Origin: an uncultured beta proteobacterium
Lineage (GTDB): Bacteria > Pseudomonadota > Gammaproteobacteria > Burkholderiales > Burkholderiaceae_F
Direction: 5' to 3'
Length of the DNA stretch: 64,000 bases
NCBI GenBank assembly: GCA_963775635.1
Contig: CAVZJO010000002.1
Location: 72,339 to 136,338, forward strand
Shown: one piece after another, positions 1 through 64,000 of the stretch
Numbering within the stretch: position 1 is the first letter of the stretch
How the letters are laid out: the number at the start of each line of letters is the position of its first letter
Position numbers and translations under genes: made by a program
Notes under the pieces: generated by a model
Told to the model about the DNA's origin: nothing
Seen by the model: only the letters and a program-made list of their open reading frames with translations
Databases searched by the model: none

Positions 1-485
1 AAGAGGATGAGCCATCGTTCGAGCACTACGCGGACGAGCGATTGCCCATCGTCGAGAACGATGGAGTCGTGGCGCGGTTGATTGCGGGATCGGCGTTCGG
101 CGCTGCCAGCGGAGTGCGCGTGCATTCGCCGCTCTTCTATGCACATCTCGACCTGCAGGCGGGAGCCCGCTTCGAGTTGCCTTCGGAGTATGCAGAACGG
201 GCCGCCTACGTGGTCAGCGGCTCGGTCGAGGTTGCGGGGCGGGTGGTCGACGCGAGGTCGATGATCGTATTCGCGGCTGGGTCGGCGCCGGTACTGCAGG
301 CACGCGAAAGTTCAACGGTGATGTTGCTCGGCGGCGAGCCTGTCGGGCTGCGTCATGTGTGGTGGAACTTCGTCTCGTCGAGCAAGGAGCGCATCGAACA
401 GGCGAAGCACGACTGGACGGCCGGCCGCATCGCCTTACCCCCTGGCGACAACCGTGAACACATTCCGCTGCCGGACGGCGCATAG
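1..485 (+). CDS. pirin family protein, C-terminal part (5' end outside window)
   Basis: The frame is open from the window edge to TAG 483-485. The tail ...LLGGEPVGLRHVWWNFVSSSKERIEQAKHDWTAGR... matches the conserved pirin C-terminal region. Confidence 0.75.
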   Translation, partial: EDEPSFEHYADERLPIVENDGVVARLIAGSAFGAASGVRVHSPLFYAHLDLQAGARFELPSEYAERAAYVVSGSVEVAGRVVDARSMIVFAAGSAPVLQARESSTVMLLGGEPVGLRHVWWNFVSSSKERIEQAKHDWTAGRIALPPGDNREHIPLPDGA

Positions 486-538
486 TTGAAAAAGACAGGC
501 TAATCCGCGCAAAGTGGAGGAAGCTGGGAAACTCCGGC

Positions 539-1780
539 TCACATTTCGGCGGTGCGCCGCCTGACAGGCGCCCAGGTGGCCACAGCCGCGATCGCCGCCG
601 CACCGGCCATCACCAACAGTCCGCGATCCCAGGCTGCGGCGGTGTCGCCCGCAGCCCGGCCTCGGTCCAGCACCCACCCGACCAGCGGCTGCAAGATTCC
701 GGTGCCGAGGAAGATTCCGGTGTTGACGACCGAAGTCGCGATGCCGGAATACTGTGGCGGGTTGGCTTCCTTGGCGATCGTCCACGACAGCGTGAAACCC
801 GGGCACAGCAGCCCCATCAGAAGGAACCATGCGAGCGTTGCCCACAGTGGCCATTCGACATGCGCGAGCCACGGCAACCACGACAGCGCGTAGAGAAAGA
901 CCGCTGCGCGCATCAGGCCAAGGCGGCTGCCGAGCCGATCCGACAGCACGCCGATGATCACCGAACCGAATGCGACGCCGAGCAGCATCAGGCTGGAGTG
1001 CTGTGCCGCGCTGACCCGTTGCATGCCGTGAACCTGCTGCAAGTAGGGCACCGCCCAGAGACCGGCGAACGCGAGGAAGCTGCCGCCGACGCCGAGGTTG
1101 ACGACAAACGGTGGCCACGTGGCCGCGTTCGCGAACACGCGCGCGATCGCGGTTCGCCAGGGAATGGCGCTCGCTGCCGGCGCTGATGGATTGACCGGGG
1201 CAAATCCCAGGTCCTCGGGCCGATCCCGCACGCGCAGCCAGCTCGCCGCTGCAAGCAGCCCGGACAGCGCGGCCAGCGCTACGAAAACGGCGCGCCATGA
1301 CGTTTGCGACACAACCCAAGCCAGCGGCGCACCCGCGATCACTGCTCCCAGGTTTCCCGCGAACATCGTGACACCTGCGAGCGTCGCGAAACGCTGGGGA
1401 GCAAACCAGACAGCCGAAAGCTTCAACACGGAGATGAAGGCCACCGAGACGCCGATGCCGACCAGCGTGCGTCCCGCCGCCGCAATCTCCCACGCAGGTG
1501 CAAGCGCGAAAAGCAGCGATCCGGCCGCTGCGATCGCCGATCCGGTGGCGAGAATCCTGCGCGGGCCGAGCGTATCGGCCAGCACTCCGACCGGGATCTG
1601 CAGCACGGTGTAGACATAGAAGTAGGTCGCCGCGAGCGTTCCCAGCACGGTGCTGCTGATATCGAACGCCCGCGTCAGCTCGCCTGCGATGGCCGCCGGG
1701 GCCGTGCGATGGAAGAACGACAGCACGAAGCTCGCGAGCGCCAGGCCGAAGACGACGCGGCGGGCGCGCGCGAGTGTCAT
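539..1780 (-). CDS. MFS transporter
   Basis: 413-aa ORF starting at ATG 1778-1780. It is strongly hydrophobic with a multi-TM profile and an MFS-like loop (GVLADTLGPRR). Confidence 0.75.
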   Translation of the reverse strand: MTLARARRVVFGLALASFVLSFFHRTAPAAIAGELTRAFDISSTVLGTLAATYFYVYTVLQIPVGVLADTLGPRRILATGSAIAAAGSLLFALAPAWEIAAAGRTLVGIGVSVAFISVLKLSAVWFAPQRFATLAGVTMFAGNLGAVIAGAPLAWVVSQTSWRAVFVALAALSGLLAAASWLRVRDRPEDLGFAPVNPSAPAASAIPWRTAIARVFANAATWPPFVVNLGVGGSFLAFAGLWAVPYLQQVHGMQRVSAAQHSSLMLLGVAFGSVIIGVLSDRLGSRLGLMRAAVFLYALSWLPWLAHVEWPLWATLAWFLLMGLLCPGFTLSWTIAKEANPPQYSGIATSVVNTGIFLGTGILQPLVGWVLDRGRAAGDTAAAWDRGLLVMAGAAAIAAVATWAPVRRRTAEM

Positions 1781-1807
1781 GCAGTCAACATGCGCGGCGC
1801 CTTGGCG

Positions 1808-2821
1808 TCAGGATGGCGGCGCACGGAAGTAGCGCGGTTCGACGAACAGCGACGCGATCTCAACTCGCCGGATCTCCGGATGATCGGGCACCGCATAGAG
1901 AACGGGGGTGATGACTTCCTCGAACAGCCCGCGCAGGCTACGCGCCCCCGACTTGTACTCGATCGCGAGATCGGCGATCTCCTCGAATGCGCGCTGCGCG
2001 ACAACCAGATCGATGCCCTCGCTCTTGAGGATCGCCTGGAACTGCCGGTAGATGCAGTTGCGCGGTTCGGTCATGATCCGCACCAGCATGTCGCGGTCGA
2101 GTTCGGCGAAGCGCGCGACGATCGCCAACCGCCCGGTGAACTCCGGAATCAGCCCGAATTCGACGAGGTCGGTCGGTTTCACGCGCGCGTTCAACCGCGT
2201 GAGGATGCGCTGGTTGTCGTCGGCCGAGGTCGCAACGAAGCCGAATCCGTGGCTTTGCGACATGATCGCGTCGAGCCCGACGAAGGCGCCGCCGCAGATG
2301 AACAGCACGTTGGTGGTGTCGAGGTAATCCCCGCTGCGCAGGCGAACCGGGGCGCCTTCCATGATCTTCAGCAGAGCATGCTGGACGCTTTCGCCCGAAG
2401 AGCCCCCGGAAGTGGCACCCGCGGCGCGCAACTTGTCGATTTCGTCGATGAATACGATGCCCTGCTGGGTGCGAGCGAGTTCGCCCTCGGCCTTGTCGTG
2501 CAGCCGGTCGAGGATCGCTTCGATCTCGTCGTTGACGTAGCGCGACTGCGCGAGCGACGTCGCATCGGCTGTCACGAAGGGCACCTTGAGCAGGCGGGCG
2601 AGCGACTCGCACATCAGCGTCTTGCCGGTGCCCGTCGGCCCGACCAGCAGCACGTTGCTCTTGGTGATCTCCAGCCCGTCCTGCTGTGATCGCGCGACCT
2701 TCTTGTAGTGCGCGTAGACCGCGACCGCCAGGGCCCGCTTGGCGTCGTCCTGCCCGATCACGTACTGGTCGAGATGGCGGACGATTCCGCTGGGCGTGAG
2801 GTTCGAAGGCAGCAGGGACAT
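1808..2821 (-). CDS. ClpX-family AAA+ ATPase paralog lacking the N-terminal zinc-binding domain
   Basis: 337 aa. Walker A is GPTGTGKT and Walker B is GIVFIDEIDK. It aligns by eye with the ClpX AAA+ core (HLDQYVIGQDDAKRALAVAVYAHYKK; FGLIPEFTGRL; SGARSLRG). There is no Cys-cluster N-domain. Confidence 0.75.
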   Translation of the reverse strand: MSLLPSNLTPSGIVRHLDQYVIGQDDAKRALAVAVYAHYKKVARSQQDGLEITKSNVLLVGPTGTGKTLMCESLARLLKVPFVTADATSLAQSRYVNDEIEAILDRLHDKAEGELARTQQGIVFIDEIDKLRAAGATSGGSSGESVQHALLKIMEGAPVRLRSGDYLDTTNVLFICGGAFVGLDAIMSQSHGFGFVATSADDNQRILTRLNARVKPTDLVEFGLIPEFTGRLAIVARFAELDRDMLVRIMTEPRNCIYRQFQAILKSEGIDLVVAQRAFEEIADLAIEYKSGARSLRGLFEEVITPVLYAVPDHPEIRRVEIASLFVEPRYFRAPPS

Positions 2822-2832
2822 GGGCGAATCCG

Positions 2833-3877
2833 TCAGGAGCGTTCGGCGTGTCCCCAGCCGAGTTCAGCCAGCGCGCGCGCGTTTTCGCCATGCTTCAACG
2901 CGTCGTTCGACGAGGCGATTCCTTCAGTGGCGCGCTTGTACACGCCCTGCAGGATGGCCGCGATGCGGAACAGGTTGTAGGCGAGGAAGAAGTTCCAGTG
3001 ATCGATGCCGGCACGTCCGACGCGTTCGCAGTAGCGGCGTATGTATTCGGCCTCGGACGGAATGCCAAGCGCCGCATGGTCGAGCCCCGCAATGCCGCGG
3101 AAGCCGTCGGACGGGATGTGCCAGCTCATGCAGTGATACGAGAAGTCGGCCAGCGGGTGGCCCAGTGTCGATAGTTCCCAGTCAAGGATCGCGATGATGC
3201 GCGGCTCCGTCGGGTGGAAGATCAGGTTGTCCATCCGGTAGTCGCCGTGAACCACGGTCGTCTCATCGCCGGGCGGTATGTTCTGCGGCAGCCAGTCGAT
3301 CAGTCGGTCCATCGCTTCGATCGGTTTCGGTTTCGGATGCCCGGTACTGCTTGCTCCAGCGGCCAATCTGCCGTTGGAAGTAGTTGCCGGTCTTGCCATA
3401 GTCCGCGAGCCCAGCGCGCTCGATATCGACTGAGTGCAACCGCGCGATGACGCGGTTCATCTCGTCGTAGACCAGCGCACGGTCAGCGGGGCCGAGTTCG
3501 GGCAGCGACTGTTCCCAGAAGATTCGTCCTTCGACGTGCTGCATCAGATAGAAAGCGCGGCCGATCACGCTCTCGTCTTCGACCAGCAGCAGCGTCCATG
3601 GCACCGGAATGCCCTGAGCGGCAAGTGCGCGCATGACGTGGAACTCGCGCTCGACCGCATGCGCCGAAGGCAGCAGCTTCGCGGCGGGTCCGGGCTTGCT
3701 GCGCATCACGTATTTCGCGGTCGGAGTCGTCAGCAGGTAGGTTGGATTCGATTGCCCGCCATGGAACTGCTGCGCTTCGAGCGGCCCGCGGAAATCCGGC
3801 AGATGCTGCTGCAGGTGCGACGTCAGTCGTTTGACGTCGAAAGCGTGGCGTCCGGTCACTGCGCCGAGCTGGGTCAT
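2833..3877 (-). pseudogene. APH/choline-kinase-like phosphotransferase, frame-disrupted (+1 nt near 3321-3336)
   Basis: The N-part (ORF 3263..4102, real ATG 3875-3877 after a GGAGGGG RBS) and the C-part (ORF 2833..3399, carrying the HGDYRMDNLIF catalytic motif) are consecutive halves of one kinase in different frames. The span is 1045 nt, which is 3n+1. Confidence 0.7.
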
Positions 3878-4596
3878 GTTGCCCCTCCGACGTCGGTGCG
3901 CGACCGACGCAACTTCAGATATTTCTCGAGCAGTTGTTCCATCGTTGACAACCGTGTGGCTGTCTGCAGCGTGTCGATCGGACAGTAGTTGACCACCCGC
4001 ACGACGCTGGTTGTCGGGTCGGCGCCGACATCGATGATATTCAGGCAACCGGTATCCTGCGCGATCCCGCCGAGGAACACCGCTTGGCCGGTCAGGAACC
4101 ACGATAGCAGCGCACGGTTGACGCCGCCGTGCAGGACGGCGAGCGCCACGTCCCAGTCGCCCGCTGCGAGCAGGCGCTCCAGTGCCGGAATCGTGCGGTC
4201 GAGCAACTCGCCGATCGTTTCGCCGGCAAGGAAGCGCGCGTCGCGCGGCGTCGGCCCCTGGAATGCCTGGATGAAAGCTGCCTGCAAGTCGGCGTCGGCG
4301 ATGCTCGGCAGGTGGCCGCCCCGAATTTCCTGCAGTTCCTCCCAGTGCTCGACCGGGGTGGCAGGTCCGGCCGCTTCGAGCACGTGCAAGGCGGTCTGGC
4401 GCGTACGCACGAGCCCGCTGGTGATCGCCCGATCGACACGGATGCCCGCCGCCGACAGCGCGGCGCCCACAGCGCGCGCCTGCTCGACACCGGCGGGGGT
4501 CAGCGGCACCTGGTCGGGCGGATAGGGGCGGCCACTCGGGTCAAAGTAGTCGACCGCGCCGTGACGCATCAGCAACAGGCGGCGACGTTCGGTCAC
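3874..4596 (-). CDS. histidine phosphatase (PGAM-like) family protein
   Basis: GTG start at 4594-4596, 7 nt after AGGAG. RHG motif (LLLMRHGAVDY). The stop overlaps the kinase start as ATGA. Confidence 0.7.
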   Translation of the reverse strand: MTERRRLLLMRHGAVDYFDPSGRPYPPDQVPLTPAGVEQARAVGAALSAAGIRVDRAITSGLVRTRQTALHVLEAAGPATPVEHWEELQEIRGGHLPSIADADLQAAFIQAFQGPTPRDARFLAGETIGELLDRTIPALERLLAAGDWDVALAVLHGGVNRALLSWFLTGQAVFLGGIAQDTGCLNIIDVGADPTTSVVRVVNYCPIDTLQTATRLSTMEQLLEKYLKLRRSRTDVGGAT

Positions 4597-4739
4597 GGCG
4601 CGCTCCTGACGACGCCGAGCGACGGTAGTTCGCCGATCTCGCGCTCCCCGAGGCCGAGTTCCGAGAGCAGCAGGCGGGTGTGCTCGCCGGCGCGCGGCGC
4701 CGGCGCATCGAGCGGGCGAGCGCCCGCATGCACGAGCGC
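4593..4739 (-). pseudogene. C-terminal remnant of a family III (CaiB/BaiF) CoA-transferase
   Basis: The translation ...PLDAPAPRAGEHTRLLLSELGLGEREIGELPSLGVV* resembles the C-terminus of the intact CoA-transferase at 60299-61477 (...PVPVLGQHTEAILRELGYDEAQIGRL...). There is no room for the missing ~350 aa before the ABC-F stop at 4781. Confidence 0.4.
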
Positions 4740-4780
4740 GGCCTGCCGGGCCGAGCGCCTTCGGAGCGGCCGTGCGGCGC

Positions 4781-6673
4781 TCATTGGATGGTCTCGAGTT
4801 CTTGCGTAAGGTCGAGCCACTGCGCCTCGAGCGCTTCAAGCCGGCGCGACAGCTCGCCGCGAAGCTTCAGGGTGTCCGCCACGATCGCCTCGTCGCCAGC
4901 GTGATAGAAGTCGGGATCGGCCAGCTTCGCGTCGAGTTCGCGCAGTTCGTCGCTGATGGTCGACAGTTCGGTTTCAACTCGCGTCAGTCGCGACTGCAGC
5001 GGGCGGCGCGCCGTGGCAATACGCTGCCGCTCGGCGGCCTCCAGTTTGCGCTGCTCGCGGCGATTGGGTGCATCCTGCTCGCCCCCGGCCTCTGCGCGGT
5101 CGCGTCGGCTTGCCAGCACCAGCGCGGCGTAATCGTCGAGGTCACCGTCGAAGGCAGCGACTCGTCCATCGTGCACCAGCCACAGCTGGTCGCAAGTCGC
5201 GCGCAGCAGGTGCCGATCGTGCGACACCAGCAGCAGGGCGCCCTCGTAGGACGACAGTGCGACCGTCAGCGCCTCGCGCGTCTCCATGTCGAGATGATTG
5301 GTCGGCTCGTCGAGCAGCAGCAGATTGGGTCGTTCCCACGCGATCAGCGCCAACGCGCAACGCGCCTTTTCGCCGCCGGACATCGGTCCCAGTAGTGAGG
5401 TCGCCATTTCACCCGAGAAACGGTACGTGCCGAGGAAGTCGCGCAACTGCTGTTCGCGCGCATCCGGCGCCAGCCGACGCAGGTGGGCTAGCGGCGTTTC
5501 GTCGGAACGCAACTGATCGAGCTGGTGCTGCGCGAAGTAGCCGATGGCCAGACCTTGTCCGCGGCGCAGTTCGCCGGCGAGCAGTTCCAGCTCGCGCGCA
5601 ATCGCCTTGACCAGCGTCGACTTGCCGGCACCGTTCACTCCAAGGATCCCGATGCGGTCTCCCGCGCGCACGGTCAGCGTGATGTCCGCAAGCACTGTGC
5701 GCGCACCGTAGCCGAGCGCCATGTCTTCGGCGTCGAGCAGCCGCTCCGGCGTACGCACCGGCTCGGGAAACTCGAAGCGCCACTCACGCCGCGCCCGCGT
5801 CGGTTCGATGGCGGTCAGCCGCTCGAGCATCTTCAGCCGGCTCTGTGCCTGGCGCGCCTTCGTCGCCTTGGCGCGGAAGCGGTCGACGAAGCTCTGCAGG
5901 TGAGCAGCCGTTCTCGCATATGCGCGCGCGGCGGCGTCCTGCTGCTTCTGCTGCTCGAGCCACGCCAGCTCGAACGCGCTGTAGTCCCCCGCGTAGCGCC
6001 GAATCGTGCCCTGGTCGACGAACCAGATCGTTTCGGCGATGCGGTCGAGGAACTCGCGATCGTGCGAGATCACGAGCACGGTCGCCGGTTGGCGCCGCAA
6101 CCAGCTCTCCAGCCAGATGACCGAGTCGAGGTCGAGATGGTTGGTCGGTTCGTCGAGCAGCAGCAGGTCGGCCGGACGAAGCAGCGCCCGCGCCAGTGCC
6201 AGGCGATTGCGCCAGCCGCCGGAAAATGTGGCCACCGGCCGCTCTCCGTCGGATGCGGCAAAGCCCAGGCCGTGCATCACAGCAGCAGCCTGCGCCTGAA
6301 TCGCGCCTTCGTTCAGGTCGGCCAGCGCAGCGTGAGCATGGGCCAGGCGCATCTCGTCGTGCGACGCCTCGGCCGCCGCCAGCTCGCATCGCGCCGAACT
6401 TAGCGCGGCGTGGCCCGCAAGCACATAAGCGAGCGCGCTCTCGGCGGCGACGTCGATGTCCTGGGCGACATGTGCGATCCGCTCAGTTCGCGGTGCCTCC
6501 TGGCTGCCAGCCTCGAGCGCGAGCTCGCCGAGGATTGCCGCGAACAGCGACGACTTGCCGCACCCGTTGGCGCCGACCAGTCCGATCCGTTCGCCGGGCC
6601 GTGCGATCAGCGAAACATTGCTGTATAGCGTGCGGGCACCGCGCGCGATCGCGACGTCGATCAGCCTTAGCAT
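4781..6673 (-). CDS. ABC-F family ATPase (Uup/YheS-like, no TM domain)
   Basis: 630 aa. Two Walker A motifs (GANGCGKSS, GVNGAGKST), two ABC signatures (FSGGWRNRLALA, MSGGEKARCALA) and a charged coiled-coil C-terminus. Confidence 0.85.
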   Translation of the reverse strand: MLRLIDVAIARGARTLYSNVSLIARPGERIGLVGANGCGKSSLFAAILGELALEAGSQEAPRTERIAHVAQDIDVAAESALAYVLAGHAALSSARCELAAAEASHDEMRLAHAHAALADLNEGAIQAQAAAVMHGLGFAASDGERPVATFSGGWRNRLALARALLRPADLLLLDEPTNHLDLDSVIWLESWLRRQPATVLVISHDREFLDRIAETIWFVDQGTIRRYAGDYSAFELAWLEQQKQQDAAARAYARTAAHLQSFVDRFRAKATKARQAQSRLKMLERLTAIEPTRARREWRFEFPEPVRTPERLLDAEDMALGYGARTVLADITLTVRAGDRIGILGVNGAGKSTLVKAIARELELLAGELRRGQGLAIGYFAQHQLDQLRSDETPLAHLRRLAPDAREQQLRDFLGTYRFSGEMATSLLGPMSGGEKARCALALIAWERPNLLLLDEPTNHLDMETREALTVALSSYEGALLLVSHDRHLLRATCDQLWLVHDGRVAAFDGDLDDYAALVLASRRDRAEAGGEQDAPNRREQRKLEAAERQRIATARRPLQSRLTRVETELSTISDELRELDAKLADPDFYHAGDEAIVADTLKLRGELSRRLEALEAQWLDLTQELETIQ

Positions 6674-6713
6674 CGTTACGCGGTGCGGGTGATTTGGTCG
6701 CCAGCGTCCAACC

Positions 6714-8839
<2,126 letters not shown>

Positions 8840-9991
8840 TTAGATGTTCAGCGTGAACTCCGAGAACGAGGCGTCGGAGCCGGCTTCCTGCCTTTCTTTC
8901 TGCTGCGGCATGCGGGCCTTGCCGGCGTTGTTGATGAACCACAGCAGGTTGTTCTGCGAATCGGCGGCGGCCAGCGCGTCCTCGCGCGTGATCTGGTCAC
9001 CCTGGATCAGCGAATACAGGCTCTGCTCGAACGAGATGCTCTCGGGGGCGAGGCTCTGCTCCATCGCCTCCTTGATGCCCTGCACGTCGCCGCGCTCGAT
9101 CAGGTCGGCGATATGCCGGGTGTTCATCAGCACCTCGACCGACGGCACACGGCCGCCGCGCTTGGAGCGCACCAGCCGCTGCGACACGATCGCTTTCATC
9201 GCCACCGACATGTCCTGGAACAACGCCTGGCGGGTTTCCGGCGGATAGAAGCTGATAACGCGGTTCAATGCATGCGAACTGTTGGTTGCGTGCAGCGTCG
9301 CGACGACCAAGTGGCCCGACATTGAGTAGGCGAGCGCCGCGCTCATCGTGTCGCGGTCGCGGATCTCGCCGATGAAGATCACGTCCGGAGCCTGGCGCAT
9401 CGCGCTGCGCAGCGCGGCCTGCAGCGTGCGGGCGTCGGAGCCGATTTCGCGCTGGTTGATGATCGACTTCTTGTTGCGGAACAGGAATTCGATCGGGTCT
9501 TCGAAGGTCAGGACGTGCCCGGTGATCAGCTCGTTGCGATGATCGATCATCGAGGCGATCGTCGTCGACTTGCCCGAACCGGCAGAACCGACGACCAGGA
9601 TCATGCCGCGACGCTCCATCACGAGGTCTTTCAGCACCTCGGGCAGATGCAGCGCGTCGAGCCTCGGGATGTCGTGCGGGATGAACCGGACGACCGCGGA
9701 AATCGAGCCGCGCTGCAGAAAGGCCGACAGCCGGAAGCTGCCGATGCCCTGCACCGGCAGGCCGATGTTCAGTTCGCGCGAATCCTCGAGTTCACGGAAA
9801 TGGGCGTCAGTCAGACGCTCGGCGAGCAGCGAGACGATCGACTGCGGCGCCAGCCGCTCCTGGTTGATCGGCACGCACACGCCGTTGATCTTGATGGTGA
9901 TCGGCGACCCCACCGACAGGAACAGGTCGGAGGCCTGTTTTTCGGCCATCAGGCCGAACAGGCGTTCGAGCGACAAGGGTGTTGCCGACAT
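8840..9991 (-). CDS. pilU: PilT/PilU-family type IV pilus retraction ATPase (PilU-like)
   Basis: Start is MSATPLSLE at ATG 9989-9991. Walker A is GSAGSGKST. The Asp and His boxes and the C-terminal tail (...ADSQNNLLWFINN...) look PilU-like. Confidence 0.75.
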   Translation of the reverse strand: MSATPLSLERLFGLMAEKQASDLFLSVGSPITIKINGVCVPINQERLAPQSIVSLLAERLTDAHFRELEDSRELNIGLPVQGIGSFRLSAFLQRGSISAVVRFIPHDIPRLDALHLPEVLKDLVMERRGMILVVGSAGSGKSTTIASMIDHRNELITGHVLTFEDPIEFLFRNKKSIINQREIGSDARTLQAALRSAMRQAPDVIFIGEIRDRDTMSAALAYSMSGHLVVATLHATNSSHALNRVISFYPPETRQALFQDMSVAMKAIVSQRLVRSKRGGRVPSVEVLMNTRHIADLIERGDVQGIKEAMEQSLAPESISFEQSLYSLIQGDQITREDALAAADSQNNLLWFINNAGKARMPQQKERQEAGSDASFSEFTLNI

Positions 9992-10164
9992 GGGTGCGAT
10001 CTCGCGCTGCAGAGGGTTACAAGCATACGGCGCAGAGCGTGTAGTTGCGAATCCGTCCGATCGGATGAAAAGAGGCCAGAAGGTGGCATCTGGCGCTGGA
10101 CGTGCGGCTGACACGCGCCGCTGCGCGGCGGCTTTTCTTCGTTCACCGACGCGAGCCGAGGGTC

Positions 10165-10660
10165 ACGCCCGGCGGGCGAGTGACTTTCTTTGTCTTGCCA
10201 AGGAAAGTCACCAAAGAAAGCCGCGACCGTGCGAGGCCGGCCTGCGCGCAGCGCAGGCTGCCCCTGCGCTGCGCAGCGGTCAGCGGGCGGGCCGCGAAAC
10301 TCGCCCGATCAGGCGCTGCGACAGTGCCACGGCCCTCAAACAGCGCCCGGCACCCTCCGCTGCTGCTGCGCACTGCGGCGGCGTCCCCGAGCGGACTCAC
10401 CCCGTCGCCGTGCCAGCGCCGTAAGCAACCTCGTTCAACGCGACGCCGTTGGATGCCTTCGAGGCGCCGCGCAGCGCAGCGGGCGCGGGAGTTTTTGAGG
10501 GCCTGCCTGTCTGAGCGCCCATAGGGCGCGAGTTTGCAGGCCCGCCCGCGACCGCGAGCAGCACAAGGGCAGCCCGCAGGCCGGCGCCTTCGTAGGCGCG
10601 CGTTTCCTTGGTTACTTTCTTTGGTAAGACAGAGAAAGTAACCGGCCCGCGCCGTCAGCG
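10165..10660. repeat. long imperfect palindromic intergenic element (MITE/REP-like), arms ~230 bp
   Basis: The left end GTGACTTTCTTTGTCTTGCCAAGGAAAGTCACCAAAGAAAG (10180-10220) is mirrored by CTTTCTTTGGTAAGACAGAGAAAGTAAC (10615-10642). Arm similarity continues inward (GGCCCTCAAA at 10331 versus TTTGAGGGCC at 10494) to a centre near 10416. Confidence 0.7.
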
Positions 10661-11529
10661 TCGGTAGCGAAGCGACGAATACGCAGCCCGCGCGGCGCAA
10701 TCAAGTCGCTGGCTGCGTTTAGGTCCTCAGCAACTCGTTGATGCTGGTCTTGGCCCGCGTGCGTCGCATCGACCTTCTTGACAATGACCGCGCAATACAG
10801 ATTGCACTCGCGCGACGGCAGAGAGCCGGCTACTACGACCGAGCCGGCCGGGACGCGGCCGTACAGGATCTCACCGGTCTCGCGGTTGAAGATCTTGGTG
10901 CTCTGACCGATGAACACCCCCATGCCGAGCACCGCGTTTTCTTCGACTATCACGCCCTCGACGACCTCCGAACGGGCGCCGATGAAGCAGTTGTCCTCGA
11001 TGATCGTCGGATTGGCCTGCACCGGTTCCAGCACGCCGCCGATGCCGACGCCACCGGACAAATGCACGTTCTTGCCGATCTGAGCGCAGGAGCCGACGGT
11101 GGCCCAAGTGTCGACCATTGTTCCTTCATCGACATACGCGCCGATGTTGACGTAGGAGGGCATCAGTACCACGTTCTTCGCGATATAGCTGCCACGGCGT
11201 GCAACCGCGGGCGGCACGACGCGCACGCCGGTAGCACGCATGTGCTCGGCATCCAAGTGCGAGAACTTCGTCTCGACCTTGTCGTAGAAGCCGAGCTCGC
11301 CGGCATGGATCGACCGGTTGTCGTTGAGCCGGAACGACAGCAGCACTGCCTTCTTCAGCCACTGGTTCGTGACCCACGAGCCGGTGCGTTTTTCGGCGAC
11401 CCGCGCGCGTCCCGCGTTGAGGTCAGCGATCGCCCGCTCGACCGCGTCGCGTATCGACGCGTCTGCCGTCTCGGGCGACAGGGCGGCGCGGTTCTCCCAG
11501 GCGTCGTTGATGGTCTGCTCAATTGACAT
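10612..11529 (-). CDS. dapD: 2,3,4,5-tetrahydropyridine-2,6-dicarboxylate N-succinyltransferase (3' end frame-disrupted)
   Basis: Hexapeptide-repeat transferase with a typical DapD N-terminus. After ...AVIVKKVDA the canonical tail [14 protein letters not shown] lies in the +1 frame and ends at 10719. The frame as written reads on into the palindromic repeat and stops at 10612. Confidence 0.8.
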
Positions 11530-11544
11530 GGCGAGGTTCCAAGC

Positions 11545-12729
11545 TCAGGGTTGAAAGGAGGCGATGCGTTCGGCCGCCAGGGCGACCTCGTCTGGTGAGG
11601 CGACCAGCGCGATGCGGACGTGACCGGTACCCGGATTGCGACCGTCGACCTCGCGCGACAGGTAACTGCCGGGCAACACGGTGACGTTCTTGGCGGCGTA
11701 CAGCCGCCGCGCATACTCGGCGTCGTCGATCGGCGTGCGTGCCCACAGGTAGAACGCGGCGTCCGGAATCGCGCACTTGAGCTGCCGTGAGACGACCGGC
11801 GTGGCCTGCGCGAACTTCTGCGCGTACAGCCGTCGGTTCTCGACCACATGCGCCTCATCCTGCCACGCCGCGATACTGGCTGCCTGAACCGGGGGGCTCA
11901 TCGCGGTGCCGTGATAAGTCCGGTACAGCAGAAACTTGCGCAGCACGTCGGCATCGCCGGCGACAAACCCCGAGCGCATGCCGGGGACGTTCGAGCGCTT
12001 CGACAGGCTGGAAAACATGACGACGCGGCGGTAGCGCTCGTGGCCAAGCTGCGCCGCGGCGGCAAGCGCGCCGAGCGGTGGTGCGGACTCGTCGAAATAC
12101 ACCTCCGAATAGCACTCGTCGGAGGCGATGATGAAGTCATGGCGGTCGGCCAGTTCGAACAAACGCGCCCACTCGGCCAGTGTCATCACACGGCCGGTCG
12201 GATTGCCGGGCGAGCAGACGTAAACGAGCTGAACGCTGTTCCAGTCGGCCGCCGAGAGGCGCTCGAACTCCATTTTGTAACCGTTCTCGCGCGTGCTCGG
12301 CAGATAGACGGGCTGCGCGCCCGCGAGCAGTGCTGCGCCTTCATAGATCTGGTAGAAGGGATTGGGCGATACGACGAGTGCACGGCGAGTCCGATCGACA
12401 ACAGCCTGGGCAAACGCGAACAGCGCCTCGCGCGAACCAGCGACCGGTACTACCTCGCTCGCCGCGTCGAGCCGCGGCAGGCAGTAGCGCCGACATGCCC
12501 ACGCCGCGATCGCCTCGCGCAGGGCCGGCACCCCGGCGGTCAGCGGATAATTCGACACACTCGGCAGCGCCTTGGCATAGGCGTCCAGAATGAAGGAGGG
12601 CGTCGGATGTCTCGGCTCGCCGATCGACAAATTGATCGGCGCGAGATCGAGGGGAGGTGTCGACCCGGCCAGCAGTTGACGCAAACGTTCGAACGGGTAG
12701 GGATGCAGCCGGTCGAGGTCCGGGTTCAT
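11545..12729 (-). CDS. dapC: succinyldiaminopimelate transaminase (class I/II aminotransferase)
   Basis: Start is [16 protein letters not shown] at ATG 12727-12729. PLP-lysine motif [15 protein letters not shown]. It sits beside dapD. Confidence 0.75.
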
Positions 12730-13157
12730 GATGGCTCTACGCGCGTCGGCGCGCCCTCGACGCCCGGCCGGACCAGCTCGATAGGCGGCTGGGGCTTCCA
12801 GCCTTTCTTGCGATGCTCGGCGATCACGGTCGTAAAGAGTCCGCCGCGTACATACCACCGCGCAGTCAGCCGGACAAAACGTGGTGCGAGCGCCTTGACC
12901 AGATCGTCGAGGATCCGGTTGGTCACCGCCTCGTGAAATGCGCCTTCATTGCGAAACGACCACACGTAGAGCTTGAGCGACTTGAGTTCAACGTTGCGTT
13001 TGTCCGGGACGTAGTCCAGCAGCAGGGTGGCGAAGTCGGGCTGCCCGGTCAGCGGACATAGGCAGGTGAACTCCGGGATCTCGATGTGGACGAGGTAGTC
13101 CCGCTGCCGCGCCGGATTGGCGAACGTCTCGAGCGTCTTGCTGGGGCGGGTGGCCAT
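12726..13157 (-). CDS. queF: NADPH-dependent 7-cyano-7-deazaguanine reductase, unimodular (type I)
   Basis: Start is [12 protein letters not shown] at ATG 13155-13157. Catalytic Cys motif [12 protein letters not shown] and QueF motif [17 protein letters not shown] overlap with the dapC start. Confidence 0.8.
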
Positions 13158-13336
13158 GGTCGCGGCTAGGGCCTGATGGTCGGTGCGCGTAGGCGATTGA
13201 CAATGCGGCCGCGGCGAGGAAATGTGCGCTGTTATTATACGAATGCAATCATTCATCCCCTCGCGCATCGTCGAGCCGTCGGCGGCCCGATCCGCGTCCG
13301 GGGCGTTTCCCCACCAGTTTCCCGTCCCATTACAAC

Positions 13337-16300
13337 GTGCGTCTACGGCAGATCAAGCTCGCCGGGTTCAAGTCGTTCATTGATCCGACTCCGATCGATG
13401 TCCCCGGCAGCCTCGTCGGTGTTGTCGGCCCCAACGGCTGTGGCAAGTCCAATGTCATCGATGCGGTGCGCTGGGTGCTCGGCGAGAGCAAGGCCGCCGA
13501 ACTCCGTGGCGAGTCGATGCAGGACGTCATTTTCAACGGATCGGTCAACCGCAAGCCGGCCGGCCGCGCCAGCGTCGAACTGGTTTTCGACAACGCCGAA
13601 GGACGGATCGGCGGCGCCTGGGCCCAGTATTCGGAGATCTCGGTCAAGCGCGTTCTGACCCGCGACGGAACGTCGGCCTATTCGATCAACAACCAGATCG
13701 TGCGCCGGCGCGACGTGCACGACATGTTCCTGGGCACCGGCCTGGGTCCGCGCGCGTACGCGATCATCGGCCAGGGAATGATCTCCCGCATCGTCGAGGC
13801 GCGGCCCGAAGAGCTTCGGGTGTTCCTCGAGGAGGCCGCCGGGATCTCGAAGTACAAGGAGCGGCGCCGCGAAACGGAAAACCGGCTGGCCGACACGCGA
13901 GACAACCTCATTCGCGTCGAAGACATCCTGCGCGAACTCGACGGCCAGATCAGTCGGCTCGAGCAGCAGGCCGAAGTCGCGGGGCGTTACCGCGACCTGC
14001 AGGCCGCGCACGACGAACAGCAGCAGCTGCTGTGGCTGTCGCGACGGCGCGAAGCCGAGGCTGAGCGCGACAAGGCGGCGCGCGACATCGAAGCGCGCAC
14101 AACTTCGCTGGAAGGCCATGTGGCCGAGTTGCGGGCTACCGAGCGCGCTCTGGAAGACGTGCGGTCCGCCCACTACGCGGCCAGCGACTCCGTGCATGAC
14201 GCGCAGGGCGCGCTGCTGCAGGTCAACGCCGAAGTAGCGCGGCTGGAGTCCGAGATCCGCATGATCGTCGAAGGTCGCAACCGACTGCAGGCGCAAATCG
14301 AGACGCTGAAGTCGACGCGGACGCGTCGGCTCGACGAGCGGACAGAACTGCTGGCGCGTGGTACGTCGCTCGCGCAGCAGATCGAGGACGCGACGCTGAG
14401 GTTGGCAGAGTCGCAGGCGGGCTGCGCGGAGCATGCAGCGACAATCCCCGCCCTCGAAGAGGCGTATCAGATTGCGCGCGAAGCGATGACGTCGGCGCGC
14501 GCCGAGGCGGCGATCTCGGAGCAGGCGATCGAGGCGGCCGGGGTCGAACAGCGCAGCGCAGACCGGCAGCTGGCGGTACTGCAGCAGCGCCGCGAACGGC
14601 TGGCCGAGGAACAGGCGTCGATCGGCTCGCCCGATGAAGAGCGGCTGGCCGCGCTACGCGAGCAGGTCGCATCACTCGAACGCGAGCTGGCCGAGCGCAC
14701 GTCGAAGCATGCCGAATCCGAACGCCATGTCGAAGAGACGACCGCGCGGCGCCAGCAGCAATCCGACGAACGCGCGAACGAGCAGGAGGCCTTGACTCGG
14801 CTCGAGGCGCGGCTGGCGGCGTTGCGCCAGGTGCAGGCCAGCGTCGAGGCCGATACACGGCTCGATCCCTGGCTCGCCTCGCAAGGGCTCGCAAGCCTGC
14901 CGCGGTTGTTCCGACGCCTGAGTGTCGAGCACGGATGGGAAACCGCGTTCGAGGCGGTGCTGCGCGAGCGCATCGAAAGCGTGGAAGTCGGTCGGCTCGA
15001 CAGCGTGGGTGGACTGGTCGCGACCACGCCGCCGGCGCGGGTTGCGTTCTATTCGCCGTCCGGTGCCGTCGCGCGCGAAGGCGGTCACATGCCCGGCTTC
15101 GACAGGCTGTCCGACCGCGTCCAGGGGCACGATGCTGCGCTCGCGGCGGTGCTTGCGGACTGGCTTGCCAATGTATTTGTTGCGCCCGACGTCGCCGGCG
15201 CGCTGGCTGCCCGCGAGCAGTTGCCGGTCGGCGGCCAGTTCGTCGTCAAGGAAGGTCACCTTGTCTCGCGCTACGGCGTACGTTTCTTCGCGGCCGACGA
15301 CGAGAAATCCGGCCTGCTGGCGCGGCGCCTGGAGATCGACAACCTCGACAAGGAAATCCGTGCGCAGCGGCTGATCGTCGATGAGCGCATCGTCAGCCTG
15401 ACGCGCACCGAGACCGGACTGCGCGAAGCGCAGGAGCAACTCGCCGCCGAGCGGCGCGAAGGCGAACGCGCGCGCACCGCGTTGCACGCGGCGCAGCTGG
15501 AGGCGGTGCGCCTGGGTGAGCTGATCGAGCGGGTGCGGCACAGGAGCGGGCAGATCGGCGCGGAACTGGCCGAGATCGAGTCACACGAATCCGAACTGCG
15601 CGCGACGCGCACCGAGGCGGACGGCCGCTTCGAGCTGCTCGACGGTGAACTCGCGACGCGGCAGGAGGCGGTGGAGGCTGCTCGCGTGCGCTACGAGCAG
15701 GCCGATCAGGCGCTGCGGGCGGCGCGCGATCAGCAGCGGGCACTCGAGTCGGCGCATCAGCAGACAGAGTTTGCCCTGACCTCAAGTCGTGAGCGCGAGC
15801 GCGACGTGACTCACGCGGCACAACTGGCGGCGGAGGATGGCGACCGCCTGCAGGTTGACATCGCAGCATCGGAGGCCGAACTGCAGCAGCTCGACGATGG
15901 TGCCGCTCGCGCCGGGCTCGAGGGACTGCTGGGTCGCCGCACCACGGCGGAGGACGGCTTAAGACAGGCGCGCAGCCGCCTCGATGAATTGGCTCAACAA
16001 TTGCGTTCGACCGACGAGAAGCGTGTGGTGCTCGAACGCGAGGTCGAGCCACGCCGCCAGAAGATCACGGAGCTCCAGTTGAAGGAGCAGGCCGCACGGC
16101 TGGCCGTCGAGCAGTATGCCGGACAACTGGCGGAAGCCGGCGCCGACGAAGTGGCGCTCAGCGGCAAGCTCACCTCGCAGATGCGCGCAGCGGCACTGCA
16201 GGCCGAGATTGCCCGCCTGTCGCAGGAGATCGAGTCGCTGGGCGCGGTCAATCTCGCCGCGCTCGATGAGTTGGAAGGCTCGCGCGAACGCAAGGCCTTC

Positions 16301-16858
16301 CTCGATGCGCAGTCGGCCGACCTGAAGGCGGCGATCAGTACGCTGGAGGACGCGATCCGCAAGATTGATCGCGAGTCCCGCGAACTGTTGCAGCAGACCT
16401 TCGACCAGGTCAACGCGCATTTCGGCCAGCTGTTCCCGCGGCTGTTCGGCGGTGGCGAGGCGCGGCTCAACATGACCGGTGAGGAGATCCTCGACGCCGG
16501 CGTTCAGGTCATGGCGCAACCGCCGGGCAAGCGCAACAGCACGATTCACCTGTTGTCGGGCGGCGAGAAGGCGCTGACGGCCACCGCGCTGGTATTCGCG
16601 CTCTTCAAGCTGAACCCGGCACCGTTTTGCCTGCTCGACGAGGTCGATGCGCCGCTCGACGACGCGAACACCGAACGGTTCTGCAGCCTGGTCGAGTCGA
16701 TGACCGAAAATACGCAGTTCCTGTTCATCACCCACAACAAAATTGCGATGGAGATGGCGCAGCAGCTGATCGGCGTGACGATGCAGGAGCAGGGGGTGTC
16801 GCGCATCGTCGCGGTCGACATCGAAGGCGCCGTGAGGCTCACCGCGGAAGCGGCCTAG
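13337..16858 (+). CDS. smc: chromosome segregation protein SMC
   Basis: 1173 aa with a GTG start. N-terminal Walker A (GPNGCGKSN), long coiled coils, and C-terminal signature [10 protein letters not shown] with Walker B ([12 protein letters not shown]). Confidence 0.9.
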
Positions 16859-16865
16859 AACTTCG

Positions 16866-20077
<3,212 letters not shown>

Positions 20078-20079
<2 letters not shown>

Positions 20080-20230
20080 AACCTATCTCAGAGTCTCCGA
20101 TGGATCGCGTTGCCACGAGAATCGGGCGGATGCAAGGCGGCTGGCGAAGGACAGTAGCCGAGCCTACGGCCGAGCCAGCCAACGCCGCAGACGCCCGGCA
20201 GGGACCACCGGGGACTTTGAGATAGGTTCT
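20078..20230. repeat. ~150-bp imperfect palindromic element filling the whole ligA-mtnP spacer
   Basis: Terminal inverted repeats AGAACCTATCTCAGAGTC (20078-20095) and GACTTTGAGATAGGTTCT (20213-20230) match at 17 of 18 positions. The inner arms also pair (GTCTCCGATGGATC versus the reverse complement GTCCCCGGTGGTCC; CGGGCGGATGCAAGGCGGCTGGC versus CGGGCGTCTGCGGCGTTGGCTGGC). Confidence 0.65.
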
Positions 20231-20231
20231 T

Positions 20232-20975
20232 ATGTACGCGATCATCGGCGGAAGCGGCCTGGCAAGACTGTCGGCCCTGGAGAACCCACGGCGGCAGGTG
20301 ATGCGCACGCCATACGGCGAGCCGTCCGGCGCGCTGACATTCGGCCGCTTCGCCGATGCCGACGTCGTGTTCCTCGCGCGCCACGGCTATGGCCATACGC
20401 TGGCGCCGCACGAGATCAATTACCGCGCCAACCTCTGGGCCCTGCGCGAGCTGAAGGTCGAAGGCGTGGTGTCGGTCACCACCGTCGGAGGCATTCGGGC
20501 CGACCTCGGGCCGGGCACACTGGTGCTCCCGGATCAGATCATCGACTACACGCACAGTCGCAAGTCGACCTATTTCGAAGGCTTCGAGATGCCGGTGATC
20601 CATGTCGACTTCACCGAGCCTTACACACCGGCGCTGCGCGCCCGCCTGCTGGCCGCGGCGCGATCGTGCGGCGAACCAGTCGTGGACGGCGGCGTATATG
20701 CCTGCACCCAGGGCCCGCGACTGGAAACGGCGGCCGAAATCGAGCGTATCGCGCGCGATGGCGGCGACATGGTCGGCATGACCGGCATGCCAGAGGCCGG
20801 GTTGGCGCGCGAAGCGGAGCTGGCCTATGCGACGCTGGCGGTGGTCGTGAACCATGCCGCCGGACGCGGTGACAGCCTGCACAGCATCAAGCTCGAGGAG
20901 CTCGACAGCGTGATGCGCGCGACGATGACGCGCGCGGTGCGGATCCTCACCGCGTTCTTCGGAGCGCCCACGTGA
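20232..20975 (+). CDS. mtnP: S-methyl-5'-thioadenosine/thioinosine phosphorylase (PNP family)
   Basis: 247 aa. N-terminus is AIIGGSGL. Motifs FLARHG, THE-like HEINYRAN and GMTGMPEA are typical of the MTAP/MTIP family. Confidence 0.75.
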
Positions 20976-21517
20976 TCCGGCCGATTCTGCGCATGGGCGA
21001 CCCGCGGCTGCTGCAGGTTTCGGCGCCGGTGTGCGCATTCGGCACCGTCGAGCTGCGCACGCTGGTCGCCGACATGTTCGACACGATGCACGCGGCGAAC
21101 GGTGCGGGCCTGGCCGCTCCGCAGATCGGCGTGCCGCTGCGGGTCGTCATCTTCGGATACGCCGACCCGGCGATGCGCAATCCGCGCTACCCGGATGCCG
21201 ACCCAGTGCCGCAGACGATCCTGCTGAATCCCGAGATCGAAGCCCTGTCCGACGCGATGGAAGCCGGGTGGGAGGGCTGCCTGTCAGTGCCGGGACTGCG
21301 GGGCGTCGTCAACCGGTATGCGCAACTGCGCTATCGTGGCTTCGATCTCGAGGGCCGCCCGATCGAACGGAGGGTCGAAGGTTTCCATGCCCGCGTGGTA
21401 CAGCACGAGTGCGACCACCTCGACGGCATCCTGTACCCGATGCGGGTGACCGACTTTTCGCAGTTCGGCTACACCGACGTGCTCTTCCCCGATCAGCCCG
21501 AACGGCCCGACGAGTGA
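20972..21517 (+). CDS. def: peptide deformylase
   Basis: Motifs [18 protein letters not shown] and QHECDHLDG. The GTG start overlaps the mtnP stop as GTGA. Confidence 0.9.
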
Positions 21518-21535
21518 AACTCGGCGGCTTGCCGC

Positions 21536-24091
21536 TCAAGGTGCCAGCGCCTCCAGCAGGTCCTTCTCGACTTCGAGCTGTCCACGCGACTTGTCGAGTT
21601 CAGCACCTGAAATCAGGAAGACATCCTCCGCGCGCTCGCCAAGCGTCAACACCTTGGCGGTGTGCACGTTGAGCTGATGCTCGGCAAGCACACGGGCGAT
21701 CGAATACAGCAGTCCCAGCCGGTCGGTCGCAGTGACCTGCAGCAGATAGCGCGAACCGCGTTCATCGGGCTGCAGGTGCACCGCCGGAGTCACCGGAAAG
21801 TGACGCGACTGGCGCGACATGCGTCCCTTCACCGGAGCAGGCAGTTCGTGCCGGGTTGCGATCCATTCGGCCAGCTCGTACTCGATCTGCGCAAGCAGTT
21901 CGCGGTAATGTGGCGAACGGCCGTGGTCGGTCACCAGGAAGGTGTCGAGTGCGTAGTTATTGCGCGTCGTGTGGATGCGAGCATCGAGGATGCTGAGGTT
22001 GCGGCTGTCGAAGTAACCGCAGACACGGGCGAAAAGCGCCTTCTGGTCGCGCACGTAGATCAGCACTTCGGCGCCTTCGCCGATGCGCGCCAGCCGGGCC
22101 CGCACGACCGGCCTTTCAGTGTTGACGCGCGAGTAGAGGGACCGCGTGTGCCAGGCAATGTCCTGCGCACTGTGCCGCAGGAAGTAGACCACGTCGAGCT
22201 GCTGCCACAGCTCGGTGCGTGCGCTGTCCGGCAGGCCGTAGAGCCGCAGGATCCGCAGCGCCTCTTCCTTGCGGCCATCCAGCACCGCGGTCGGAGCGAC
22301 GCTGCCGCCCGACAGCAGCCGGCGGGTCAAACGGAACAGGTCTTCGAGCAGCTTGCCCTTCCAGGCGTTCCAGACCTTCGGACTGGTGCCGCGGATGTCG
22401 GCGACCGTCAGCAGGTAGAGGGCAGCCAGGCGGCGTTCGTTCTGCACGAGATCCGCGAAGCGCCGAACCACCGTCTCGTCGGCCATGTCCTGCTTCTGCG
22501 CGACCTGCGACATCGACAGGTGATGCTCGACTAGAAAGGCGACCAGCTGGGTGTCGTCGCGGGACAGTCCGTGGTCGCGGCAGAAGCGTCGCGCATCGCG
22601 CGCACCGAGCAGGCTGTGATCGCCGCCTCGACCCTTCGCGATGTCGTGAAACAGCGCCGCGATGTACAGCAGCCACGGCTTGTCGAAGTCGGTGATCAGT
22701 TGGCTGCACAGCGGATACTCGTGTGCATGCTCGGCGAGCGAAAATCGCCGCAGGTTGCGCAGCACCTGCAGGATGTGCTGGTCGACGGTGTAGACGTGGA
22801 ACAGGTCGTGCTGCATCTGTCCGACGATGCGGCGAAATACCGGTAGGTAGCGCCCCAGCACCGATAGCTGGTTCATGCGGCGCACTTCGTGCAGCACGCC
22901 CCTCGGCTGCTGCAAAATCGCCAGAAACGTCGCGCGGTTGGACGGGTCGCGCCGATACGCCGGTCCGATCCTCACGCGCGCGTGCCACAGGGCGCGCATC
23001 AACGGCGCCGACATGCCGCGCAGCTCCTGATGCTCGGCCATCAGCAGGAACGCGCGCAGGATCCCGTTCGGATCAGAATCGAGCGCGTCGGGCGACCGCA
23101 GGTCGAGCAGCTCGCTGCGGGCGACGAAGGTGCCGTCGAGCTCACGCGACGGCTCGTCGGCCGTATGAAACAGCCGCAGTTCGATGTTCTGCAGCACGAT
23201 AGTGTTCATCTGGGTCACCGCCTTGGCGGCCCAGTAATAGCGCTGCATCAGCACCTCGCTGGCGCGCCGCGCCACGGTTGCGTGGAATCCGACGCGCTGC
23301 GCCACCAGCTGCTGAACGTCGAACACAAGGCGGTCCTCGCGCCGCCCGGTGATCAGATGCAGCCAAGCACGGATCTGCTGCAGGCGTCGCTCGCTCAGCC
23401 GAATCAGCCGGGCTTCCTCGGTCGTGATCAACCCGCGCCGCGCCAGTTCGCTCCAGCGGGTCCCGTAGCCGGTGGCGCGCGCGATCCACAGCAGGACGTG
23501 AAGGTCGCGCAAGCCGCCAGGACTTTCCTTGACGTTGGGCTCGAGGCTGTAGGGCGACTCGTTGTACTTGGTGTAGCGCTGGCGCTGCTCGAGCACCTTG
23601 GCCTGGAAGTACGCGGGACGATCGAGCACCCCGACAACGGCGCGCGATAACAGATCGAACAGTCGCTTCGGACCGGCGATCAGTCTCGATTCGAGCAACG
23701 CAGTCAGGACGGTAACGTCGCCGGCAGCCTCGAACTGGCACTGCTCAACCGTGCGCACACTGTGGCCCAGCGCGACGCCGAGGTCCCACAGCAGGCCGAT
23801 CAGATGTTCGATCTTGGAGCGCTCGACGTCGGTCGGCTCGTGCTCGATCAGGAACAGGACGTCGACATCAGAGTGGGGAAACAGTTCGCCGCGACCGTAC
23901 CCGCCCACGGCAACCAGCGCCATGATCTGGTCCAGTTCGCTGCTGCGGGCCAACTCGCGCAGCAGGCCGTCGACCGAGCGCGCAAGGCCCTTGAGCAACG
24001 CTTCGACCGGCCCACCTTGCTCGAAGCGGGCGATCAGGGCCTCACGCTCCAGTCGCAGGCGGTCCCGCAGCTGGAAGCTGACGTCGTTCAT
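21536..24091 (-). CDS. glnD: [protein-PII] uridylyltransferase/uridylyl-removing enzyme
   Basis: 851 aa. NTase motif GGYGRGELFPHSDVDVLFL, an HD domain (LFHDIAKG) and two C-terminal ACT-like regions. Confidence 0.9.
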   Translation of the reverse strand: MNDVSFQLRDRLRLEREALIARFEQGGPVEALLKGLARSVDGLLRELARSSELDQIMALVAVGGYGRGELFPHSDVDVLFLIEHEPTDVERSKIEHLIGLLWDLGVALGHSVRTVEQCQFEAAGDVTVLTALLESRLIAGPKRLFDLLSRAVVGVLDRPAYFQAKVLEQRQRYTKYNESPYSLEPNVKESPGGLRDLHVLLWIARATGYGTRWSELARRGLITTEEARLIRLSERRLQQIRAWLHLITGRREDRLVFDVQQLVAQRVGFHATVARRASEVLMQRYYWAAKAVTQMNTIVLQNIELRLFHTADEPSRELDGTFVARSELLDLRSPDALDSDPNGILRAFLLMAEHQELRGMSAPLMRALWHARVRIGPAYRRDPSNRATFLAILQQPRGVLHEVRRMNQLSVLGRYLPVFRRIVGQMQHDLFHVYTVDQHILQVLRNLRRFSLAEHAHEYPLCSQLITDFDKPWLLYIAALFHDIAKGRGGDHSLLGARDARRFCRDHGLSRDDTQLVAFLVEHHLSMSQVAQKQDMADETVVRRFADLVQNERRLAALYLLTVADIRGTSPKVWNAWKGKLLEDLFRLTRRLLSGGSVAPTAVLDGRKEEALRILRLYGLPDSARTELWQQLDVVYFLRHSAQDIAWHTRSLYSRVNTERPVVRARLARIGEGAEVLIYVRDQKALFARVCGYFDSRNLSILDARIHTTRNNYALDTFLVTDHGRSPHYRELLAQIEYELAEWIATRHELPAPVKGRMSRQSRHFPVTPAVHLQPDERGSRYLLQVTATDRLGLLYSIARVLAEHQLNVHTAKVLTLGERAEDVFLISGAELDKSRGQLEVEKDLLEALAP

Positions 24092-24129
24092 CCGCGGTCG
24101 TTCATCCGTACAGGGTCTTTAGACAGGCC

Positions 24130-24972
24130 CTAGGCGGCGGCCGGCTCCGAGACGCTCGTGTCGCGCCAGCCACCGTCGACAAAGCGCGGCGGAGCCGGTG
24201 TCGCAGCCGATCGGGTCAGCACCTGATAGCCGGCGTCGGTCACCAGAATGGTGTGCTCCCACTGTGCCGACAGACTGTGGTCCTTGGTGACGATCGTCCA
24301 GCCGTCCGCCAGTTCCTTGATCTCACGCCGGCCGGCGTTGATCATAGGTTCGATCGTGAAGGTCATTCCGGCGACCAGTTTTTCCAGCGTGCCCGGTCGG
24401 CCGTAGTGCAGGATCTGCGGCTCCTCGTGGAACTTGCGCCCGATTCCATGGCCGCAGAACTCGCGCACGACGCTATAGCCGTGCCTTTCCGCGTGGGTCT
24501 GAATCGAGTGGCCGATATCGCCGATGGTCGTCCCGGGCCGCACCTGCTCAATGCCTAGCCACATGCAGTCGTAAGTGACTTCGCACAGGCGCCGCGCCGC
24601 GATCGACGGCTCGCCGACGTAGTACATCCGGCTGGTGTCGCCGTGATACCCGTCCTTGATCACCGTGACATCGATGTTGACGATGTCGCCGTTCTTTAGC
24701 ACACGATCGCCGGGGATGCCGTGGCAGACCTGATGGTTGACCGAAGTGCAGATCGCCTTCGGAAAGGGCCGGTAGCCCGGTGGAGCGTAATTCAGCGGCG
24801 CCGGCGCGGTGCCCTGGACGTCTGTCATGTAGGTGTGGCACAGACGATCGATTTCGCCAGTGGTCACCCCGGGCTTGACGAAGGGCGTGATGTAGTCGAG
24901 CACCTCGGCGGCAAGCCGGCCGGCGCGCCGCATCCCCGAAACATCGTCGGGCGACTTGATCACGATGGGCAT
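24130..24972 (-). CDS. map: type I methionine aminopeptidase
   Basis: 280 aa with the metal-ligand pattern of the MetAP fold (VCHGIP, DIVNIDVT, GHGIG, TIEP, WEHT). Confidence 0.9.
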   Translation of the reverse strand: MPIVIKSPDDVSGMRRAGRLAAEVLDYITPFVKPGVTTGEIDRLCHTYMTDVQGTAPAPLNYAPPGYRPFPKAICTSVNHQVCHGIPGDRVLKNGDIVNIDVTVIKDGYHGDTSRMYYVGEPSIAARRLCEVTYDCMWLGIEQVRPGTTIGDIGHSIQTHAERHGYSVVREFCGHGIGRKFHEEPQILHYGRPGTLEKLVAGMTFTIEPMINAGRREIKELADGWTIVTKDHSLSAQWEHTILVTDAGYQVLTRSAATPAPPRFVDGGWRDTSVSEPAAA

Positions 24973-24991
24973 GGCGGCTTCCGGGCGTTGC

Positions 24992-25021
24992 TTGAGCGAA
25001 GGTGTCGTAGGTGGCTATAAT
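24992..25021 (+). promoter_or_regulatory. candidate sigma70 promoter for rpsB-tsf (TTGAGC-18 nt-TATAAT)
   Basis: The -35 element TTGAGC is at 24992-24997 and the -10 element TATAAT at 25016-25021. The same AT palindrome reads TATTAT on the minus strand, 16 nt after TTCAAA, as a possible map promoter. Confidence 0.35.
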
Positions 25022-25222
25022 ATCGGGCTGCCTGGAGATTTGAAAATCAGCTTTGAAAATCAAAAACTTAGGTAGCGGCGCAGGCCAGTAGTTGTGTAAG
25101 CAAGCCGAGCCGACCGTAGTCAACAAATCGCGCGCACCGCCACCAAGGTGCGGCTGGGGTACCGCAAGGCAATCCCGGCCGCGTCGGCGACTGCGCAGGA
25201 CCCAACCTTGGAGAAAGTCGTC

Positions 25223-25975
25223 ATGTCAGTGACCATGCGTCAAATGCTGGAGGCCGGTGTGCACTTCGGCCACCAGACCCGCTTCTGGAACCCGAAGATG
25301 GCGCCGTACATCTTCGGCCACCGCAACAAGATCCACATCATCAATCTGGAGCGCACGCTCGAGCAGTTCAACGACGCCACGCGCTTCGTGCGGCAGCTGG
25401 CCACCAACCGCGGCACCATCCTGTTCGTCGGGACCAAGCGTCAGGCGCGCGAGATCATCGTCGAAGAAGCCCAGCGGGCCGGCGTGCCCCATGTCGACCA
25501 GCGCTGGCTGGGCGGCATGCTGACCAACTTCAAGACGGTCAAGGTCTCCATCAAGCGCCTGAAGGAGATGGAGCAGATCATCGCCGACAACGGCACCGAG
25601 CGCATGACCAAGAAGGAAGCGCTCGATTTCTCGCGCGAGGCCGAGAAGCTCAACAAGTCGATAGGTGGCATCAAGGACATGAACGCGCTTCCCGATGCGC
25701 TGTTCGTGATCGACGTCGGCTATCACAAGATCGCCGTACAGGAAGCGACCAAGCTGGGCATTCCGGTGGTTGCGGTGGTCGACACCAATCACTCGCCCGA
25801 AGGCGTGGCCTATGTGATTCCTGGTAACGACGACTCGAGTCGTGCGGTGCGCCTGTACGCGCGCGGCATCGCTGACGCCGTGCTTGAAGGCAAGGCCGCC
25901 GCGCTGCAGGGCGTCGTCCAGGCCGTCAGAGGCGGCGAAGGGGAGTTCGTCGAAGTCAGTGAGGACCAGGAGTAG
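25223..25975 (+). CDS. rpsB: 30S ribosomal protein S2
   Basis: Start is [26 protein letters not shown] at ATG 25223, after GGAGAAAG. Confidence 0.9.
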
Positions 25976-25996
25976 GTCGCCGACGGTGTTTAGAAG

Positions 25997-26018
25997 AAGG
26001 GGCGGAAGCCCCTTTTTT
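25997..26018 (+). terminator. intrinsic terminator/attenuator hairpin between rpsB and tsf
   Basis: AAGGGGC-GGAA-GCCCCTT stem-loop followed by a T-run (ccTTTTTTcg). Confidence 0.6.
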
Positions 26019-26050
26019 CGATGGACAGATCAACAGTGCAGGAGCAGTGA

Positions 26051-27683
<1,633 letters not shown>

Positions 27684-27705
27684 CGGCGAATAGGAAGGAG
27701 AGCCG

Positions 27706-28266
27706 ATGAACATTGCCGAAATCCAGAAGAGCACCGAACAGAAGATGCAGAAGTCGGTGGACGCGCTGAAGGCGGATCTGACGAAGATAAGGACCGGTCG
27801 CGCGCACACCGGACTGCTCGATCACATCCAGGTCGACTACTACGGCTCGATGGTGCCGATCGCCCAGGTGGCGCAGGTCGGCCTTGGCGATGCGCGAACC
27901 ATCACCGTGCAGCCGTGGGAAAAGAAGATGATCCCGATCGTGGAGAAGGCGATCCGCGACTCCGACCTCGGGCTGAACCCGGCAACGTCGGGTGACATCG
28001 TTCGGGTCCCGATGCCGGTCTTGACGGAGCAGCGCCGCAAGGAACTGGTCAAGGTCGTCAAGCACGAGGGTGAGAACGCCAAAATCGCGGTGCGTAACCT
28101 GCGGCGCGACGCCAACCACCACGTGAAGGAAATGCTCAAGGCCAAGTCGATTTCCGAGGACGACGACCGGCGCGCGGAGGAAGCGATCCAGAAGATGACA
28201 GACCGTTTCGTCGGCGAAGTCGACAAGCTGATAGCGGAGAAGGAAAAGGAGGTTCTGACCGTCTGA
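27706..28266 (+). CDS. frr: ribosome recycling factor
   Basis: 186 aa with a typical RRF sequence ([23 protein letters not shown]). Confidence 0.9.
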
Positions 28267-28285
28267 CCGCGGTCGGAGCTCGATC

Positions 28286-29062
28286 GTGGCCAGGGATTTG
28301 AACCCCGATTCGACGGCAGCCGGCGTGCGCATGCCGCGCCACGTCGCCATCATCATGGACGGCAACGGGCGCTGGGCGGTGTCGCGCGGCAAGTTGCGTG
28401 TGGCCGGCCATACGCGCGGCGTCGATGCCGTGCGCGCGACGCTGGCCGCGTGCGGCGAGCGCGGGATCGAGTACCTGACGCTGTTTGCTTTCAGTTCAGA
28501 GAACTGGCGCCGTCCGGCCGATGAAGTGACGACGCTGATGCGCTTGTTCATGGCCGCGTTGCAGCGCGAGGTCGACAAGCTGGTTGAACTCGGCGTGCGA
28601 ATGCGCATCGTCGGGGACCTCGGCGCATTCGACGGCGAGTTGCGCCGATTGATCGACGAGTCCGAGCGCCGCACGGAACACAATCGCCGGCTGCACCTCA
28701 CCGTGTGCGCGAACTACGGTGGTCGCTGGGACATCGCCCAGGCGGCCGGGCGCGCCGCCCGAGAGCAGCTGGCATCCGGCGGCGAGGTGCTTATCGATGA
28801 AGCGGCCATCGCCAGCCGAATGGCGCTAGCCTTTGCTCCCGATCCCGACCTGCTGATCCGCACTGGCGGGGAGCGTCGCGTCAGTAACTTCCTGCTGTGG
28901 CAACTCGCTTATAGCGAGCTTTATTTCAGCGACGTGCTATGGCCCGATTTCGACGCCGCCGAGCTCGACGCCGCGCTGCTCTGGTATTCCGGCCGTCAGC
29001 GGCGCTTCGGCATGACCAGCGCACAGGTCGAAGCCGAGCCATCTATCAGCGACGCCGCCTGA
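28286..29062 (+). CDS. uppS: isoprenyl transferase (undecaprenyl-diphosphate synthase)
   Basis: [24 protein letters not shown] and [21 protein letters not shown] motifs. GTG start after GGAG. Confidence 0.85.
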
Positions 29063-29072
29063 GGTTGCGCGC

Positions 29073-29906
29073 GTGCTCAAGCAGCGCGTCCTCACCGCAC
29101 TCGTGCTCGTCGCGGCGCTGCTCGCGTCGCTGGCGTGGTCGCCGCTGGCTTTCGCCGCGCTGATCACGCTTGGGCTGGCGATCGCACAGGCCGAATGGTT
29201 GAACTTGTCCGGCTGGCCGTTCGGCCGAGCGTTGATGGTTACCGTGGCTGCCGGTATCGGGCTGCTGTATGTACTGACCGTTCGGCCGCTGTGGGTCGAG
29301 CAGGCCAGCGTGCCGCTCGCTATCCTGGCGACGGTGGCATGGGTCGCCATCGCTGTCATGCTGCTGAGGTCCGGACGACCAGGCGGTGTGCGCATCGAAC
29401 CGCCGGTTTCGACGCCGTTGGCGTTCCTGCTGCCGCTGGCGGCCTGGTGCGCGCTGATGCTCTTCCTGCGAGCGGGTGTGTTGCTGCTGGTCTCGGTCCT
29501 GCTGATCGTGTGGTTGGCGGATACCGCCGCGTATTTCGCCGGACGCGCGTTCGGCCGCAGCAAACTGGCCCCGCACATCAGCCCCGGCAAGACGTGGGCC
29601 GGCGTTTGGGGTGCCATGCTGGGCGTGGCGCTTGCCGCGATCGCCGCATGGATGGCATGGCCGGGAGCGCCGCTCTACACCAGCCGGATGCTGGAGGTGT
29701 ACGGTGTACCACTCGCGCTCGTGATGTTCGCCGGATTGGTGGCCATCTCAATCGTTGGAGACCTGTTCGAAAGCCTGCTGAAGCGGCAGGCCGGCGCGAA
29801 GGACAGCGGCCAGTTGTTGCCCGGGCACGGCGGCTTCTACGATCGGATTGATTCGATGCTTGCGTTGTTGCCTGCTGCCGCGCTGCTATGGAGTGTCGCC
29901 ACCTGA
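29073..29906 (+). CDS. cdsA: phosphatidate cytidylyltransferase
   Basis: 277 aa, polytopic, with the CDS signature region [28 protein letters not shown]. Confidence 0.85.
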
Positions 29907-31069
29907 TGCGTACCGTCACCATCCTGGGAGCGACCGGATCGATCGGGGGAAGCGCGCTCGATGTCATCGCGCGCCATCCCGATCGTTACCGCGTGCATGC
30001 GTTAACGGCGCAGAGCCGCGTCGAGGAACTGGCCGACCTCGCCAGTCGTTTCGATGCGGCGGTCGCGGTGATCGGCGACCGTGCGCTCGAGCCCGCGCTA
30101 CGCGCCGCGCTGAAGGAACGCGGCGCAGCGGCGGTGGCTCGCTCGGGCGCGGCGGCACTGGTCGAGATCGCCGCGGCTGACGAAGCCGACACCGTGCTGG
30201 CCGCGATCGTCGGCGCTGCGGGGCTGATGTCCACTCTGGCCGCCGCGCACGCCGGCAAGCGCGTGCTACTGGCGAACAAGGAGGCAATCGTCTGTGCCGG
30301 ACGATTGCTGCTGTCGGCGCTCGATGCGGCGGGCGGCGAACTGCTGCCGGTCGACAGTGAGCACAACGCGATCCACCAGTGCCTGTCCGGCGCGAGCGTC
30401 GACCAGCGCGCGCGAGCCCGGCTGGTGCTGACGGCATCGGGGGGTCCATTCCTTCGGCGCAGCGACCTGGACGCGGTGACGCCCGATGAAGCCTGCGCGC
30501 ATCCTAACTGGGTGATGGGGCGCAAGATTTCGGTGGACTCCGCAACGCTGATGAACAAGGGTCTCGAGGTGATCGAGGCGAGCTGGTTGTTCGGCGTGTC
30601 GGCCGACCGTATCGATGTCGTGATCCATCCGCAAAGCGTGATCCATTCCATGGTCGAATTTCCCGACGGCTCGGTGCTCGCCCAGATGGGATCGCCCGAC
30701 ATGCGTACGCCACTCGCGTATGCGCTGGCCTATCCGGAGCGGATCGACAGCGGCGCGCGACGGCTGGAGTTCAGTCAACTCGGCGCGCTGACGTTCGAGG
30801 CGCCCGATCGCACGCGCTTTCCTTGTCTCGGTTACGCCTACGAGGCGCTGCGAGCTGGCGGAGCGGCGTCGGCAGTGCTCAATGCGGCCAACGAAATCGC
30901 AGTCGAGGCGTTCCTGCAGCGGCGCCTTCCCTTCACCGAGATCGCGCCGACCATTGAACAGGTGCTTTCGGACTACCAGCCCGCTGCGCCGGTGAGCGTC
31001 GAGGAAGTACTCGATATCGACCGGTCGACGCGTGAAAGGGCGACGCGGCGCATTGCCGCACACGCCTAA
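29906..31069 (+). CDS. dxr: 1-deoxy-D-xylulose-5-phosphate reductoisomerase
   Basis: Start is [16 protein letters not shown] at ATG 29906, sharing 1 nt with the cdsA stop. [15 protein letters not shown] and NKGLEVIEA motifs. Confidence 0.9.
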
Positions 31070-31078
31070 GGACAGACG

Positions 31079-32431
31079 ATGAATTTGCTGACGACGCTGG
31101 TGGCGTTTCTTGTGACTCTCGGGCTCCTGATCGTCATCCACGAGCTGGGTCACTATTGGGTCGCCCGCTGGTGCGGTGTCAAGGTGCTGCGTTTCTCGAT
31201 CGGTTTCGGCCGACCGATCGCACGGTGGACTCGCGGACCCGACCGCACCGAGTGGGTGGTGTCCGCGCTTCCGCTCGGTGGCTACGTCCGGATGCTCGAC
31301 GAGCGCGATCCCGATGCGGGTCCGGTGTCCGCGGCCGAACTGCCGCGCGCATTCAATCGACAGAGCGTCGGCAAGCGCATCGCCATTGTGCTGGCCGGGC
31401 CGATGGCCAACCTGCTGCTCGCTGTCGCGGTCTACTGGGTGCTCAATGTCGTGGGGGTCTACGAGCCGCGAGCAACGCTGGGGACTCCGCCGGCGGCGAC
31501 CGCGGCGGCGCAGGCCGGAGTGCGTTCCGGCGACACGGTGACCGAGGTCGACGGCGCGGCGGTCCGCTCGTGGAACGAACTGCGCTGGCTGCTGCTGCAG
31601 AAAGCGGTCGACCGAGGGCCGATCGCGATCGCGGTCGAGGGCGCCGACCGGCAAGCCCGGACGATGGTGCTTGAACCGGGGGAGCTGAGTGCCGCTGATC
31701 TGGAGTCCGACGTGGTGGCGCGGCTCGGCATCGTGTCCTACAGCGGCGCGCCGCGAGTCGCGCGTCTGAGTCCGGACGGCGTAGCTGCTCAGGCGGGCCT
31801 GCGTGTCGGCGACACGATCGTCGAGGTCGATGGAAGCGAGGTGGCCTCCGCCCGCGAGTTGATCGAGCGCATACGCGCGGCAGCCGGCAAGCCGCTGACG
31901 CTGAGCCTCGAGCGCGACGGAGGCACGACGGAACTCACGCTGACGCCACTGCGCGTCGTCGACGAGCAGGGCAACCCGATCGGACGCATCGGCGCCGAAC
32001 TCAACGATCGTGCGCCGCTGATCAAGGTGCAATACGGTCCGATCGAGAGCGTCGGCCTCGCGGTCGACAAGACGTGGGACACAGCAATCTTCTCGCTGCG
32101 CATGCTCGGCAAGATGATCACCGGCGAAGCGTCATGGAGAAACCTGTCGGGACCGGTGACCATCGCCGACTACGCCGGCCAGACCGCGCGCATCGGCACC
32201 GCGGCGTTCTTGAGTTTTCTTGCTCTCGTATCGATCAGTCTCGCAGTGCTCAACCTGCTGCCGGTTCCGCTGCTCGATGGCGGACACTTACTGTATTATT
32301 TGATCGAGATTCTCAAGGGCAGTCCGCCAGCTGATTGGGTCATCGAGTGGGGGCAGCGCGCCGGAGTGGTGCTGCTGGGCCTGCTCACCATGCTGGCGCT
32401 CTACAACGACCTGATAAGGCTGCTCTCCTGA
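31079..32431 (+). CDS. rseP: RIP zinc metalloprotease RseP
   Basis: 450 aa. HELGHY zinc motif, PDZ regions and a C-terminal NLLPVPLLDGGH motif. Confidence 0.9.
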   Translation: MNLLTTLVAFLVTLGLLIVIHELGHYWVARWCGVKVLRFSIGFGRPIARWTRGPDRTEWVVSALPLGGYVRMLDERDPDAGPVSAAELPRAFNRQSVGKRIAIVLAGPMANLLLAVAVYWVLNVVGVYEPRATLGTPPAATAAAQAGVRSGDTVTEVDGAAVRSWNELRWLLLQKAVDRGPIAIAVEGADRQARTMVLEPGELSAADLESDVVARLGIVSYSGAPRVARLSPDGVAAQAGLRVGDTIVEVDGSEVASARELIERIRAAAGKPLTLSLERDGGTTELTLTPLRVVDEQGNPIGRIGAELNDRAPLIKVQYGPIESVGLAVDKTWDTAIFSLRMLGKMITGEASWRNLSGPVTIADYAGQTARIGTAAFLSFLALVSISLAVLNLLPVPLLDGGHLLYYLIEILKGSPPADWVIEWGQRAGVVLLGLLTMLALYNDLIRLLS

Positions 32432-32456
32432 CCCCGGCATGATAGGAAACTGAGAG

Positions 32457-34859
32457 TTGGATCGCCGCGTGTTATCCCGACGCAGCGTGCCCGTTGCGTT
32501 GCGCCGCGTCGCCGCGGCGGTCCTCGCAGCCACCTGCCTCGGCGTTAACGCGCAGGAGTTCGTCGTACGCGACATTCGCGTCGAAGGCATCCAGAGGACC
32601 GAGGCGGGGACGGTCTTCACCTATCTCCCGGTCCGTGTCGGCGATCGCTTCGATCCCGAGCGCGGCACGCAGGCCATCCGCGCGCTGTATGCGAGCGGAC
32701 TGTTCAAGGACGTGCGCCTCGAAGTCGATGGCGACGTGCTGGTCGTGATCGTCGACGAACGTCCCGCGATCGCGACGGTCGACTTGAGCGGCGTCAAGGA
32801 ATTCGAGAAGGACCAGGTTCTGAAGTCGCTGCGCGATGTCGGACTGGCCGACGGCCGCATCTTCGATCGTTCACTGCTGGAACGCGCTGAGCAGGAACTG
32901 CGGCGGCAATATCTTTCGCGCGGCCTTTACGGTGCCCAGATCAAGACGACCGTTACGCCGATCGAGCGCAATCGGGTCAACATCTCGATCGCGGTCGACG
33001 AAGGCGAGATCGCCAAGATCCACTCGATCGAATTCACCGGCAATCGGATTTTCAGCGACCGTACGCTGCGCACGCAAATGGAGCTGTCGACTCCGAACTG
33101 GCTAAGCTGGTACACCAAGCGCGACCAGTATTCACGCCAGAAGCTCGGCGCCGACCTGGAAACGATCCGCTCGTACTACCTTAACCGCGGCTACCTCGAT
33201 TTCCGCATCGATTCGGTCAACGTCACCATTACCCCGGACAAGAAGGACATTGCGGTCACCATCAACGTGTTCGAGGGGGAGCGCTACACGGTGTCCGGTG
33301 TCAAGCTGTCCGGCGAGCTGCTCGGGCTCGACGAGGAATTGAAACCGCTGATCACGGTTCAACCGGGAGCGGTCTATAACGCCGAACAGATCAACGCCAT
33401 CGCGAAGCGGGTCACCGACCGCATGAGCACGCTGGGCTACGCGTTCGCCTCGGCGAATCCGGTGCCCGACGCGAATCGCGAAACGCGTGAAGTCGCATTC
33501 ACCATCATTGTCGATCCCGGCCGGCGCGTTTACGTGCGACGCGTCAACATTGCCGGCAACACGCGCACGAAGGACGAGGTGATTCGTCGCGAGATGCGCC
33601 AATACGAGTCCGGGTGGTTTGATTCCGACCGCGTTCGCCTGTCCAAGGAGCGCCTCGACCGCCTCGGATACTTCGAAACCGTCACGGTCGACACGCCTGC
33701 CGTGCCGACGGCACCCGACCAGGTCGACGTCAATGTCACGGTCAAGGAGCGTGCCACCGGCAACATCCAGCTCGGTGCCGGCTACTCGAGTTCCGAGGGG
33801 CTCGTGCTCACCGCAGGGCTTTCGCAGCAGAACCTGTTCGGCGGCGGCAACGCGCTGGCATTCGAGGTCAACACCAGCAAGTCCAACACGGTGTTCTCGA
33901 TCACCCATACCGACCCGTTCGTGACGCCGGAAGGTATCAGCCGGACGCTCGAGGTGTACTGGCGTGATTCGGACCTGGCCGAACTGGGGCTGGCAAGCGT
34001 CGGTTACGCGACGCGGGGCGCCGGACTTGTCTATGGCCTGCCGTTCACCGAATACGACCGCGTCTTCCTCGGTCTGCGTTACGAAGGCACGACGATCGAC
34101 CTGACGCCCGTGTCGCCGCCGCGCTACATCGAGTACGTGCAGGACTTCGGCGAGACGTCGGACGCGCTGGCGCTAACCGTCGGATGGTCGAGCGACAGCC
34201 GAGACAGCCTGCTGGTACCGACGCGCGGGCGATTCCAGCGCGCATTTGGCGAGTTCGCTGTGCCGCCGCTCGACCTCGAGTATTACCGCCTGACCTACCA
34301 GTTCCAGCAGTTCTTCCCGATCACGAACCTGATCACGTTCGCGTTCAACACCGAACTCGGTTATGGCAACGGCTACGGCGGCAAGCCGTATCCGTTCTTC
34401 AAGAACTTCTATGTCGGGGGCATCGGCAGCGTGCGTGGCTTCGAGGCCGCATCGCTCGGCCCGCGCGACATCTATGGCGATCCGCTCGGGGGCACGCGCC
34501 GCTTCAACGCCACATTCGAGACGCTGCTGCCGATTCCGGGCGCTGACCGCACCCTGCGTGCCGCGGTGTTCGTTGACATGGGGCAGGTATGGGGTCCAGG
34601 TTGCAACGGCGTCTACGTGGTTCCGCCTTTCACCGACCCGAACGATGTGCTGATAAACCCGGCCAACTACTGCACGGAGGGGCCGTACTACGGCGACACC
34701 GCCTATGTCGACGTGGGCCTGATTCGCTATTCGGCGGGCATCGGCCTGTCGTGGATCTCGCCGCTCGGTCCGTTGCGGCTTTCGTACGCGTATCCGCTGA
34801 ATTCGAAACCGTGGGATCGCATCCAGCGGTTCCAGTTCCAGATCGGCGCGGGCTTCTGA
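32457..34859 (+). CDS. bamA: outer membrane protein assembly factor BamA
   Basis: 800 aa. Signal peptide, POTRA repeats (IRVEGIQRTEAGTV...) and a C-terminal beta-barrel ending ...FQFQIGAGF. Confidence 0.9.
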   Translation: MDRRVLSRRSVPVALRRVAAAVLAATCLGVNAQEFVVRDIRVEGIQRTEAGTVFTYLPVRVGDRFDPERGTQAIRALYASGLFKDVRLEVDGDVLVVIVDERPAIATVDLSGVKEFEKDQVLKSLRDVGLADGRIFDRSLLERAEQELRRQYLSRGLYGAQIKTTVTPIERNRVNISIAVDEGEIAKIHSIEFTGNRIFSDRTLRTQMELSTPNWLSWYTKRDQYSRQKLGADLETIRSYYLNRGYLDFRIDSVNVTITPDKKDIAVTINVFEGERYTVSGVKLSGELLGLDEELKPLITVQPGAVYNAEQINAIAKRVTDRMSTLGYAFASANPVPDANRETREVAFTIIVDPGRRVYVRRVNIAGNTRTKDEVIRREMRQYESGWFDSDRVRLSKERLDRLGYFETVTVDTPAVPTAPDQVDVNVTVKERATGNIQLGAGYSSSEGLVLTAGLSQQNLFGGGNALAFEVNTSKSNTVFSITHTDPFVTPEGISRTLEVYWRDSDLAELGLASVGYATRGAGLVYGLPFTEYDRVFLGLRYEGTTIDLTPVSPPRYIEYVQDFGETSDALALTVGWSSDSRDSLLVPTRGRFQRAFGEFAVPPLDLEYYRLTYQFQQFFPITNLITFAFNTELGYGNGYGGKPYPFFKNFYVGGIGSVRGFEAASLGPRDIYGDPLGGTRRFNATFETLLPIPGADRTLRAAVFVDMGQVWGPGCNGVYVVPPFTDPNDVLINPANYCTEGPYYGDTAYVDVGLIRYSAGIGLSWISPLGPLRLSYAYPLNSKPWDRIQRFQFQIGAGF

Positions 34860-34899
34860 TGTGGCAGAATTCCTCGCTTCGATTTAGGCAGGACAACCT

Positions 34900-35403
34900 A
34901 TGACCCAGTGGCTTGCGGCAGCGGCCGCAGTGGCGTTTCTTGCTGCTTCGCCGTTCGCTGGCGCGCAAGAGCTGAAGATCGGCGTCGTCAATTCCGATCG
35001 CATCCTGCGTGACTCGCAGCCGGCGCGCGCCGCCATGCAGAAGCTCGAGGTCGAGTTCTCCAAACGCGACAAAGACATGCAGGAAATGGGCGCGCGTCTA
35101 AAGGCTTCGGCCGAGCGCTTCGAGAAGGATGGCCCGGTCATGTCGGAAAGCGACCGCCTGCGCCGTCAGCGCGAGCTGGCTGAGATGGATCGCGAGTTCC
35201 AGCGCAAGCAGCGCGAGTTCCGCGAGGACTTCAACCAGCGCCGCAACGAGGAACTGCAGGGACTGCTCGAGCGCACCAACCGCATCATCCGGCAGTTGGC
35301 CGAGCAGGAGAAGTACGACCTGATCGTTCAGGAAGCGGTCTACTTCAATCCCCGCATCGACATCACCGAACGGGTCCTGCGCGCGCTTAACGCCGCCAAG
35401 TAG
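34900..35403 (+). CDS. skp: OmpH/Skp family periplasmic chaperone
   Basis: 167 aa. Signal peptide, then a charged coiled region. Sits in the conserved position between bamA and lpxD. Confidence 0.8.
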   Translation: MTQWLAAAAAVAFLAASPFAGAQELKIGVVNSDRILRDSQPARAAMQKLEVEFSKRDKDMQEMGARLKASAERFEKDGPVMSESDRLRRQRELAEMDREFQRKQREFREDFNQRRNEELQGLLERTNRIIRQLAEQEKYDLIVQEAVYFNPRIDITERVLRALNAAK

Positions 35404-35407
35404 GCCA

Positions 35408-36480
35408 ATGCCCGGCGGACTGTCACTGTCTGAGCTGACAGCCGCCATCGCTGAACGTACCGGCGGCCGGCTGCAGGCAACCATCCGCGGGGACGCTGCG
35501 CGGCGTGTGACTGCGGTTGCGCCGCTCACCGCTGCCGCAGCGAGCGATCTCACCTTCCTTGCCAATCCGCGTTACCGCCGCGACGCGGCAGCGACACGCG
35601 CCGGTGCGCTCGTCTTAGGCCCGGCGGACGCCCAGGCGCTCGCAGACAGCGCGGCGCCCGGTGCGTCGCTCGTGATCGTCGAGCCGCCGTATGCGTGGTT
35701 CGCCCTCGCGGCGGACCTGCTGCACCCGGCGAGGCCCGCGCAAGCCGGCATTGCACCTACTGCCTGCGTGGATGCCAGCGCGCGCATCGATGCGACCGCC
35801 TGCATTGGCGCCGGCGCGGTGATCGGCGCGGGTGCACACGTCGACGCCGGGGCCGTAATCGACGCCGGTGCGGTGCTGGGAGCTGGTGCGCGGATTGGCC
35901 AGAGACGCATCTATATCCGCGCGCGGTCGTGCTCGATGACTGCGTGATGGGAGAGCGCTGCATCGTGCACAGCGGAGCGGTGATCGGCGCCGACGGCTTC
36001 GGCTTTGCGCCTCTCGATGGCCGCTGGTTAAAGATTCCACAAGTCGGGCGGGTGGTCATTGGGGATGATGTCGAAATCGGCGCCAACACCACGATCGATC
36101 GAGGCACGATGGGTGACACCGTGATCGAATCCGGTGTCAAGCTCGACAACCAGATCCAGATCGGGCACAACTGCTTCGTGGGTGCGAACACCGTGATCGC
36201 CGGGTGCGTCGGCGTTGCCGGCAGTGCGCACATCGGCCGCAATTGCATGATCGGAGGTGCTGCCGGTATCGCCGGCCACTTATCGATCGCCGATGGATGC
36301 GTGATCGGACCGGCCACGGTCGTCTCGGGCTCGATCGATGTGCCCGGGCATTACACGGGATTCTTCCCAATCATGAAGAATCGGGACTTTGAAAAGTCGG
36401 CGGCGATCGTCCGCCAGCTCGACGATCTGCGGAAGCGGGTGCGAGAACTCGAAGCGCAGCGCAGGGGAGACAAGAAATGA
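35408..36480 (+). pseudogene. lpxD: UDP-3-O-acylglucosamine N-acyltransferase, frame-disrupted (-1 nt near 35897-35903)
   Basis: The N-part (ORF 35408..35947) and C-part (ORF 35695..36480, from ...[35 protein letters not shown]) are collinear LpxD halves in different frames. The span is 1073 nt, which is 3n-1. Confidence 0.75.
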
Positions 36481-36926
36481 AACTGGATATCAATCAGATC
36501 CTGGCGCTGATGCCGCATCGGTACCCCATCTTGCTCGTCGACCGGGTGCTGGAACTCGAACCAGGTGTGCGCATCAGCGCCGTCAAGAACGTGTCGTTCA
36601 ACGAGCACTTCTTCCAGGGGCACTTCCCGGGTCATCCGGTGATGCCGGGCGTACTGATCATCGAGGCGCTGGCGCAGGCGGCCGCGGTGCTGACCTACGT
36701 GACGATGAAGACGTCGTATCCGGAAGGGACGCTATTCCTGTTTGCCGGCATCGATGGCGCACGCTTCAAGCGGCCGGTCGAACCGGGCGACCGCCTGCAG
36801 CTCGAGGTCACGATGGACCGGGTCAAGCGCGGCGTCGGCAAGTTCACCGGCCGCGCGCTGGTCGACGGCGAGGTCGTCTGCGAGACGACGATGATGTGCG
36901 CGCTGCACAAGGCGAAGGAAGAGTAG
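36477..36926 (+). CDS. fabZ: 3-hydroxyacyl-ACP dehydratase FabZ
   Basis: 149 aa. [13 protein letters not shown] and [16 protein letters not shown] motifs. ATGA overlap with the lpxD stop. Confidence 0.9.
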
Positions 36927-37714
36927 TGCCGCGCATCCACGCGACCGCGATCGTCGACCCGCGCGCCGAACTGGCCGGCGACGTCGAGGTCGGCGCCTGC
37001 TGCGTCGTGGGACCCGCAGTGCGGATCGGCGCAGGCACATTACTCAAATCGCATGTCGTGATCGAAGGAAGAACCACCATCGGTCGCGGCAACCGCTTCT
37101 TCCCGTTCTGCTCGATCGGTGGCGCGCCGCAGGACAAGAAGTACGGCGGCGAGGACACCGAACTGGTGATCGGCGACGGCAACACCGTGCGCGAGTGCTG
37201 CACGATCAGCACGGGCACCGTGCAGGGCGGCGGGACGACGCGCATCGGATCCGACAACTGGATCATGGCGTACGCGCACATAGCCCACGACTGCCTGATC
37301 GGCGATCACGTGATCCTCGCCAACAACGCGACGCTGGCCGGGCACGTGACCCTGGGCGATTGGGCCATCATGGGCGGCATGTCGGCCATCCACCAGTTCT
37401 GCTCGATGGGCGCGCATTCGATGGCGGCCGGAGGGTCGATTGTGCTGCGCGATCTACCACCCTTCGTGATCTGCAGTGGCAATCCGGCTGAGCCGCACGG
37501 CATCAATACCGAGGGCCTGAAGCGCCGTGGCTTCACACCCGAAACCGTCAACCTGCTGCGTCGCGCCTACAAGACGCTGTACAAGGAAGGCCTGACGACG
37601 GCCGATGCGGTCCAGGCGCTCGCGGCGCTCGCAGCGGAGCATCCGGCAGCAGCGGAGGCCGTCGGCCTGCTGGGGGATTTCGTCCGGGACTCGCAGCGCG
37701 GCATCGTCCGCTAA
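36926..37714 (+). CDS. lpxA: acyl-ACP--UDP-N-acetylglucosamine O-acyltransferase
   Basis: GTG 36926 ([12 protein letters not shown]...) overlaps the fabZ stop. Hexapeptide repeats and an LpxA C-terminal domain. The 441-aa track ORF is an upstream read-through. Confidence 0.85.
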   Translation: MPRIHATAIVDPRAELAGDVEVGACCVVGPAVRIGAGTLLKSHVVIEGRTTIGRGNRFFPFCSIGGAPQDKKYGGEDTELVIGDGNTVRECCTISTGTVQGGGTTRIGSDNWIMAYAHIAHDCLIGDHVILANNATLAGHVTLGDWAIMGGMSAIHQFCSMGAHSMAAGGSIVLRDLPPFVICSGNPAEPHGINTEGLKRRGFTPETVNLLRRAYKTLYKEGLTTADAVQALAALAAEHPAAAEAVGLLGDFVRDSQRGIVR

Positions 37715-38859
37715 TGTCCCCCCGCACGTGCGCATTCGTGGCCGGCGAAGCTTCCGGAGACCTGCTGGCGGCCGGTGTCGTCGCGGAGTTGCATCGACGC
37801 GATCCGTCGCTGGTCTGCGCCGGCGTCGGCGGCGACCGGATGATCGAGGCCGGCTTCGATGCGTGGCACCACGTGCGCGAAATCTCGGTGCGCGGCTATG
37901 TCGAGGTCCTGCGCCACCTGCCGCGGTTGCTACGGCTGAGGCGCGGACTTGCGCGCCGGCTCGGAGTCGAGCGGCCCGCCGTTTTCGTCGGTGTCGATGC
38001 GCCGGACTTCAACCTCGGCCTGGAGGAGCAGTTGCGCGGCCGCGGCGTGCACGTCGTTCACTTCGTCAGCCCGTCGATCTGGGCGTGGCGCAGCGAGCGC
38101 CTGGCGCAGATCCGCCGCGCAGTCGACCGCATGCTGCTGGTGTTTCCGTTCGAGCAGCGGATCTACGACGAGGCAGGCATCCCGGCGAACTACGTCGGCC
38201 ATCCGCTGGCCAGCCTGATTCCGTTCGTTCCCGACGCCGAGTCGGCGCGCACACGACTCGGCATCGCCGTCGAAGGTCCACTGGTCGCCGTGCTGCCCGG
38301 CTCGCGTGCGGACGAAGTCAGGCATCTGGCGCCAGTGTTCCTGGCGGCGATGGATCTGTTGCGGGAGCGCCAGCCGGGCATCCGTTTCGTTCTCCCGGCT
38401 GCTGATGCCGGACTGCGCGTCACGCTGGATGCGCAATTGCGGTCCCATGGTGCGCTGACTTCCTGCGTGACCGTCACCGACGGCCGCTCGCACGATTGCC
38501 TGGAGGCGGCCGACGTCGTGCTGGTCGCAAGCGGCACGGCAACGCTCGAAGCGGCGCTCTACAAACGTCCAATGGTGATCGCCTACCGGATGCCGGCTCT
38601 TTCGGCGTGGATCATGCGGCGCAAGGGCACAATTCCGTGGGTCGGTCTACCAAACATCCTGGCCGGTGAATCCCTAGTGCCCGAATTACTGCAGGACGAG
38701 GCGACCCCGCAAGCACTCGCCAGTGCGGTCAGCGCCTTGCTGGACGACAACGATCGACGCGCCCGGCTCGTCGAGCGATTTACGTCGCTGCATCACGCCT
38801 TGAAGCGCGATACCGCAGGGCTGGCCGCACAGGCGATACTCGAGGTCGCGCAGTCATGA
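37714..38859 (+). CDS. lpxB: lipid-A-disaccharide synthase
   Basis: 381 aa. The N-terminus [13 protein letters not shown], and VSPSIWAWR, are typical of LpxB. Confidence 0.9.
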
Positions 38860-39515
38860 CCCGTTACCGCATCGGCCGCACTCTGGATCTGTTCGAGCAG
38901 GCAGCCCGCAGCAGTGGGCGCGTCTGCGGAATCGACGAGGCTGGGCGGGGTCCGCTGGCCGGGCCGGTGGTGGCTGCTGCCGTCATTCTCGACCCGGGCC
39001 GTCGAATCAACGGACTGGCCGACTCCAAGACGCTGACGCCGGAACGCCGTGAGGAACTGGCGGCGCGGATTCGCCAGCGTGCGATCGCATGCGCCGTTGC
39101 GTCGGCGAGCATCGAGGAAATCGACACGCTCAACATCCTGCAGGCGTCGCTGTTGGCGATGGCGCGTGCGGTTGACCTGCTGCAGGTGGCAGCGGAGTTT
39201 GCGCTCGTCGACGGCAACCAGCTGCCCCGACTGCCGATTCCGGGGCGCGCCATCGTGGCGGGCGATGCCTCGGAGCGTTGCATCTCAGCGGCATCGATCC
39301 TGGCGAAGACGGCGCGCGACGCGATGATGCGCGCGCTCGACGAGGCTCATCCCGGTTACGGCTTCGCCCAGCACATGGGCTATGGCACGCCAGAGCACCT
39401 GCGCTGCCTGCAGCAATTCGGCCCGTGCCCGATCCATCGGCGCAGCTTCGCACCGGTGCGGGAGGTGCTGGGCTTCGCCGCGGCGGACGGCAGTGCGCAT
39501 CACGTCCTCGGATAA
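38856..39515 (+). CDS. rnhB: ribonuclease HII
   Basis: 219 aa. [15 protein letters not shown] and [10 protein letters not shown] motifs. ATGA overlap with lpxB. Confidence 0.9.
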
Positions 39516-40272
39516 CCCGCTGTACCGCCACGTGCGGCGGCTCGCCGAATCGCCGCGCGCGTGCCGCACGGCGAAGCGCTCGATCGCCGAGGGGACGCAT
39601 CTGGTCGAAGCAGCACTGGTTGCCGGCGTTGGAATCGAGGCGGTGGTGCTTGCCGAGGATGCCGGCAGCGAAGTGCGCGTGCTGGGCGATCGGGTTTCGA
39701 TGGCGCGGCAGGTCCGGCTCGTTGAATTCTCGCGTGCGCTGTACGAAAGCATTTCGCCGGTCGAACATGGCGCGGGCATCCTTGCGGAGATCGCGATCGA
39801 GGTGCGCGTACTTCCGCGCGCTGAGGCGGCGGACGCCGTCTACCTCGATGCCGTGCAGGACCCGGGCAATGCCGGCGCACTGCTGCGCACGGCCGCAGCG
39901 GCCGGCGTGCAAAACGTTGCGGCTGCGTCGGGCACGGCGTTCCTCTGGGCTCCCAAGGTTCTGCGTGCAGCGATGGGTGCCCACTTTTCCCTGTCGATCT
40001 TCGAGGATGTTGCACCCGAGGCGGTGGCCGCGGCTTTCACCGGCGAACGCCTGGCCGCCGATGCGTGCGCTGGCGAGTCGCTCTACGCCTCGACCTGGGG
40101 AGCAGGCCCGACAGTCTGGATGTTCGGCTCGGAGGGGCAGGGGTTGTCGGCGGCGTCGCTCGCGCAGGCGCAGCGGCGACTGCGCATCCCGATCGACTCG
40201 CGCGTCGAGTCCCTCAACGTAGCTGCGGCTGCCGCCGTGTGCCTGTTCGAGCAGCGACGGCGGCGGATTTGA
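39493..40272 (+). CDS. TrmH/SpoU-family RNA 2'-O-methyltransferase
   Basis: SpoU motifs ([49 protein letters not shown]). GTG 39493 ([11 protein letters not shown]) is chosen as the start and is uncertain. Confidence 0.7.
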
Positions 40273-40275
40273 TCG

Positions 40276-40575
40276 TCAGATGTAACTGACGTCCACGCAG
40301 ACGAAGTTGCCGGCAGGGTCCTTGTTGAACTCGACCACGGTCTTCTCGTCGACGGTGTTCATGTTGTCGGGATTGAAGGTCTTCTTGTTGTAGACATAGC
40401 GGGGCCGCTCGGGCGACGAGCGGTCTTCCGAATCGGGTTTGCCGAAGGCCTTGCTCACCTCCTCCGGCGTTTTGTCGATCACTTTTCCATAGAAAACACC
40501 GCGCTGGAATCCACCTTCACCGCATCCGGCGATGGCGACTGCAAGTGCGGCTGCTGCAAGAATTCTGATGAGCAT
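40276..40575 (-). CDS. small lipoprotein, unknown function
   Basis: 99 aa. Signal peptide with lipobox LAVAIAG|C. Confidence 0.6.
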   Translation of the reverse strand: MLIRILAAAALAVAIAGCGEGGFQRGVFYGKVIDKTPEEVSKAFGKPDSEDRSSPERPRYVYNKKTFNPDNMNTVDEKTVVEFNKDPAGNFVCVDVSYI

Positions 40576-40692
40576 GGCGTTCCCTTAAGTTGTTCGCACT
40601 GAACCGCAGGCAGATTAGGGGAGGAGCCTTACGGGCAGCTTGCAGCCGCGTGGCATAGCGGCGCAGATGACCCAGATCAAACGAGACGGCGC

Positions 40693-41544
40693 TCAGTACG
40701 AGCGGCGGTCGAGGCGGACCTCCTGCATGATGGTCGCGGCGATCTCCTCGATCGACTTGGTTGTCGACGACAGCCAGCGAATGCCTTCGCGTCTCATCAT
40801 CCGCTCGGCGGCGTCAACCTCGTAGCGGCAGTTCTCGAGCGCCGCATAGCGACTATTGGGCCGGCGCTCGTTGCGAACCTCCGCCAGCCGTTCCGGCGCG
40901 ATCGACAGGCCGAAGGTCTTGCCCTTGTAAGGCGGCAGCGCGGTCGGCAGCTGGTTACGTTCGAAATCCTCCGGAATCAGCGGGTAGTTGGCAGCCTTCA
41001 CGCCGTATTGCATGGCGAGATAGAGCGTGGTCGGCGTCTTGCCGGACCGGGAGACGCCGACCAGGATCACATCGGCCCTTTCGAGGCCCTTGGCCGACTG
41101 GCCGTCGTCGTGCGCCATCGCGAAATTGATGGCCTCGATCCGGTTCTTGTACTCATCGGAGTTGGTGGCGATGTTGTGCGACCGACCGACTGTGTGGGTC
41201 GACTTCAGGCCGAGCTCACGCTCCAGCGGCTCGACGAAGGTCTCGAACATCTCAATGAAAAAACCGTCGGACGCCTCCCGCAGGGCCGCCGCAATGCCGG
41301 GGTCGACCAACGTCGAGAACACGATGGCGCGCTTGCCATCGCGCTTGCCGGCTTCGTTGATGCGGTGCGCCGCATCCTGGGCCTTCTCGATCGAATCGAT
41401 GAAAGGCAGCCGCTGCGGGCGGTAGCGCAGGTGCTCGAACTGCGTGAGGACGCTGTGTCCGAGCGTCTCGGCGGTGATGCCGGTGCCGTCCGAAACGAAG
41501 AACACGGTCCGGTCGAACGTGCCGGTTGTGGTGTCGGGCATCAA
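40693..41544 (-). CDS. ppsR: PEP synthase regulatory protein (kinase/pyrophosphorylase, DUF299)
   Basis: 283 aa. [12 protein letters not shown] and P-loop GVSRSGKTP motifs. Divergent from ppsA, as in other proteobacteria. Confidence 0.85.
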
Positions 41545-41631
41545 GTCCTCACTGGTGCGGCGCGGTATCGAGGCGAGCGTGCTCGGTAGAATCGGCGGAT
41601 TCTAGACACACGAACAAGACCGGGAGAGGGC

Positions 41632-44049
41632 ATGCCGCGCGGGGCGCACGTCGTACCGTTCAACGAACTGAGGATGACCGACGTCGAGCGGGTCGGCGGA
41701 AAGAATGCGTCGCTGGGCGAAATGCTGAGCCAGCTTTCGGCAGCGGATATTCGGGTGCCCGACGGCTTCGCGACGACAGCCGATGCGTTCCGCGCCTTTA
41801 TCGATGGTGGTGGTCTGCGTGAGCGCATCGCTGGCGCGCTTGACCGTCTCGATGTCGACGATGTTCGGGCACTGGCGCGTACCGGTGCCGAGATCCGCTC
41901 CTGGCTGGTTGATACACCGTTTCCGGCCGAGTTGGAACGCGCTATTCGTCATTCATTTCAACAGCTTATAGAAGATTCTTCAAGCGAAATATCATTCGCG
42001 GTGCGGTCGAGCGCGACTGCCGAAGATCTGCCCGATGCCTCATTTGCCGGCCAGCAGGAGACCTTCCTGAACGTGGTCGGCATCGACGCGATTCTCGATC
42101 GGATCAAGCATGTGTTCGCGTCGCTCTACAACGACCGGGCGATCGCGTACCGAGTACACAAGGGGTTCGCGCATGCGGACGTTGCGCTGTCGGCCGGCGT
42201 GCAGCGCATGGTGCGGTCCGACCGCGGCGCCGCCGGCGTGATGTTCACGATGGACACCGAATCGGGGTTTCGCGATGTCGTCTTCATCACATCCAGCTAC
42301 GGCCTGGGCGAGACCGTGGTGCAGGGTGCCGTCAATCCGGACGAGTTCTACGTGCACAAGCCGATGCTGGCAGCGGGCAAGCATCCGATCATTCGCAAGT
42401 CGCTTGGCTCGAAGCTGATCCGGATGGAGTTCGAACCGGCGCCGAGCGCGGCCCGCACGGTACGTACGATCGACGTCAGTGAGGCCGAGCGCCACCGCTT
42501 TTCGCTGACCGACGCCGACGTGATAGAGCTTGCCCGCTATGCGGTCACGATCGAGCAGCACTACGGGCGGCCGATGGACATCGAATGGGGCAAGGACGGC
42601 CTGGACGGGCGCATCTACATCCTGCAGGCACGGCCAGAGACCGTGAAGTCGCAGGCGCACGGCGACACTCATCAGCGATTCAAGCTCAAGGACAAGGGCA
42701 AGGTGCTGGCGTCGGGCCGGGCGATCGGACAGAAGATCGGTATCGGCTCGGTGCGCAACATCGTCAATGCCAGCGAAATGGAGCGGGTGCAACCGGGCGA
42801 CGTGCTGGTGACCGACATGACCGATCCCAACTGGGAGCCGGTGATGAAACGCGCCGCGGCGATCGTAACCAACCGCGGGGGGCGCACCTGCCACGCCGCG
42901 ATCATCGCCCGCGAACTCGGCATCCCGGCCGTCGTCGGCTGTGGAGATGCGACCGAACTGCTCGGCGATGCGACCCTCGTCACAGTCTCGTGCGCCGAGG
43001 GCGACACCGGCATGGTCTACGCCGGCGCGCTCGAAATGGAGGTCGAGTCGCTGCAGCAGGGCAAGCTGCCGCCGATCCCGGTCAAGCTGATGATGAACGT
43101 CGGCAATCCGCAGCTGGCGTTCGACTTCCAGTCGCTGCCGAATGACGGCGTGGGGCTGGCCCGCCTCGAATTCATCATCAACAACAACATCGGCGTGCAT
43201 CCGAAGGCAGTGCTCGACTATCCGGACGTCGACCATGATCTGAAGATCGCGGTCGAGCGGCTTTCGGCCGGCTACGAATCGCCGCGCGCGTTCTTCGAGG
43301 CCAAGCTCGCCGAGGGCATCGCCACCATCGGCGCGGCCTTCTGGCCCAAGCCGGTCATTGTTCGCATGTCGGATTTCAAGAGCAACGAATACAAGAAGCT
43401 GATCGGCGGGTCGCGCTACGAGCCGGACGAGGAGAATCCGATGCTCGGGTTCCGCGGCGCTGCGCGCTACATCGCGCAGTCGTTCCGCGAGTGCTTCCGC
43501 ATGGAGGCGGCGGCACTCAAGCGCGTGCGCGAAGTGATGGGCCTGACGAACGTCGAGATCATGGTCCCGTTCGTGCGCACGCTCGAGGAAGCCCGGCGTG
43601 TCACCGAATTGCTGGCGGAACACGGGCTGCAGCGGGGCAGTGGTGCAGCGACCGATGGCAACGGTGGGTTGCGGCTGATCATGATGTGCGAGGTTCCTTC
43701 GAATGCGGTGCTGGCTGACCAGTTCCTGGACTATTTCGACGGCTTCTCAATCGGTTCGAATGACCTGACCCAGCTGACGCTCGGACTGGACCGCGACTCC
43801 GCGCTGGTCGCCGAGGGCTTCGACGAGCGCGATCCCGCCGTCAAGGCCCTGCTGAGCCAGGCGATCGCGGCGTGTCGGGCCCGTGGCAAGTACATCGGCA
43901 TCTGCGGCCAGGGCCCGTCGGACCATGCAGACTTCGCCGAGTGGCTGATGGAGCAGGGCATCGAGTCGATTTCGCTCAATCCAGACACCGTGATTTCCAC
44001 CTGGAAGTTGCTGGCCCGTCGGACGGAGCCTGCGCCTCCCCGCGCGTGA
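41632..44049 (+). CDS. ppsA: phosphoenolpyruvate synthase
   Basis: 805 aa. [35 protein letters not shown], phospho-His region [18 protein letters not shown] and a C-terminal PEP-utilising domain. Confidence 0.9.
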
Positions 44050-44081
44050 ACCGCGCGGCCGCAGACAAGCAAGGAACCGAC

Positions 44082-44510
44082 ATGGACAGCTACATTGTGT
44101 GGTTCGTCGTGGCGTTCGGCCTGCTGGTGGCCGAGCTGCTGACCGGGACTTTTTACCTGCTGGTGATCGCCGTCGGTCTGGCGGCGGCCGGACTGGCAGC
44201 GCTCGCCGGCGCCCCGGCCGCGTTGCAGTTCGTCGTGGCCGCGGCGATCGGACTGGCGGGATCGCTGTGGCTGCGATCGACGCGCTTCGGCAGGCGACTG
44301 CACGAACGCGGCGACGATCGCGTGCAGAACATGGACATCGGCCAGTCGCTGTACGTGGACAACTGGACGGCGGCACGCACCGCACGCGCCAATTATCGCG
44401 GCGCCGTGTGGGACGTCGAACTGGCGCCGGGCGAGCAACCGGCCAGCGGAGAATTCGTCATTCGCGACATCCAGGCCAACCGGCTGATCGTCGCCCCGAA
44501 GTTGCGCTAA
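44082..44510 (+). CDS. NfeD family membrane protein
   Basis: Start is MDSYIVWFVV at ATG 44082. Two or three TM helices, then an OB-like C-terminal domain. Sits immediately upstream of the SPFH gene. Confidence 0.7.
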   Translation: MDSYIVWFVVAFGLLVAELLTGTFYLLVIAVGLAAAGLAALAGAPAALQFVVAAAIGLAGSLWLRSTRFGRRLHERGDDRVQNMDIGQSLYVDNWTAARTARANYRGAVWDVELAPGEQPASGEFVIRDIQANRLIVAPKLR

Positions 44511-44531
44511 AGACAGGTTCCAGGAGCAACC

Positions 44532-45476
44532 ATGCCTTTTCTTCCGTTCGACGGCGTTTCCATCATCGCGATCATCGTGCTGGTGGTGGCGGTCACCTTT
44601 GTCATCAAGGCCGTCAAGGTCGTGCCGCAGCAGAACGCGTGGGTTGTCGAACGACTCGGCAAGTTCCACGCGGTGCTGCAGCCCGGGCTGAACATCGTGA
44701 TTCCCTTCGTCGATCGGCTCGCCTACAAGCACAGCCTGAAGGAGGTTCCGCTCGACACGCCCAGCCAGGTCTGCATCACCAAGGACAACACTCAGTTGCA
44801 GGTCGACGGCGTCCTGTATTTCCAGGTGACCGATCCGCAGCGCGCTTCCTACGGCGCCAGCAACTACATCCTGGCGATCACGCAACTCGCCCAGACGACG
44901 CTGCGCTCGGTGATCGGCAAGCTCGAACTCGACAAGACGTTCGAGGAGCGAGACTTCATCAACCACAGCGTCGTCAGCGCGATCGACGAAGCGGCGATGA
45001 ACTGGGGCGTCAAGGTGCTGCGCTACGAGATCAAGGACATCACGCCGCCGGCGGCGATTCTGCATGCGATGCAGGCACAGATTACCGCCGAGCGGGAAAA
45101 GCGCGCGCTGATCGCGTCGTCCGAGGGACGCAAGCAGGAGCAGATCAACATCGCAACCGGTGCGCGCGAAGCGGAGATCGCGCGGTCGGAGGGTGAGAAG
45201 CAGGCGCAGATCAACATTGCGCAGGGCGAGGCGGGCGCAGTGCTCGCCGTCGCCGAAGCCACCGCGCGCGCAATCCAGATGGTTGCAGAAACCATCCGCC
45301 AGCCGGGAGGTATGGAAGCAGTGAATCTGCGCGTGGCCGACCGCTACGTCGACGCGTTCGGCAACCTGGCAAAGACCAACAACACGCTGATCCTTCCGGC
45401 CAACCTGGCCGATGTCGGCGGCCTGATCGCCGCGGCGATGTCGGTGGTCAAGAGCCAGCGGGTCCAGCAGGCCTAA
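44532..45476 (+). CDS. SPFH/band-7 (stomatin/paraslipin-like) protein
   Basis: 314 aa. N-terminal TM helix, SPFH core (VVPQQNAWVVERLGKF...), then an Ala/Glu-rich coiled coil. AGGAG RBS. Confidence 0.85.
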   Translation: MPFLPFDGVSIIAIIVLVVAVTFVIKAVKVVPQQNAWVVERLGKFHAVLQPGLNIVIPFVDRLAYKHSLKEVPLDTPSQVCITKDNTQLQVDGVLYFQVTDPQRASYGASNYILAITQLAQTTLRSVIGKLELDKTFEERDFINHSVVSAIDEAAMNWGVKVLRYEIKDITPPAAILHAMQAQITAEREKRALIASSEGRKQEQINIATGAREAEIARSEGEKQAQINIAQGEAGAVLAVAEATARAIQMVAETIRQPGGMEAVNLRVADRYVDAFGNLAKTNNTLILPANLADVGGLIAAAMSVVKSQRVQQA

Positions 45477-45485
45477 GGAATGAGC

Positions 45486-46960
45486 CTATAGCTGATAGTC
45501 CATCGCCAGCCGTGATTGCAGGTCGCGGGCGATCCGGAAAGCCTCCTTCAACGATAGCCGATCCAGCTTGTTGAGCTTGTCCGGGTCAATCCGGTTCGGT
45601 TCGCCGTTGGAAGCAAGCGAATCGAGGCCAGCCTGGTGTGTGAGCCGGATGCGCTGGATCAGGTAAAACGCCGCCAGCATCGACTGCGTTTCATCGTTCG
45701 GCAGCGCGCCGATGGAGCCGGCACCGCGCAGCCGGTCTGCGGTGTTTGTCTGCGGCAGGGCGTAGGCGAGCGAATACACGCGTGCCGCATCGACGAAGGG
45801 GCGCACGCCGTACATCTTCAGGTTGATCGTGCCCGGCGTAGTTCGGCACGTCTTCGGTGATGAAGTCGCGCCAACGGGCAAGGGGCGGTTTTGCCTGGAG
45901 CGCGTTTTCCGCCATCAGGCGCAGGAAGTTCGGCCGCTTGCGTGTGACGTCGAGAAACCAGCGGCGCAGATCCGACGCCAATCGCGCGTCACCGTACAAC
46001 GCACGGAAGTCGAAGCATATCGCTGCATCGAGCAGAGCCTTCGGTTCCGAGTCGGAGAGCCAACCTTCGAGCTTGGATTTCCACTCCGCCATCGACAGGC
46101 ACAGCTCCGGGTTTGAAGCCATTACGTTGCCCTTGCAGAGCGGAAAACCGCAGGCATCGAGCGCCTCATTGACCTCACGTGCAAACGGCAAAAGGTGCTC
46201 GCGCACGCGGGCCGGCACCGGTGTCCTCATGAGCAACAAATACGATCCCGTTGTCCTGGTCAGTGGCAAAAGTCTGCTCGAGTCGCCCCTCGCTGCCGAA
46301 GGCAAGCCAGCACCAGCCGATACGATCCCAACTATGACGCCTGCGCACGAGCTCGATGATTCGCTCGCAGATGCGGTCGTTCAAGACTGACACGAACAGC
46401 GTCAACTGCTCGGCGCCGACGCCCTGTTCGAGCAGGATCCGCGTCAACTGTCGCACCCGCTCGGCCAGGCCGGCCAGCGTCGAGACGTCACGTGCCAGTC
46501 GGATTTCCATCGTCAGCTCGCCCAGGCCGAGGCGTTGCAGCGAAAACAGATCCCGTTCCGAGATCACGCCGACAAGCTGTTGGTCGCGCTCGACGAGCAC
46601 GTGACGGATACCGTGCTTGATCATCAACAATGCAGCTTCATACGAGGGCGTATGGTCGGGCAGCGACAGCGGGTCCTTCGACATGACATCGGTCACCGGC
46701 GCGTCGAGTTGCTGCTGCAATGTCGCTCGCACCAGGTCGCGTTCGGTGAAGACTCCGGTCGGGCGCTTGCGGTCGTCGACAATGACGATCGCGCCGACTT
46801 GCTCGTCGTGCATCCGCTGCACAGCGCTGCGAACCGTGTCCCATTCGCTGCAAACCAGAGGTGCGCCGCGCAGAAGACTCCGCAGGGGCTGCGCCAGCGT
46901 CTGCTGCTCACCCGCCAGGCGGTCTGGCTTGCCGATCGGAGTCGGAGAGGGATCGGCCAC
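45486..46960 (-). pseudogene. CBS-pair + DUF294 putative nucleotidyltransferase, split over three frames (two +1 breaks)
   Basis: ORFs 46175..46960 (CBS pair, then the NTase motif AFGSEGRLEQTFATDQDN), 45691..46305 (CGFPLCKGNVMASNPE...) and 45486..45881 (DUF294_C-like ...INLKMYGVRPFVDAARVY...) are collinear. The span is 1475 nt, which is 3n+2. Confidence 0.65.
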
Positions 46961-46974
46961 AGTGGCGTTTCGTT

Positions 46975-49119
46975 TCAGTATTCGAGGCGCGCAAGGTAGC
47001 TCGCGCGAGATGCATCGAGCGCCTGCGCCAGCGTGACAATGCCGCGTTCGGCGAGCAGCGGCAGCAGGCGCAGGAAGACTTCGGCGGTCACCAGTGCATC
47101 GCCGAGCGCGGTGTGCCGACCGATCACGCGCACGCCGACACGCTCGGCGATCGCATCCAGATCGTGGTTGTCCAGGCTCGGGTGCACCACCGCCGACAGC
47201 AGCAGCGTATCGAGCACCGGCTGGCCGAAGTGCACACCGGCGACACCCTCCTTCAGTTCGAGAAACCGCATATCGAAGGCGGCGTTGTGCGCCACGAGCA
47301 CGGTGTCCTCGCAGAAGCGGTAGAAGCGCGGCAGCACCTGTTCGATCGGCGGCTCATTGAGCAGCTGACGCGCGTCGATTCCGTGCACGGCAGTCGATTC
47401 GCGGCTGATCGAGCGGCGCGGGTTGACCAGCTGCTCGAAGACCTCTTGCTTCAGCAAACGGCCGTTGACGATCCGAACGGCGCCCAGCGAGATGACTTCG
47501 TCGCCCGCCGACGGCTCCAACCCGGTCGTTTCGGTATCGAATACGGTGTAAGAGAGTTCCGCGAGCTTGCGTTCGGCAAGTGCGCCGGCCGTATCGAGTC
47601 GATCGAACAGGTCGAAGTCGTAGAACTCCGGCCGACTTTCAGCGGTGCTTGTCCTGTACGCCAGCGCAGCGGGGGCTTCGCCGCGCGGCAGCAGGAAATG
47701 GAAGCGGGAGGTCTGGCGGATTTTGTCGACCTGCAGCCATGCCTCGGCGCCGTGGCGCTCGAGCACGGCGCGCAGCGACAGCGGCGTTTCTTCGGTTCCT
47801 ACGCGCATCGGTTCGCTTTCCCACAGCGAAAGCGCATCGCTGCTGACGATGGCGCCTGTCCAGATCAGGTCCACCTCGGCGAAGCCGCCACTGCTGCCGG
47901 CGCGCAGCCGAAAACCGTAGATCGTGTAGTCGCCGGCGAGCCTTGCGGCCAGAAAGGTCATCGCCTGCACGATCGCAAAGCTGTCAACGCGCACCCACAG
48001 GTTGGCGTCGGCATCCTCAACTGAGACCGGAAGCTGCAGCGCTTCGCTGATGTGCCGCTGCACCACGGCCAGCAGGTCGACCGCGCGCATGTCCTCCAGC
48101 GTCAGGCTGCCCTTCAGTGCGTCAGCATATTCGCGCAGCGCCGTGTTCAGGCGCTCGGTCAGCACTCGCGACTCGGCGACGGCGATGTCGACGAACTGGG
48201 TGCGCTGGCCGACCGGCATGTCCGGGTATGCCGCGATGTTCTCGGCCGCTGCGCGCAGGTTGGCGGCCGGCGCCCGCATGCCGGTCGCGAGCGACTGCAA
48301 CAGGCGCAGGCTCTGAGCTTCGCGGCCGACCAGGCCGCTGACGTCATCGAAGGTGAATACCATGCCAGCGACTCGCCGCTCCGTCCCGAGAAACGGTACC
48401 ACCAGCACGCGCAGCAGGGCGCCATTGGCGACCGACACCACGAAGCGCGCATGCGGACGATCGACGTGATCGAGCTGCTGCTGGATCACGTCCAATGCAT
48501 GCGCAACCTGATTGCGATCGAGCAACGCGAGCACCGATCGCCCGAGGCCGAGCGGTTTGTAATCGCCGCGGGCCGCGCTGCCTGCAGGTGGCGCCAGCAG
48601 CGCGGCGGCGCGCGGGTTGTACAGCAGAATGCGCCCGTCGGCGTTGCAGACCAGCACACCCTGCGAAAGCTCCGACATCAGCGCCGCAAAGCGGTCACGT
48701 TCCTCCTCGACACGCGCCCGGGTCTCGGCGCTGCGCTGATCGAGATCGTGTTCGATGCGATGGTAGGCGTCGGCCAGCTGGTTGATGGCGGAGGCGACAT
48801 CGGCCAATTCCGGCGCATCGGCTGTTGCAACTCGAAAGCCGCGTTCGGCAGCCAGCAGGCTGCGCGCCTGTTCGGCGAGCTGGCGTGCCGCGTGCGAATA
48901 ACGCCAAAACAGCCAGTGCCCCAACATCCCGGCGACCGCCAACAGGATCATCGTTCCGAACGCGAGCAGCGGCGCCGTCTCGCTGACCAGTGCGCTCAGG
49001 CTTGCCCGCAGTTCAGGGCCGGCTGCCAGATGGACCAGCAGCGCCCCCGCCGCCAGCACCACGAGCACGCCAACGCACGAGCTCAGTATCCAGATCGCGA
49101 CGCCGCGCCATCGTTTCAT
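46975..49119 (-). CDS. membrane HAMP-PAS-degenerate histidine-kinase-like sensor fused to a DnaQ-type DEDDh 3'-5' exonuclease
   Basis: Start is MKRWRGVAIW at ATG 49117-49119, in an ATGA overlap with the receiver stop. Two TM helices are followed by a PAS-like region. The DHp-like helix has Thr where His is expected (LATGMRAPAANLR). The C-terminus has Exo I FDTETTGL, Exo II VAHNAAFDMRFL and Exo III HTALGDAL. Confidence 0.7.
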   Translation of the reverse strand: MKRWRGVAIWILSSCVGVLVVLAAGALLVHLAAGPELRASLSALVSETAPLLAFGTMILLAVAGMLGHWLFWRYSHAARQLAEQARSLLAAERGFRVATADAPELADVASAINQLADAYHRIEHDLDQRSAETRARVEEERDRFAALMSELSQGVLVCNADGRILLYNPRAAALLAPPAGSAARGDYKPLGLGRSVLALLDRNQVAHALDVIQQQLDHVDRPHARFVVSVANGALLRVLVVPFLGTERRVAGMVFTFDDVSGLVGREAQSLRLLQSLATGMRAPAANLRAAAENIAAYPDMPVGQRTQFVDIAVAESRVLTERLNTALREYADALKGSLTLEDMRAVDLLAVVQRHISEALQLPVSVEDADANLWVRVDSFAIVQAMTFLAARLAGDYTIYGFRLRAGSSGGFAEVDLIWTGAIVSSDALSLWESEPMRVGTEETPLSLRAVLERHGAEAWLQVDKIRQTSRFHFLLPRGEAPAALAYRTSTAESRPEFYDFDLFDRLDTAGALAERKLAELSYTVFDTETTGLEPSAGDEVISLGAVRIVNGRLLKQEVFEQLVNPRRSISRESTAVHGIDARQLLNEPPIEQVLPRFYRFCEDTVLVAHNAAFDMRFLELKEGVAGVHFGQPVLDTLLLSAVVHPSLDNHDLDAIAERVGVRVIGRHTALGDALVTAEVFLRLLPLLAERGIVTLAQALDASRASYLARLEY

Positions 49120-49512
49120 TGCGTCGGAGCGCTGCCTGGTTCGAACAGCCGGTTGATCGTGGCCACCAGCTCCTGCGTGGAAAACGGCTTCGTGATGTAA
49201 AGATCGGCGCCGAGCGACAAGCCCTTGTTGACCTCGGCTTCGGTACCTTTGGCCGACAGCATCACGATCTTGATCTGAGCGAATTCGGGCCGTTCCCGCA
49301 TTCTCTGGCAGACCTCGAATCCGCTCTTGATGGGCATCATGACGTCCATCAGGACCAGGTCCGGCCGGTATGCCTCGACCTGCTCGAGCGCCTCGGCGCC
49401 GTTGGATCGCCAGGCGTACGTCATAGCCGCTCCGCTTCAGCAGGAATTCGAGCGCCGTAACGATGTTCGGCTCATCATCGACGATCAGCACTTTGCGCGT
49501 TGCTTCACTCAT
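49116..49512 (-). pseudogene. single-domain CheY-like response regulator, frame-disrupted (+1 nt near 49407)
   Basis: MSEATRKVLIVDDEPNIVTALEFLLKRSGYDVRLA (frame of 49512) continues as SNGAEALEQVEAYRPDLVLMDVMMP...MLSAKG...ITKPF (ORF 49116..49424). The span is 397 nt, which is 3n+1. Confidence 0.7.
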
Positions 49513-49581
49513 GACTGCCTCGCGTTGTCTCGTGTCGACACAGTGCTGCCACCGAGCGCTTGCCTCGCAACCGGCCGGGCG

Positions 49582-52335
49582 TCAGGCGGGTACGAGGGTC
49601 GATGCCGGGGCCAGCGGTAGTGTGAAGGAAAAGCAAGCGCCGGCGCCCGCTTCGCTTTCGACCCAGATGCGACCGCCGAAGTACTCGACGATCTGGCGGC
49701 TGATGTTCAGGCCCAGGCCCGTGCCCGGCGGCTTGGCGACCAGCGCATCTCCGGCCTGCCAGAACTTGTCGAAGATGAAGCCCTGGTCCTCGCGGCGCAC
49801 TCCGGGTCCATTGTCGCGGACGTCGATGCGCAACTCGCCGTCGAGCACACGCAGTGCCACTTCGACCCTGCCGCGGCCCTCGGGACTGAACTTCAATGCG
49901 TTCGACAGCAAGTTCATCAGCACCTGGATCAAACGGTCGACGTCGACCTCGACGGGCGGCGTGTACTCCGGCATGCGCGCCTCGAGCTGGACACCCTTTT
50001 CCTTGAACACCTGGCTCATCCTGGCCAGGCTGTCGGCCACGACGTCGCGCACGTCGACCCGCGTCATCTGCCATTCAGCACGGCCGGATGCGATCTTCGC
50101 GAGGTCAAGCACCTCGTTGATCAGCCGGGTCAGCCGCTCGGTCTCGCGGGTGATGACGCCGAGAAACTCCATGCGTTGGTCCAAGTCCACACTCGGATTG
50201 GCCAGCAGGATCTCGGAGAACGCGCGGATCGACGTCAGCGGCGTGCGCAACTCGTGCGTCACGGTCGAGATGAAGTCGTCCTTCAGGCGGTCGAGTTCCT
50301 TCAGGCGTTCATTGGCAGCTCGCAGTTCGGCGGTCGCTGCTTCCAGCTCGCGCGACTTCTGCTCCAGGCGATGGCTGTAGACCACCACCTGCGACGCTTC
50401 GTCCAGTATCGCGGTGACTTCTTCGAGCGTAAGCGCCTCTTCCTTGACCGCGGACGCGATCATGATGCGGGCCGAAGCCGAGCCGATCGCGCCGGCCAGC
50501 TGCGTTTCGACGTAATTCACAAACTCTGCGTCGGCCGTCAGTTCGTCGTTGGGCCACGACAGGCCGCGCGCGCGCGCGTAATCGGCAAAGACGGTGTCGG
50601 CAGCGGAGCTGCCGATGAACCGTGACAGCACCGCATACAACTCGCGTACCGATGCCGTGCCGCGCCAGAAGCGCGCGCCCCCCGCTTCGTGCTGGAAGGC
50701 GTCGACGAACATGCTCGCCTGCCGCCGCTCGGCTGCCGATTGCGTGCCGGCCAGTGAAACGCCAACGTACAGTCCGATGTTGGCGATCATGCTCCAGATC
50801 ATTGCGTGCGTGATCTGATCCAGACCCGTCAGTCCGAACAGGGCGAGTGGCCTGAGCAGTTCGATGCCGAACGGGCCGTGCTCCAGAAAAGAGATCGGCA
50901 ACCAGCCGGAGCGCGCCAGCGCCGGCAGCAGCAGCGTGTAGAGCCAAACGAGAAACCCCGCCACCAGTCCCGCGAGCGCGCCGCGCCGTGTCGCGCCCTT
51001 CCAGAAGATGCCTCCGAGCACGGCCGGGGCGAACTGCGCGACGGCCGCGAACGAAATCAGCCCGATCGACACCAGCGCATAGGCCTCGCCGGCCAGGCGG
51101 AAGTACAGATACCCGAGCAGCAGCACCATTACGATCGCGCCGCGCCGGATGCCGAGTATCAGGCCGGTCAGATCCGGCCGCGCGGCCAGCCGCAGCCGCT
51201 GCATGCGCAGCAGCACCGGCATCAGCAGGTCATTGCAGACCATCGTCGACAATGCAATCGTTTCGACAATAACCATTCCGGTGGCAGCCGACAGTCCGCC
51301 GATGAACACCAGCAGCGCCAGCATTTCCTGATGCTCGACCATCGGCAACGTAAGCACATAGGTATCGGCGTCGACATTCCCGCCCGGAAAATGCAGCCGG
51401 CCGCCGAATGCGATGGGCAGCACGAAGATGTTGATCGCAAGCATGTAGACGGGGAACACCCAGATCGCCTTCTTCAGGTGTCGTTCGTCGACGTTTTCGA
51501 TCACCGCGACCTGGAACTGGCGAGGCAGGAACATGATCGCCAGCATCGACAGGATGGTCAGCCAAACCCAGCTCGCATAACCGCCGGCAAACACCTCCAA
51601 TGGTGTCAGCAACTGGGCGATCTTCGGTACTGCAGCCGCACGATCGAACAGGTCGCCGAATCCGTCGTAGATCCCCCAAGTCACGAAGGCGCCAACCGCA
51701 AGAAACGCCAGCAGCTTGACCAGCGATTCGAACGCAATCGCCGCCACCATCCCCGGATGGTGTTCGGCGGCGTCCAGATGACGGGTGCCGAAGGCGATTG
51801 TGAACAGAGCCAGGATCAGCGCGACCCACAAGGCAGTGTCCTGCAGCAGCGGCGCAGCTCCCAGCTTGGCCGGCATGACGATCTCCGGATACTGCATGAT
51901 GATCGTGAAACTGTTCGAGACTGCCTTCAACTGCAGCGAGATGTACGGCACGATGCCGATCACCGCGATGATCGTGACGACGCCGCCGAGCAGCGCGCTC
52001 TTGCCGTAACGCGATGCCACGAAGTCGGCCAGCGACGTGATGCGGTTCTGCTTCGAAATGCGCAGGATCTTGCGCAGGACCAGCCACCACAGGGCGATCA
52101 TCAGCGTCGGCCCGATGTAGATCGGCAGGAACCCGACGCCGTCGCTCGCGGCGCGGCCGACGCTGCCGTAAAACGTCCACGCTGTCGCATAAACGGCCAG
52201 CGACAGACTGTAGATGTAGGGACTGGCTATGACCGGCCGGCCGCTGTCAGCGCGCTGGTCGGCGTAATAGGCGATGGCAAAGAGCAGCCCGAGGTAGGCG
52301 AACGAGGTGGCGACGATGACGCTGCCCTGGAGCAT
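49582..52335 (-). CDS. sensor histidine kinase with N-terminal sodium:solute symporter (SLC5) domain and STAC-like linker (CbrA/CrbS-type)
   Basis: 917 aa. About 500 aa of polytopic SSS-like domain, then a linker, an intact H-box STVTHELRTPLTSIRAF, and HATPase N/G boxes (LLSNALKF, DNGPGV, GTGLGLNI). There is no receiver domain. Confidence 0.8.
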   Translation of the reverse strand: MLQGSVIVATSFAYLGLLFAIAYYADQRADSGRPVIASPYIYSLSLAVYATAWTFYGSVGRAASDGVGFLPIYIGPTLMIALWWLVLRKILRISKQNRITSLADFVASRYGKSALLGGVVTIIAVIGIVPYISLQLKAVSNSFTIIMQYPEIVMPAKLGAAPLLQDTALWVALILALFTIAFGTRHLDAAEHHPGMVAAIAFESLVKLLAFLAVGAFVTWGIYDGFGDLFDRAAAVPKIAQLLTPLEVFAGGYASWVWLTILSMLAIMFLPRQFQVAVIENVDERHLKKAIWVFPVYMLAINIFVLPIAFGGRLHFPGGNVDADTYVLTLPMVEHQEMLALLVFIGGLSAATGMVIVETIALSTMVCNDLLMPVLLRMQRLRLAARPDLTGLILGIRRGAIVMVLLLGYLYFRLAGEAYALVSIGLISFAAVAQFAPAVLGGIFWKGATRRGALAGLVAGFLVWLYTLLLPALARSGWLPISFLEHGPFGIELLRPLALFGLTGLDQITHAMIWSMIANIGLYVGVSLAGTQSAAERRQASMFVDAFQHEAGGARFWRGTASVRELYAVLSRFIGSSAADTVFADYARARGLSWPNDELTADAEFVNYVETQLAGAIGSASARIMIASAVKEEALTLEEVTAILDEASQVVVYSHRLEQKSRELEAATAELRAANERLKELDRLKDDFISTVTHELRTPLTSIRAFSEILLANPSVDLDQRMEFLGVITRETERLTRLINEVLDLAKIASGRAEWQMTRVDVRDVVADSLARMSQVFKEKGVQLEARMPEYTPPVEVDVDRLIQVLMNLLSNALKFSPEGRGRVEVALRVLDGELRIDVRDNGPGVRREDQGFIFDKFWQAGDALVAKPPGTGLGLNISRQIVEYFGGRIWVESEAGAGACFSFTLPLAPASTLVPA

Positions 52336-52353
52336 GGGGCGCTAGGACCGGTT

Positions 52354-52551
52354 CTAGTCTTCGCGTTCAATCGCGTGCGCCATCAGGACGATCAGCACTG
52401 TCCAGGCGCCAAAGATCCATGCGTACAGTGCCGGAATGCCGAAGAAGGTGTCAGGGCGGTTGAACAGCGCCAGGATCGGGTAGTTGAACAGCAGACACCC
52501 CAGCATGCATAGAGCCACTAGGCGGGCGGTTCGACGTCCCGGCTTCAGCAT
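52354..52551 (-). CDS. small two-TM membrane protein (DUF3311-like) preceding the SLC5-kinase
   Basis: ATG 52549-52551 lies 6 nt after AAGGAG. 65 aa with two hydrophobic helices (LVALCMLGCLLFNYPILALF; IPALYAWIFGAWTVLIVLMA). 18 nt upstream of the kinase gene. Confidence 0.55.
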   Translation of the reverse strand: MLKPGRRTARLVALCMLGCLLFNYPILALFNRPDTFFGIPALYAWIFGAWTVLIVLMAHAIERED

Positions 52552-52640
52552 GATCGCTCCTTGGCGGGCGTCCGACGTCCCCGCGCGAGTACGGTAAGTG
52601 GCGCTGCTCGGCCCTGTCAAACCCTTTGCGGACACGACGA

Positions 52641-53090
52641 CTAGCGACGTGACGACTTCAGCAGCCGCTGTTGCTCCCGCTTCCAGTCCTTGTCCTGCTG
52701 GTCGGCGCGCTTCTCGAACTGCCGTTTACCCTTCGCGAGCCCGACCTCGAGCTTGATCCGGCCTTTCTTGAAGTGCAGATCCAGCGGGACTAGCGCGTAG
52801 CCGGCGCGCTCGACCTTGCCGATCAGCTTGCGGATCTCGGCCGCGTGCAGCAGCAGCTTGCGGGTGCGCGTCGGCTGCGGCGTGATATGGGTGGAGGCCG
52901 TCGGCAGCGGGCTGACGTGGGCGTTCAGCAGATAGAGCTCGCCCTGCCGGACCACGACATACGCCTCGTTCAGCTGCGCGCGGCCGGCACGGACGGACTT
53001 CACTTCCCAGCCTTCGAGCACGAGTCCCGCTTCGTAGCGATCCTCGATGAAGTAGTCGTGCTGAGCCTTCTTGTTCTGGGCGATGGCCAC
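52641..53090 (-). CDS. smpB: SsrA-binding protein
   Basis: 149 aa with a GTG start. [27 protein letters not shown] is canonical SmpB. Confidence 0.9.
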
Positions 53091-53142
53091 CGGTCGATGT
53101 CCGGACGACGTGCATAGAATGCGCGTTTATATCCCACTCGCC

Positions 53143-53580
53143 ATGCCGCGCGTCGAACGCTCAGTACTCGTCCACTACAGTGCCGAGCAGATGTTCGATC
53201 TGGTGGCGGACATCGAGGAGTATCCGAACTTCCTGCCCTGGTGCAGCGGTTCGCGCGTCGTTGCCGACGGTGGCGGTGTGGAGGCGAGCGTCGAGATCGA
53301 TTATGGCGGCATCCGCTCACGCTTCAGCACGCGCAACCACCTACGCTATCCCGAGCAGATCCGCATGGCGCTGGTGGACGGACCGTTCAAGACGCTCGAC
53401 GGCCAATGGCAGTTTCATGTACTGCGTCCCGGCGCGTGCAAGGTGCAGCTGACTCTCCATTACGCGTTTGCCAGCGGCCTGCTGGGACGGGCCGTCGCCC
53501 CGGTGTTCGATTCGATCGCGAATTCGATGATCGATTCGTTCGCGCGGCGCGCCGAAGATCTCTACGGACCGAACGAGTGA
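53143..53580 (+). CDS. ratA: SRPBCC family protein (RatA/Coq10-like)
   Basis: Start is MPRVERSVLVHYSAEQMFDLVADIEEYPNFLPWC. Conserved position, divergent from smpB and upstream of rnfH. Confidence 0.75.
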   Translation: MPRVERSVLVHYSAEQMFDLVADIEEYPNFLPWCSGSRVVADGGGVEASVEIDYGGIRSRFSTRNHLRYPEQIRMALVDGPFKTLDGQWQFHVLRPGACKVQLTLHYAFASGLLGRAVAPVFDSIANSMIDSFARRAEDLYGPNE

Positions 53581-53873
53581 TTGTTACGGTGGTCTACGCG
53601 CGGCCGGGCATGCAGCACGTGCTGACGGCCGATGTGGCGGCAGGTTCGACGGTCGAGCAGGCAATCATCGCGTCCGGACTACTGACGCTGGTTCCCGGGC
53701 TGGACCTGGCGGAAACCGGTGCCGGGATCTGGAATCACCCGGTTGCGCTTGACGCGACAGTGCATGATGGCGATCGCATCGAGGTGTATCGACCGCTGAC
53801 CATCGATCCGAAAGAGGCGCGGCGGGTGCGCGCCGAGGTCCGGCGTCGTCGCCGGCCTGCGCGCGGTGCTTAG
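53577..53873 (+). CDS. rnfH: RnfH family ubiquitin-like protein
   Basis: GTG 53577 overlaps the ratA stop as GTGA. 98 aa with the ...DGDRIEVYRPL... motif. Confidence 0.75.
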   Translation: MIVTVVYARPGMQHVLTADVAAGSTVEQAIIASGLLTLVPGLDLAETGAGIWNHPVALDATVHDGDRIEVYRPLTIDPKEARRVRAEVRRRRRPARGA

Positions 53874-54412
53874 CCGCAGGTCGACTGCACCATCTTGCGC
53901 GCCCGCTCCATTTCGTTGGCGCGCTGCGCATCGTCCAAATACTCGCGGTTGCCGGCGGCGTCGGTACGCACCACGCGCTGGCCTTCTTCCAGAGCTCGCA
54001 GGTAGCCCTTCGAGCGCTCGCAATCGGCTGCCTTCGCCGCGCTGCGCGTCTGCTCTTCCTGCGTTTTTTTCTCTGCGTCGGCGCGCTCCTGCTGGCGCTT
54101 GCGGAACTCCATCTCGCGCTCGGCCGTGCTCTTTGGCGCAGCCGGCGTCGCCGAGGCGCTGCTGTCTGAGGCCGGCTTGGTCGCTTCGCTTCCGCCGACG
54201 GCGGAAGGCGGCAGCACGGTCTGACTGCTGGCAGGCTGGCGCACGATCTTTTCCGCCTTGATGCTCGACGGTGGCGGTCGATCCGAGTACACGACTCGCC
54301 CGTTGTCGTCCTTCCATGCCCACTGCGCGGCGGCCGGCGTGGCAGCCGTCAATGCAAGCAGCGCGAGCGCGCTCAGCGCGAACCTGGACAACTTGGATAC
54401 CGCATGCCTCAT
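53870..54412 (-). CDS. DUF4124 domain-containing periplasmic protein
   Basis: Start is [11 protein letters not shown] at ATG 54410-54412. Signal peptide, then the [15 protein letters not shown] motif, then a charged low-complexity C-terminus. Confidence 0.65.
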
Positions 54413-54568
54413 AGCCCCTCCCGAGCGGGGATTTTCCAATGCTTCGCCGAGGCCGAGCAAGTCGAATGGCGGGTGAACTCACCCCCAGTTCCGGCGACAG
54501 CCCGTGCCAACCTGGAAATCGGCCGAAACTCGGATCTGTATACTCCGCTTTTGCGTCATGAGGACACT

Positions 54569-56032
54569 ATGCGGTTGGTTCAGAAGGCGCTGACCTTCGA
54601 TGACGTACTGCTCGTCCCCGCCCATTCGGCGGTACTTCCCCGGGACGTCCAGCTCTCCACCCGGCTCTCCCGCAACATCCCCCTGAATATCCCGCTGGTC
54701 TCCTCCGCGATGGACACGGTGACCGAGGCGCAGCTCGCGATTGCGCTGGCCCAAGAAGGCGGGATTGGCATCGTTCACAAGAACCTATCGCCGAAAGAGC
54801 AGGCCGCCCAGGTGGCCCGCGTCAAACGGCACGAGGCCGGCGTCCTGCGCGACCCGATCACGCTAACGCGGGACATGACGGTGCGCGACGCGATCGAACT
54901 GCAGCGCGCGCACAAGATATCGGGCCTGCCGGTCGTCGAAGGCAAGAAGGTCGTCGGCATCGTCACCAACCGCGACCTGCGCTTTGAAACGCGGCTGGAT
55001 GCACCGATCCGCGACATCATGACGCCGAGGTCGCGGCTGGTCACCGTGCGCGAGGGCGCCAGTCTCGACGAGGCCAAGGCGCTGATGCACAAGCATCGGC
55101 TCGAGCGCGTGCTGGTCATCAACGGCGACGACGAGCTGCGCGGCCTGGTGACCGTCAAGGACATCACGAAGGCGACCGAGCACCCGGATGCGGCCAAGGA
55201 CGAGCAGGGCAAGCTGCGCGTCGGCGGCGCCATCAGCACCGGTCCTGACTCGTTGGAACGCGCGGAGCTGATGGTCAAGGCCGGGGTCGACGTGCTGATC
55301 GTCGACACCGCACATGGACACCACCAGGGCGTGCTCGACCGCGTACGCTGGGTCAAGCGCAACTACCCGCAGGTCGACGTGATCGGCGGCAACGTGGCCA
55401 CCGCGGCCGCGGCGCGCGCGCTGGTCGACGCCGGAGCCGACGGTGTCAAGGTGGGCATAGGCCCGGGGTCGATCTGCACCACGCGCATCGTCGCCGGCGT
55501 CGGCGTACCGCAGATCACCGCGGTATCCAATGTCGCCGCAGCGCTGGAAGGCACCGGCATCCCGCTGGTCGCCGACGGTGGCGTGCGCTACTCGGGCGAC
55601 GTGTCAAAGGCGATTGCCGCGGGCGCATACAGCGTGATGATGGGCGGGATGTTCGCCGGTACCGAAGAAGCGCCGGGGGAGGTCATCCTGTACCAGGGGC
55701 GCTCGTACAAGAGCTACCGCGGAATGGGTAGCTTGGGCGCGATGAGCGAGGGTTCGGCCGAGCGCTACTTCCAGGACAACGACGCCAACGTCGACAAGTT
55801 TGTTCCCGAGGGCATCGAGGGCATGGTGCCTTACAAGGGGAGCGTGCTCGCCATCCTGTTCCAGCTGACCGGCGGGCTGCGCTCCAGCATGGGCTACTGC
55901 GGCTGCGCCACGATCGACGAGATGCGCGCGCGAGCGGAGTTCGTCGAGATTACGTCGGCCGGCATGCGCGAGTCGCACGTGCACGACGTGCGCATCACCA
56001 AGGAAGCACCCAACTACCGCCTTGAGACTTGA
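54569..56032 (+). CDS. guaB: IMP dehydrogenase
   Basis: Start is [21 protein letters not shown] pair, the catalytic loop [11 protein letters not shown] and the tail ...[10 protein letters not shown]. Confidence 0.9.
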
Positions 56033-56151
56033 GCGTCATCCGGTATCCGTCCCATGCGTCGCCGACCGATGATGCGACGCCTCGGGCTCCTGCGACAGCT
56101 CGACCCCGCCTGCACGACAGCGATGCCGTCAACAGCCGGCATCTTCCATCC

Positions 56152-57729
56152 ATGAAGCACGACACCATCGTCATCCTCGATTTCGGGTCGCAAGTGACAC
56201 AACTGATCGCGCGCCGCATCCGCGAGGCGAATGTCTATTGCGAGGTCCACCCGGCCGACATCGACGAAGGCCTGCTGCGATCGCTGGCTCCGAAGGGGAT
56301 CGTGCTGTCGGGCAGCCACATGTCCGCCTACGAAGAGTCGACCGACCGCGCGCCCGCCGCGGTGTTCGATCTCGGTGTGCCGGTGCTCGGCATCTGCTAC
56401 GGCATGCAGACCATGGCGCAGCAGCTCGGCGGCAAAGTCGAGGGTGGACATACGCGCGAGTTCGGCTATGCCGAGGTGCGGGCGCGCGGCCATACCCGGC
56501 TGCTGGAAGGAATCGAGGACCGCCGCAACGACCAGGGCCACGGGATACTGAACGTCTGGATGAGCCACGGCGACAAGGTGGTCGAACTGCCGCCGGGTTT
56601 CAAGCTGATGGCGTCGACCGAATCGTGTCCGATCGCGGCCATGGCCGACGAGTCCCGTCGCTTCTACGCAGTGCAGTTCCATCCGGAGGTCACCCACACG
56701 CCGCAGGGCGAGGCCATCCTGCGTCGCTTCGTGCTCGACATCTGCGGCTGCCGGCCCGACTGGGTGATGGTCGATCACGTTGGCGAGGCGGTCGCGTCGA
56801 TCCGCGCGCAGGTCGGCACCGACGAAGTGATACTCGGACTGTCGGGCGGCGTGGATTCGTCGGTCGCCGCGGCGCTGATCCACCGCGCGATCGGCAACCA
56901 GCTGACCTGCGTCTTCGTCGATACCGGTCTGCTGCGGCAGGACGAAGGTAAGCAAGTCGCGGCGACCTTCCGCCAGTACCTGGGAATGAAGCTGATTCAT
57001 GTCGACGCCTCGGCGCGCTTCATGGCGGCGCTGGCCGGGGTCGCCGATCCGGAGGAAAAGCGCAAGATCATCGGCCGCGAGTTCGTCCATGTGTTCCAGG
57101 AAGAGGCGGCCAAGCTGCAGGAGCGAGGAACAGCGGCGAAGTGGCTCGCCCAGGGGACGATCTATCCGGACGTCATCGAGTCGGCGGGCGCGAAGACCAA
57201 GAAGGCGCAGTCGATCAAGAGCCACCACAACGTTGGCGGCCTGCCCGACACACTGCACCTGAAATTGCTCGAGCCGCTGCGCGACCTGTTCAAGGACGAG
57301 GTCCGCAATCTCGGCCTTGCGCTCGACCTGCCGCGCGAGATGATCCTCCGCCATCCGTTCCCCGGCCCGGGGCTGGGCGTGCGCATCTTGGGCGAGGTCA
57401 GGGCGGAGTACGCCGACCTGCTGCGGCGCGCCGATGCCATTTTCATCGACGAACTTCGGGCTGCCGGCTGGTATGACCGCGTGAGCCAGGCGTTCGCCGT
57501 CTTTCTGCCGGTGAAGAGCGTTGGCGTGATGGGCGACGGACGTACATACGAGTGGGTCGTCAGCTTGCGCGCGGTCCAAACGACCGATTTCATGACGGCG
57601 CACTGGGCGCACCTGCCACACGAACTGCTCGGACGCGTCTCCAACCGGATCATCAACGAGGTGCGTGGCATCAACCGCGTTGTCTACGACATCAGCGGCA
57701 AGCCGCCGGCGACGATCGAGTGGGAGTAG
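56152..57729 (+). CDS. guaA: glutamine-hydrolysing GMP synthase
   Basis: Start is [14 protein letters not shown]. GATase Cys (GICYGMQ), PP-loop SGGVDSSV and the canonical end ...PPATIEWE. Confidence 0.9.
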
Positions 57730-57900
57730 GGGTGGCTTTCGCGGCCTGCCGATTGCTACATCGGCGACGCTACCGAGGGGGATTCGTGGCGGATGAGCCC
57801 ATACGGCAGCCGGCCGAGCGGCTTGCGGCCCTGGGTTGTACGATCTTCGCCTGATCCGGAGGCGGGCGCAGGTCCGCCGAACTTGAACCACAGAGGAAAG

Positions 57901-58200
57901 ATGAGCCACCGCATGTGCTTTCGCCACGCCGCGGCCGTCGCGCTCGTGGCCATGCTCGGCTTCGCGCTCGAGGGGGCGATGAAGGACGCGACTGCGTACG
58001 CGAACGACATCGCGAAGAAGGAGAACGAGGCCGCGCTGGAAGGCATTCGAAAATTTGGCCGCAGCGAGATCGTCACGCTGAGCGACGCGCAGAAGTCCGC
58101 GTGGAAGAAGGCAATGGTGCCGGTACACAAGGAGAACGAGTCGCGCGTGGGCAGGGACACGATCGAGGCTGTTTACAAGGCGGTGGACTTCAAGCCGTAG
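57901..58200 (+). CDS. short DctP-like fragment (signal-peptide-like N-terminus plus the C-terminal ~70 aa of a TRAP solute-binding protein)
   Basis: ATG 57901 follows GAGGAAAG. ...KDATAYANDIAKKENEAALEGIRKFG.SEIVTLSDAQKSAWKKAMVPV... resembles the last helices of DctP-family receptors. About 230 aa of the body are absent. Confidence 0.45.
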   Translation: MSHRMCFRHAAAVALVAMLGFALEGAMKDATAYANDIAKKENEAALEGIRKFGRSEIVTLSDAQKSAWKKAMVPVHKENESRVGRDTIEAVYKAVDFKP

Positions 58201-58245
58201 CGCAGCGATGCGGCTTTCGCCGCCCGGGACCCGAAGGACAACACC

Positions 58246-59100
58246 GTGACCGTCGATCTCGCGCAACTCTCACAGTGGGTCGGGCGTAGCGAGCGCCGCA
58301 TCGACCAGGTGACGCCGGTGCCCGTCGCCGCGCTCGCCGCGACACTCGACCGCGACGACCCTGCTCCACGGGACGGCGACCCGCTGCCGCCGCTCTGGCA
58401 CTGGCTGTACTTCCTGCCGCTGACGCGGCGCTCGGAAGTCGGCCCGGACGGCCACGCGCTGCGCGGCGGCTTCCTGCCGCCGGTGCCGCTGCCGCGCCGC
58501 ATGTGGGCGGGAAGCCGGATTCGCTTCCTGCATCCGCTGCGCGTCGGCGACGCAATCGAGCGCGTCTCGACGATCGAAAGTGTCGACTCGAAGCAGGGGA
58601 AGAGCGGCGAACTCGTATTCGTCGTCGTGCGCCATGAAATCTCTGCCGCCGGCGTTCCGGCGATCCACGAGTGGCACGACATCGTCTACCGGGATGCGCC
58701 GCGCGCCGACGAATCGCCGACGCCCGCAAAGCCCGCGCCGGCTGACCCGTCGTGGCGGCGCGACGTCGTGCCCGACGACGTTCTGCTGTTCCGCTACTCG
58801 GCGTTGACGTTCAACGGTCACCGCATCCACTACGACCGTCGCTACGTGACCGACGTCGAGGGCTACCCCGGTCTAGTCGTGCACGGGCCACTGCTCGCCA
58901 CGCTGCTGATCGATCTGCTGCGCGAGCATCGGCCCCAATCGGACGTCGCTGCGTTCGAGTTCCGCGCGGTGCGGCCGATCTTCGACATTGCGCCGTTCGC
59001 GGTGTGCGGACAGCCTGCAGCCGAAGGCGACACAGTGCGGCTGTGGGCGCAGGACGCGGCCGCCAGCCTCGCGATGGACGCGACCGCCACACTTCGTTGA
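58246..59100 (+). CDS. two-domain hot-dog (FAS1-like N-domain + MaoC-like) enoyl-CoA hydratase, itaconyl/mesaconyl-CoA hydratase type
   Basis: 284 aa with a GTG start. PPLWHWLYF and FRYSALTFNGHRIHYD...GYPGLVVHGPL motifs. Confidence 0.65.
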   Translation: MTVDLAQLSQWVGRSERRIDQVTPVPVAALAATLDRDDPAPRDGDPLPPLWHWLYFLPLTRRSEVGPDGHALRGGFLPPVPLPRRMWAGSRIRFLHPLRVGDAIERVSTIESVDSKQGKSGELVFVVVRHEISAAGVPAIHEWHDIVYRDAPRADESPTPAKPAPADPSWRRDVVPDDVLLFRYSALTFNGHRIHYDRRYVTDVEGYPGLVVHGPLLATLLIDLLREHRPQSDVAAFEFRAVRPIFDIAPFAVCGQPAAEGDTVRLWAQDAAASLAMDATATLR

Positions 59101-59131
59101 CCGAGCCTGTCGAGATCCGGGAGCAGATGCG

Positions 59132-60292
59132 ATGTCGAACACGAGCGAAACGCATCAGGACATCCGAGACGCGGTGCGTGACCTTTGCGCACAGTTCCCG
59201 CCGGAGTACCACCGCAAGGTCGACGAGGCGCGCGGCTACCCCGACGAGTTCGTCGCCGCACTGACCAAGGCCGGCTGGCTTGCGGCGCTGATTCCCCAGG
59301 AGTACGGCGGCTCCGGCCTCGGACTGACCGAGGCGTCGATCATCATGGAGGAGATCAACCGCAGCGGTGGTAACTCCGGCGCGTGTCACGGCCAGATGTA
59401 CAACATGGGCACGCTGCTGCGCCATGGCTCCGCCGAGCAGAAGCGACGCTACCTTCCCAAAATCGCGAGCGGCGAACTGCGCCTGCAGTCGATGGGGGTC
59501 ACCGAACCAACCACCGGCACCGACACGACGAAGATCCGGACCACCGCCGTGAAGGACGGCGAGCGTTACGTCGTCAACGGCCAGAAGGTCTGGATCTCGC
59601 GGGTGCTGCACTCGGACCTGATGATTCTGCTCGCACGCACCACGCCGGTCGACAAGGTGAAGCGGAAATCCGAGGGCATGTCGATCTTCATCGTCGACAT
59701 CCAGGACGCGATGGCGCACGGCATGCAGGTGCGCCCGATCGTCAACATGGTCAACCACGAGACCAACGAACTCTTCTTCAACAACCTCGAGATCCCCGCC
59801 GAAAACCTGATCGGGCAGGAGGGCCAGGGGTTCAAGTACATCCTCGATGGCCTCAACGCCGAGCGCACACTGATCGCCGCCGAATGCATCGGCGACGGCT
59901 ACTGGTTCATCGACAAGGTCGCCGCGTACGCGAAGGAGCGGGTTGTGTTCGGACGGCCGATCGGGCAGAACCAGGGCGTCGCGTTCCCGATCGCGCGCGC
60001 CTATGTCAACGTCGAGGCCGCCAACCTGATGCGCTTCAGGGCGTGCGCGCTGTTCGACGCGCACAAGCCGTGCGGCGCAGAGGCGAACATGGCAAAGCTC
60101 CTCGCCGCCGACGCATCGTGGGAGGCCGCCAACGCGTGCCTGCAGTTCCACGGCGGCTTCGGCTTCGCGGCCGAATACGACGTCGAGCGCAAGTTCCGCG
60201 AAACGCGGCTCTACCAGGTGGCGCCAATCTCGACGAATCTGATCCTGTCGTACGTGGCGGAGCATGTGCTCCGGCTTCCGCGGAGTTTCTAA
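59132..60292 (+). CDS. acyl-CoA dehydrogenase
   Basis: Start is MSNTSETHQDIRDAV. 386 aa with ACAD motifs (GVTEPTTGTDT, QKVWISR, HGGFGFAAEYDVERKFRE). Confidence 0.85.
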   Translation: MSNTSETHQDIRDAVRDLCAQFPPEYHRKVDEARGYPDEFVAALTKAGWLAALIPQEYGGSGLGLTEASIIMEEINRSGGNSGACHGQMYNMGTLLRHGSAEQKRRYLPKIASGELRLQSMGVTEPTTGTDTTKIRTTAVKDGERYVVNGQKVWISRVLHSDLMILLARTTPVDKVKRKSEGMSIFIVDIQDAMAHGMQVRPIVNMVNHETNELFFNNLEIPAENLIGQEGQGFKYILDGLNAERTLIAAECIGDGYWFIDKVAAYAKERVVFGRPIGQNQGVAFPIARAYVNVEAANLMRFRACALFDAHKPCGAEANMAKLLAADASWEAANACLQFHGGFGFAAEYDVERKFRETRLYQVAPISTNLILSYVAEHVLRLPRSF

Positions 60293-60298
60293 GTACTC

Positions 60299-61477
60299 AT
60301 GCTGCCGCTTTCCGGCACCCTCGTCGTCACTCTCGAGCACGCAATTGCGGCGCCGTTTTGCACGCGTCAGCTTGCCGATCTCGGCGCGCGCGTGATCAAG
60401 GTCGAGCGGCCGGGTACGGGCGACTTCGCGCGCGGGTACGACGAGCGCGTGCACGGGCTGGCGTCGCACTTTGTGTGGACCAACCGCAGCAAGGAAAGCC
60501 TGACGCTCGACGTCAAGCATCCGGAAGCGGCGGCGATCCTCGCTGCGCTCACGTCGCGCGCCGACGTGCTGGTGCAGAACTTGGCGCCCGGCGCTGCGGC
60601 GCGGCTCGGCCTGTCGCACGAGGCGCTGTCGGCGCGCAACGCGCGCCTGATCGTCTGCGACATCTCCGGCTACGGCGCCGACGGACCGTACCGCGACAAG
60701 AAAGCCTACGACCTGCTGATCCAGAGCGAGTCAGGCTTTCTCGCGGTCACCGGAACGGCGGACGAGCCGGCCAAGGCCGGGTGCTCGATCGCCGACATTG
60801 CCGCGGGCATGTATGCGTATACGAACATCCTCGCCGCGCTGATCGAGCGCGCGACAACCGGCCGCGGCAAGGCGATCGACGTGTCGATGCTGGAGAGCAT
60901 GGTCGAGTGGATGGCTTTTCCGCTCTACTACGCATACGAAGGGCAGGCGCCGCCGCGGCGCACGGGCGCCGCGCACGCGACGATCTACCCATACGGACCC
61001 TTTCCGGCGGGCGACGGCAAGACAGTGATGCTCGGGCTGCAGAACGAGCGCGAATGGGTTGTCTTCTGCGAGCGGGTGCTCGGGCGGCCCGAGCTCGCCG
61101 CAGACGAGCGCTTCTCGTCCAACTCGTTCCGCACCGCGCACCGGCAGGAGCTGCGCGAGATCATCGTCGCCGCATTCGCGCCATACACCGCGGCGCAGGT
61201 GATCGCGCGTCTCGGCGAGGCGAGTATCGCGAACGCGCGCATGAACGACATGGGCGAGGTGTGGGAACACCCGCAGCTCGCGGCGCGCCGACGCTGGTCG
61301 CAGGTCGACACATCGGCGGGCCCGATCCGCGCGCCGATCCCGCCTGGGCTGCCGGCCGAGCCGCCACCGCGCATGGATCCGGTCCCCGTGCTCGGCCAGC
61401 ACACCGAGGCAATTTTGCGCGAGCTGGGCTACGACGAAGCACAGATCGGGCGGCTGCGCCAGGACAAGGCCATCTAG
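60299..61477 (+). CDS. family III (CaiB/BaiF) CoA-transferase
   Basis: 392 aa. LSGTLVVTLEHAIAAPFCTRQLADLGARVIKVE, AYDLLIQSESG and a GQHTEAILRELGY tail. Confidence 0.85.
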   Translation: MLPLSGTLVVTLEHAIAAPFCTRQLADLGARVIKVERPGTGDFARGYDERVHGLASHFVWTNRSKESLTLDVKHPEAAAILAALTSRADVLVQNLAPGAAARLGLSHEALSARNARLIVCDISGYGADGPYRDKKAYDLLIQSESGFLAVTGTADEPAKAGCSIADIAAGMYAYTNILAALIERATTGRGKAIDVSMLESMVEWMAFPLYYAYEGQAPPRRTGAAHATIYPYGPFPAGDGKTVMLGLQNEREWVVFCERVLGRPELAADERFSSNSFRTAHRQELREIIVAAFAPYTAAQVIARLGEASIANARMNDMGEVWEHPQLAARRRWSQVDTSAGPIRAPIPPGLPAEPPPRMDPVPVLGQHTEAILRELGYDEAQIGRLRQDKAI

Positions 61478-61487
61478 GGAAAAATCG

Positions 61488-62897
61488 ATGACGACCAACA
61501 CGACATCTCCCACCGCTGCGCTTGCGCGATTCGCGAGCGTGCTTCGCTTTGACGACATCCCGCCCGCGGTCGTCGATCGCGCTTGCGACCTGATGCTCGA
61601 CTGGGCGGCCTCGGCGCTCGCCGGAAAAGGGGCCCGCGCCGTCGAAACGATCGAGCGGTTCGCGACCGCGATGGGACCCGCGTCGGGCGGCAGCGAAGTG
61701 CTGATCTCTCGCCGTCGCACGTCGCCGCTTTTCGCCGCGATGGTCAACGGGGCGGCGTCGCACTTCGCGGAACAGGACGACGTCCACAACGGCTCGGTGT
61801 TCCATCCGGCGTCGGTGGTGTTCCCGCCGGCGCTCGCAGTCGCGCAGGCGCTCGGCTGCCCGGGCCGCAATCTCCTGACGGCCGCGGTCGCGGGCTACGA
61901 GGTCGGCATCCGCGTTGGCGAGTTCCTCGGTCGCTCGCACTACAAGGTGTTCCACACGACCGGCACCGCGGGCACGGTGGCCGCCGCGGCGGCCACCGGC
62001 CGGTTGCTCGGGCTCTCGCCTTCGCAGATGCAGCACGCGTTCGGATCGGCTGGGACGCAGGCGGCCGGGCTGTGGGAGTTCCTGCGCGATGCGGCCGATT
62101 CGAAGCAGCTGCACACGGCGAAGGCATCGGCCGATGGCCTGCTGGCCGCGTACCTCGCGAAGGACAGCTTCACGGGCGCATCGAGGATCCTGGAAGGCGC
62201 GCAGGGGATGGCAGCCGGCATGTCGAGCGACGCCGATCCCGCAAAGCTGACCGACCGGCTCGGCGAGCGCTGGGCGCTCGCGGAGACGTCGTTCAAGTAC
62301 CACTCGTCGTGCCGGCATACGCATCCTGCGGCGGATGCACTGCTTGTGCTGATCGAAAAGCACGGGCTCACGCCGGATGACATCGCGCAGGTCACCGCGC
62401 ACGTTCATCAAGCGGCGATCGATGTGCTGGGTCCGGTGGTTTCGCCATCGTCCGTGCACCAGGCGAAGTTCTCGATGGGCACCGTGCTCGGGCTGATCGC
62501 GACGTACCGCAAGGCGGGGCTCGCCGAGTTTCAGCAGCACTTCGCCGACCGGGCGATCGACGAATTCCGCAGGAAGGTGACGATGGCACTCGATGCAGAG
62601 ATCGATCACGCGTACCCGCGCCGCTGGATCGGCAAGGTCACGGTGCGCACTGTCGACGGCCGCCAGTTGTCGGCGCGCGTCGACGAGCCCAAAGGCGACC
62701 CCGGCAACACGCTGACGCGCTCAGAGATCGTCGACAAAGCGGTGCGGCTCGCGCAGTTCACCGGCGCGGCGACCGCGGACGAGACGCGTGGAATCGCGCG
62801 TGCGATTTACGCGCTGCCATCCGCACCCCGCGTAGCAGTGCTGCTAGTGGGCGAGCACGCAGTCGAGCGCGGACAGCACCTGCCGATCGAAGTGTGA
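61488..62897 (+). CDS. MmgE/PrpD family protein
   Basis: 469 aa. The N-terminal ...FASVLRFDDIPPAVVDRACDLMLDW... and FHPASVVFPAALAVAQ are typical of the family. Confidence 0.8.
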   Translation: MTTNTTSPTAALARFASVLRFDDIPPAVVDRACDLMLDWAASALAGKGARAVETIERFATAMGPASGGSEVLISRRRTSPLFAAMVNGAASHFAEQDDVHNGSVFHPASVVFPPALAVAQALGCPGRNLLTAAVAGYEVGIRVGEFLGRSHYKVFHTTGTAGTVAAAAATGRLLGLSPSQMQHAFGSAGTQAAGLWEFLRDAADSKQLHTAKASADGLLAAYLAKDSFTGASRILEGAQGMAAGMSSDADPAKLTDRLGERWALAETSFKYHSSCRHTHPAADALLVLIEKHGLTPDDIAQVTAHVHQAAIDVLGPVVSPSSVHQAKFSMGTVLGLIATYRKAGLAEFQQHFADRAIDEFRRKVTMALDAEIDHAYPRRWIGKVTVRTVDGRQLSARVDEPKGDPGNTLTRSEIVDKAVRLAQFTGAATADETRGIARAIYALPSAPRVAVLLVGEHAVERGQHLPIEV

Positions 62898-63541
62898 TGG
62901 CCACAAGCCCAACCTCCGCCGGTCCGGCCACCGACTTCGACGCGCGCGCGGCGACGTGGGACGACGACCCGTCGAAGGTCGAGCGCGCCAAAGCGGTGGC
63001 CGAGGCAATCGCGCGCGAGATTCCGCTGTCACCGTCGATGCGTGCACTCGAGTACGGCGCGGGTACCGGCCTGCTTTCGTTCCTGCTACGCGACAAGCTG
63101 GGCGAGATCACGTTGGCGGACGTCTCGGATGGAATGCTCGACGTCGCGCGCAGAAAGATCGCCGCCGCCGGCGATCCACGCATGCGCGCGGTCCGGCTCG
63201 ATCTGTCCGCGGGCGATGCCGTCCCCGGCGCGTTCGACATCGTCTACTCGCTGATGACACTGCATCACATCCCGGACACCGACGGCATCCTGCGCCGCTT
63301 CCACCGTGTGCTCGCGCACCAGGGCGTGCTTTGTGTCGCCGATCTCGACACCGAGGACGGCTCGTTTCACGGCGCGGGCTTCGACGGCCACAGGGGTTTC
63401 GACCGTGTAACGCTGCGCGCGAAGTCGCTCGCCGCGGGCTTTGCCGACGCCCGCTTCACGACTGCTTGCGAAATGCACAAGGAAGCCGGAGGCCTGATGC
63501 GCTCGTTCTCGATCTTCCTGATGGTCGCGGTGAAGGCATGA
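62897..63541 (+). CDS. class I SAM-dependent methyltransferase
   Basis: Motif I is ALEYGAGTGLLS and a post-I acidic residue is present (LADVS). About 214 aa. The start (ATG 62897 or GTG 62894) overlaps the PrpD-family stop, and its stop overlaps the next gene start as ATGA. Confidence 0.75.
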   Translation: MATSPTSAGPATDFDARAATWDDDPSKVERAKAVAEAIAREIPLSPSMRALEYGAGTGLLSFLLRDKLGEITLADVSDGMLDVARRKIAAAGDPRMRAVRLDLSAGDAVPGAFDIVYSLMTLHHIPDTDGILRRFHRVLAHQGVLCVADLDTEDGSFHGAGFDGHRGFDRVTLRAKSLAAGFADARFTTACEMHKEAGGLMRSFSIFLMVAVKA

Positions 63542-64000
63542 CCGGTACAGGGTGCTCAGCGGAACTTATCGCGCGTTCTTACCTGTTCGTGCCAGGCACG
63601 CGTCCCGAGCGCTTCGCGAAGGCGGTCGCGTCCGGCGCGCACGCGGTGGTCGTCGATCTCGAGGACGCAGTCGCGCCGGCGGACAAGGATCGCGCACGGG
63701 AGATCGTCGCCGGCGCGCTCGACGCGGCCCGGCCCCTGTGCGTGCGCATCAACGGCGCCGGCACGCCGTGGTTCGACGCCGACCTCGCGCTGTGTGCACA
63801 TCCCGGGGTCGCGGCCGTCATGCTGCCAAAGACGGAGGACGCGGCGCGGTTGCGGCTGTCCATGCCGCCGCACATGGCAGCGCGAGCGTAATGCCGCTGA
63901 TCGAATCAGCAGCGGGGCTGTGGAACGCGCGCGCGATCGCCGAGACACCTGGGGTGCTGCGCCTCGCGTTCGGCTCGATCGACTTTCAGGTCGACCTGGG
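63538..64000 (+). pseudogene. HpcH/HpaI aldolase / citrate-lyase beta (CitE, citramalyl/malyl-CoA lyase-like); frame-disrupted (-1 nt near 63840-63852) and 3'-truncated by the window
   Basis: RSYLFVPGTRPERFAKAVASGAHAVVVDLEDAV...VMLPKTEDAA (frame A, which stops at 63891) continues in frame -1 as ...AVAAVHAAAHGSASVMPLIESAAGLWNARAIAETPGVLRLAFGSIDFQVDL. Confidence 0.65.

Follow-up and report, generated by a model that had tools for sequence, protein, structure and literature searches.

A transporter-like sensor kinase and a lone receiver in one operon with a sensor-exonuclease and a DUF294 nucleotidyltransferase: a possible non-transcriptional two-component pathway

What does a two-component system control when its operon encodes no DNA-binding protein? 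This question is raised by five genes on the minus strand of a 64,000-nucleotide stretch of DNA from an uncultured beta proteobacterium (GCA_963775635.1, CAVZJO010000002.1:72339-136338), which is called the window here. The genes, their coordinates and their spacings had been proposed from the sequence alone and were reproduced by ORF calling. The operon extends over 45486-52551 with recomputed spacings of 18, 69, -4 (an ATGA overlap) and 14 nt, and its features are, from upstream to downstream:

52552-52640, minus strand: spacer of 89 nt separating smpB from the small first gene, with a perfect -35 box (TTGACA, about 52615-52620) and a weak -10 box (TACCGT)
52354-52551, minus strand: two-helix membrane peptide of 65 aa (ORF with the SD sequence AAGGAG)
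49582-52335, minus strand: SLC5-STAC-HisKA-HATPase sensor kinase ("transceptor") of 917 aa (Pfam, match to 10ed)
49116-49512, minus strand: single-domain receiver, 131 aa after frame repair (Pfam Response_reg)
46975-49119, minus strand: TM-HAMP-PAS-pseudokinase-DEDDh sensor-exonuclease of 714 aa (Pfam, profiles, AF2, Foldseek)
45486-46960, minus strand: nucleotidyltransferase with a CBS pair, DUF294 and DUF294_C; its relatives have 491 aa (Pfam after frame repair)

The -35/-10 pair in the spacer is a possible, putative operon promoter; a consensus promoter scan of the spacer gave no site at the scan's threshold. The domains assigned in the sequence-only reading were all confirmed, by Pfam or by structure and profile matches, including a PAS domain that stayed below the Pfam threshold, but its five continuous genes were not, because the receiver and DUF294 genes are frame-broken here and the shifts had been passed over. 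A DNA-binding domain was found in none of the five products (Pfam, NCBIfam), as had been noticed before. The further claim, by which the pathway has no outputs besides exonuclease and nucleotidyltransferase, stands only in so far as the operon has no DNA-binding domain; their exclusivity is not established, and an unlinked DNA-binding regulator could be served as well.

The sensor kinase consists of an SLC5-STAC part (about aa 8-627, nt 50455-52314), a HisKA domain (aa 685-751, Pfam 9e-19), and a HATPase_c domain (aa 798-909, 2.3e-29). Although Pfam SSF did not match at E<0.01, residues 8-627 align to residues 11-589 of PDB 10ed_A, a 606-aa SLC5-STAC kinase construct, with an E-value of 2.7e-72, and the kinase core matches HK853-type cores (E 1e-43). 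The H-box STVTHELRTPL with the phospho-acceptor histidine is intact, and the gene stays in one frame throughout when compared to the related locus L001. By sequence, the SLC5-STAC N-terminus together with functional-type HisKA and HATPase_c domains assigns the protein to the SLC5/STAC kinases (CbrA/CrbS/RpuS), but a cognate DNA-binding regulator as in that family (CbrB, CrbR, or RpuR type) is not encoded nearby; the 131-aa receiver is the only response regulator of the operon and its conserved neighbourhood. Pfam detected neither a PAS domain nor a C-terminal Response_reg domain, and the protein ends right after HATPase_c at residue 909, so that it is not a CrbS-type hybrid kinase with a C-terminal receiver. 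The 65-aa peptide encoded before it has two hydrophobic helices, its SD sequence lies 7 nt before the ATG, and it does not match any Pfam or NCBIfam family. A small-peptide gene is found by tblastn directly upstream of the kinase gene in 45 of 57 loci. By position and topology the peptide may be the counterpart of CbrX, a small peptide hairpin bound to the SLC5 domain of CbrA (PMC13022988, PMC6591292).

The repaired receiver matches Response_reg over residues 8-119 of 131 (1.7e-32) and is a receiver only, like CheY and DivK. It contains the acidic pair (IVDDEP), the phospho-acceptor aspartate (LMDVMMP), the serine (MLSAKG), and the lysine (ITKPF), and its stop codon overlaps the ATG of the exonuclease gene by 4 nt (ATGA) here and in 44 of 73 loci. 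The two genes are thus translationally coupled in most loci.

The exonuclease protein is composed of a TM hairpin and HAMP-like helices (aa 3-149), a PAS domain (about 150-262, nt 48334-48672), a DHp/CA-like region (about 266-480, nt 47680-48324), and a DEDDh domain (about 520-700, nt 47020-47562). In Pfam, RNase_T is found with 2.2e-34 and PAS_4 weakly, while the HAMP assignment derives only from the fold and from profile similarity to VicK/WalK. Profile searches matched the PolC exonuclease 2p1j (5e-40), VicK, ThkA, and DivL. The AF2 model has a pLDDT of 70-88 over residues 1-480, and the top Foldseek matches of this part (WalK, VicK, YF1, ThkA, and HK853; the WalK model with E 1e-18) show the TM-HAMP-PAS-DHp-CA fold of a sensor kinase. 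However, Thr279 lies opposite the position of the phospho-acceptor histidine (hhalign), the N-box asparagine and the G1/G2 glycines are missing, and the histidine column is occupied by Thr, Ala, Asp, or Glu, and by His in none, across the beta- and alphaproteobacterial members. Having lost the phospho-acceptor histidine along with the N, G1, and G2 boxes, the kinase region within residues 1-480 is a pseudokinase, and the earlier description as a degenerate kinase is borne out by full-length kinases as best structural matches. The nuclease, in turn, has retained its catalytic residues. It shows the Exo I (D-x-E), Exo II (D), and Exo III (H-x4-D) motifs of DnaQ/PolC-like DEDDh enzymes, whose residues D528, E530, D616, H669, and D674 do not vary among 38 sequences. 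Its nearest relatives in the profile search are the DNA-proofreading PolC/epsilon exonucleases.

The repaired DUF294 protein comprises two CBS domains, DUF294 (PF03445, 7.7e-43), and DUF294_C (PF10335, 2.8e-38), and the Pol-beta motif G-S...D-x-D (G223, S224, D235, D237) is invariant in 45 sequences, as expected of a DUF294 nucleotidyltransferase. A cNMP_binding domain was not found by Pfam in the 491-aa protein, which therefore is not of the PP_0354/PA3233 type; the homologues from Paracoccus and Skermanella do have one. In the AF2 model of a 95% orthologue (pLDDT 81), Foldseek finds the CBS pair to resemble AMP-binding CBS proteins, including AcuB in fold, and the best long matches of the remaining part are the adenylyl-removing and adenylylating GlnE domains (1v4a and 3k7d). 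With a TM of about 0.47 and an E-value of about 3e-7 this match is modest, and it is one of fold only, as Pfam and NCBIfam gave no GlnE or GlnD family match. From this model the protein is predicted to be a CBS-gated GlnE-like nucleotidyltransferase, which lends support to the nucleotidylation of a target suggested earlier.

Relatives of the TM-HAMP-PAS-pseudokinase-DEDDh exonuclease are encoded in at least 524 species-representative genomes. Among the 57 loci with enough flanking sequence, the receiver gene immediately precedes the exonuclease gene in 54, the SLC5-STAC kinase is adjacent in 51, the DUF294 gene in 48, and all three in 45. An adjacent DUF294 gene is absent in six of the 57, and of the whole module three Accumulibacter loci encode nothing but the exonuclease protein. 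In L035, L081, and Paracoccus L090 the receiver and exonuclease genes stay together although no kinase gene adjoins them. The operon architecture is therefore conserved in many Betaproteobacteria, its gene order is seen again in dozens of genomes at the species level, more than expected by chance, and the condensed operon is not a one-off. Because the flanks of the module differ between lineages, the module moves as a unit. Among 80 loci, AcsA (acetyl-CoA synthetase) is encoded immediately before the module and in its orientation in 33, a VC_2705-type carboxylate symporter is adjacent in 42, and no DNA-binding regulator recurs beside the module. The gene order in Paracoccus is acs-DUF485-actP-DUF294-REC-exonuclease.

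How could these parts work together? We regard the operon as a conserved non-transcriptional two-component pathway for the assimilation of short-chain, acetate-type carboxylates, and would give this reading a probability of roughly one half. The SLC5-STAC kinase, probably in complex with the CbrX-like hairpin peptide, would sense the availability or flux of a carboxylate and autophosphorylate. Judged from the adjacency of the genes alone, it would then phosphorylate the single-domain receiver, which would dock on the DHp-like helices of the dead kinase module, as DivK~P does on DivL. Docking would switch the C-terminal DEDDh 3'-5' exonuclease domain, and the TM, HAMP, and PAS parts may add a second input. 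Exonuclease and nucleotidyltransferase might act on one nucleotide-bearing molecule as remover and adder. The preferred candidate would be an acetate-pathway protein in nucleotidylylated form (Acs or a carboxylate symporter), while the CBS pair would read AMP/ATP; the alternative is an RNA 3' end. To our knowledge, however, no DEDDh exonuclease removes a nucleotide from a protein, and the domain here is nearest to proofreading enzymes. We also count against the pathway that the Pol-beta nucleotidyltransferase fold is common to enzymes acting on RNA and small molecules, that neither acs nor a carboxylate symporter is located beside the operon in this window, that the DUF294 gene is not adjacent in the six loci mentioned and the exonuclease protein is on its own in the three from Accumulibacter, and that the Pseudomonas phenotypes are mild. 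Mutants of the homologous DUF294/exonuclease pair in Pseudomonas are impaired on pyruvate and propionate, which speaks for the carboxylate link, but only mildly (PMC9927547; bioRxiv 10.64898/2026.09.07.749794).

The strongest competing explanation, which we consider improbable but the least so of the alternatives, is that the real output is an unlinked DNA-binding regulator of the CrbR/LuxR or CbrB type, that the receiver is a phosphate sink or modulator, and that the exonuclease fusion and the DUF294 protein are merely co-expressed and not controlled by phosphorylation. The characterised SLC5-STAC kinases CbrA, CrbS, and RpuS all work via transcription factors, and single-domain receivers often serve as phosphate sinks in two-component systems. 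The DUF294/exonuclease pair of Pseudomonas is itself under transcriptional control, its operon being the most strongly CrbS/R (MxtR/ErdR)-dependent target (PMC9927547; bioRxiv 10.64898/2026.09.07.749794; PMC5715377). However, the 80 loci offer no conserved neighbouring regulator for this role. Against it also speak the translational coupling of receiver and exonuclease genes in most loci, their staying together where no kinase gene adjoins them, and the kinase-like docking module without phospho-acceptor that the exonuclease has kept across alpha- and betaproteobacteria.

Less probable still is that the wiring is as we propose but the pair acts on nucleic acid instead of modifying a protein, either in RNA 3'-end tailing and trimming, as known from the CCA-adding enzyme and RNase T, or in the decay of specific carbon-metabolism mRNAs. 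The nuclease is a canonical DnaQ/PolC-type DEDDh enzyme with complete catalytic residues, and RNA-tailing enzymes occur among the Pol-beta-fold nucleotidyltransferases. That the nuclease degrades mRNA has also been speculated for Pseudomonas (PMC9927547). In contrast, the best structural matches of the DUF294 protein are the protein-modifying GlnE domains and not RNA nucleotidyltransferases, Pfam and NCBIfam revealed no RNA-binding domain in the products, and the locus does not contain any Rfam element.

Similarly unlikely is that the pathway is being lost in this genome, with real insertions and a partly pseudogenised locus in which the kinase and the exonuclease protein are still intact. The frame breaks in question are:

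49406-49408, minus strand: receiver frameshift, one extra base at about 49407 (GCG-A-TCC here, GCG-GCC in L001)
46215-46221, minus strand: first DUF294 frameshift, extra T at about 46217 (CACCGG-T-GCC; alignment to L083 and L001)
45832-45840, minus strand: second DUF294 frameshift, extra G at about 45837 (AACTAC-G-CCGGGC; alignment to L083 and L001, tblastn frame change)

Thus, the N-terminus (49512-49408) and C-terminus (49406-49119) of the receiver are in different frames according to tblastn and the DNA alignment to L001, and it takes three frames to read the DUF294 gene. A decay would explain some features better than uniform error. The three frame-breaking insertions are within 1.87 kb, all outside homopolymer runs, and over the 14.7 kb that a reference locus spans the shifts are confined to the receiver and DUF294 genes, with none in the kinase gene, the exonuclease gene, or the eight flanking genes. 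On the other hand, the repaired frames are without stops or further decay and have 95% aa identity to P0121, and the coding signal (GC3) is unbroken across the shifts. The intact receiver and DUF294 genes of relatives are 87-96% identical, with the receiver complete at 131 aa in L001 and L085-L087, and the L083 contig with 96.2% nucleotide identity is intact. In other parts of the window, an APH kinase gene and lpxD, a gene essential to most Gram-negative species, are likewise frame-broken, pointing to an assembly or sequence error. Because close relatives are intact and lpxD and the APH kinase gene are broken too, sequence error is the likelier origin of the three 1-nt insertions. An anti-phage defence system was also considered and rejected, as PADLOC gave only generic DEDDh and receiver domain matches and none for DUF294, and the genes next to the module are metabolic.

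In the preferred reading, a transporter-like kinase and a small receiver appear to control a proofreading-type exonuclease and a GlnE-like nucleotidyltransferase and not a transcription factor. The closest known system is CrbS/CrbR of Vibrio and Pseudomonas with its target PP_0354/PP_0353 (PA3233/PA3232, Pflu5625), in which an SLC5-STAC kinase is also functionally linked to a CBS-DUF294 protein and an RNase_T-type exonuclease in an acs and acetate/carboxylate symporter setting. The P. aeruginosa homologues adjoin actP/yjcH (PMC9927547). That a DnaQ-like nuclease and a cNMP/CBS/DUF294 gene are associated with actP and CrbS/MxtR is thus documented (PMC9927547; bioRxiv 10.64898/2026.09.07.749794; PMC5715377), and the literature to 2026 agrees that the pair has no established biochemical function. 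While the pair was known as a CrbS/R target in Pseudomonas, no published description of the condensed five-gene operon type was found. CrbS, a hybrid kinase, carries a receiver itself and acts through the LuxR-type transcription factor CrbR, whereas the kinase here is non-hybrid with no transcription factor in the operon; the CrbS/R-system nuclease is small and stand-alone, whereas the receiver-coupled exonuclease has acquired a TM-HAMP-PAS-pseudokinase input module; and the DUF294 protein of that system carries the cNMP-binding domain absent here. CbrA differs from the kinase in having a PAS domain and histidine as its ligand, and in signalling to CbrB, a sigma-54 activator. It shares with it the gene for a two-helix peptide directly before the kinase gene, but cbrX overlaps cbrA where the gap here is 18 nt, and in view of the missing family match of the 65-aa protein the likeness is one of position and topology. 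DivL and DivK of Caulobacter likewise pair a kinase-fold protein without phospho-acceptor histidine with a single-domain receiver, and DivL reads DivK~P (PMC5361649). However, DivL has a tyrosine at the histidine position, retains its ATP-binding domain, and controls another kinase (CckA), whereas here Thr279 and the lost N, G1, and G2 boxes belong to a module fused to the enzyme that docking would control. GlnE and GlnD resemble the DUF294 protein in combining a Pol-beta nucleotidyltransferase with a helical C-terminal domain and a regulatory small-molecule-binding module upstream, but do not share a sequence family with it, and their removal activity resides in a second nucleotidyltransferase-like or an HD domain while the constant partner of DUF294 is a DEDDh exonuclease. 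Finally, in the AcuABC system of Bacillus a CBS adenylate/energy sensor beside acs also takes part in the post-translational control of acetyl-CoA synthetase, AcuB sensing energy charge and controlling AcsA modification (PMC13121692); that control operates by lysine acetylation and deacetylation, with no nucleotidyltransferase, exonuclease, or two-component system.

The five genes form a genuine and widely conserved version of SLC5-STAC/acetate-switch signalling for which no earlier description was found in the literature covered, and their output is predicted to be enzymatic and not transcriptional. In gene order the operon comprises:

52354-52551, minus strand: 65-aa protein with two hydrophobic helices (ORF; SD AAGGAG 7 nt before ATG)
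49582-52335, minus strand: 917-aa kinase (ORF list, translation)
49116-49512, minus strand: receiver, frame-broken (ORF list, translation)
46975-49119, minus strand: 714-aa exonuclease fusion (ORF list, translation)
45486-46960, minus strand: CBS-DUF294 gene, frame-broken (ORF list, translation)

The sequence-only reading had placed five minus-strand genes at 45486-52551, and the ORFs and translations bear this out, including the exact spacings of 18, 69, -4 (ATGA), and 14 nt. Its domain calls also stood, with Pfam giving HisKA and HATPase_c; Response_reg; RNase_T; and two CBS, DUF294, and DUF294_C domains, while the PAS domain of the exonuclease fusion is sub-threshold in Pfam. The kinase did not pass the threshold of the Pfam SSF model; its residues 8-627 align with a solved 606-aa SLC5-STAC kinase construct (PDB 10ed, E 2.7e-72), presumably the CbrA construct of PMC13022988. 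The Pfam/NCBIfam search returned no family match for the 65-aa protein. In a cryo-EM structure the SLC5 domain is bound by CbrX, a hairpin peptide (about 58 aa) whose gene lies upstream of cbrA (PMC13022988). As had been proposed, domain searches found a DNA-binding domain in none of the five products. It would be conceivable that the true output is an unlinked DNA-binding regulator, which we consider unlikely. Promoter and terminator scans gave no signal beyond shuffled expectation, and a single transcript is therefore presumed from the spacing only. Only 9 nt separate the ends of the DUF294 gene and of Band_7, which runs convergently (45476-45486), and no terminator-like hairpin was detected between these ends. 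No RNA family was detected anywhere in the window with Rfam. The PADLOC matches are to generic domains only, and a defence role was thus rejected.

A search of species-representative genomes with the sensor part alone revealed at least 524 relatives. The best 80 of these are all betaproteobacterial and comprise Burkholderiaceae MAGs, Noviherbaspirillum, Rhodoferax, Thauera, Azonexus/Dechloromonas, Zoogloea, Sulfuritalea, Denitromonas, and Accumulibacter, of which Thauera, Azonexus/Dechloromonas, and Zoogloea are important in wastewater and denitrification. In all 57 loci with sufficient flanking sequence, exonuclease and sensor are parts of one fusion protein; the receiver is found directly upstream in 54, the SLC5-STAC kinase upstream in 51, and the small peptide was detected in at least 45. 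A DUF294 gene is adjacent in 48 of the 57 loci (37 downstream, 12 upstream), and receiver, kinase, and DUF294 gene occur together in 45. The receiver stop codon and the start of the sensor frame overlap by 4 nt in 44 of 73 loci. The window's own flanking genes (SmpB, Band_7, PpsA/PSRP) are conserved in close relatives only, which indicates that the module travels as a unit; for the same reason a functional link to ppsA was rejected. Clustering of the remaining neighbours showed, in 33 of the 80 loci, a same-strand acetate-CoA ligase gene immediately upstream, and in 42 an adjacent sodium/solute symporter of the VC_2705 family. An annotated replicon of Paracoccus sp. AK26 (L090, pAK1, 1341-9926) encodes, in this order, acs, DUF485, actP, cNMP-CBS-DUF294, a 64-aa ORF, a receiver, and a 662-aa sensor-exonuclease homologue; receiver and exonuclease genes overlap, and there is no SLC5 kinase within the cluster. 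Thus, the receiver-exonuclease pair reaches the Alphaproteobacteria and can occur without an SLC5 kinase beside it.

Several loci deviate from the common arrangement. In Rhodocyclaceae loci the exonuclease gene is followed by two DUF294 paralogues, of which the first is without the CBS pair (in locus L020 at 10268-11254 and 11744-13162), and the two paralogues are also found in loci L021, L024, L028, L030, L031, L040, L042, L046, L048, L060, L062, L077, and L078. A second, diverged sensor-exonuclease is located near the first in locus L007 (15136-17523), where it has its own receiver, and in locus L035 (33-3556), where a DUF294 gene follows. In three Accumulibacter loci (L050, L051, L066) the sensor-exonuclease stands alone, with no receiver, SLC5 kinase, or DUF294 gene adjacent. 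Skermanella mucosa pSM-1 (L089, 3390-8012) encodes, in this order, DUF4212, a sodium:solute symporter, cNMP-CBS-DUF294, and, at the expected position of the exonuclease, a 194-aa hypothetical protein without Pfam hit.

The sequence-only reading did not notice that the receiver and the DUF294 gene are frame-broken in this sequence. The reading of the receiver begins in the frame of an 845-aa ORF and then moves to a different one, and the DUF294 gene is spread across three frames. The sequence is imperfect at three positions, namely single extra bases at about 49407, about 46217-46220, and about 45837-45840 compared to an 87%-identical reference locus (L001). Over 3.8 kb of a 96.2%-identical contig (L083), the same two DUF294 insertions are the sole indels that are not multiples of three. 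All close relatives have an intact receiver of 131 aa and an intact DUF294 protein of 491 aa. A codon-usage Viterbi pass across the window flagged further same-strand frame switches. Two frames are needed to read lpxD, an essential gene in most Gram-negative bacteria (35408-36480, plus strand, shift near 35922), and only the joined translation matches TIGR01853 from end to end (354 bits). A gene for an APH-family phosphotransferase likewise changes frame (2833-4102, minus strand, shift near 3320), with positions 2-145 and 142-220 of the Pfam APH profile matched by different ORFs in different frames. Because an essential gene is broken too, the evidence argues for sequence or assembly errors. 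Real inactivation of the receiver and DUF294 genes, meaning that the locus is pseudogenised in this genome, would fit the observation that within the 14.7 kb covered by L001 (38900-53600) all three insertions are confined to these two genes, none of them inside a homopolymer run, and that eight flanking genes, like the kinase and exonuclease genes, keep to a single frame. The broken lpxD speaks against this, and we regard inactivation as distinctly improbable, with the unexplained clustering as the remaining caveat to the error reading. A 97%-identical metagenome contig (L084, 4-2074) has the exonuclease gene split into ORFs of 536 aa and 160 aa; the cluster has broken frames in other public assemblies as well. 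A membrane-anchored gene in the zipA position (16866-18035, plus strand), upstream of ligA (18046-20079), also has an apparent three-frame reading, the frame changing near 17170 and near 17754; neither Pfam nor NCBIfam profiles confirm its identity.

A profile of 38 homologues of the sensor-exonuclease matches the PolC-type exonuclease 2p1j (5e-40) and Pol III epsilon, and, more weakly, in its N-terminal part VicK (HAMP/PAS), ThkA (PAS-DHp-CA), and the pseudokinase DivL. The AlphaFold2 model is confident over residues 1-480 and contains a TM hairpin, long HAMP-like helices, a PAS fold, a helical hairpin, and an alpha/beta domain; its best Foldseek matches are full-length histidine kinases (a WalK model with E 1e-18, then VicK, YF1, ThkA, ZraS, and HK853). 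When the protein is aligned by profile with the operon's own kinase, Thr279 falls in the column of the phospho-acceptor His, and the N, G1, and G2 boxes are lost. None of the beta- or alphaproteobacterial members has a His in this column. Given the replaced His and the lost boxes, the kinase-like region is, judged by sequence, a pseudokinase. The nuclease domain is probably active, because the DEDDh residues D528, E530, D616, H669, and D674 are invariant. Despite its PolC exonuclease match (E 5e-40), the exonuclease domain (46975-47562) was modelled poorly by AlphaFold2 (pLDDT <50), probably an artefact of a shallow alignment, and its fold is thus assigned from sequence. For DUF294, a PDB sequence search found CBS matches only and no solved structure of the domain itself. 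In the model of a 95%-identical orthologue (pLDDT 81), the CBS pair matches AMP-binding CBS proteins and AcuB, and the best long structural matches of the remaining ~390 residues are the adenylyl-removing and adenylylating domains of the glutamine synthetase adenylyltransferase GlnE (E about 3e-7, TM about 0.47). The nucleotidyltransferase (NTase) motif G-S...D-x-D is invariant.

We infer that the operon encodes a non-transcriptional phosphorelay. The SLC5-STAC kinase would sense a carboxylate and phosphorylate the lone receiver, and the phosphorylated receiver would dock on the pseudokinase module, for which DivK/DivL is a precedent (PMC5361649), and switch the fused exonuclease. Exonuclease and CBS-gated GlnE-like NTase may counteract each other on a single substrate that carries a nucleotide and is connected with Acs or carboxylate uptake. 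Observed directly are the domain architectures, the status of the catalytic residues, the coupling, and the gene neighbourhoods; ligand, phosphotransfer, docking, and substrate are inferences. It could be possible that the DnaQ-like domain is no nucleic-acid enzyme but an eraser, switched through phosphorylated receiver and pseudokinase, of a protein nucleotidylylation mark that DUF294 writes on acetyl-CoA synthetase or a carboxylate symporter; we give this a chance of roughly one in eight. If true, the acetate switch would be governed by a reversible protein modification cycle of a new type, and two-component systems would gain a novel form of output. With the same wiring the substrate might be an RNA 3' end instead of a protein, which seems quite doubtful. 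The phosphorelay would be a further clear example of two-component signalling in which a pseudokinase passes the signal on to an enzyme.

No paper describing an SLC5-kinase/receiver/pseudokinase-exonuclease/DUF294 operon was found in the literature covered, which excludes most subscription journals and the original STAC paper. The assignment of V. cholerae VC2703/VC2704 as exonuclease and DUF294 protein was not borne out; literature matches to "DUF294" that actually concern DUF2946 were set aside, as was a Cupriavidus PHB two-component system as irrelevant. In P. putida/alloputida ErdR directly targets the operon of PP_0354 (cNMP-2xCBS-NTase) and PP_0353 (RNase_T exonuclease), whose deletion mutants are only moderately impaired, on pyruvate and propionate, and whose function is given as unknown (PMC9927547; bioRxiv 10.64898/2026.09.07.749794). 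[quoted passage not shown] Among the CrbS/R targets in Pseudomonas, the DUF294/exonuclease pair shows the strongest dependence (PMC9927547; bioRxiv 10.64898/2026.09.07.749794; PMC5715377), and it has been without functional assignment for almost a decade. The DUF294 proteins of Pseudomonas, Paracoccus, and Skermanella contain a cNMP-binding domain, which is absent here. The betaproteobacterial and Paracoccus exonucleases carry their own kinase-like input module and have a dedicated, translationally coupled receiver. Therefore, the pair should be switchable in vitro with a phospho-mimic, which would offer a direct experimental handle on its activity and substrate.

Follow-up and report, generated by a model that had tools for sequence, protein, structure and literature searches.

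A membrane-anchored pseudo-histidine kinase fused to a predicted DEDDh exonuclease, encoded with a lone receiver, an SLC5-like sensor kinase and a DUF294 nucleotidyltransferase

Organization of the locus

The locus occupies the minus strand of the window, by which we mean the entire 64-kb stretch of DNA that was analyzed. Its genes, from upstream to downstream, are as follows.

52354..52551, minus strand: small two-TM protein of 65 aa, upstream of the SLC5-like kinase (conservation)
49582..52335, minus strand: genuine sensor histidine kinase of 917 aa with an SLC5/SSF-like membrane domain (Pfam, alignment)
49116..49512, minus strand: single-domain receiver gene (frame-corrected protein matches Response_reg, 1.9e-32)
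46975..49119, minus strand: whole coding sequence of a pseudo-histidine-kinase sensor fused to a DEDDh exonuclease, 714 aa (ORF, Pfam, AF2, Foldseek)
45486..46960, minus strand: CBS-DUF294-DUF294_C nucleotidyltransferase gene (Pfam matches to CBS, DUF294 and DUF294_C on its pieces)

The 714-aa coding sequence reads, in its ORF translation, from an ATG at 49119 to a stop codon at 46975-46977. A preliminary description of this DNA had placed the gene correctly at 46975-49119 but overlooked its strand: the plus-strand frame holds a stop, whereas the minus-strand frame gives the full 714 aa. The same description had noted that the start codon overlaps the stop of the receiver gene, and this is read directly in the sequence as caATGAaa, the exonuclease ATG lying across the receiver TGA. 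In the 917-aa kinase upstream of the receiver, the H-box (THELRTP), N-box, G1 and G2 are all intact, and the N terminus of this kinase matches SSF at an E value of 3.4e-5. Neither acs nor an SSF permease was found in the 64-kb window.

Two of the genes are interrupted at this locus. A +1 insertion (an extra T) at ~49407 splits the receiver reading frame, and the first 34 receiver codons join the exonuclease ORF in frame, producing a mechanical 845-aa ORF at 46975-49512. The nucleotidyltransferase gene contains two +1 insertions, at ~46216-46219 and 45834-45840, that break it into three ORF pieces; in the close relative L083, the gene is unbroken. The preliminary description included neither the receiver frameshift nor the downstream CBS-DUF294 nucleotidyltransferase. 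Frameshifts look confined to the receiver and nucleotidyltransferase genes in the window, and the circuit at this particular locus may be non-functional as a result. Frameshifts caused by sequencing error throughout the window were considered and rejected: adjacent same-strand ORF pairs flagged by GC3 proved by Pfam to be separate intact genes, namely, a methyltransferase and an M20 peptidase; fabZ and lpxA; prpD and a methyltransferase; and ligA, rnhB and a SpoU methylase.

Domain architecture of the 714-aa protein

The protein opens at its N terminus with two TM helices, which are followed by a HAMP-like helix pair and a PAS domain; next come a DHp hairpin and a CA-like alpha/beta domain, and a disordered linker then leads to the C-terminal DEDDh exonuclease. 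The segments below are all encoded on the minus strand.

49027..49098, minus strand: TM helix 1, residues 8-31 (hydropathy peak; AF2 helix 3-32)
48907..48978, minus strand: TM helix 2, residues 48-71 (hydropathy, AF2)
48673..48906, minus strand: HAMP-like helix-connector-helix and signaling helix, residues 72-149 (VicK HAMP+PAS alignment, E 3e-7; Pfam; AF2)
48334..48672, minus strand: PAS domain, residues 150-262 (Pfam, AF2, conservation)
48106..48333, minus strand: degenerate DHp (HisKA-like) hairpin, residues 263-338 (hhalign to the operon kinase; VicK and DivL alignments; column counts)
47680..48096, minus strand: CA-like (HATPase_c-fold) domain without ATP-binding motifs, residues 342-480 (hhalign, column counts, AF2, Foldseek)
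47605..47634, minus strand: linker motif RPEFYDFDLF, residues 496-505 (conservation and AF2)
47020..47565, minus strand: DnaQ/PolC-type DEDDh 3'-5' exonuclease domain, residues 519-700 (Pfam, PDB match, Foldseek, residue counts)

Two TM helices, a HAMP-like segment and a PAS-like region had been proposed from the letters alone, and all three hold up in the hydropathy profile and AF2 model, the Pfam scans and the VicK alignment. Only ~16 residues separate the TM helices, and a periplasmic sensor domain is accordingly absent. In the AF2 model, the HAMP-like region forms a helix to residue 90, a loop at 91-102 and a second helix at 103-149, and Pfam HAMP matches 8 of 14 family members scanned individually. 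PAS matches all 14 (best E value, 1e-7), and the best-conserved residues of the N-terminal half (N168, G191 and LGRS 192-195) fall within it. The DHp hairpin is predicted to consist of helices at residues 261-297 and 303-338, after which an alpha/beta domain spans 342-479. The linker motif RPEFYDFDLF is very strongly conserved despite its predicted disorder.

The kinship of the N-terminal half with histidine kinases emerges from profiles and structure. Single-sequence Pfam scanning of the 714-aa protein returned only RNase_T and a weak PAS match, and neither Pfam nor NCBIfam detected HisKA or HATPase_c in such scans. Among the 14 family members scanned individually by Pfam, HisKA matched just 3 and HATPase_c none, even at an E value of ≤10. 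Profile-profile alignment by hhalign of the family with the genuine kinase of the operon, on the other hand, covered 218 columns with a probability of 98.7% and an E value of 2.2e-16, and a search of the family profile against PDB sequences hit VicK (5.6e-9) as well as ThkA, DivL and HK853. The final AF2 model, built from a 115-sequence alignment, has a mean pLDDT of 86.7; in an earlier model from a shallow alignment of 42 sequences, the exonuclease domain was poorly modeled (pLDDT of <50). Foldseek searches matched the AF2 model to WalK (1.6e-19) and VicK (6e-16), with further matches to HK853, CpxA and ZraS. The hhalign result, the AF2 secondary structure and the Foldseek matches agree on a DHp hairpin followed by a Bergerat-fold CA domain in the predicted structure.

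The N-terminal 480 residues are therefore, by profile alignment and structural prediction, homologous to WalK/VicK-type kinases. WalK and VicK (PDB 4i5s and 9a5d) share the TM-HAMP-PAS-DHp-CA order and rank first among both the sequence-profile and the Foldseek matches; whereas they are active and have H, N, G1, F and G2 boxes, the pseudokinase family has no catalytic residues and an additional nuclease.

Loss of the kinase catalytic residues

In the alignments to the neighboring kinase and to VicK, ATGMRAPAANL pairs residue for residue with THELRTPLTSI and SHELRTPLTSV, respectively. This puts Thr279 (48283-48285) at the position of the phospho-acceptor His, as had been claimed from comparison with the H-box consensus, with Gly280 at H+1 and Ala283 at H+4. 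The reported loss of the N-box and DxGxG was also exactly right in the hhalign comparison with the operon kinase: F389 and R393 of VQAMTFLAARL fall on the two Asn residues of NLLSNA, and W420-T-G-A-I of DLIWTGAIV falls on DxGxG (DNGPG in the operon kinase), Trp420 replacing the Asp. The G2 motif GxGLGL (GTGLGL in the operon kinase) aligns with EETPLS at 443-448, and W433 sits at the F-box of the CA-like domain.

These replacements extend across the family. We counted residue columns across 78 species and about 116-117 cluster representatives. Position 279 is E, Q, D, T or A and is never His, and position 393 is R, K, Q or H and is never Asn (78 species and 117 sequences in both cases). Position 420 is Trp in 77/78 and 111/117 sequences. 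With no phospho-acceptor His and no acid at H+1, and with the Asn of the N-box, the Asp of G1 and the glycines of G2 likewise absent family-wide, canonical ATP binding and autophosphorylation are predicted to be impossible. Residues of DHp helix 1 remain conserved all the same (R282, L285, I288, R289, A290, A291 and E293).

A dead kinase core could still be catalytic in another sense, either as a dedicated phosphatase of the phosphorylated receiver or as a non-canonical kinase. HisKA kinases without the His can keep phosphatase activity, and position 279 does not drift freely: most of the family has an acidic or amide residue there (E/D/Q). However, Gly280 and Ala/Ser283 replace the HisKA phosphatase motif (E/D at H+1 and T/N at H+4), the N, G1 and G2 ATP-binding motifs are all replaced, and HATPase_c is not matched in the 14 members, all of which makes residual catalysis very improbable.

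DivL of Caulobacter crescentus (PDB 4q20) is the closest parallel for the kinase half, and its DHp aligns to residues 266-397 of the 714-aa protein in the profile search. Both have the HisKA/HATPase fold with the acceptor His replaced, and both have a single-domain receiver partner, DivK in the one case and a gene neighbor in the other. In DivL, a kinase's catalytic output domain has taken on a new role as an input sensor of response regulator phosphorylation (PMC4211667). The two proteins also differ: DivL has Tyr at the His position, where this protein has Thr and most of the family has E/Q/D; DivL controls CckA and has no enzymatic output domain, whereas a DEDDh exonuclease is fused here at the C terminus; and the pseudokinase-exonuclease has lost all of its ATP-binding motifs, with receiver binding putative. 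NifL, a PAS-H-GHKL anti-activator (PDB 9qq6) that was also matched by Foldseek, is likewise derived from a histidine kinase and signals through protein-protein contacts with no phosphotransfer. NifL retains a nucleotide-binding GHKL domain and regulates NifA, and it has no nuclease.

The exonuclease domain

The C-terminal domain matches Pfam RNase_T (PF00929) with 119.8 bits against a cutoff of 24 (E value, 2.2e-34) and TIGR00573 dnaq with a score of 100.9 against a cutoff of 71.5. All catalytic DEDDh residues are present in FDTETTGL (D528 and E530), HNAAFD (D616) and HTALGD (H669 and D674). These five residues are invariant in 42 close homologues and are kept in 111-114 of the 117 representatives. 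A profile search matched PDB 2p1j, from Thermotoga maritima, at an E value of 5e-40, with an identity of 43-44%. The AF2 model predicts an RNase H-like alpha/beta fold with a pLDDT of ~90-95 over residues 520-700, and Foldseek aligned it with the PolC exonuclease at an rmsd of 1.6 Å and with epsilon at a TM score of 0.83-0.87. The epsilon-type DEDDh exonuclease described earlier is thus complete, with the expected residues and the PolC/epsilon fold.

The domain resembles the DnaQ (Pol III epsilon) and PolC exonucleases (PDB 2p1j, 1j53 and 9qrn) in its DEDDh fold and five catalytic residues. Unlike those enzymes, it is tethered to a membrane signaling module and belongs to no polymerase or replisome subunit. 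The likeness to proofreading exonucleases leaves DNA, RNA or small oligonucleotides as candidate substrates.

Taken together, the gene product is, by alignment and structural modeling, a membrane-anchored pseudo-histidine kinase joined through a flexible linker to a DnaQ/PolC-type DEDDh 3'-5' exonuclease that is predicted to be active. Profile alignment, Pfam and the family counts agree that the kinase residues are lost and the DEDDh acidic residues retained, and the composite first proposed, a membrane sensor of WalK-like layout with a dead DHp/CA core and an intact epsilon-type exonuclease, is upheld by profile-profile alignment, PDB profile searches, AF2/Foldseek and family residue counts. 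We regard the architecture and the dead-kinase assignment, taken separately from any mechanism, as very nearly certain.

A conserved module across genomes

The family is present in at least 540 of ~185,000 species genomes, with 628 clusters at 50% identity and >1,660 at 90%. Most members are Betaproteobacteria, and others occur in Bacteroidota and Chloroflexota MAGs. In databases they are named "DNA polymerase III subunit epsilon" or "exonuclease domain-containing protein," and our literature search found no paper describing a pseudokinase-exonuclease family.

The module has the order small membrane protein, SLC5-like kinase, single-domain receiver, pseudokinase-exonuclease and CBS-DUF294 nucleotidyltransferase. 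The receiver lies directly upstream of the exonuclease in 68 of 73 loci, as well as with an overlap in L058 (~94%). It is a single domain of 131 aa in which D12, D13, D56, T/S86 and K108 are kept in 73/73 orthologues. This points to a dedicated single-domain receiver as the partner of the pseudokinase, the partnership being a genomic one. The SLC5-like kinase is found upstream in 57/63 loci; DUF294 is downstream in 50/72 and somewhere at the locus in 51/60. Among 83 sequences (82 loci and the window), the small two-TM protein is present in 54, acs lies within 6 kb in 33 and an SSF permease lies within 6 kb in 34 to 40. A Bacteroidota MAG has the same module adjoining acs. At four Accumulibacter loci, by comparison, the pseudokinase-exonuclease occurs with no kinase, receiver or DUF294, which indicates that it can work or persist alone.

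A nucleotidyltransferase, a nuclease and TM helices side by side look superficially like a defense system, in which the nucleotidyltransferase would make a signal for a membrane nuclease effector in an anti-phage or nucleotide-signaling conflict, and a generic PADLOC DEDDh model does match the exonuclease domain. The database name, in turn, would make the protein a plain proofreading subunit of Pol III. Across hundreds of species, however, the module keeps a stable chromosomal synteny with acs, the permease and housekeeping genes, which speaks against defense, and a replisome epsilon subunit cannot be reconciled with a membrane sensor module of 500 residues. We consider it exceedingly unlikely that either identity is correct. 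The PADLOC scan gave no match for the nucleotidyltransferase and only generic DEDDh and marginal 2TM matches for the 714-aa protein; with no system-specific model matched, identity as a defense system was rejected.

The pseudokinase might instead pair with the SLC5-like kinase, through a DHp heterodimer or contacts between membrane helices, and modulate the kinase or recruit the nuclease to it, leaving the receiver as a phosphate sink or shuttle. Both proteins are membrane embedded and co-operonic, they have a PhoR/WalK-like HisKA layout in common (R..L..IRA..E.L...P......R.RF...I..E), and the pseudokinase has almost no periplasmic loop. The DHp domains are only ~18% identical overall, however, hetero-oligomers remain conjectural, and solitary persistence in Accumulibacter would be left unexplained, so that we find such pairing improbable. 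At the specificity positions (HK853-type H+8, +11, +15, +34 and +37), the real and the dead DHp have A+11, I+34 and E+37 in common; these presumably equal the general HisKA profile consensus and therefore permit no inference about a common partner.

Proposed mechanism

In the explanation that we favor, the SLC5-like kinase would sense a monocarboxylate or the state of transport and phosphorylate the output-less receiver. Once phosphorylated, the receiver would dock on the pseudokinase at its retained DHp (and CA) surface, in the manner of DivK~P and DivL, and the dimeric helical spine and the linker would carry the signal to the exonuclease, turning it on or off. The CBS-DUF294 nucleotidyltransferase is the most informative partner of the exonuclease: the two may act as writer and eraser, respectively, on a shared putative 3'-OH nucleotide or nucleic-acid substrate. 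As a whole, architecture and mechanism together, we place this explanation slightly short of an even chance. Receiver docking on the dead DHp with gating of the exonuclease, which the preliminary description had put forward as an idea for testing, is plausible in view of the DivL-DivK precedent and of the receiver gene directly upstream at most loci, but, judged separately, it is a tentative proposal that we hold to be somewhat less likely than not.

Alternatively, the HAMP-PAS-DHp-CA region could be a self-contained sensor and dimerization scaffold, in which the PAS domain or the membrane helices sense and the spine relays to the exonuclease, the receiver acting elsewhere, for example, on the DUF294 enzyme. 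The PAS domain does hold the most conserved N-terminal residues, and the receiver is entirely missing beside the Accumulibacter orthologues. Mutual information between receiver and protein (APC, 72 operon pairs) revealed no enrichment for the DHp and no coevolution signal with the receiver, the top pairs being distributed over EXO, CA and PAS and dominated by clade splits, a pattern that does not count against docking. Yet ~94% of loci encode the receiver directly upstream, its stop codon often overlapping the start codon that follows; the receiver is without an output domain, the module offers it no other obvious partner, and DHp helix 1 stays conserved. We regard a scaffold that functions independently of the receiver as possible but unlikely.

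A broader version of the favored explanation draws on Pseudomonas, where an RNase_T-type exonuclease likewise lies beside a CBS-DUF294 nucleotidyltransferase (PA3232/PA3233, PP_0353/PP_0354 and Pflu5625), a likeness in domains and gene context. That pair, too, has links with an SLC5-type kinase system and with genes of acetate/propionate assimilation, and PP_0353/PP_0354 is the strongest target of MxtR/ErdR (CrbS/R) (bioRxiv 10.64898/2026.09.07.749794). Whereas CrbS/CrbR (MxtR/ErdR) acts on the Pseudomonas pair at the level of transcription, an SLC5-like kinase and an output-less receiver are here part of the same operon, and the pseudokinase module on the exonuclease suggests post-translational control. 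The module could accordingly be a post-translational branch of monocarboxylate (acetate-switch) signaling, in which the receiver reverse-signals into a kinase-dead scaffold that gates a membrane-tethered exonuclease, and the exonuclease erases the product of the CBS-DUF294 enzyme, a 3' RNA tail or a small (oligo)nucleotide messenger. The retooled CA pocket (invariant W420, W433, R393, H456 and E459) may bind that nucleotide product instead of ATP. We offer this acetate-switch reading as a speculative and rather doubtful one.

Implications

Pseudo-histidine kinases are, to our knowledge, rare, with DivL the main studied case, and we know of none fused to an enzymatic nuclease output. The database labels hide the signaling half of a large, unrecognized family. 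As a fixed partner of an SLC5-like kinase, a lone receiver and DUF294, this family is tied to the unexplained exonuclease/nucleotidyltransferase pair of Pseudomonas, and the operon provides a physically linked system for asking what the substrate of such a writer/eraser pair is. If the acetate-switch reading is true, this would be the first two-component pathway with a nuclease, rather than transcription, as its output, and it would offer a way to approach the function of the PA3232/PA3233-type pair.

Architecture of the pseudokinase-exonuclease

The 714-amino-acid open reading frame (ORF) at 46975-49119 was confirmed on the minus strand, with its ATG at 49119 and its stop codon at 46975-46977; the plus-strand translation of this interval contains a stop and does not encode the protein. 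As the preliminary description had stated, the start codon overlaps the stop of a receiver-like ORF upstream (caATGAaa, with TGA ending the receiver). The protein almost certainly joins two transmembrane (TM) helices, HAMP-like and PAS segments, and a dead histidine kinase core to a C-terminal exonuclease.

In the single sequence, Pfam gave a strong RNase_T match (residues 526 to 682; E = 2.2e-34) and weak PAS matches; even a threshold of E ≤ 1 gave neither HisKA nor HATPase_c. NCBIfam grouped the C terminus with PolC, DnaQ, and DinG-type DEDD exonucleases. Of 14 family members scanned individually, all matched PAS, 8 matched HAMP, and 3 matched HisKA (best, 1e-4), whereas no member matched HATPase_c. 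A first AF2 model, built from a shallow alignment, was good for residues 1 to 480 and poor for the exonuclease. The second, from an alignment of 115 diverse sequences (mean pLDDT, 86.7), shows two TM helices, a HAMP-like helix-loop-helix, a PAS fold (150 to 260), a DHp hairpin (261 to 297 and 303 to 338), a five-stranded alpha/beta CA-like domain (342 to 479), a disordered linker (487 to 511), and an RNase-H-like exonuclease fold. Foldseek searches against the PDB matched the N-terminal part to WalK (1.6e-19), VicK (6e-16), YF1-type LOV kinases, ThkA, and HK853, and the C-terminal part to the PolC exonuclease (rmsd, 1.6 A over 188 columns), Escherichia coli epsilon (TM score, 0.83 to 0.85), DinG-exo, and ExoX. 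The domain match, predicted fold, and structural neighbors together bear out the proposed epsilon-type exonuclease.

Within the linker, RPE[YF]YDFDLF (residues 496 to 505; 47605-47634, minus strand) is among the best-conserved stretches of the family, yet it is disordered in the AF2 model (pLDDT < 50). The stretch appears to be a short linear interaction motif; any relation to the beta-clamp-binding pentapeptide QL[SD]LF, which it loosely resembles, is pure speculation.

Loss of kinase residues

A profile built from 42 homologues, searched against PDB sequences, matched VicK (4i5s; 5.6e-9), ThkA (3a0r), the WalK PAS domain, DivL (4q20), and HK853, besides exonucleases. Because 'SLATGvRAPvANlR' aligns onto 'NVSHELRTPLTSVK' of VicK and 'NVSYELRTPL' of DivL, Thr279 occupies the phospho-acceptor position. 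What decided the matter was the alignment, by HH-suite, of a profile of family residues 262 to 490 with one of the genuine kinases, whose genes lie two positions upstream; it spanned DHp and CA over 218 columns (probability, 98.7%; E = 2.2e-16). Its register upholds the replacement of the phospho-acceptor His by Thr and the absence of the N-box Asn and DxGxG, and the lid from F-box to G2 is also shorter.

Kinase motifs in the HH-suite register (genuine kinase; study protein)
H-box: His-Glu; T279-G280
N-box: the two Asn of NLLSNA; F389 and R393
G1: DNGPG; W420-T-G422-A-I
F-box: Phe; W433
G2: GTGLGL; E443-E-T-P-L-S

More than 1,660 homologues were found at E ≤ 1e-5 in a 90%-clustered database, nearly all of which are about 710 to 730 amino acids long and bear no other name than 'DNA polymerase III subunit epsilon' or 'exonuclease domain-containing protein'; annotated members come from Caldilineaceae MAGs as well. 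A profile search of 1.84 billion representatives returned 628 clusters at E ≤ 1e-30, the best 150 of which all have the same architecture or are fragments of it. Residues were counted in 78 species-level orthologues from GTDB genomes (44 to 90% identity) and in 117 sequences, namely, 116 representatives of 50%-identity clusters (29 to 54% identity to the window protein) plus the window protein. Neither set contains a His at 279 or an Asn at 393.

Residues at kinase positions (78 orthologues; 117 sequences)
279, His site: E36, Q13, D13, T8, A6, S1; E66, Q9, A8, D7, T6, R6, K5, others
393, N-box Asn site: R69, K6, H2, Q1; R71, Q17, K6, others
420, G1 Asp site: W in 77; W in 111

Kinase death is, by these counts, a trait of the whole family and not a local accident. 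The replacement residues W375, D379, R393, W420, W433, H456, and E459 are conserved, a pattern indicating that the CA-like domain is selected for a property different from ATP binding. Each of the five DEDDh residues is retained in 111 to 114 of the 117 sequences, and the exonuclease is apparently competent. Residual phosphatase activity of the pseudokinase is an unlikely rival reading; the canonical HisKA phosphatase motif is missing across the family, with H+1 mostly Gly and H+4 being Ala, Ser, or Gly.

Column 279 is mostly Glu, Asp, or Gln family-wide, with Thr/Ala confined to the subclade of the window. An acidic, 'phosphomimetic-like' residue suggests that the site still faces a partner.

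A conserved operon

The window encodes the following module, listed from upstream to downstream.

52354-52551, minus strand, small two-TM protein, 65 amino acids
49582-52335, minus strand, genuine kinase, 917 amino acids, SLC5/SSF-like membrane domain (E = 3.4e-5), HisKA and HATPase_c intact
49116-49512, minus strand, receiver, 131 amino acids, no second domain
46975-49119, minus strand, pseudokinase-exonuclease
45486-46960, minus strand, CBS-DUF294-DUF294_C nucleotidyltransferase

Module counts cover 81 loci (a one-genome-per-species scan plus L001). Of 73 informative loci, 68 have the receiver directly upstream of the pseudokinase-exonuclease, and in L058 it overlaps; all 73 receiver sequences retain D12, D13, D56, T/S86, and K108. 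The SLC5-like kinase is upstream in 57/63 loci, and DUF294 is downstream in 50/72 and anywhere in the locus in 51/60. A Bacteroidota MAG carries the same module, at 37% identity, adjoining acs. Among 82 loci and the window, acs (33/83) and a DUF4212-type SSF permease (34 to 40/83) occur within 6 kb; both are missing from the window. The pseudokinase-exonuclease is tied by its operon to a nucleotidyltransferase and a kinase-receiver pair predicted to be competent.

Two rival readings bear on this arrangement. The PAS or TM segments may sense a signal with no receiver contact, a reading to be set beside the adjacency of the receiver gene; or the pseudokinase may pair with the genuine kinase, which is encoded nearby with the receiver gene in between. 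A third and much less likely one is a role in defence or at the replisome; PADLOC detected no defence-system signature.

The conserved 65-amino-acid two-TM protein (LFNYPILALFNRP...GIPxLYxYIFxAW), directly upstream of the SLC5-like kinase, was found in 54 of 83 sequences (82 loci and the window), a Bacteroidota MAG among them; examples lie at L001 4608-4805 and L082 3288-3485. This small protein probably serves the transporter-like sensor as an accessory subunit. Loci L006 (~13136-14131) and L075 (~8035-9030) carry a second receiver and pseudokinase-exonuclease paralogue pair a few kilobases downstream of the first, and many Rhodocyclales loci have two tandem DUF294 paralogues. Four Accumulibacter loci (L038, L051, L055, and L056) encode the pseudokinase-exonuclease without kinase, receiver, or DUF294; in L051, the genes around it encode Band7/SPFH, DUF4178, and a large phosphofructokinase, and an AbiEii/AbiEi toxin-antitoxin pair lies close by.

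Frameshifts in the partner genes

Relative to L002 and L083, one base is inserted in the receiver gene, at ~49407, and two in the nucleotidyltransferase gene, at ~46216-46219 and ~45834-45840 (all minus strand); none of the three lies within a long homopolymer. L083 is a close relative (85.5% DNA identity, same synteny) in which both genes are intact. The frameshifts appear restricted to these two partners of the exonuclease, because the remaining coding indels relative to L083 are all multiples of three and the other genes checked are intact (the smc-size ORF, ligA, rnhB, fabZ, lpxA, ppsA, prpD, smpB, the kinase, and the pseudokinase-exonuclease). The insertions may be true inactivating mutations or else local assembly errors. 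With the receiver frameshift, the reading frame of the first 34 receiver codons continues into the exonuclease gene, giving a mechanical 845-amino-acid ORF (46975-49512, minus strand) that could be automatically annotated as a fusion protein.

Elsewhere, between a 1,173-amino-acid ORF (13337-16858) and ligA (18046-20079), a high-GC3 coding signal runs for 1.2 kb through three different plus-strand frames (16840-18040); none of its pieces matched Pfam or NCBIfam. Either a low-complexity gene, placed much as zipA would be, or one more frameshifted gene could account for this signal.

Proposed mechanism and precedents

The protein is, as far as its residues tell, of histidine kinase fold and incapable of histidine kinase chemistry. 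That the receiver docks on the pseudokinase and gates the exonuclease is a tentative proposal, by analogy, and we hold it somewhat less probable than its opposite. The output-less receiver would be phosphorylated by the SLC5-like kinase, and the retained DHp/CA surface would be its sole plausible local target. A conformational change would then reach the exonuclease by way of the helical spine and the conserved linker motif RPE[YF]YDFDLF. The exonuclease and the DUF294 enzyme may work against each other on one shared substrate, a nucleotide or nucleic acid. The docking would mirror the action of DivK~P on DivL, the Caulobacter pseudo-histidine kinase, in which a kinase's catalytic output domain has been turned into an input sensor of a regulator's phosphorylation state (PMC4211667). 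Among the targets of CrbS/R (MxtR/ErdR), an SLC5-kinase system of Pseudomonas, the strongest is the equivalent exonuclease/nucleotidyltransferase pair (PP_0353/PP_0354, bioRxiv 10.64898/2026.09.07.749794; and PA3232/PA3233).

Pseudo-histidine kinases, DEDDh exonucleases, and the DUF294/exonuclease pair are known kinds; the fusion of the first two, together with the fixed operon, is an undescribed variant, and our literature search found no published account of the pseudokinase-exonuclease combination. Database names ignore the signalling half of this family, and the fusion and its operon make the function of the DUF294/exonuclease pair accessible to experiment.
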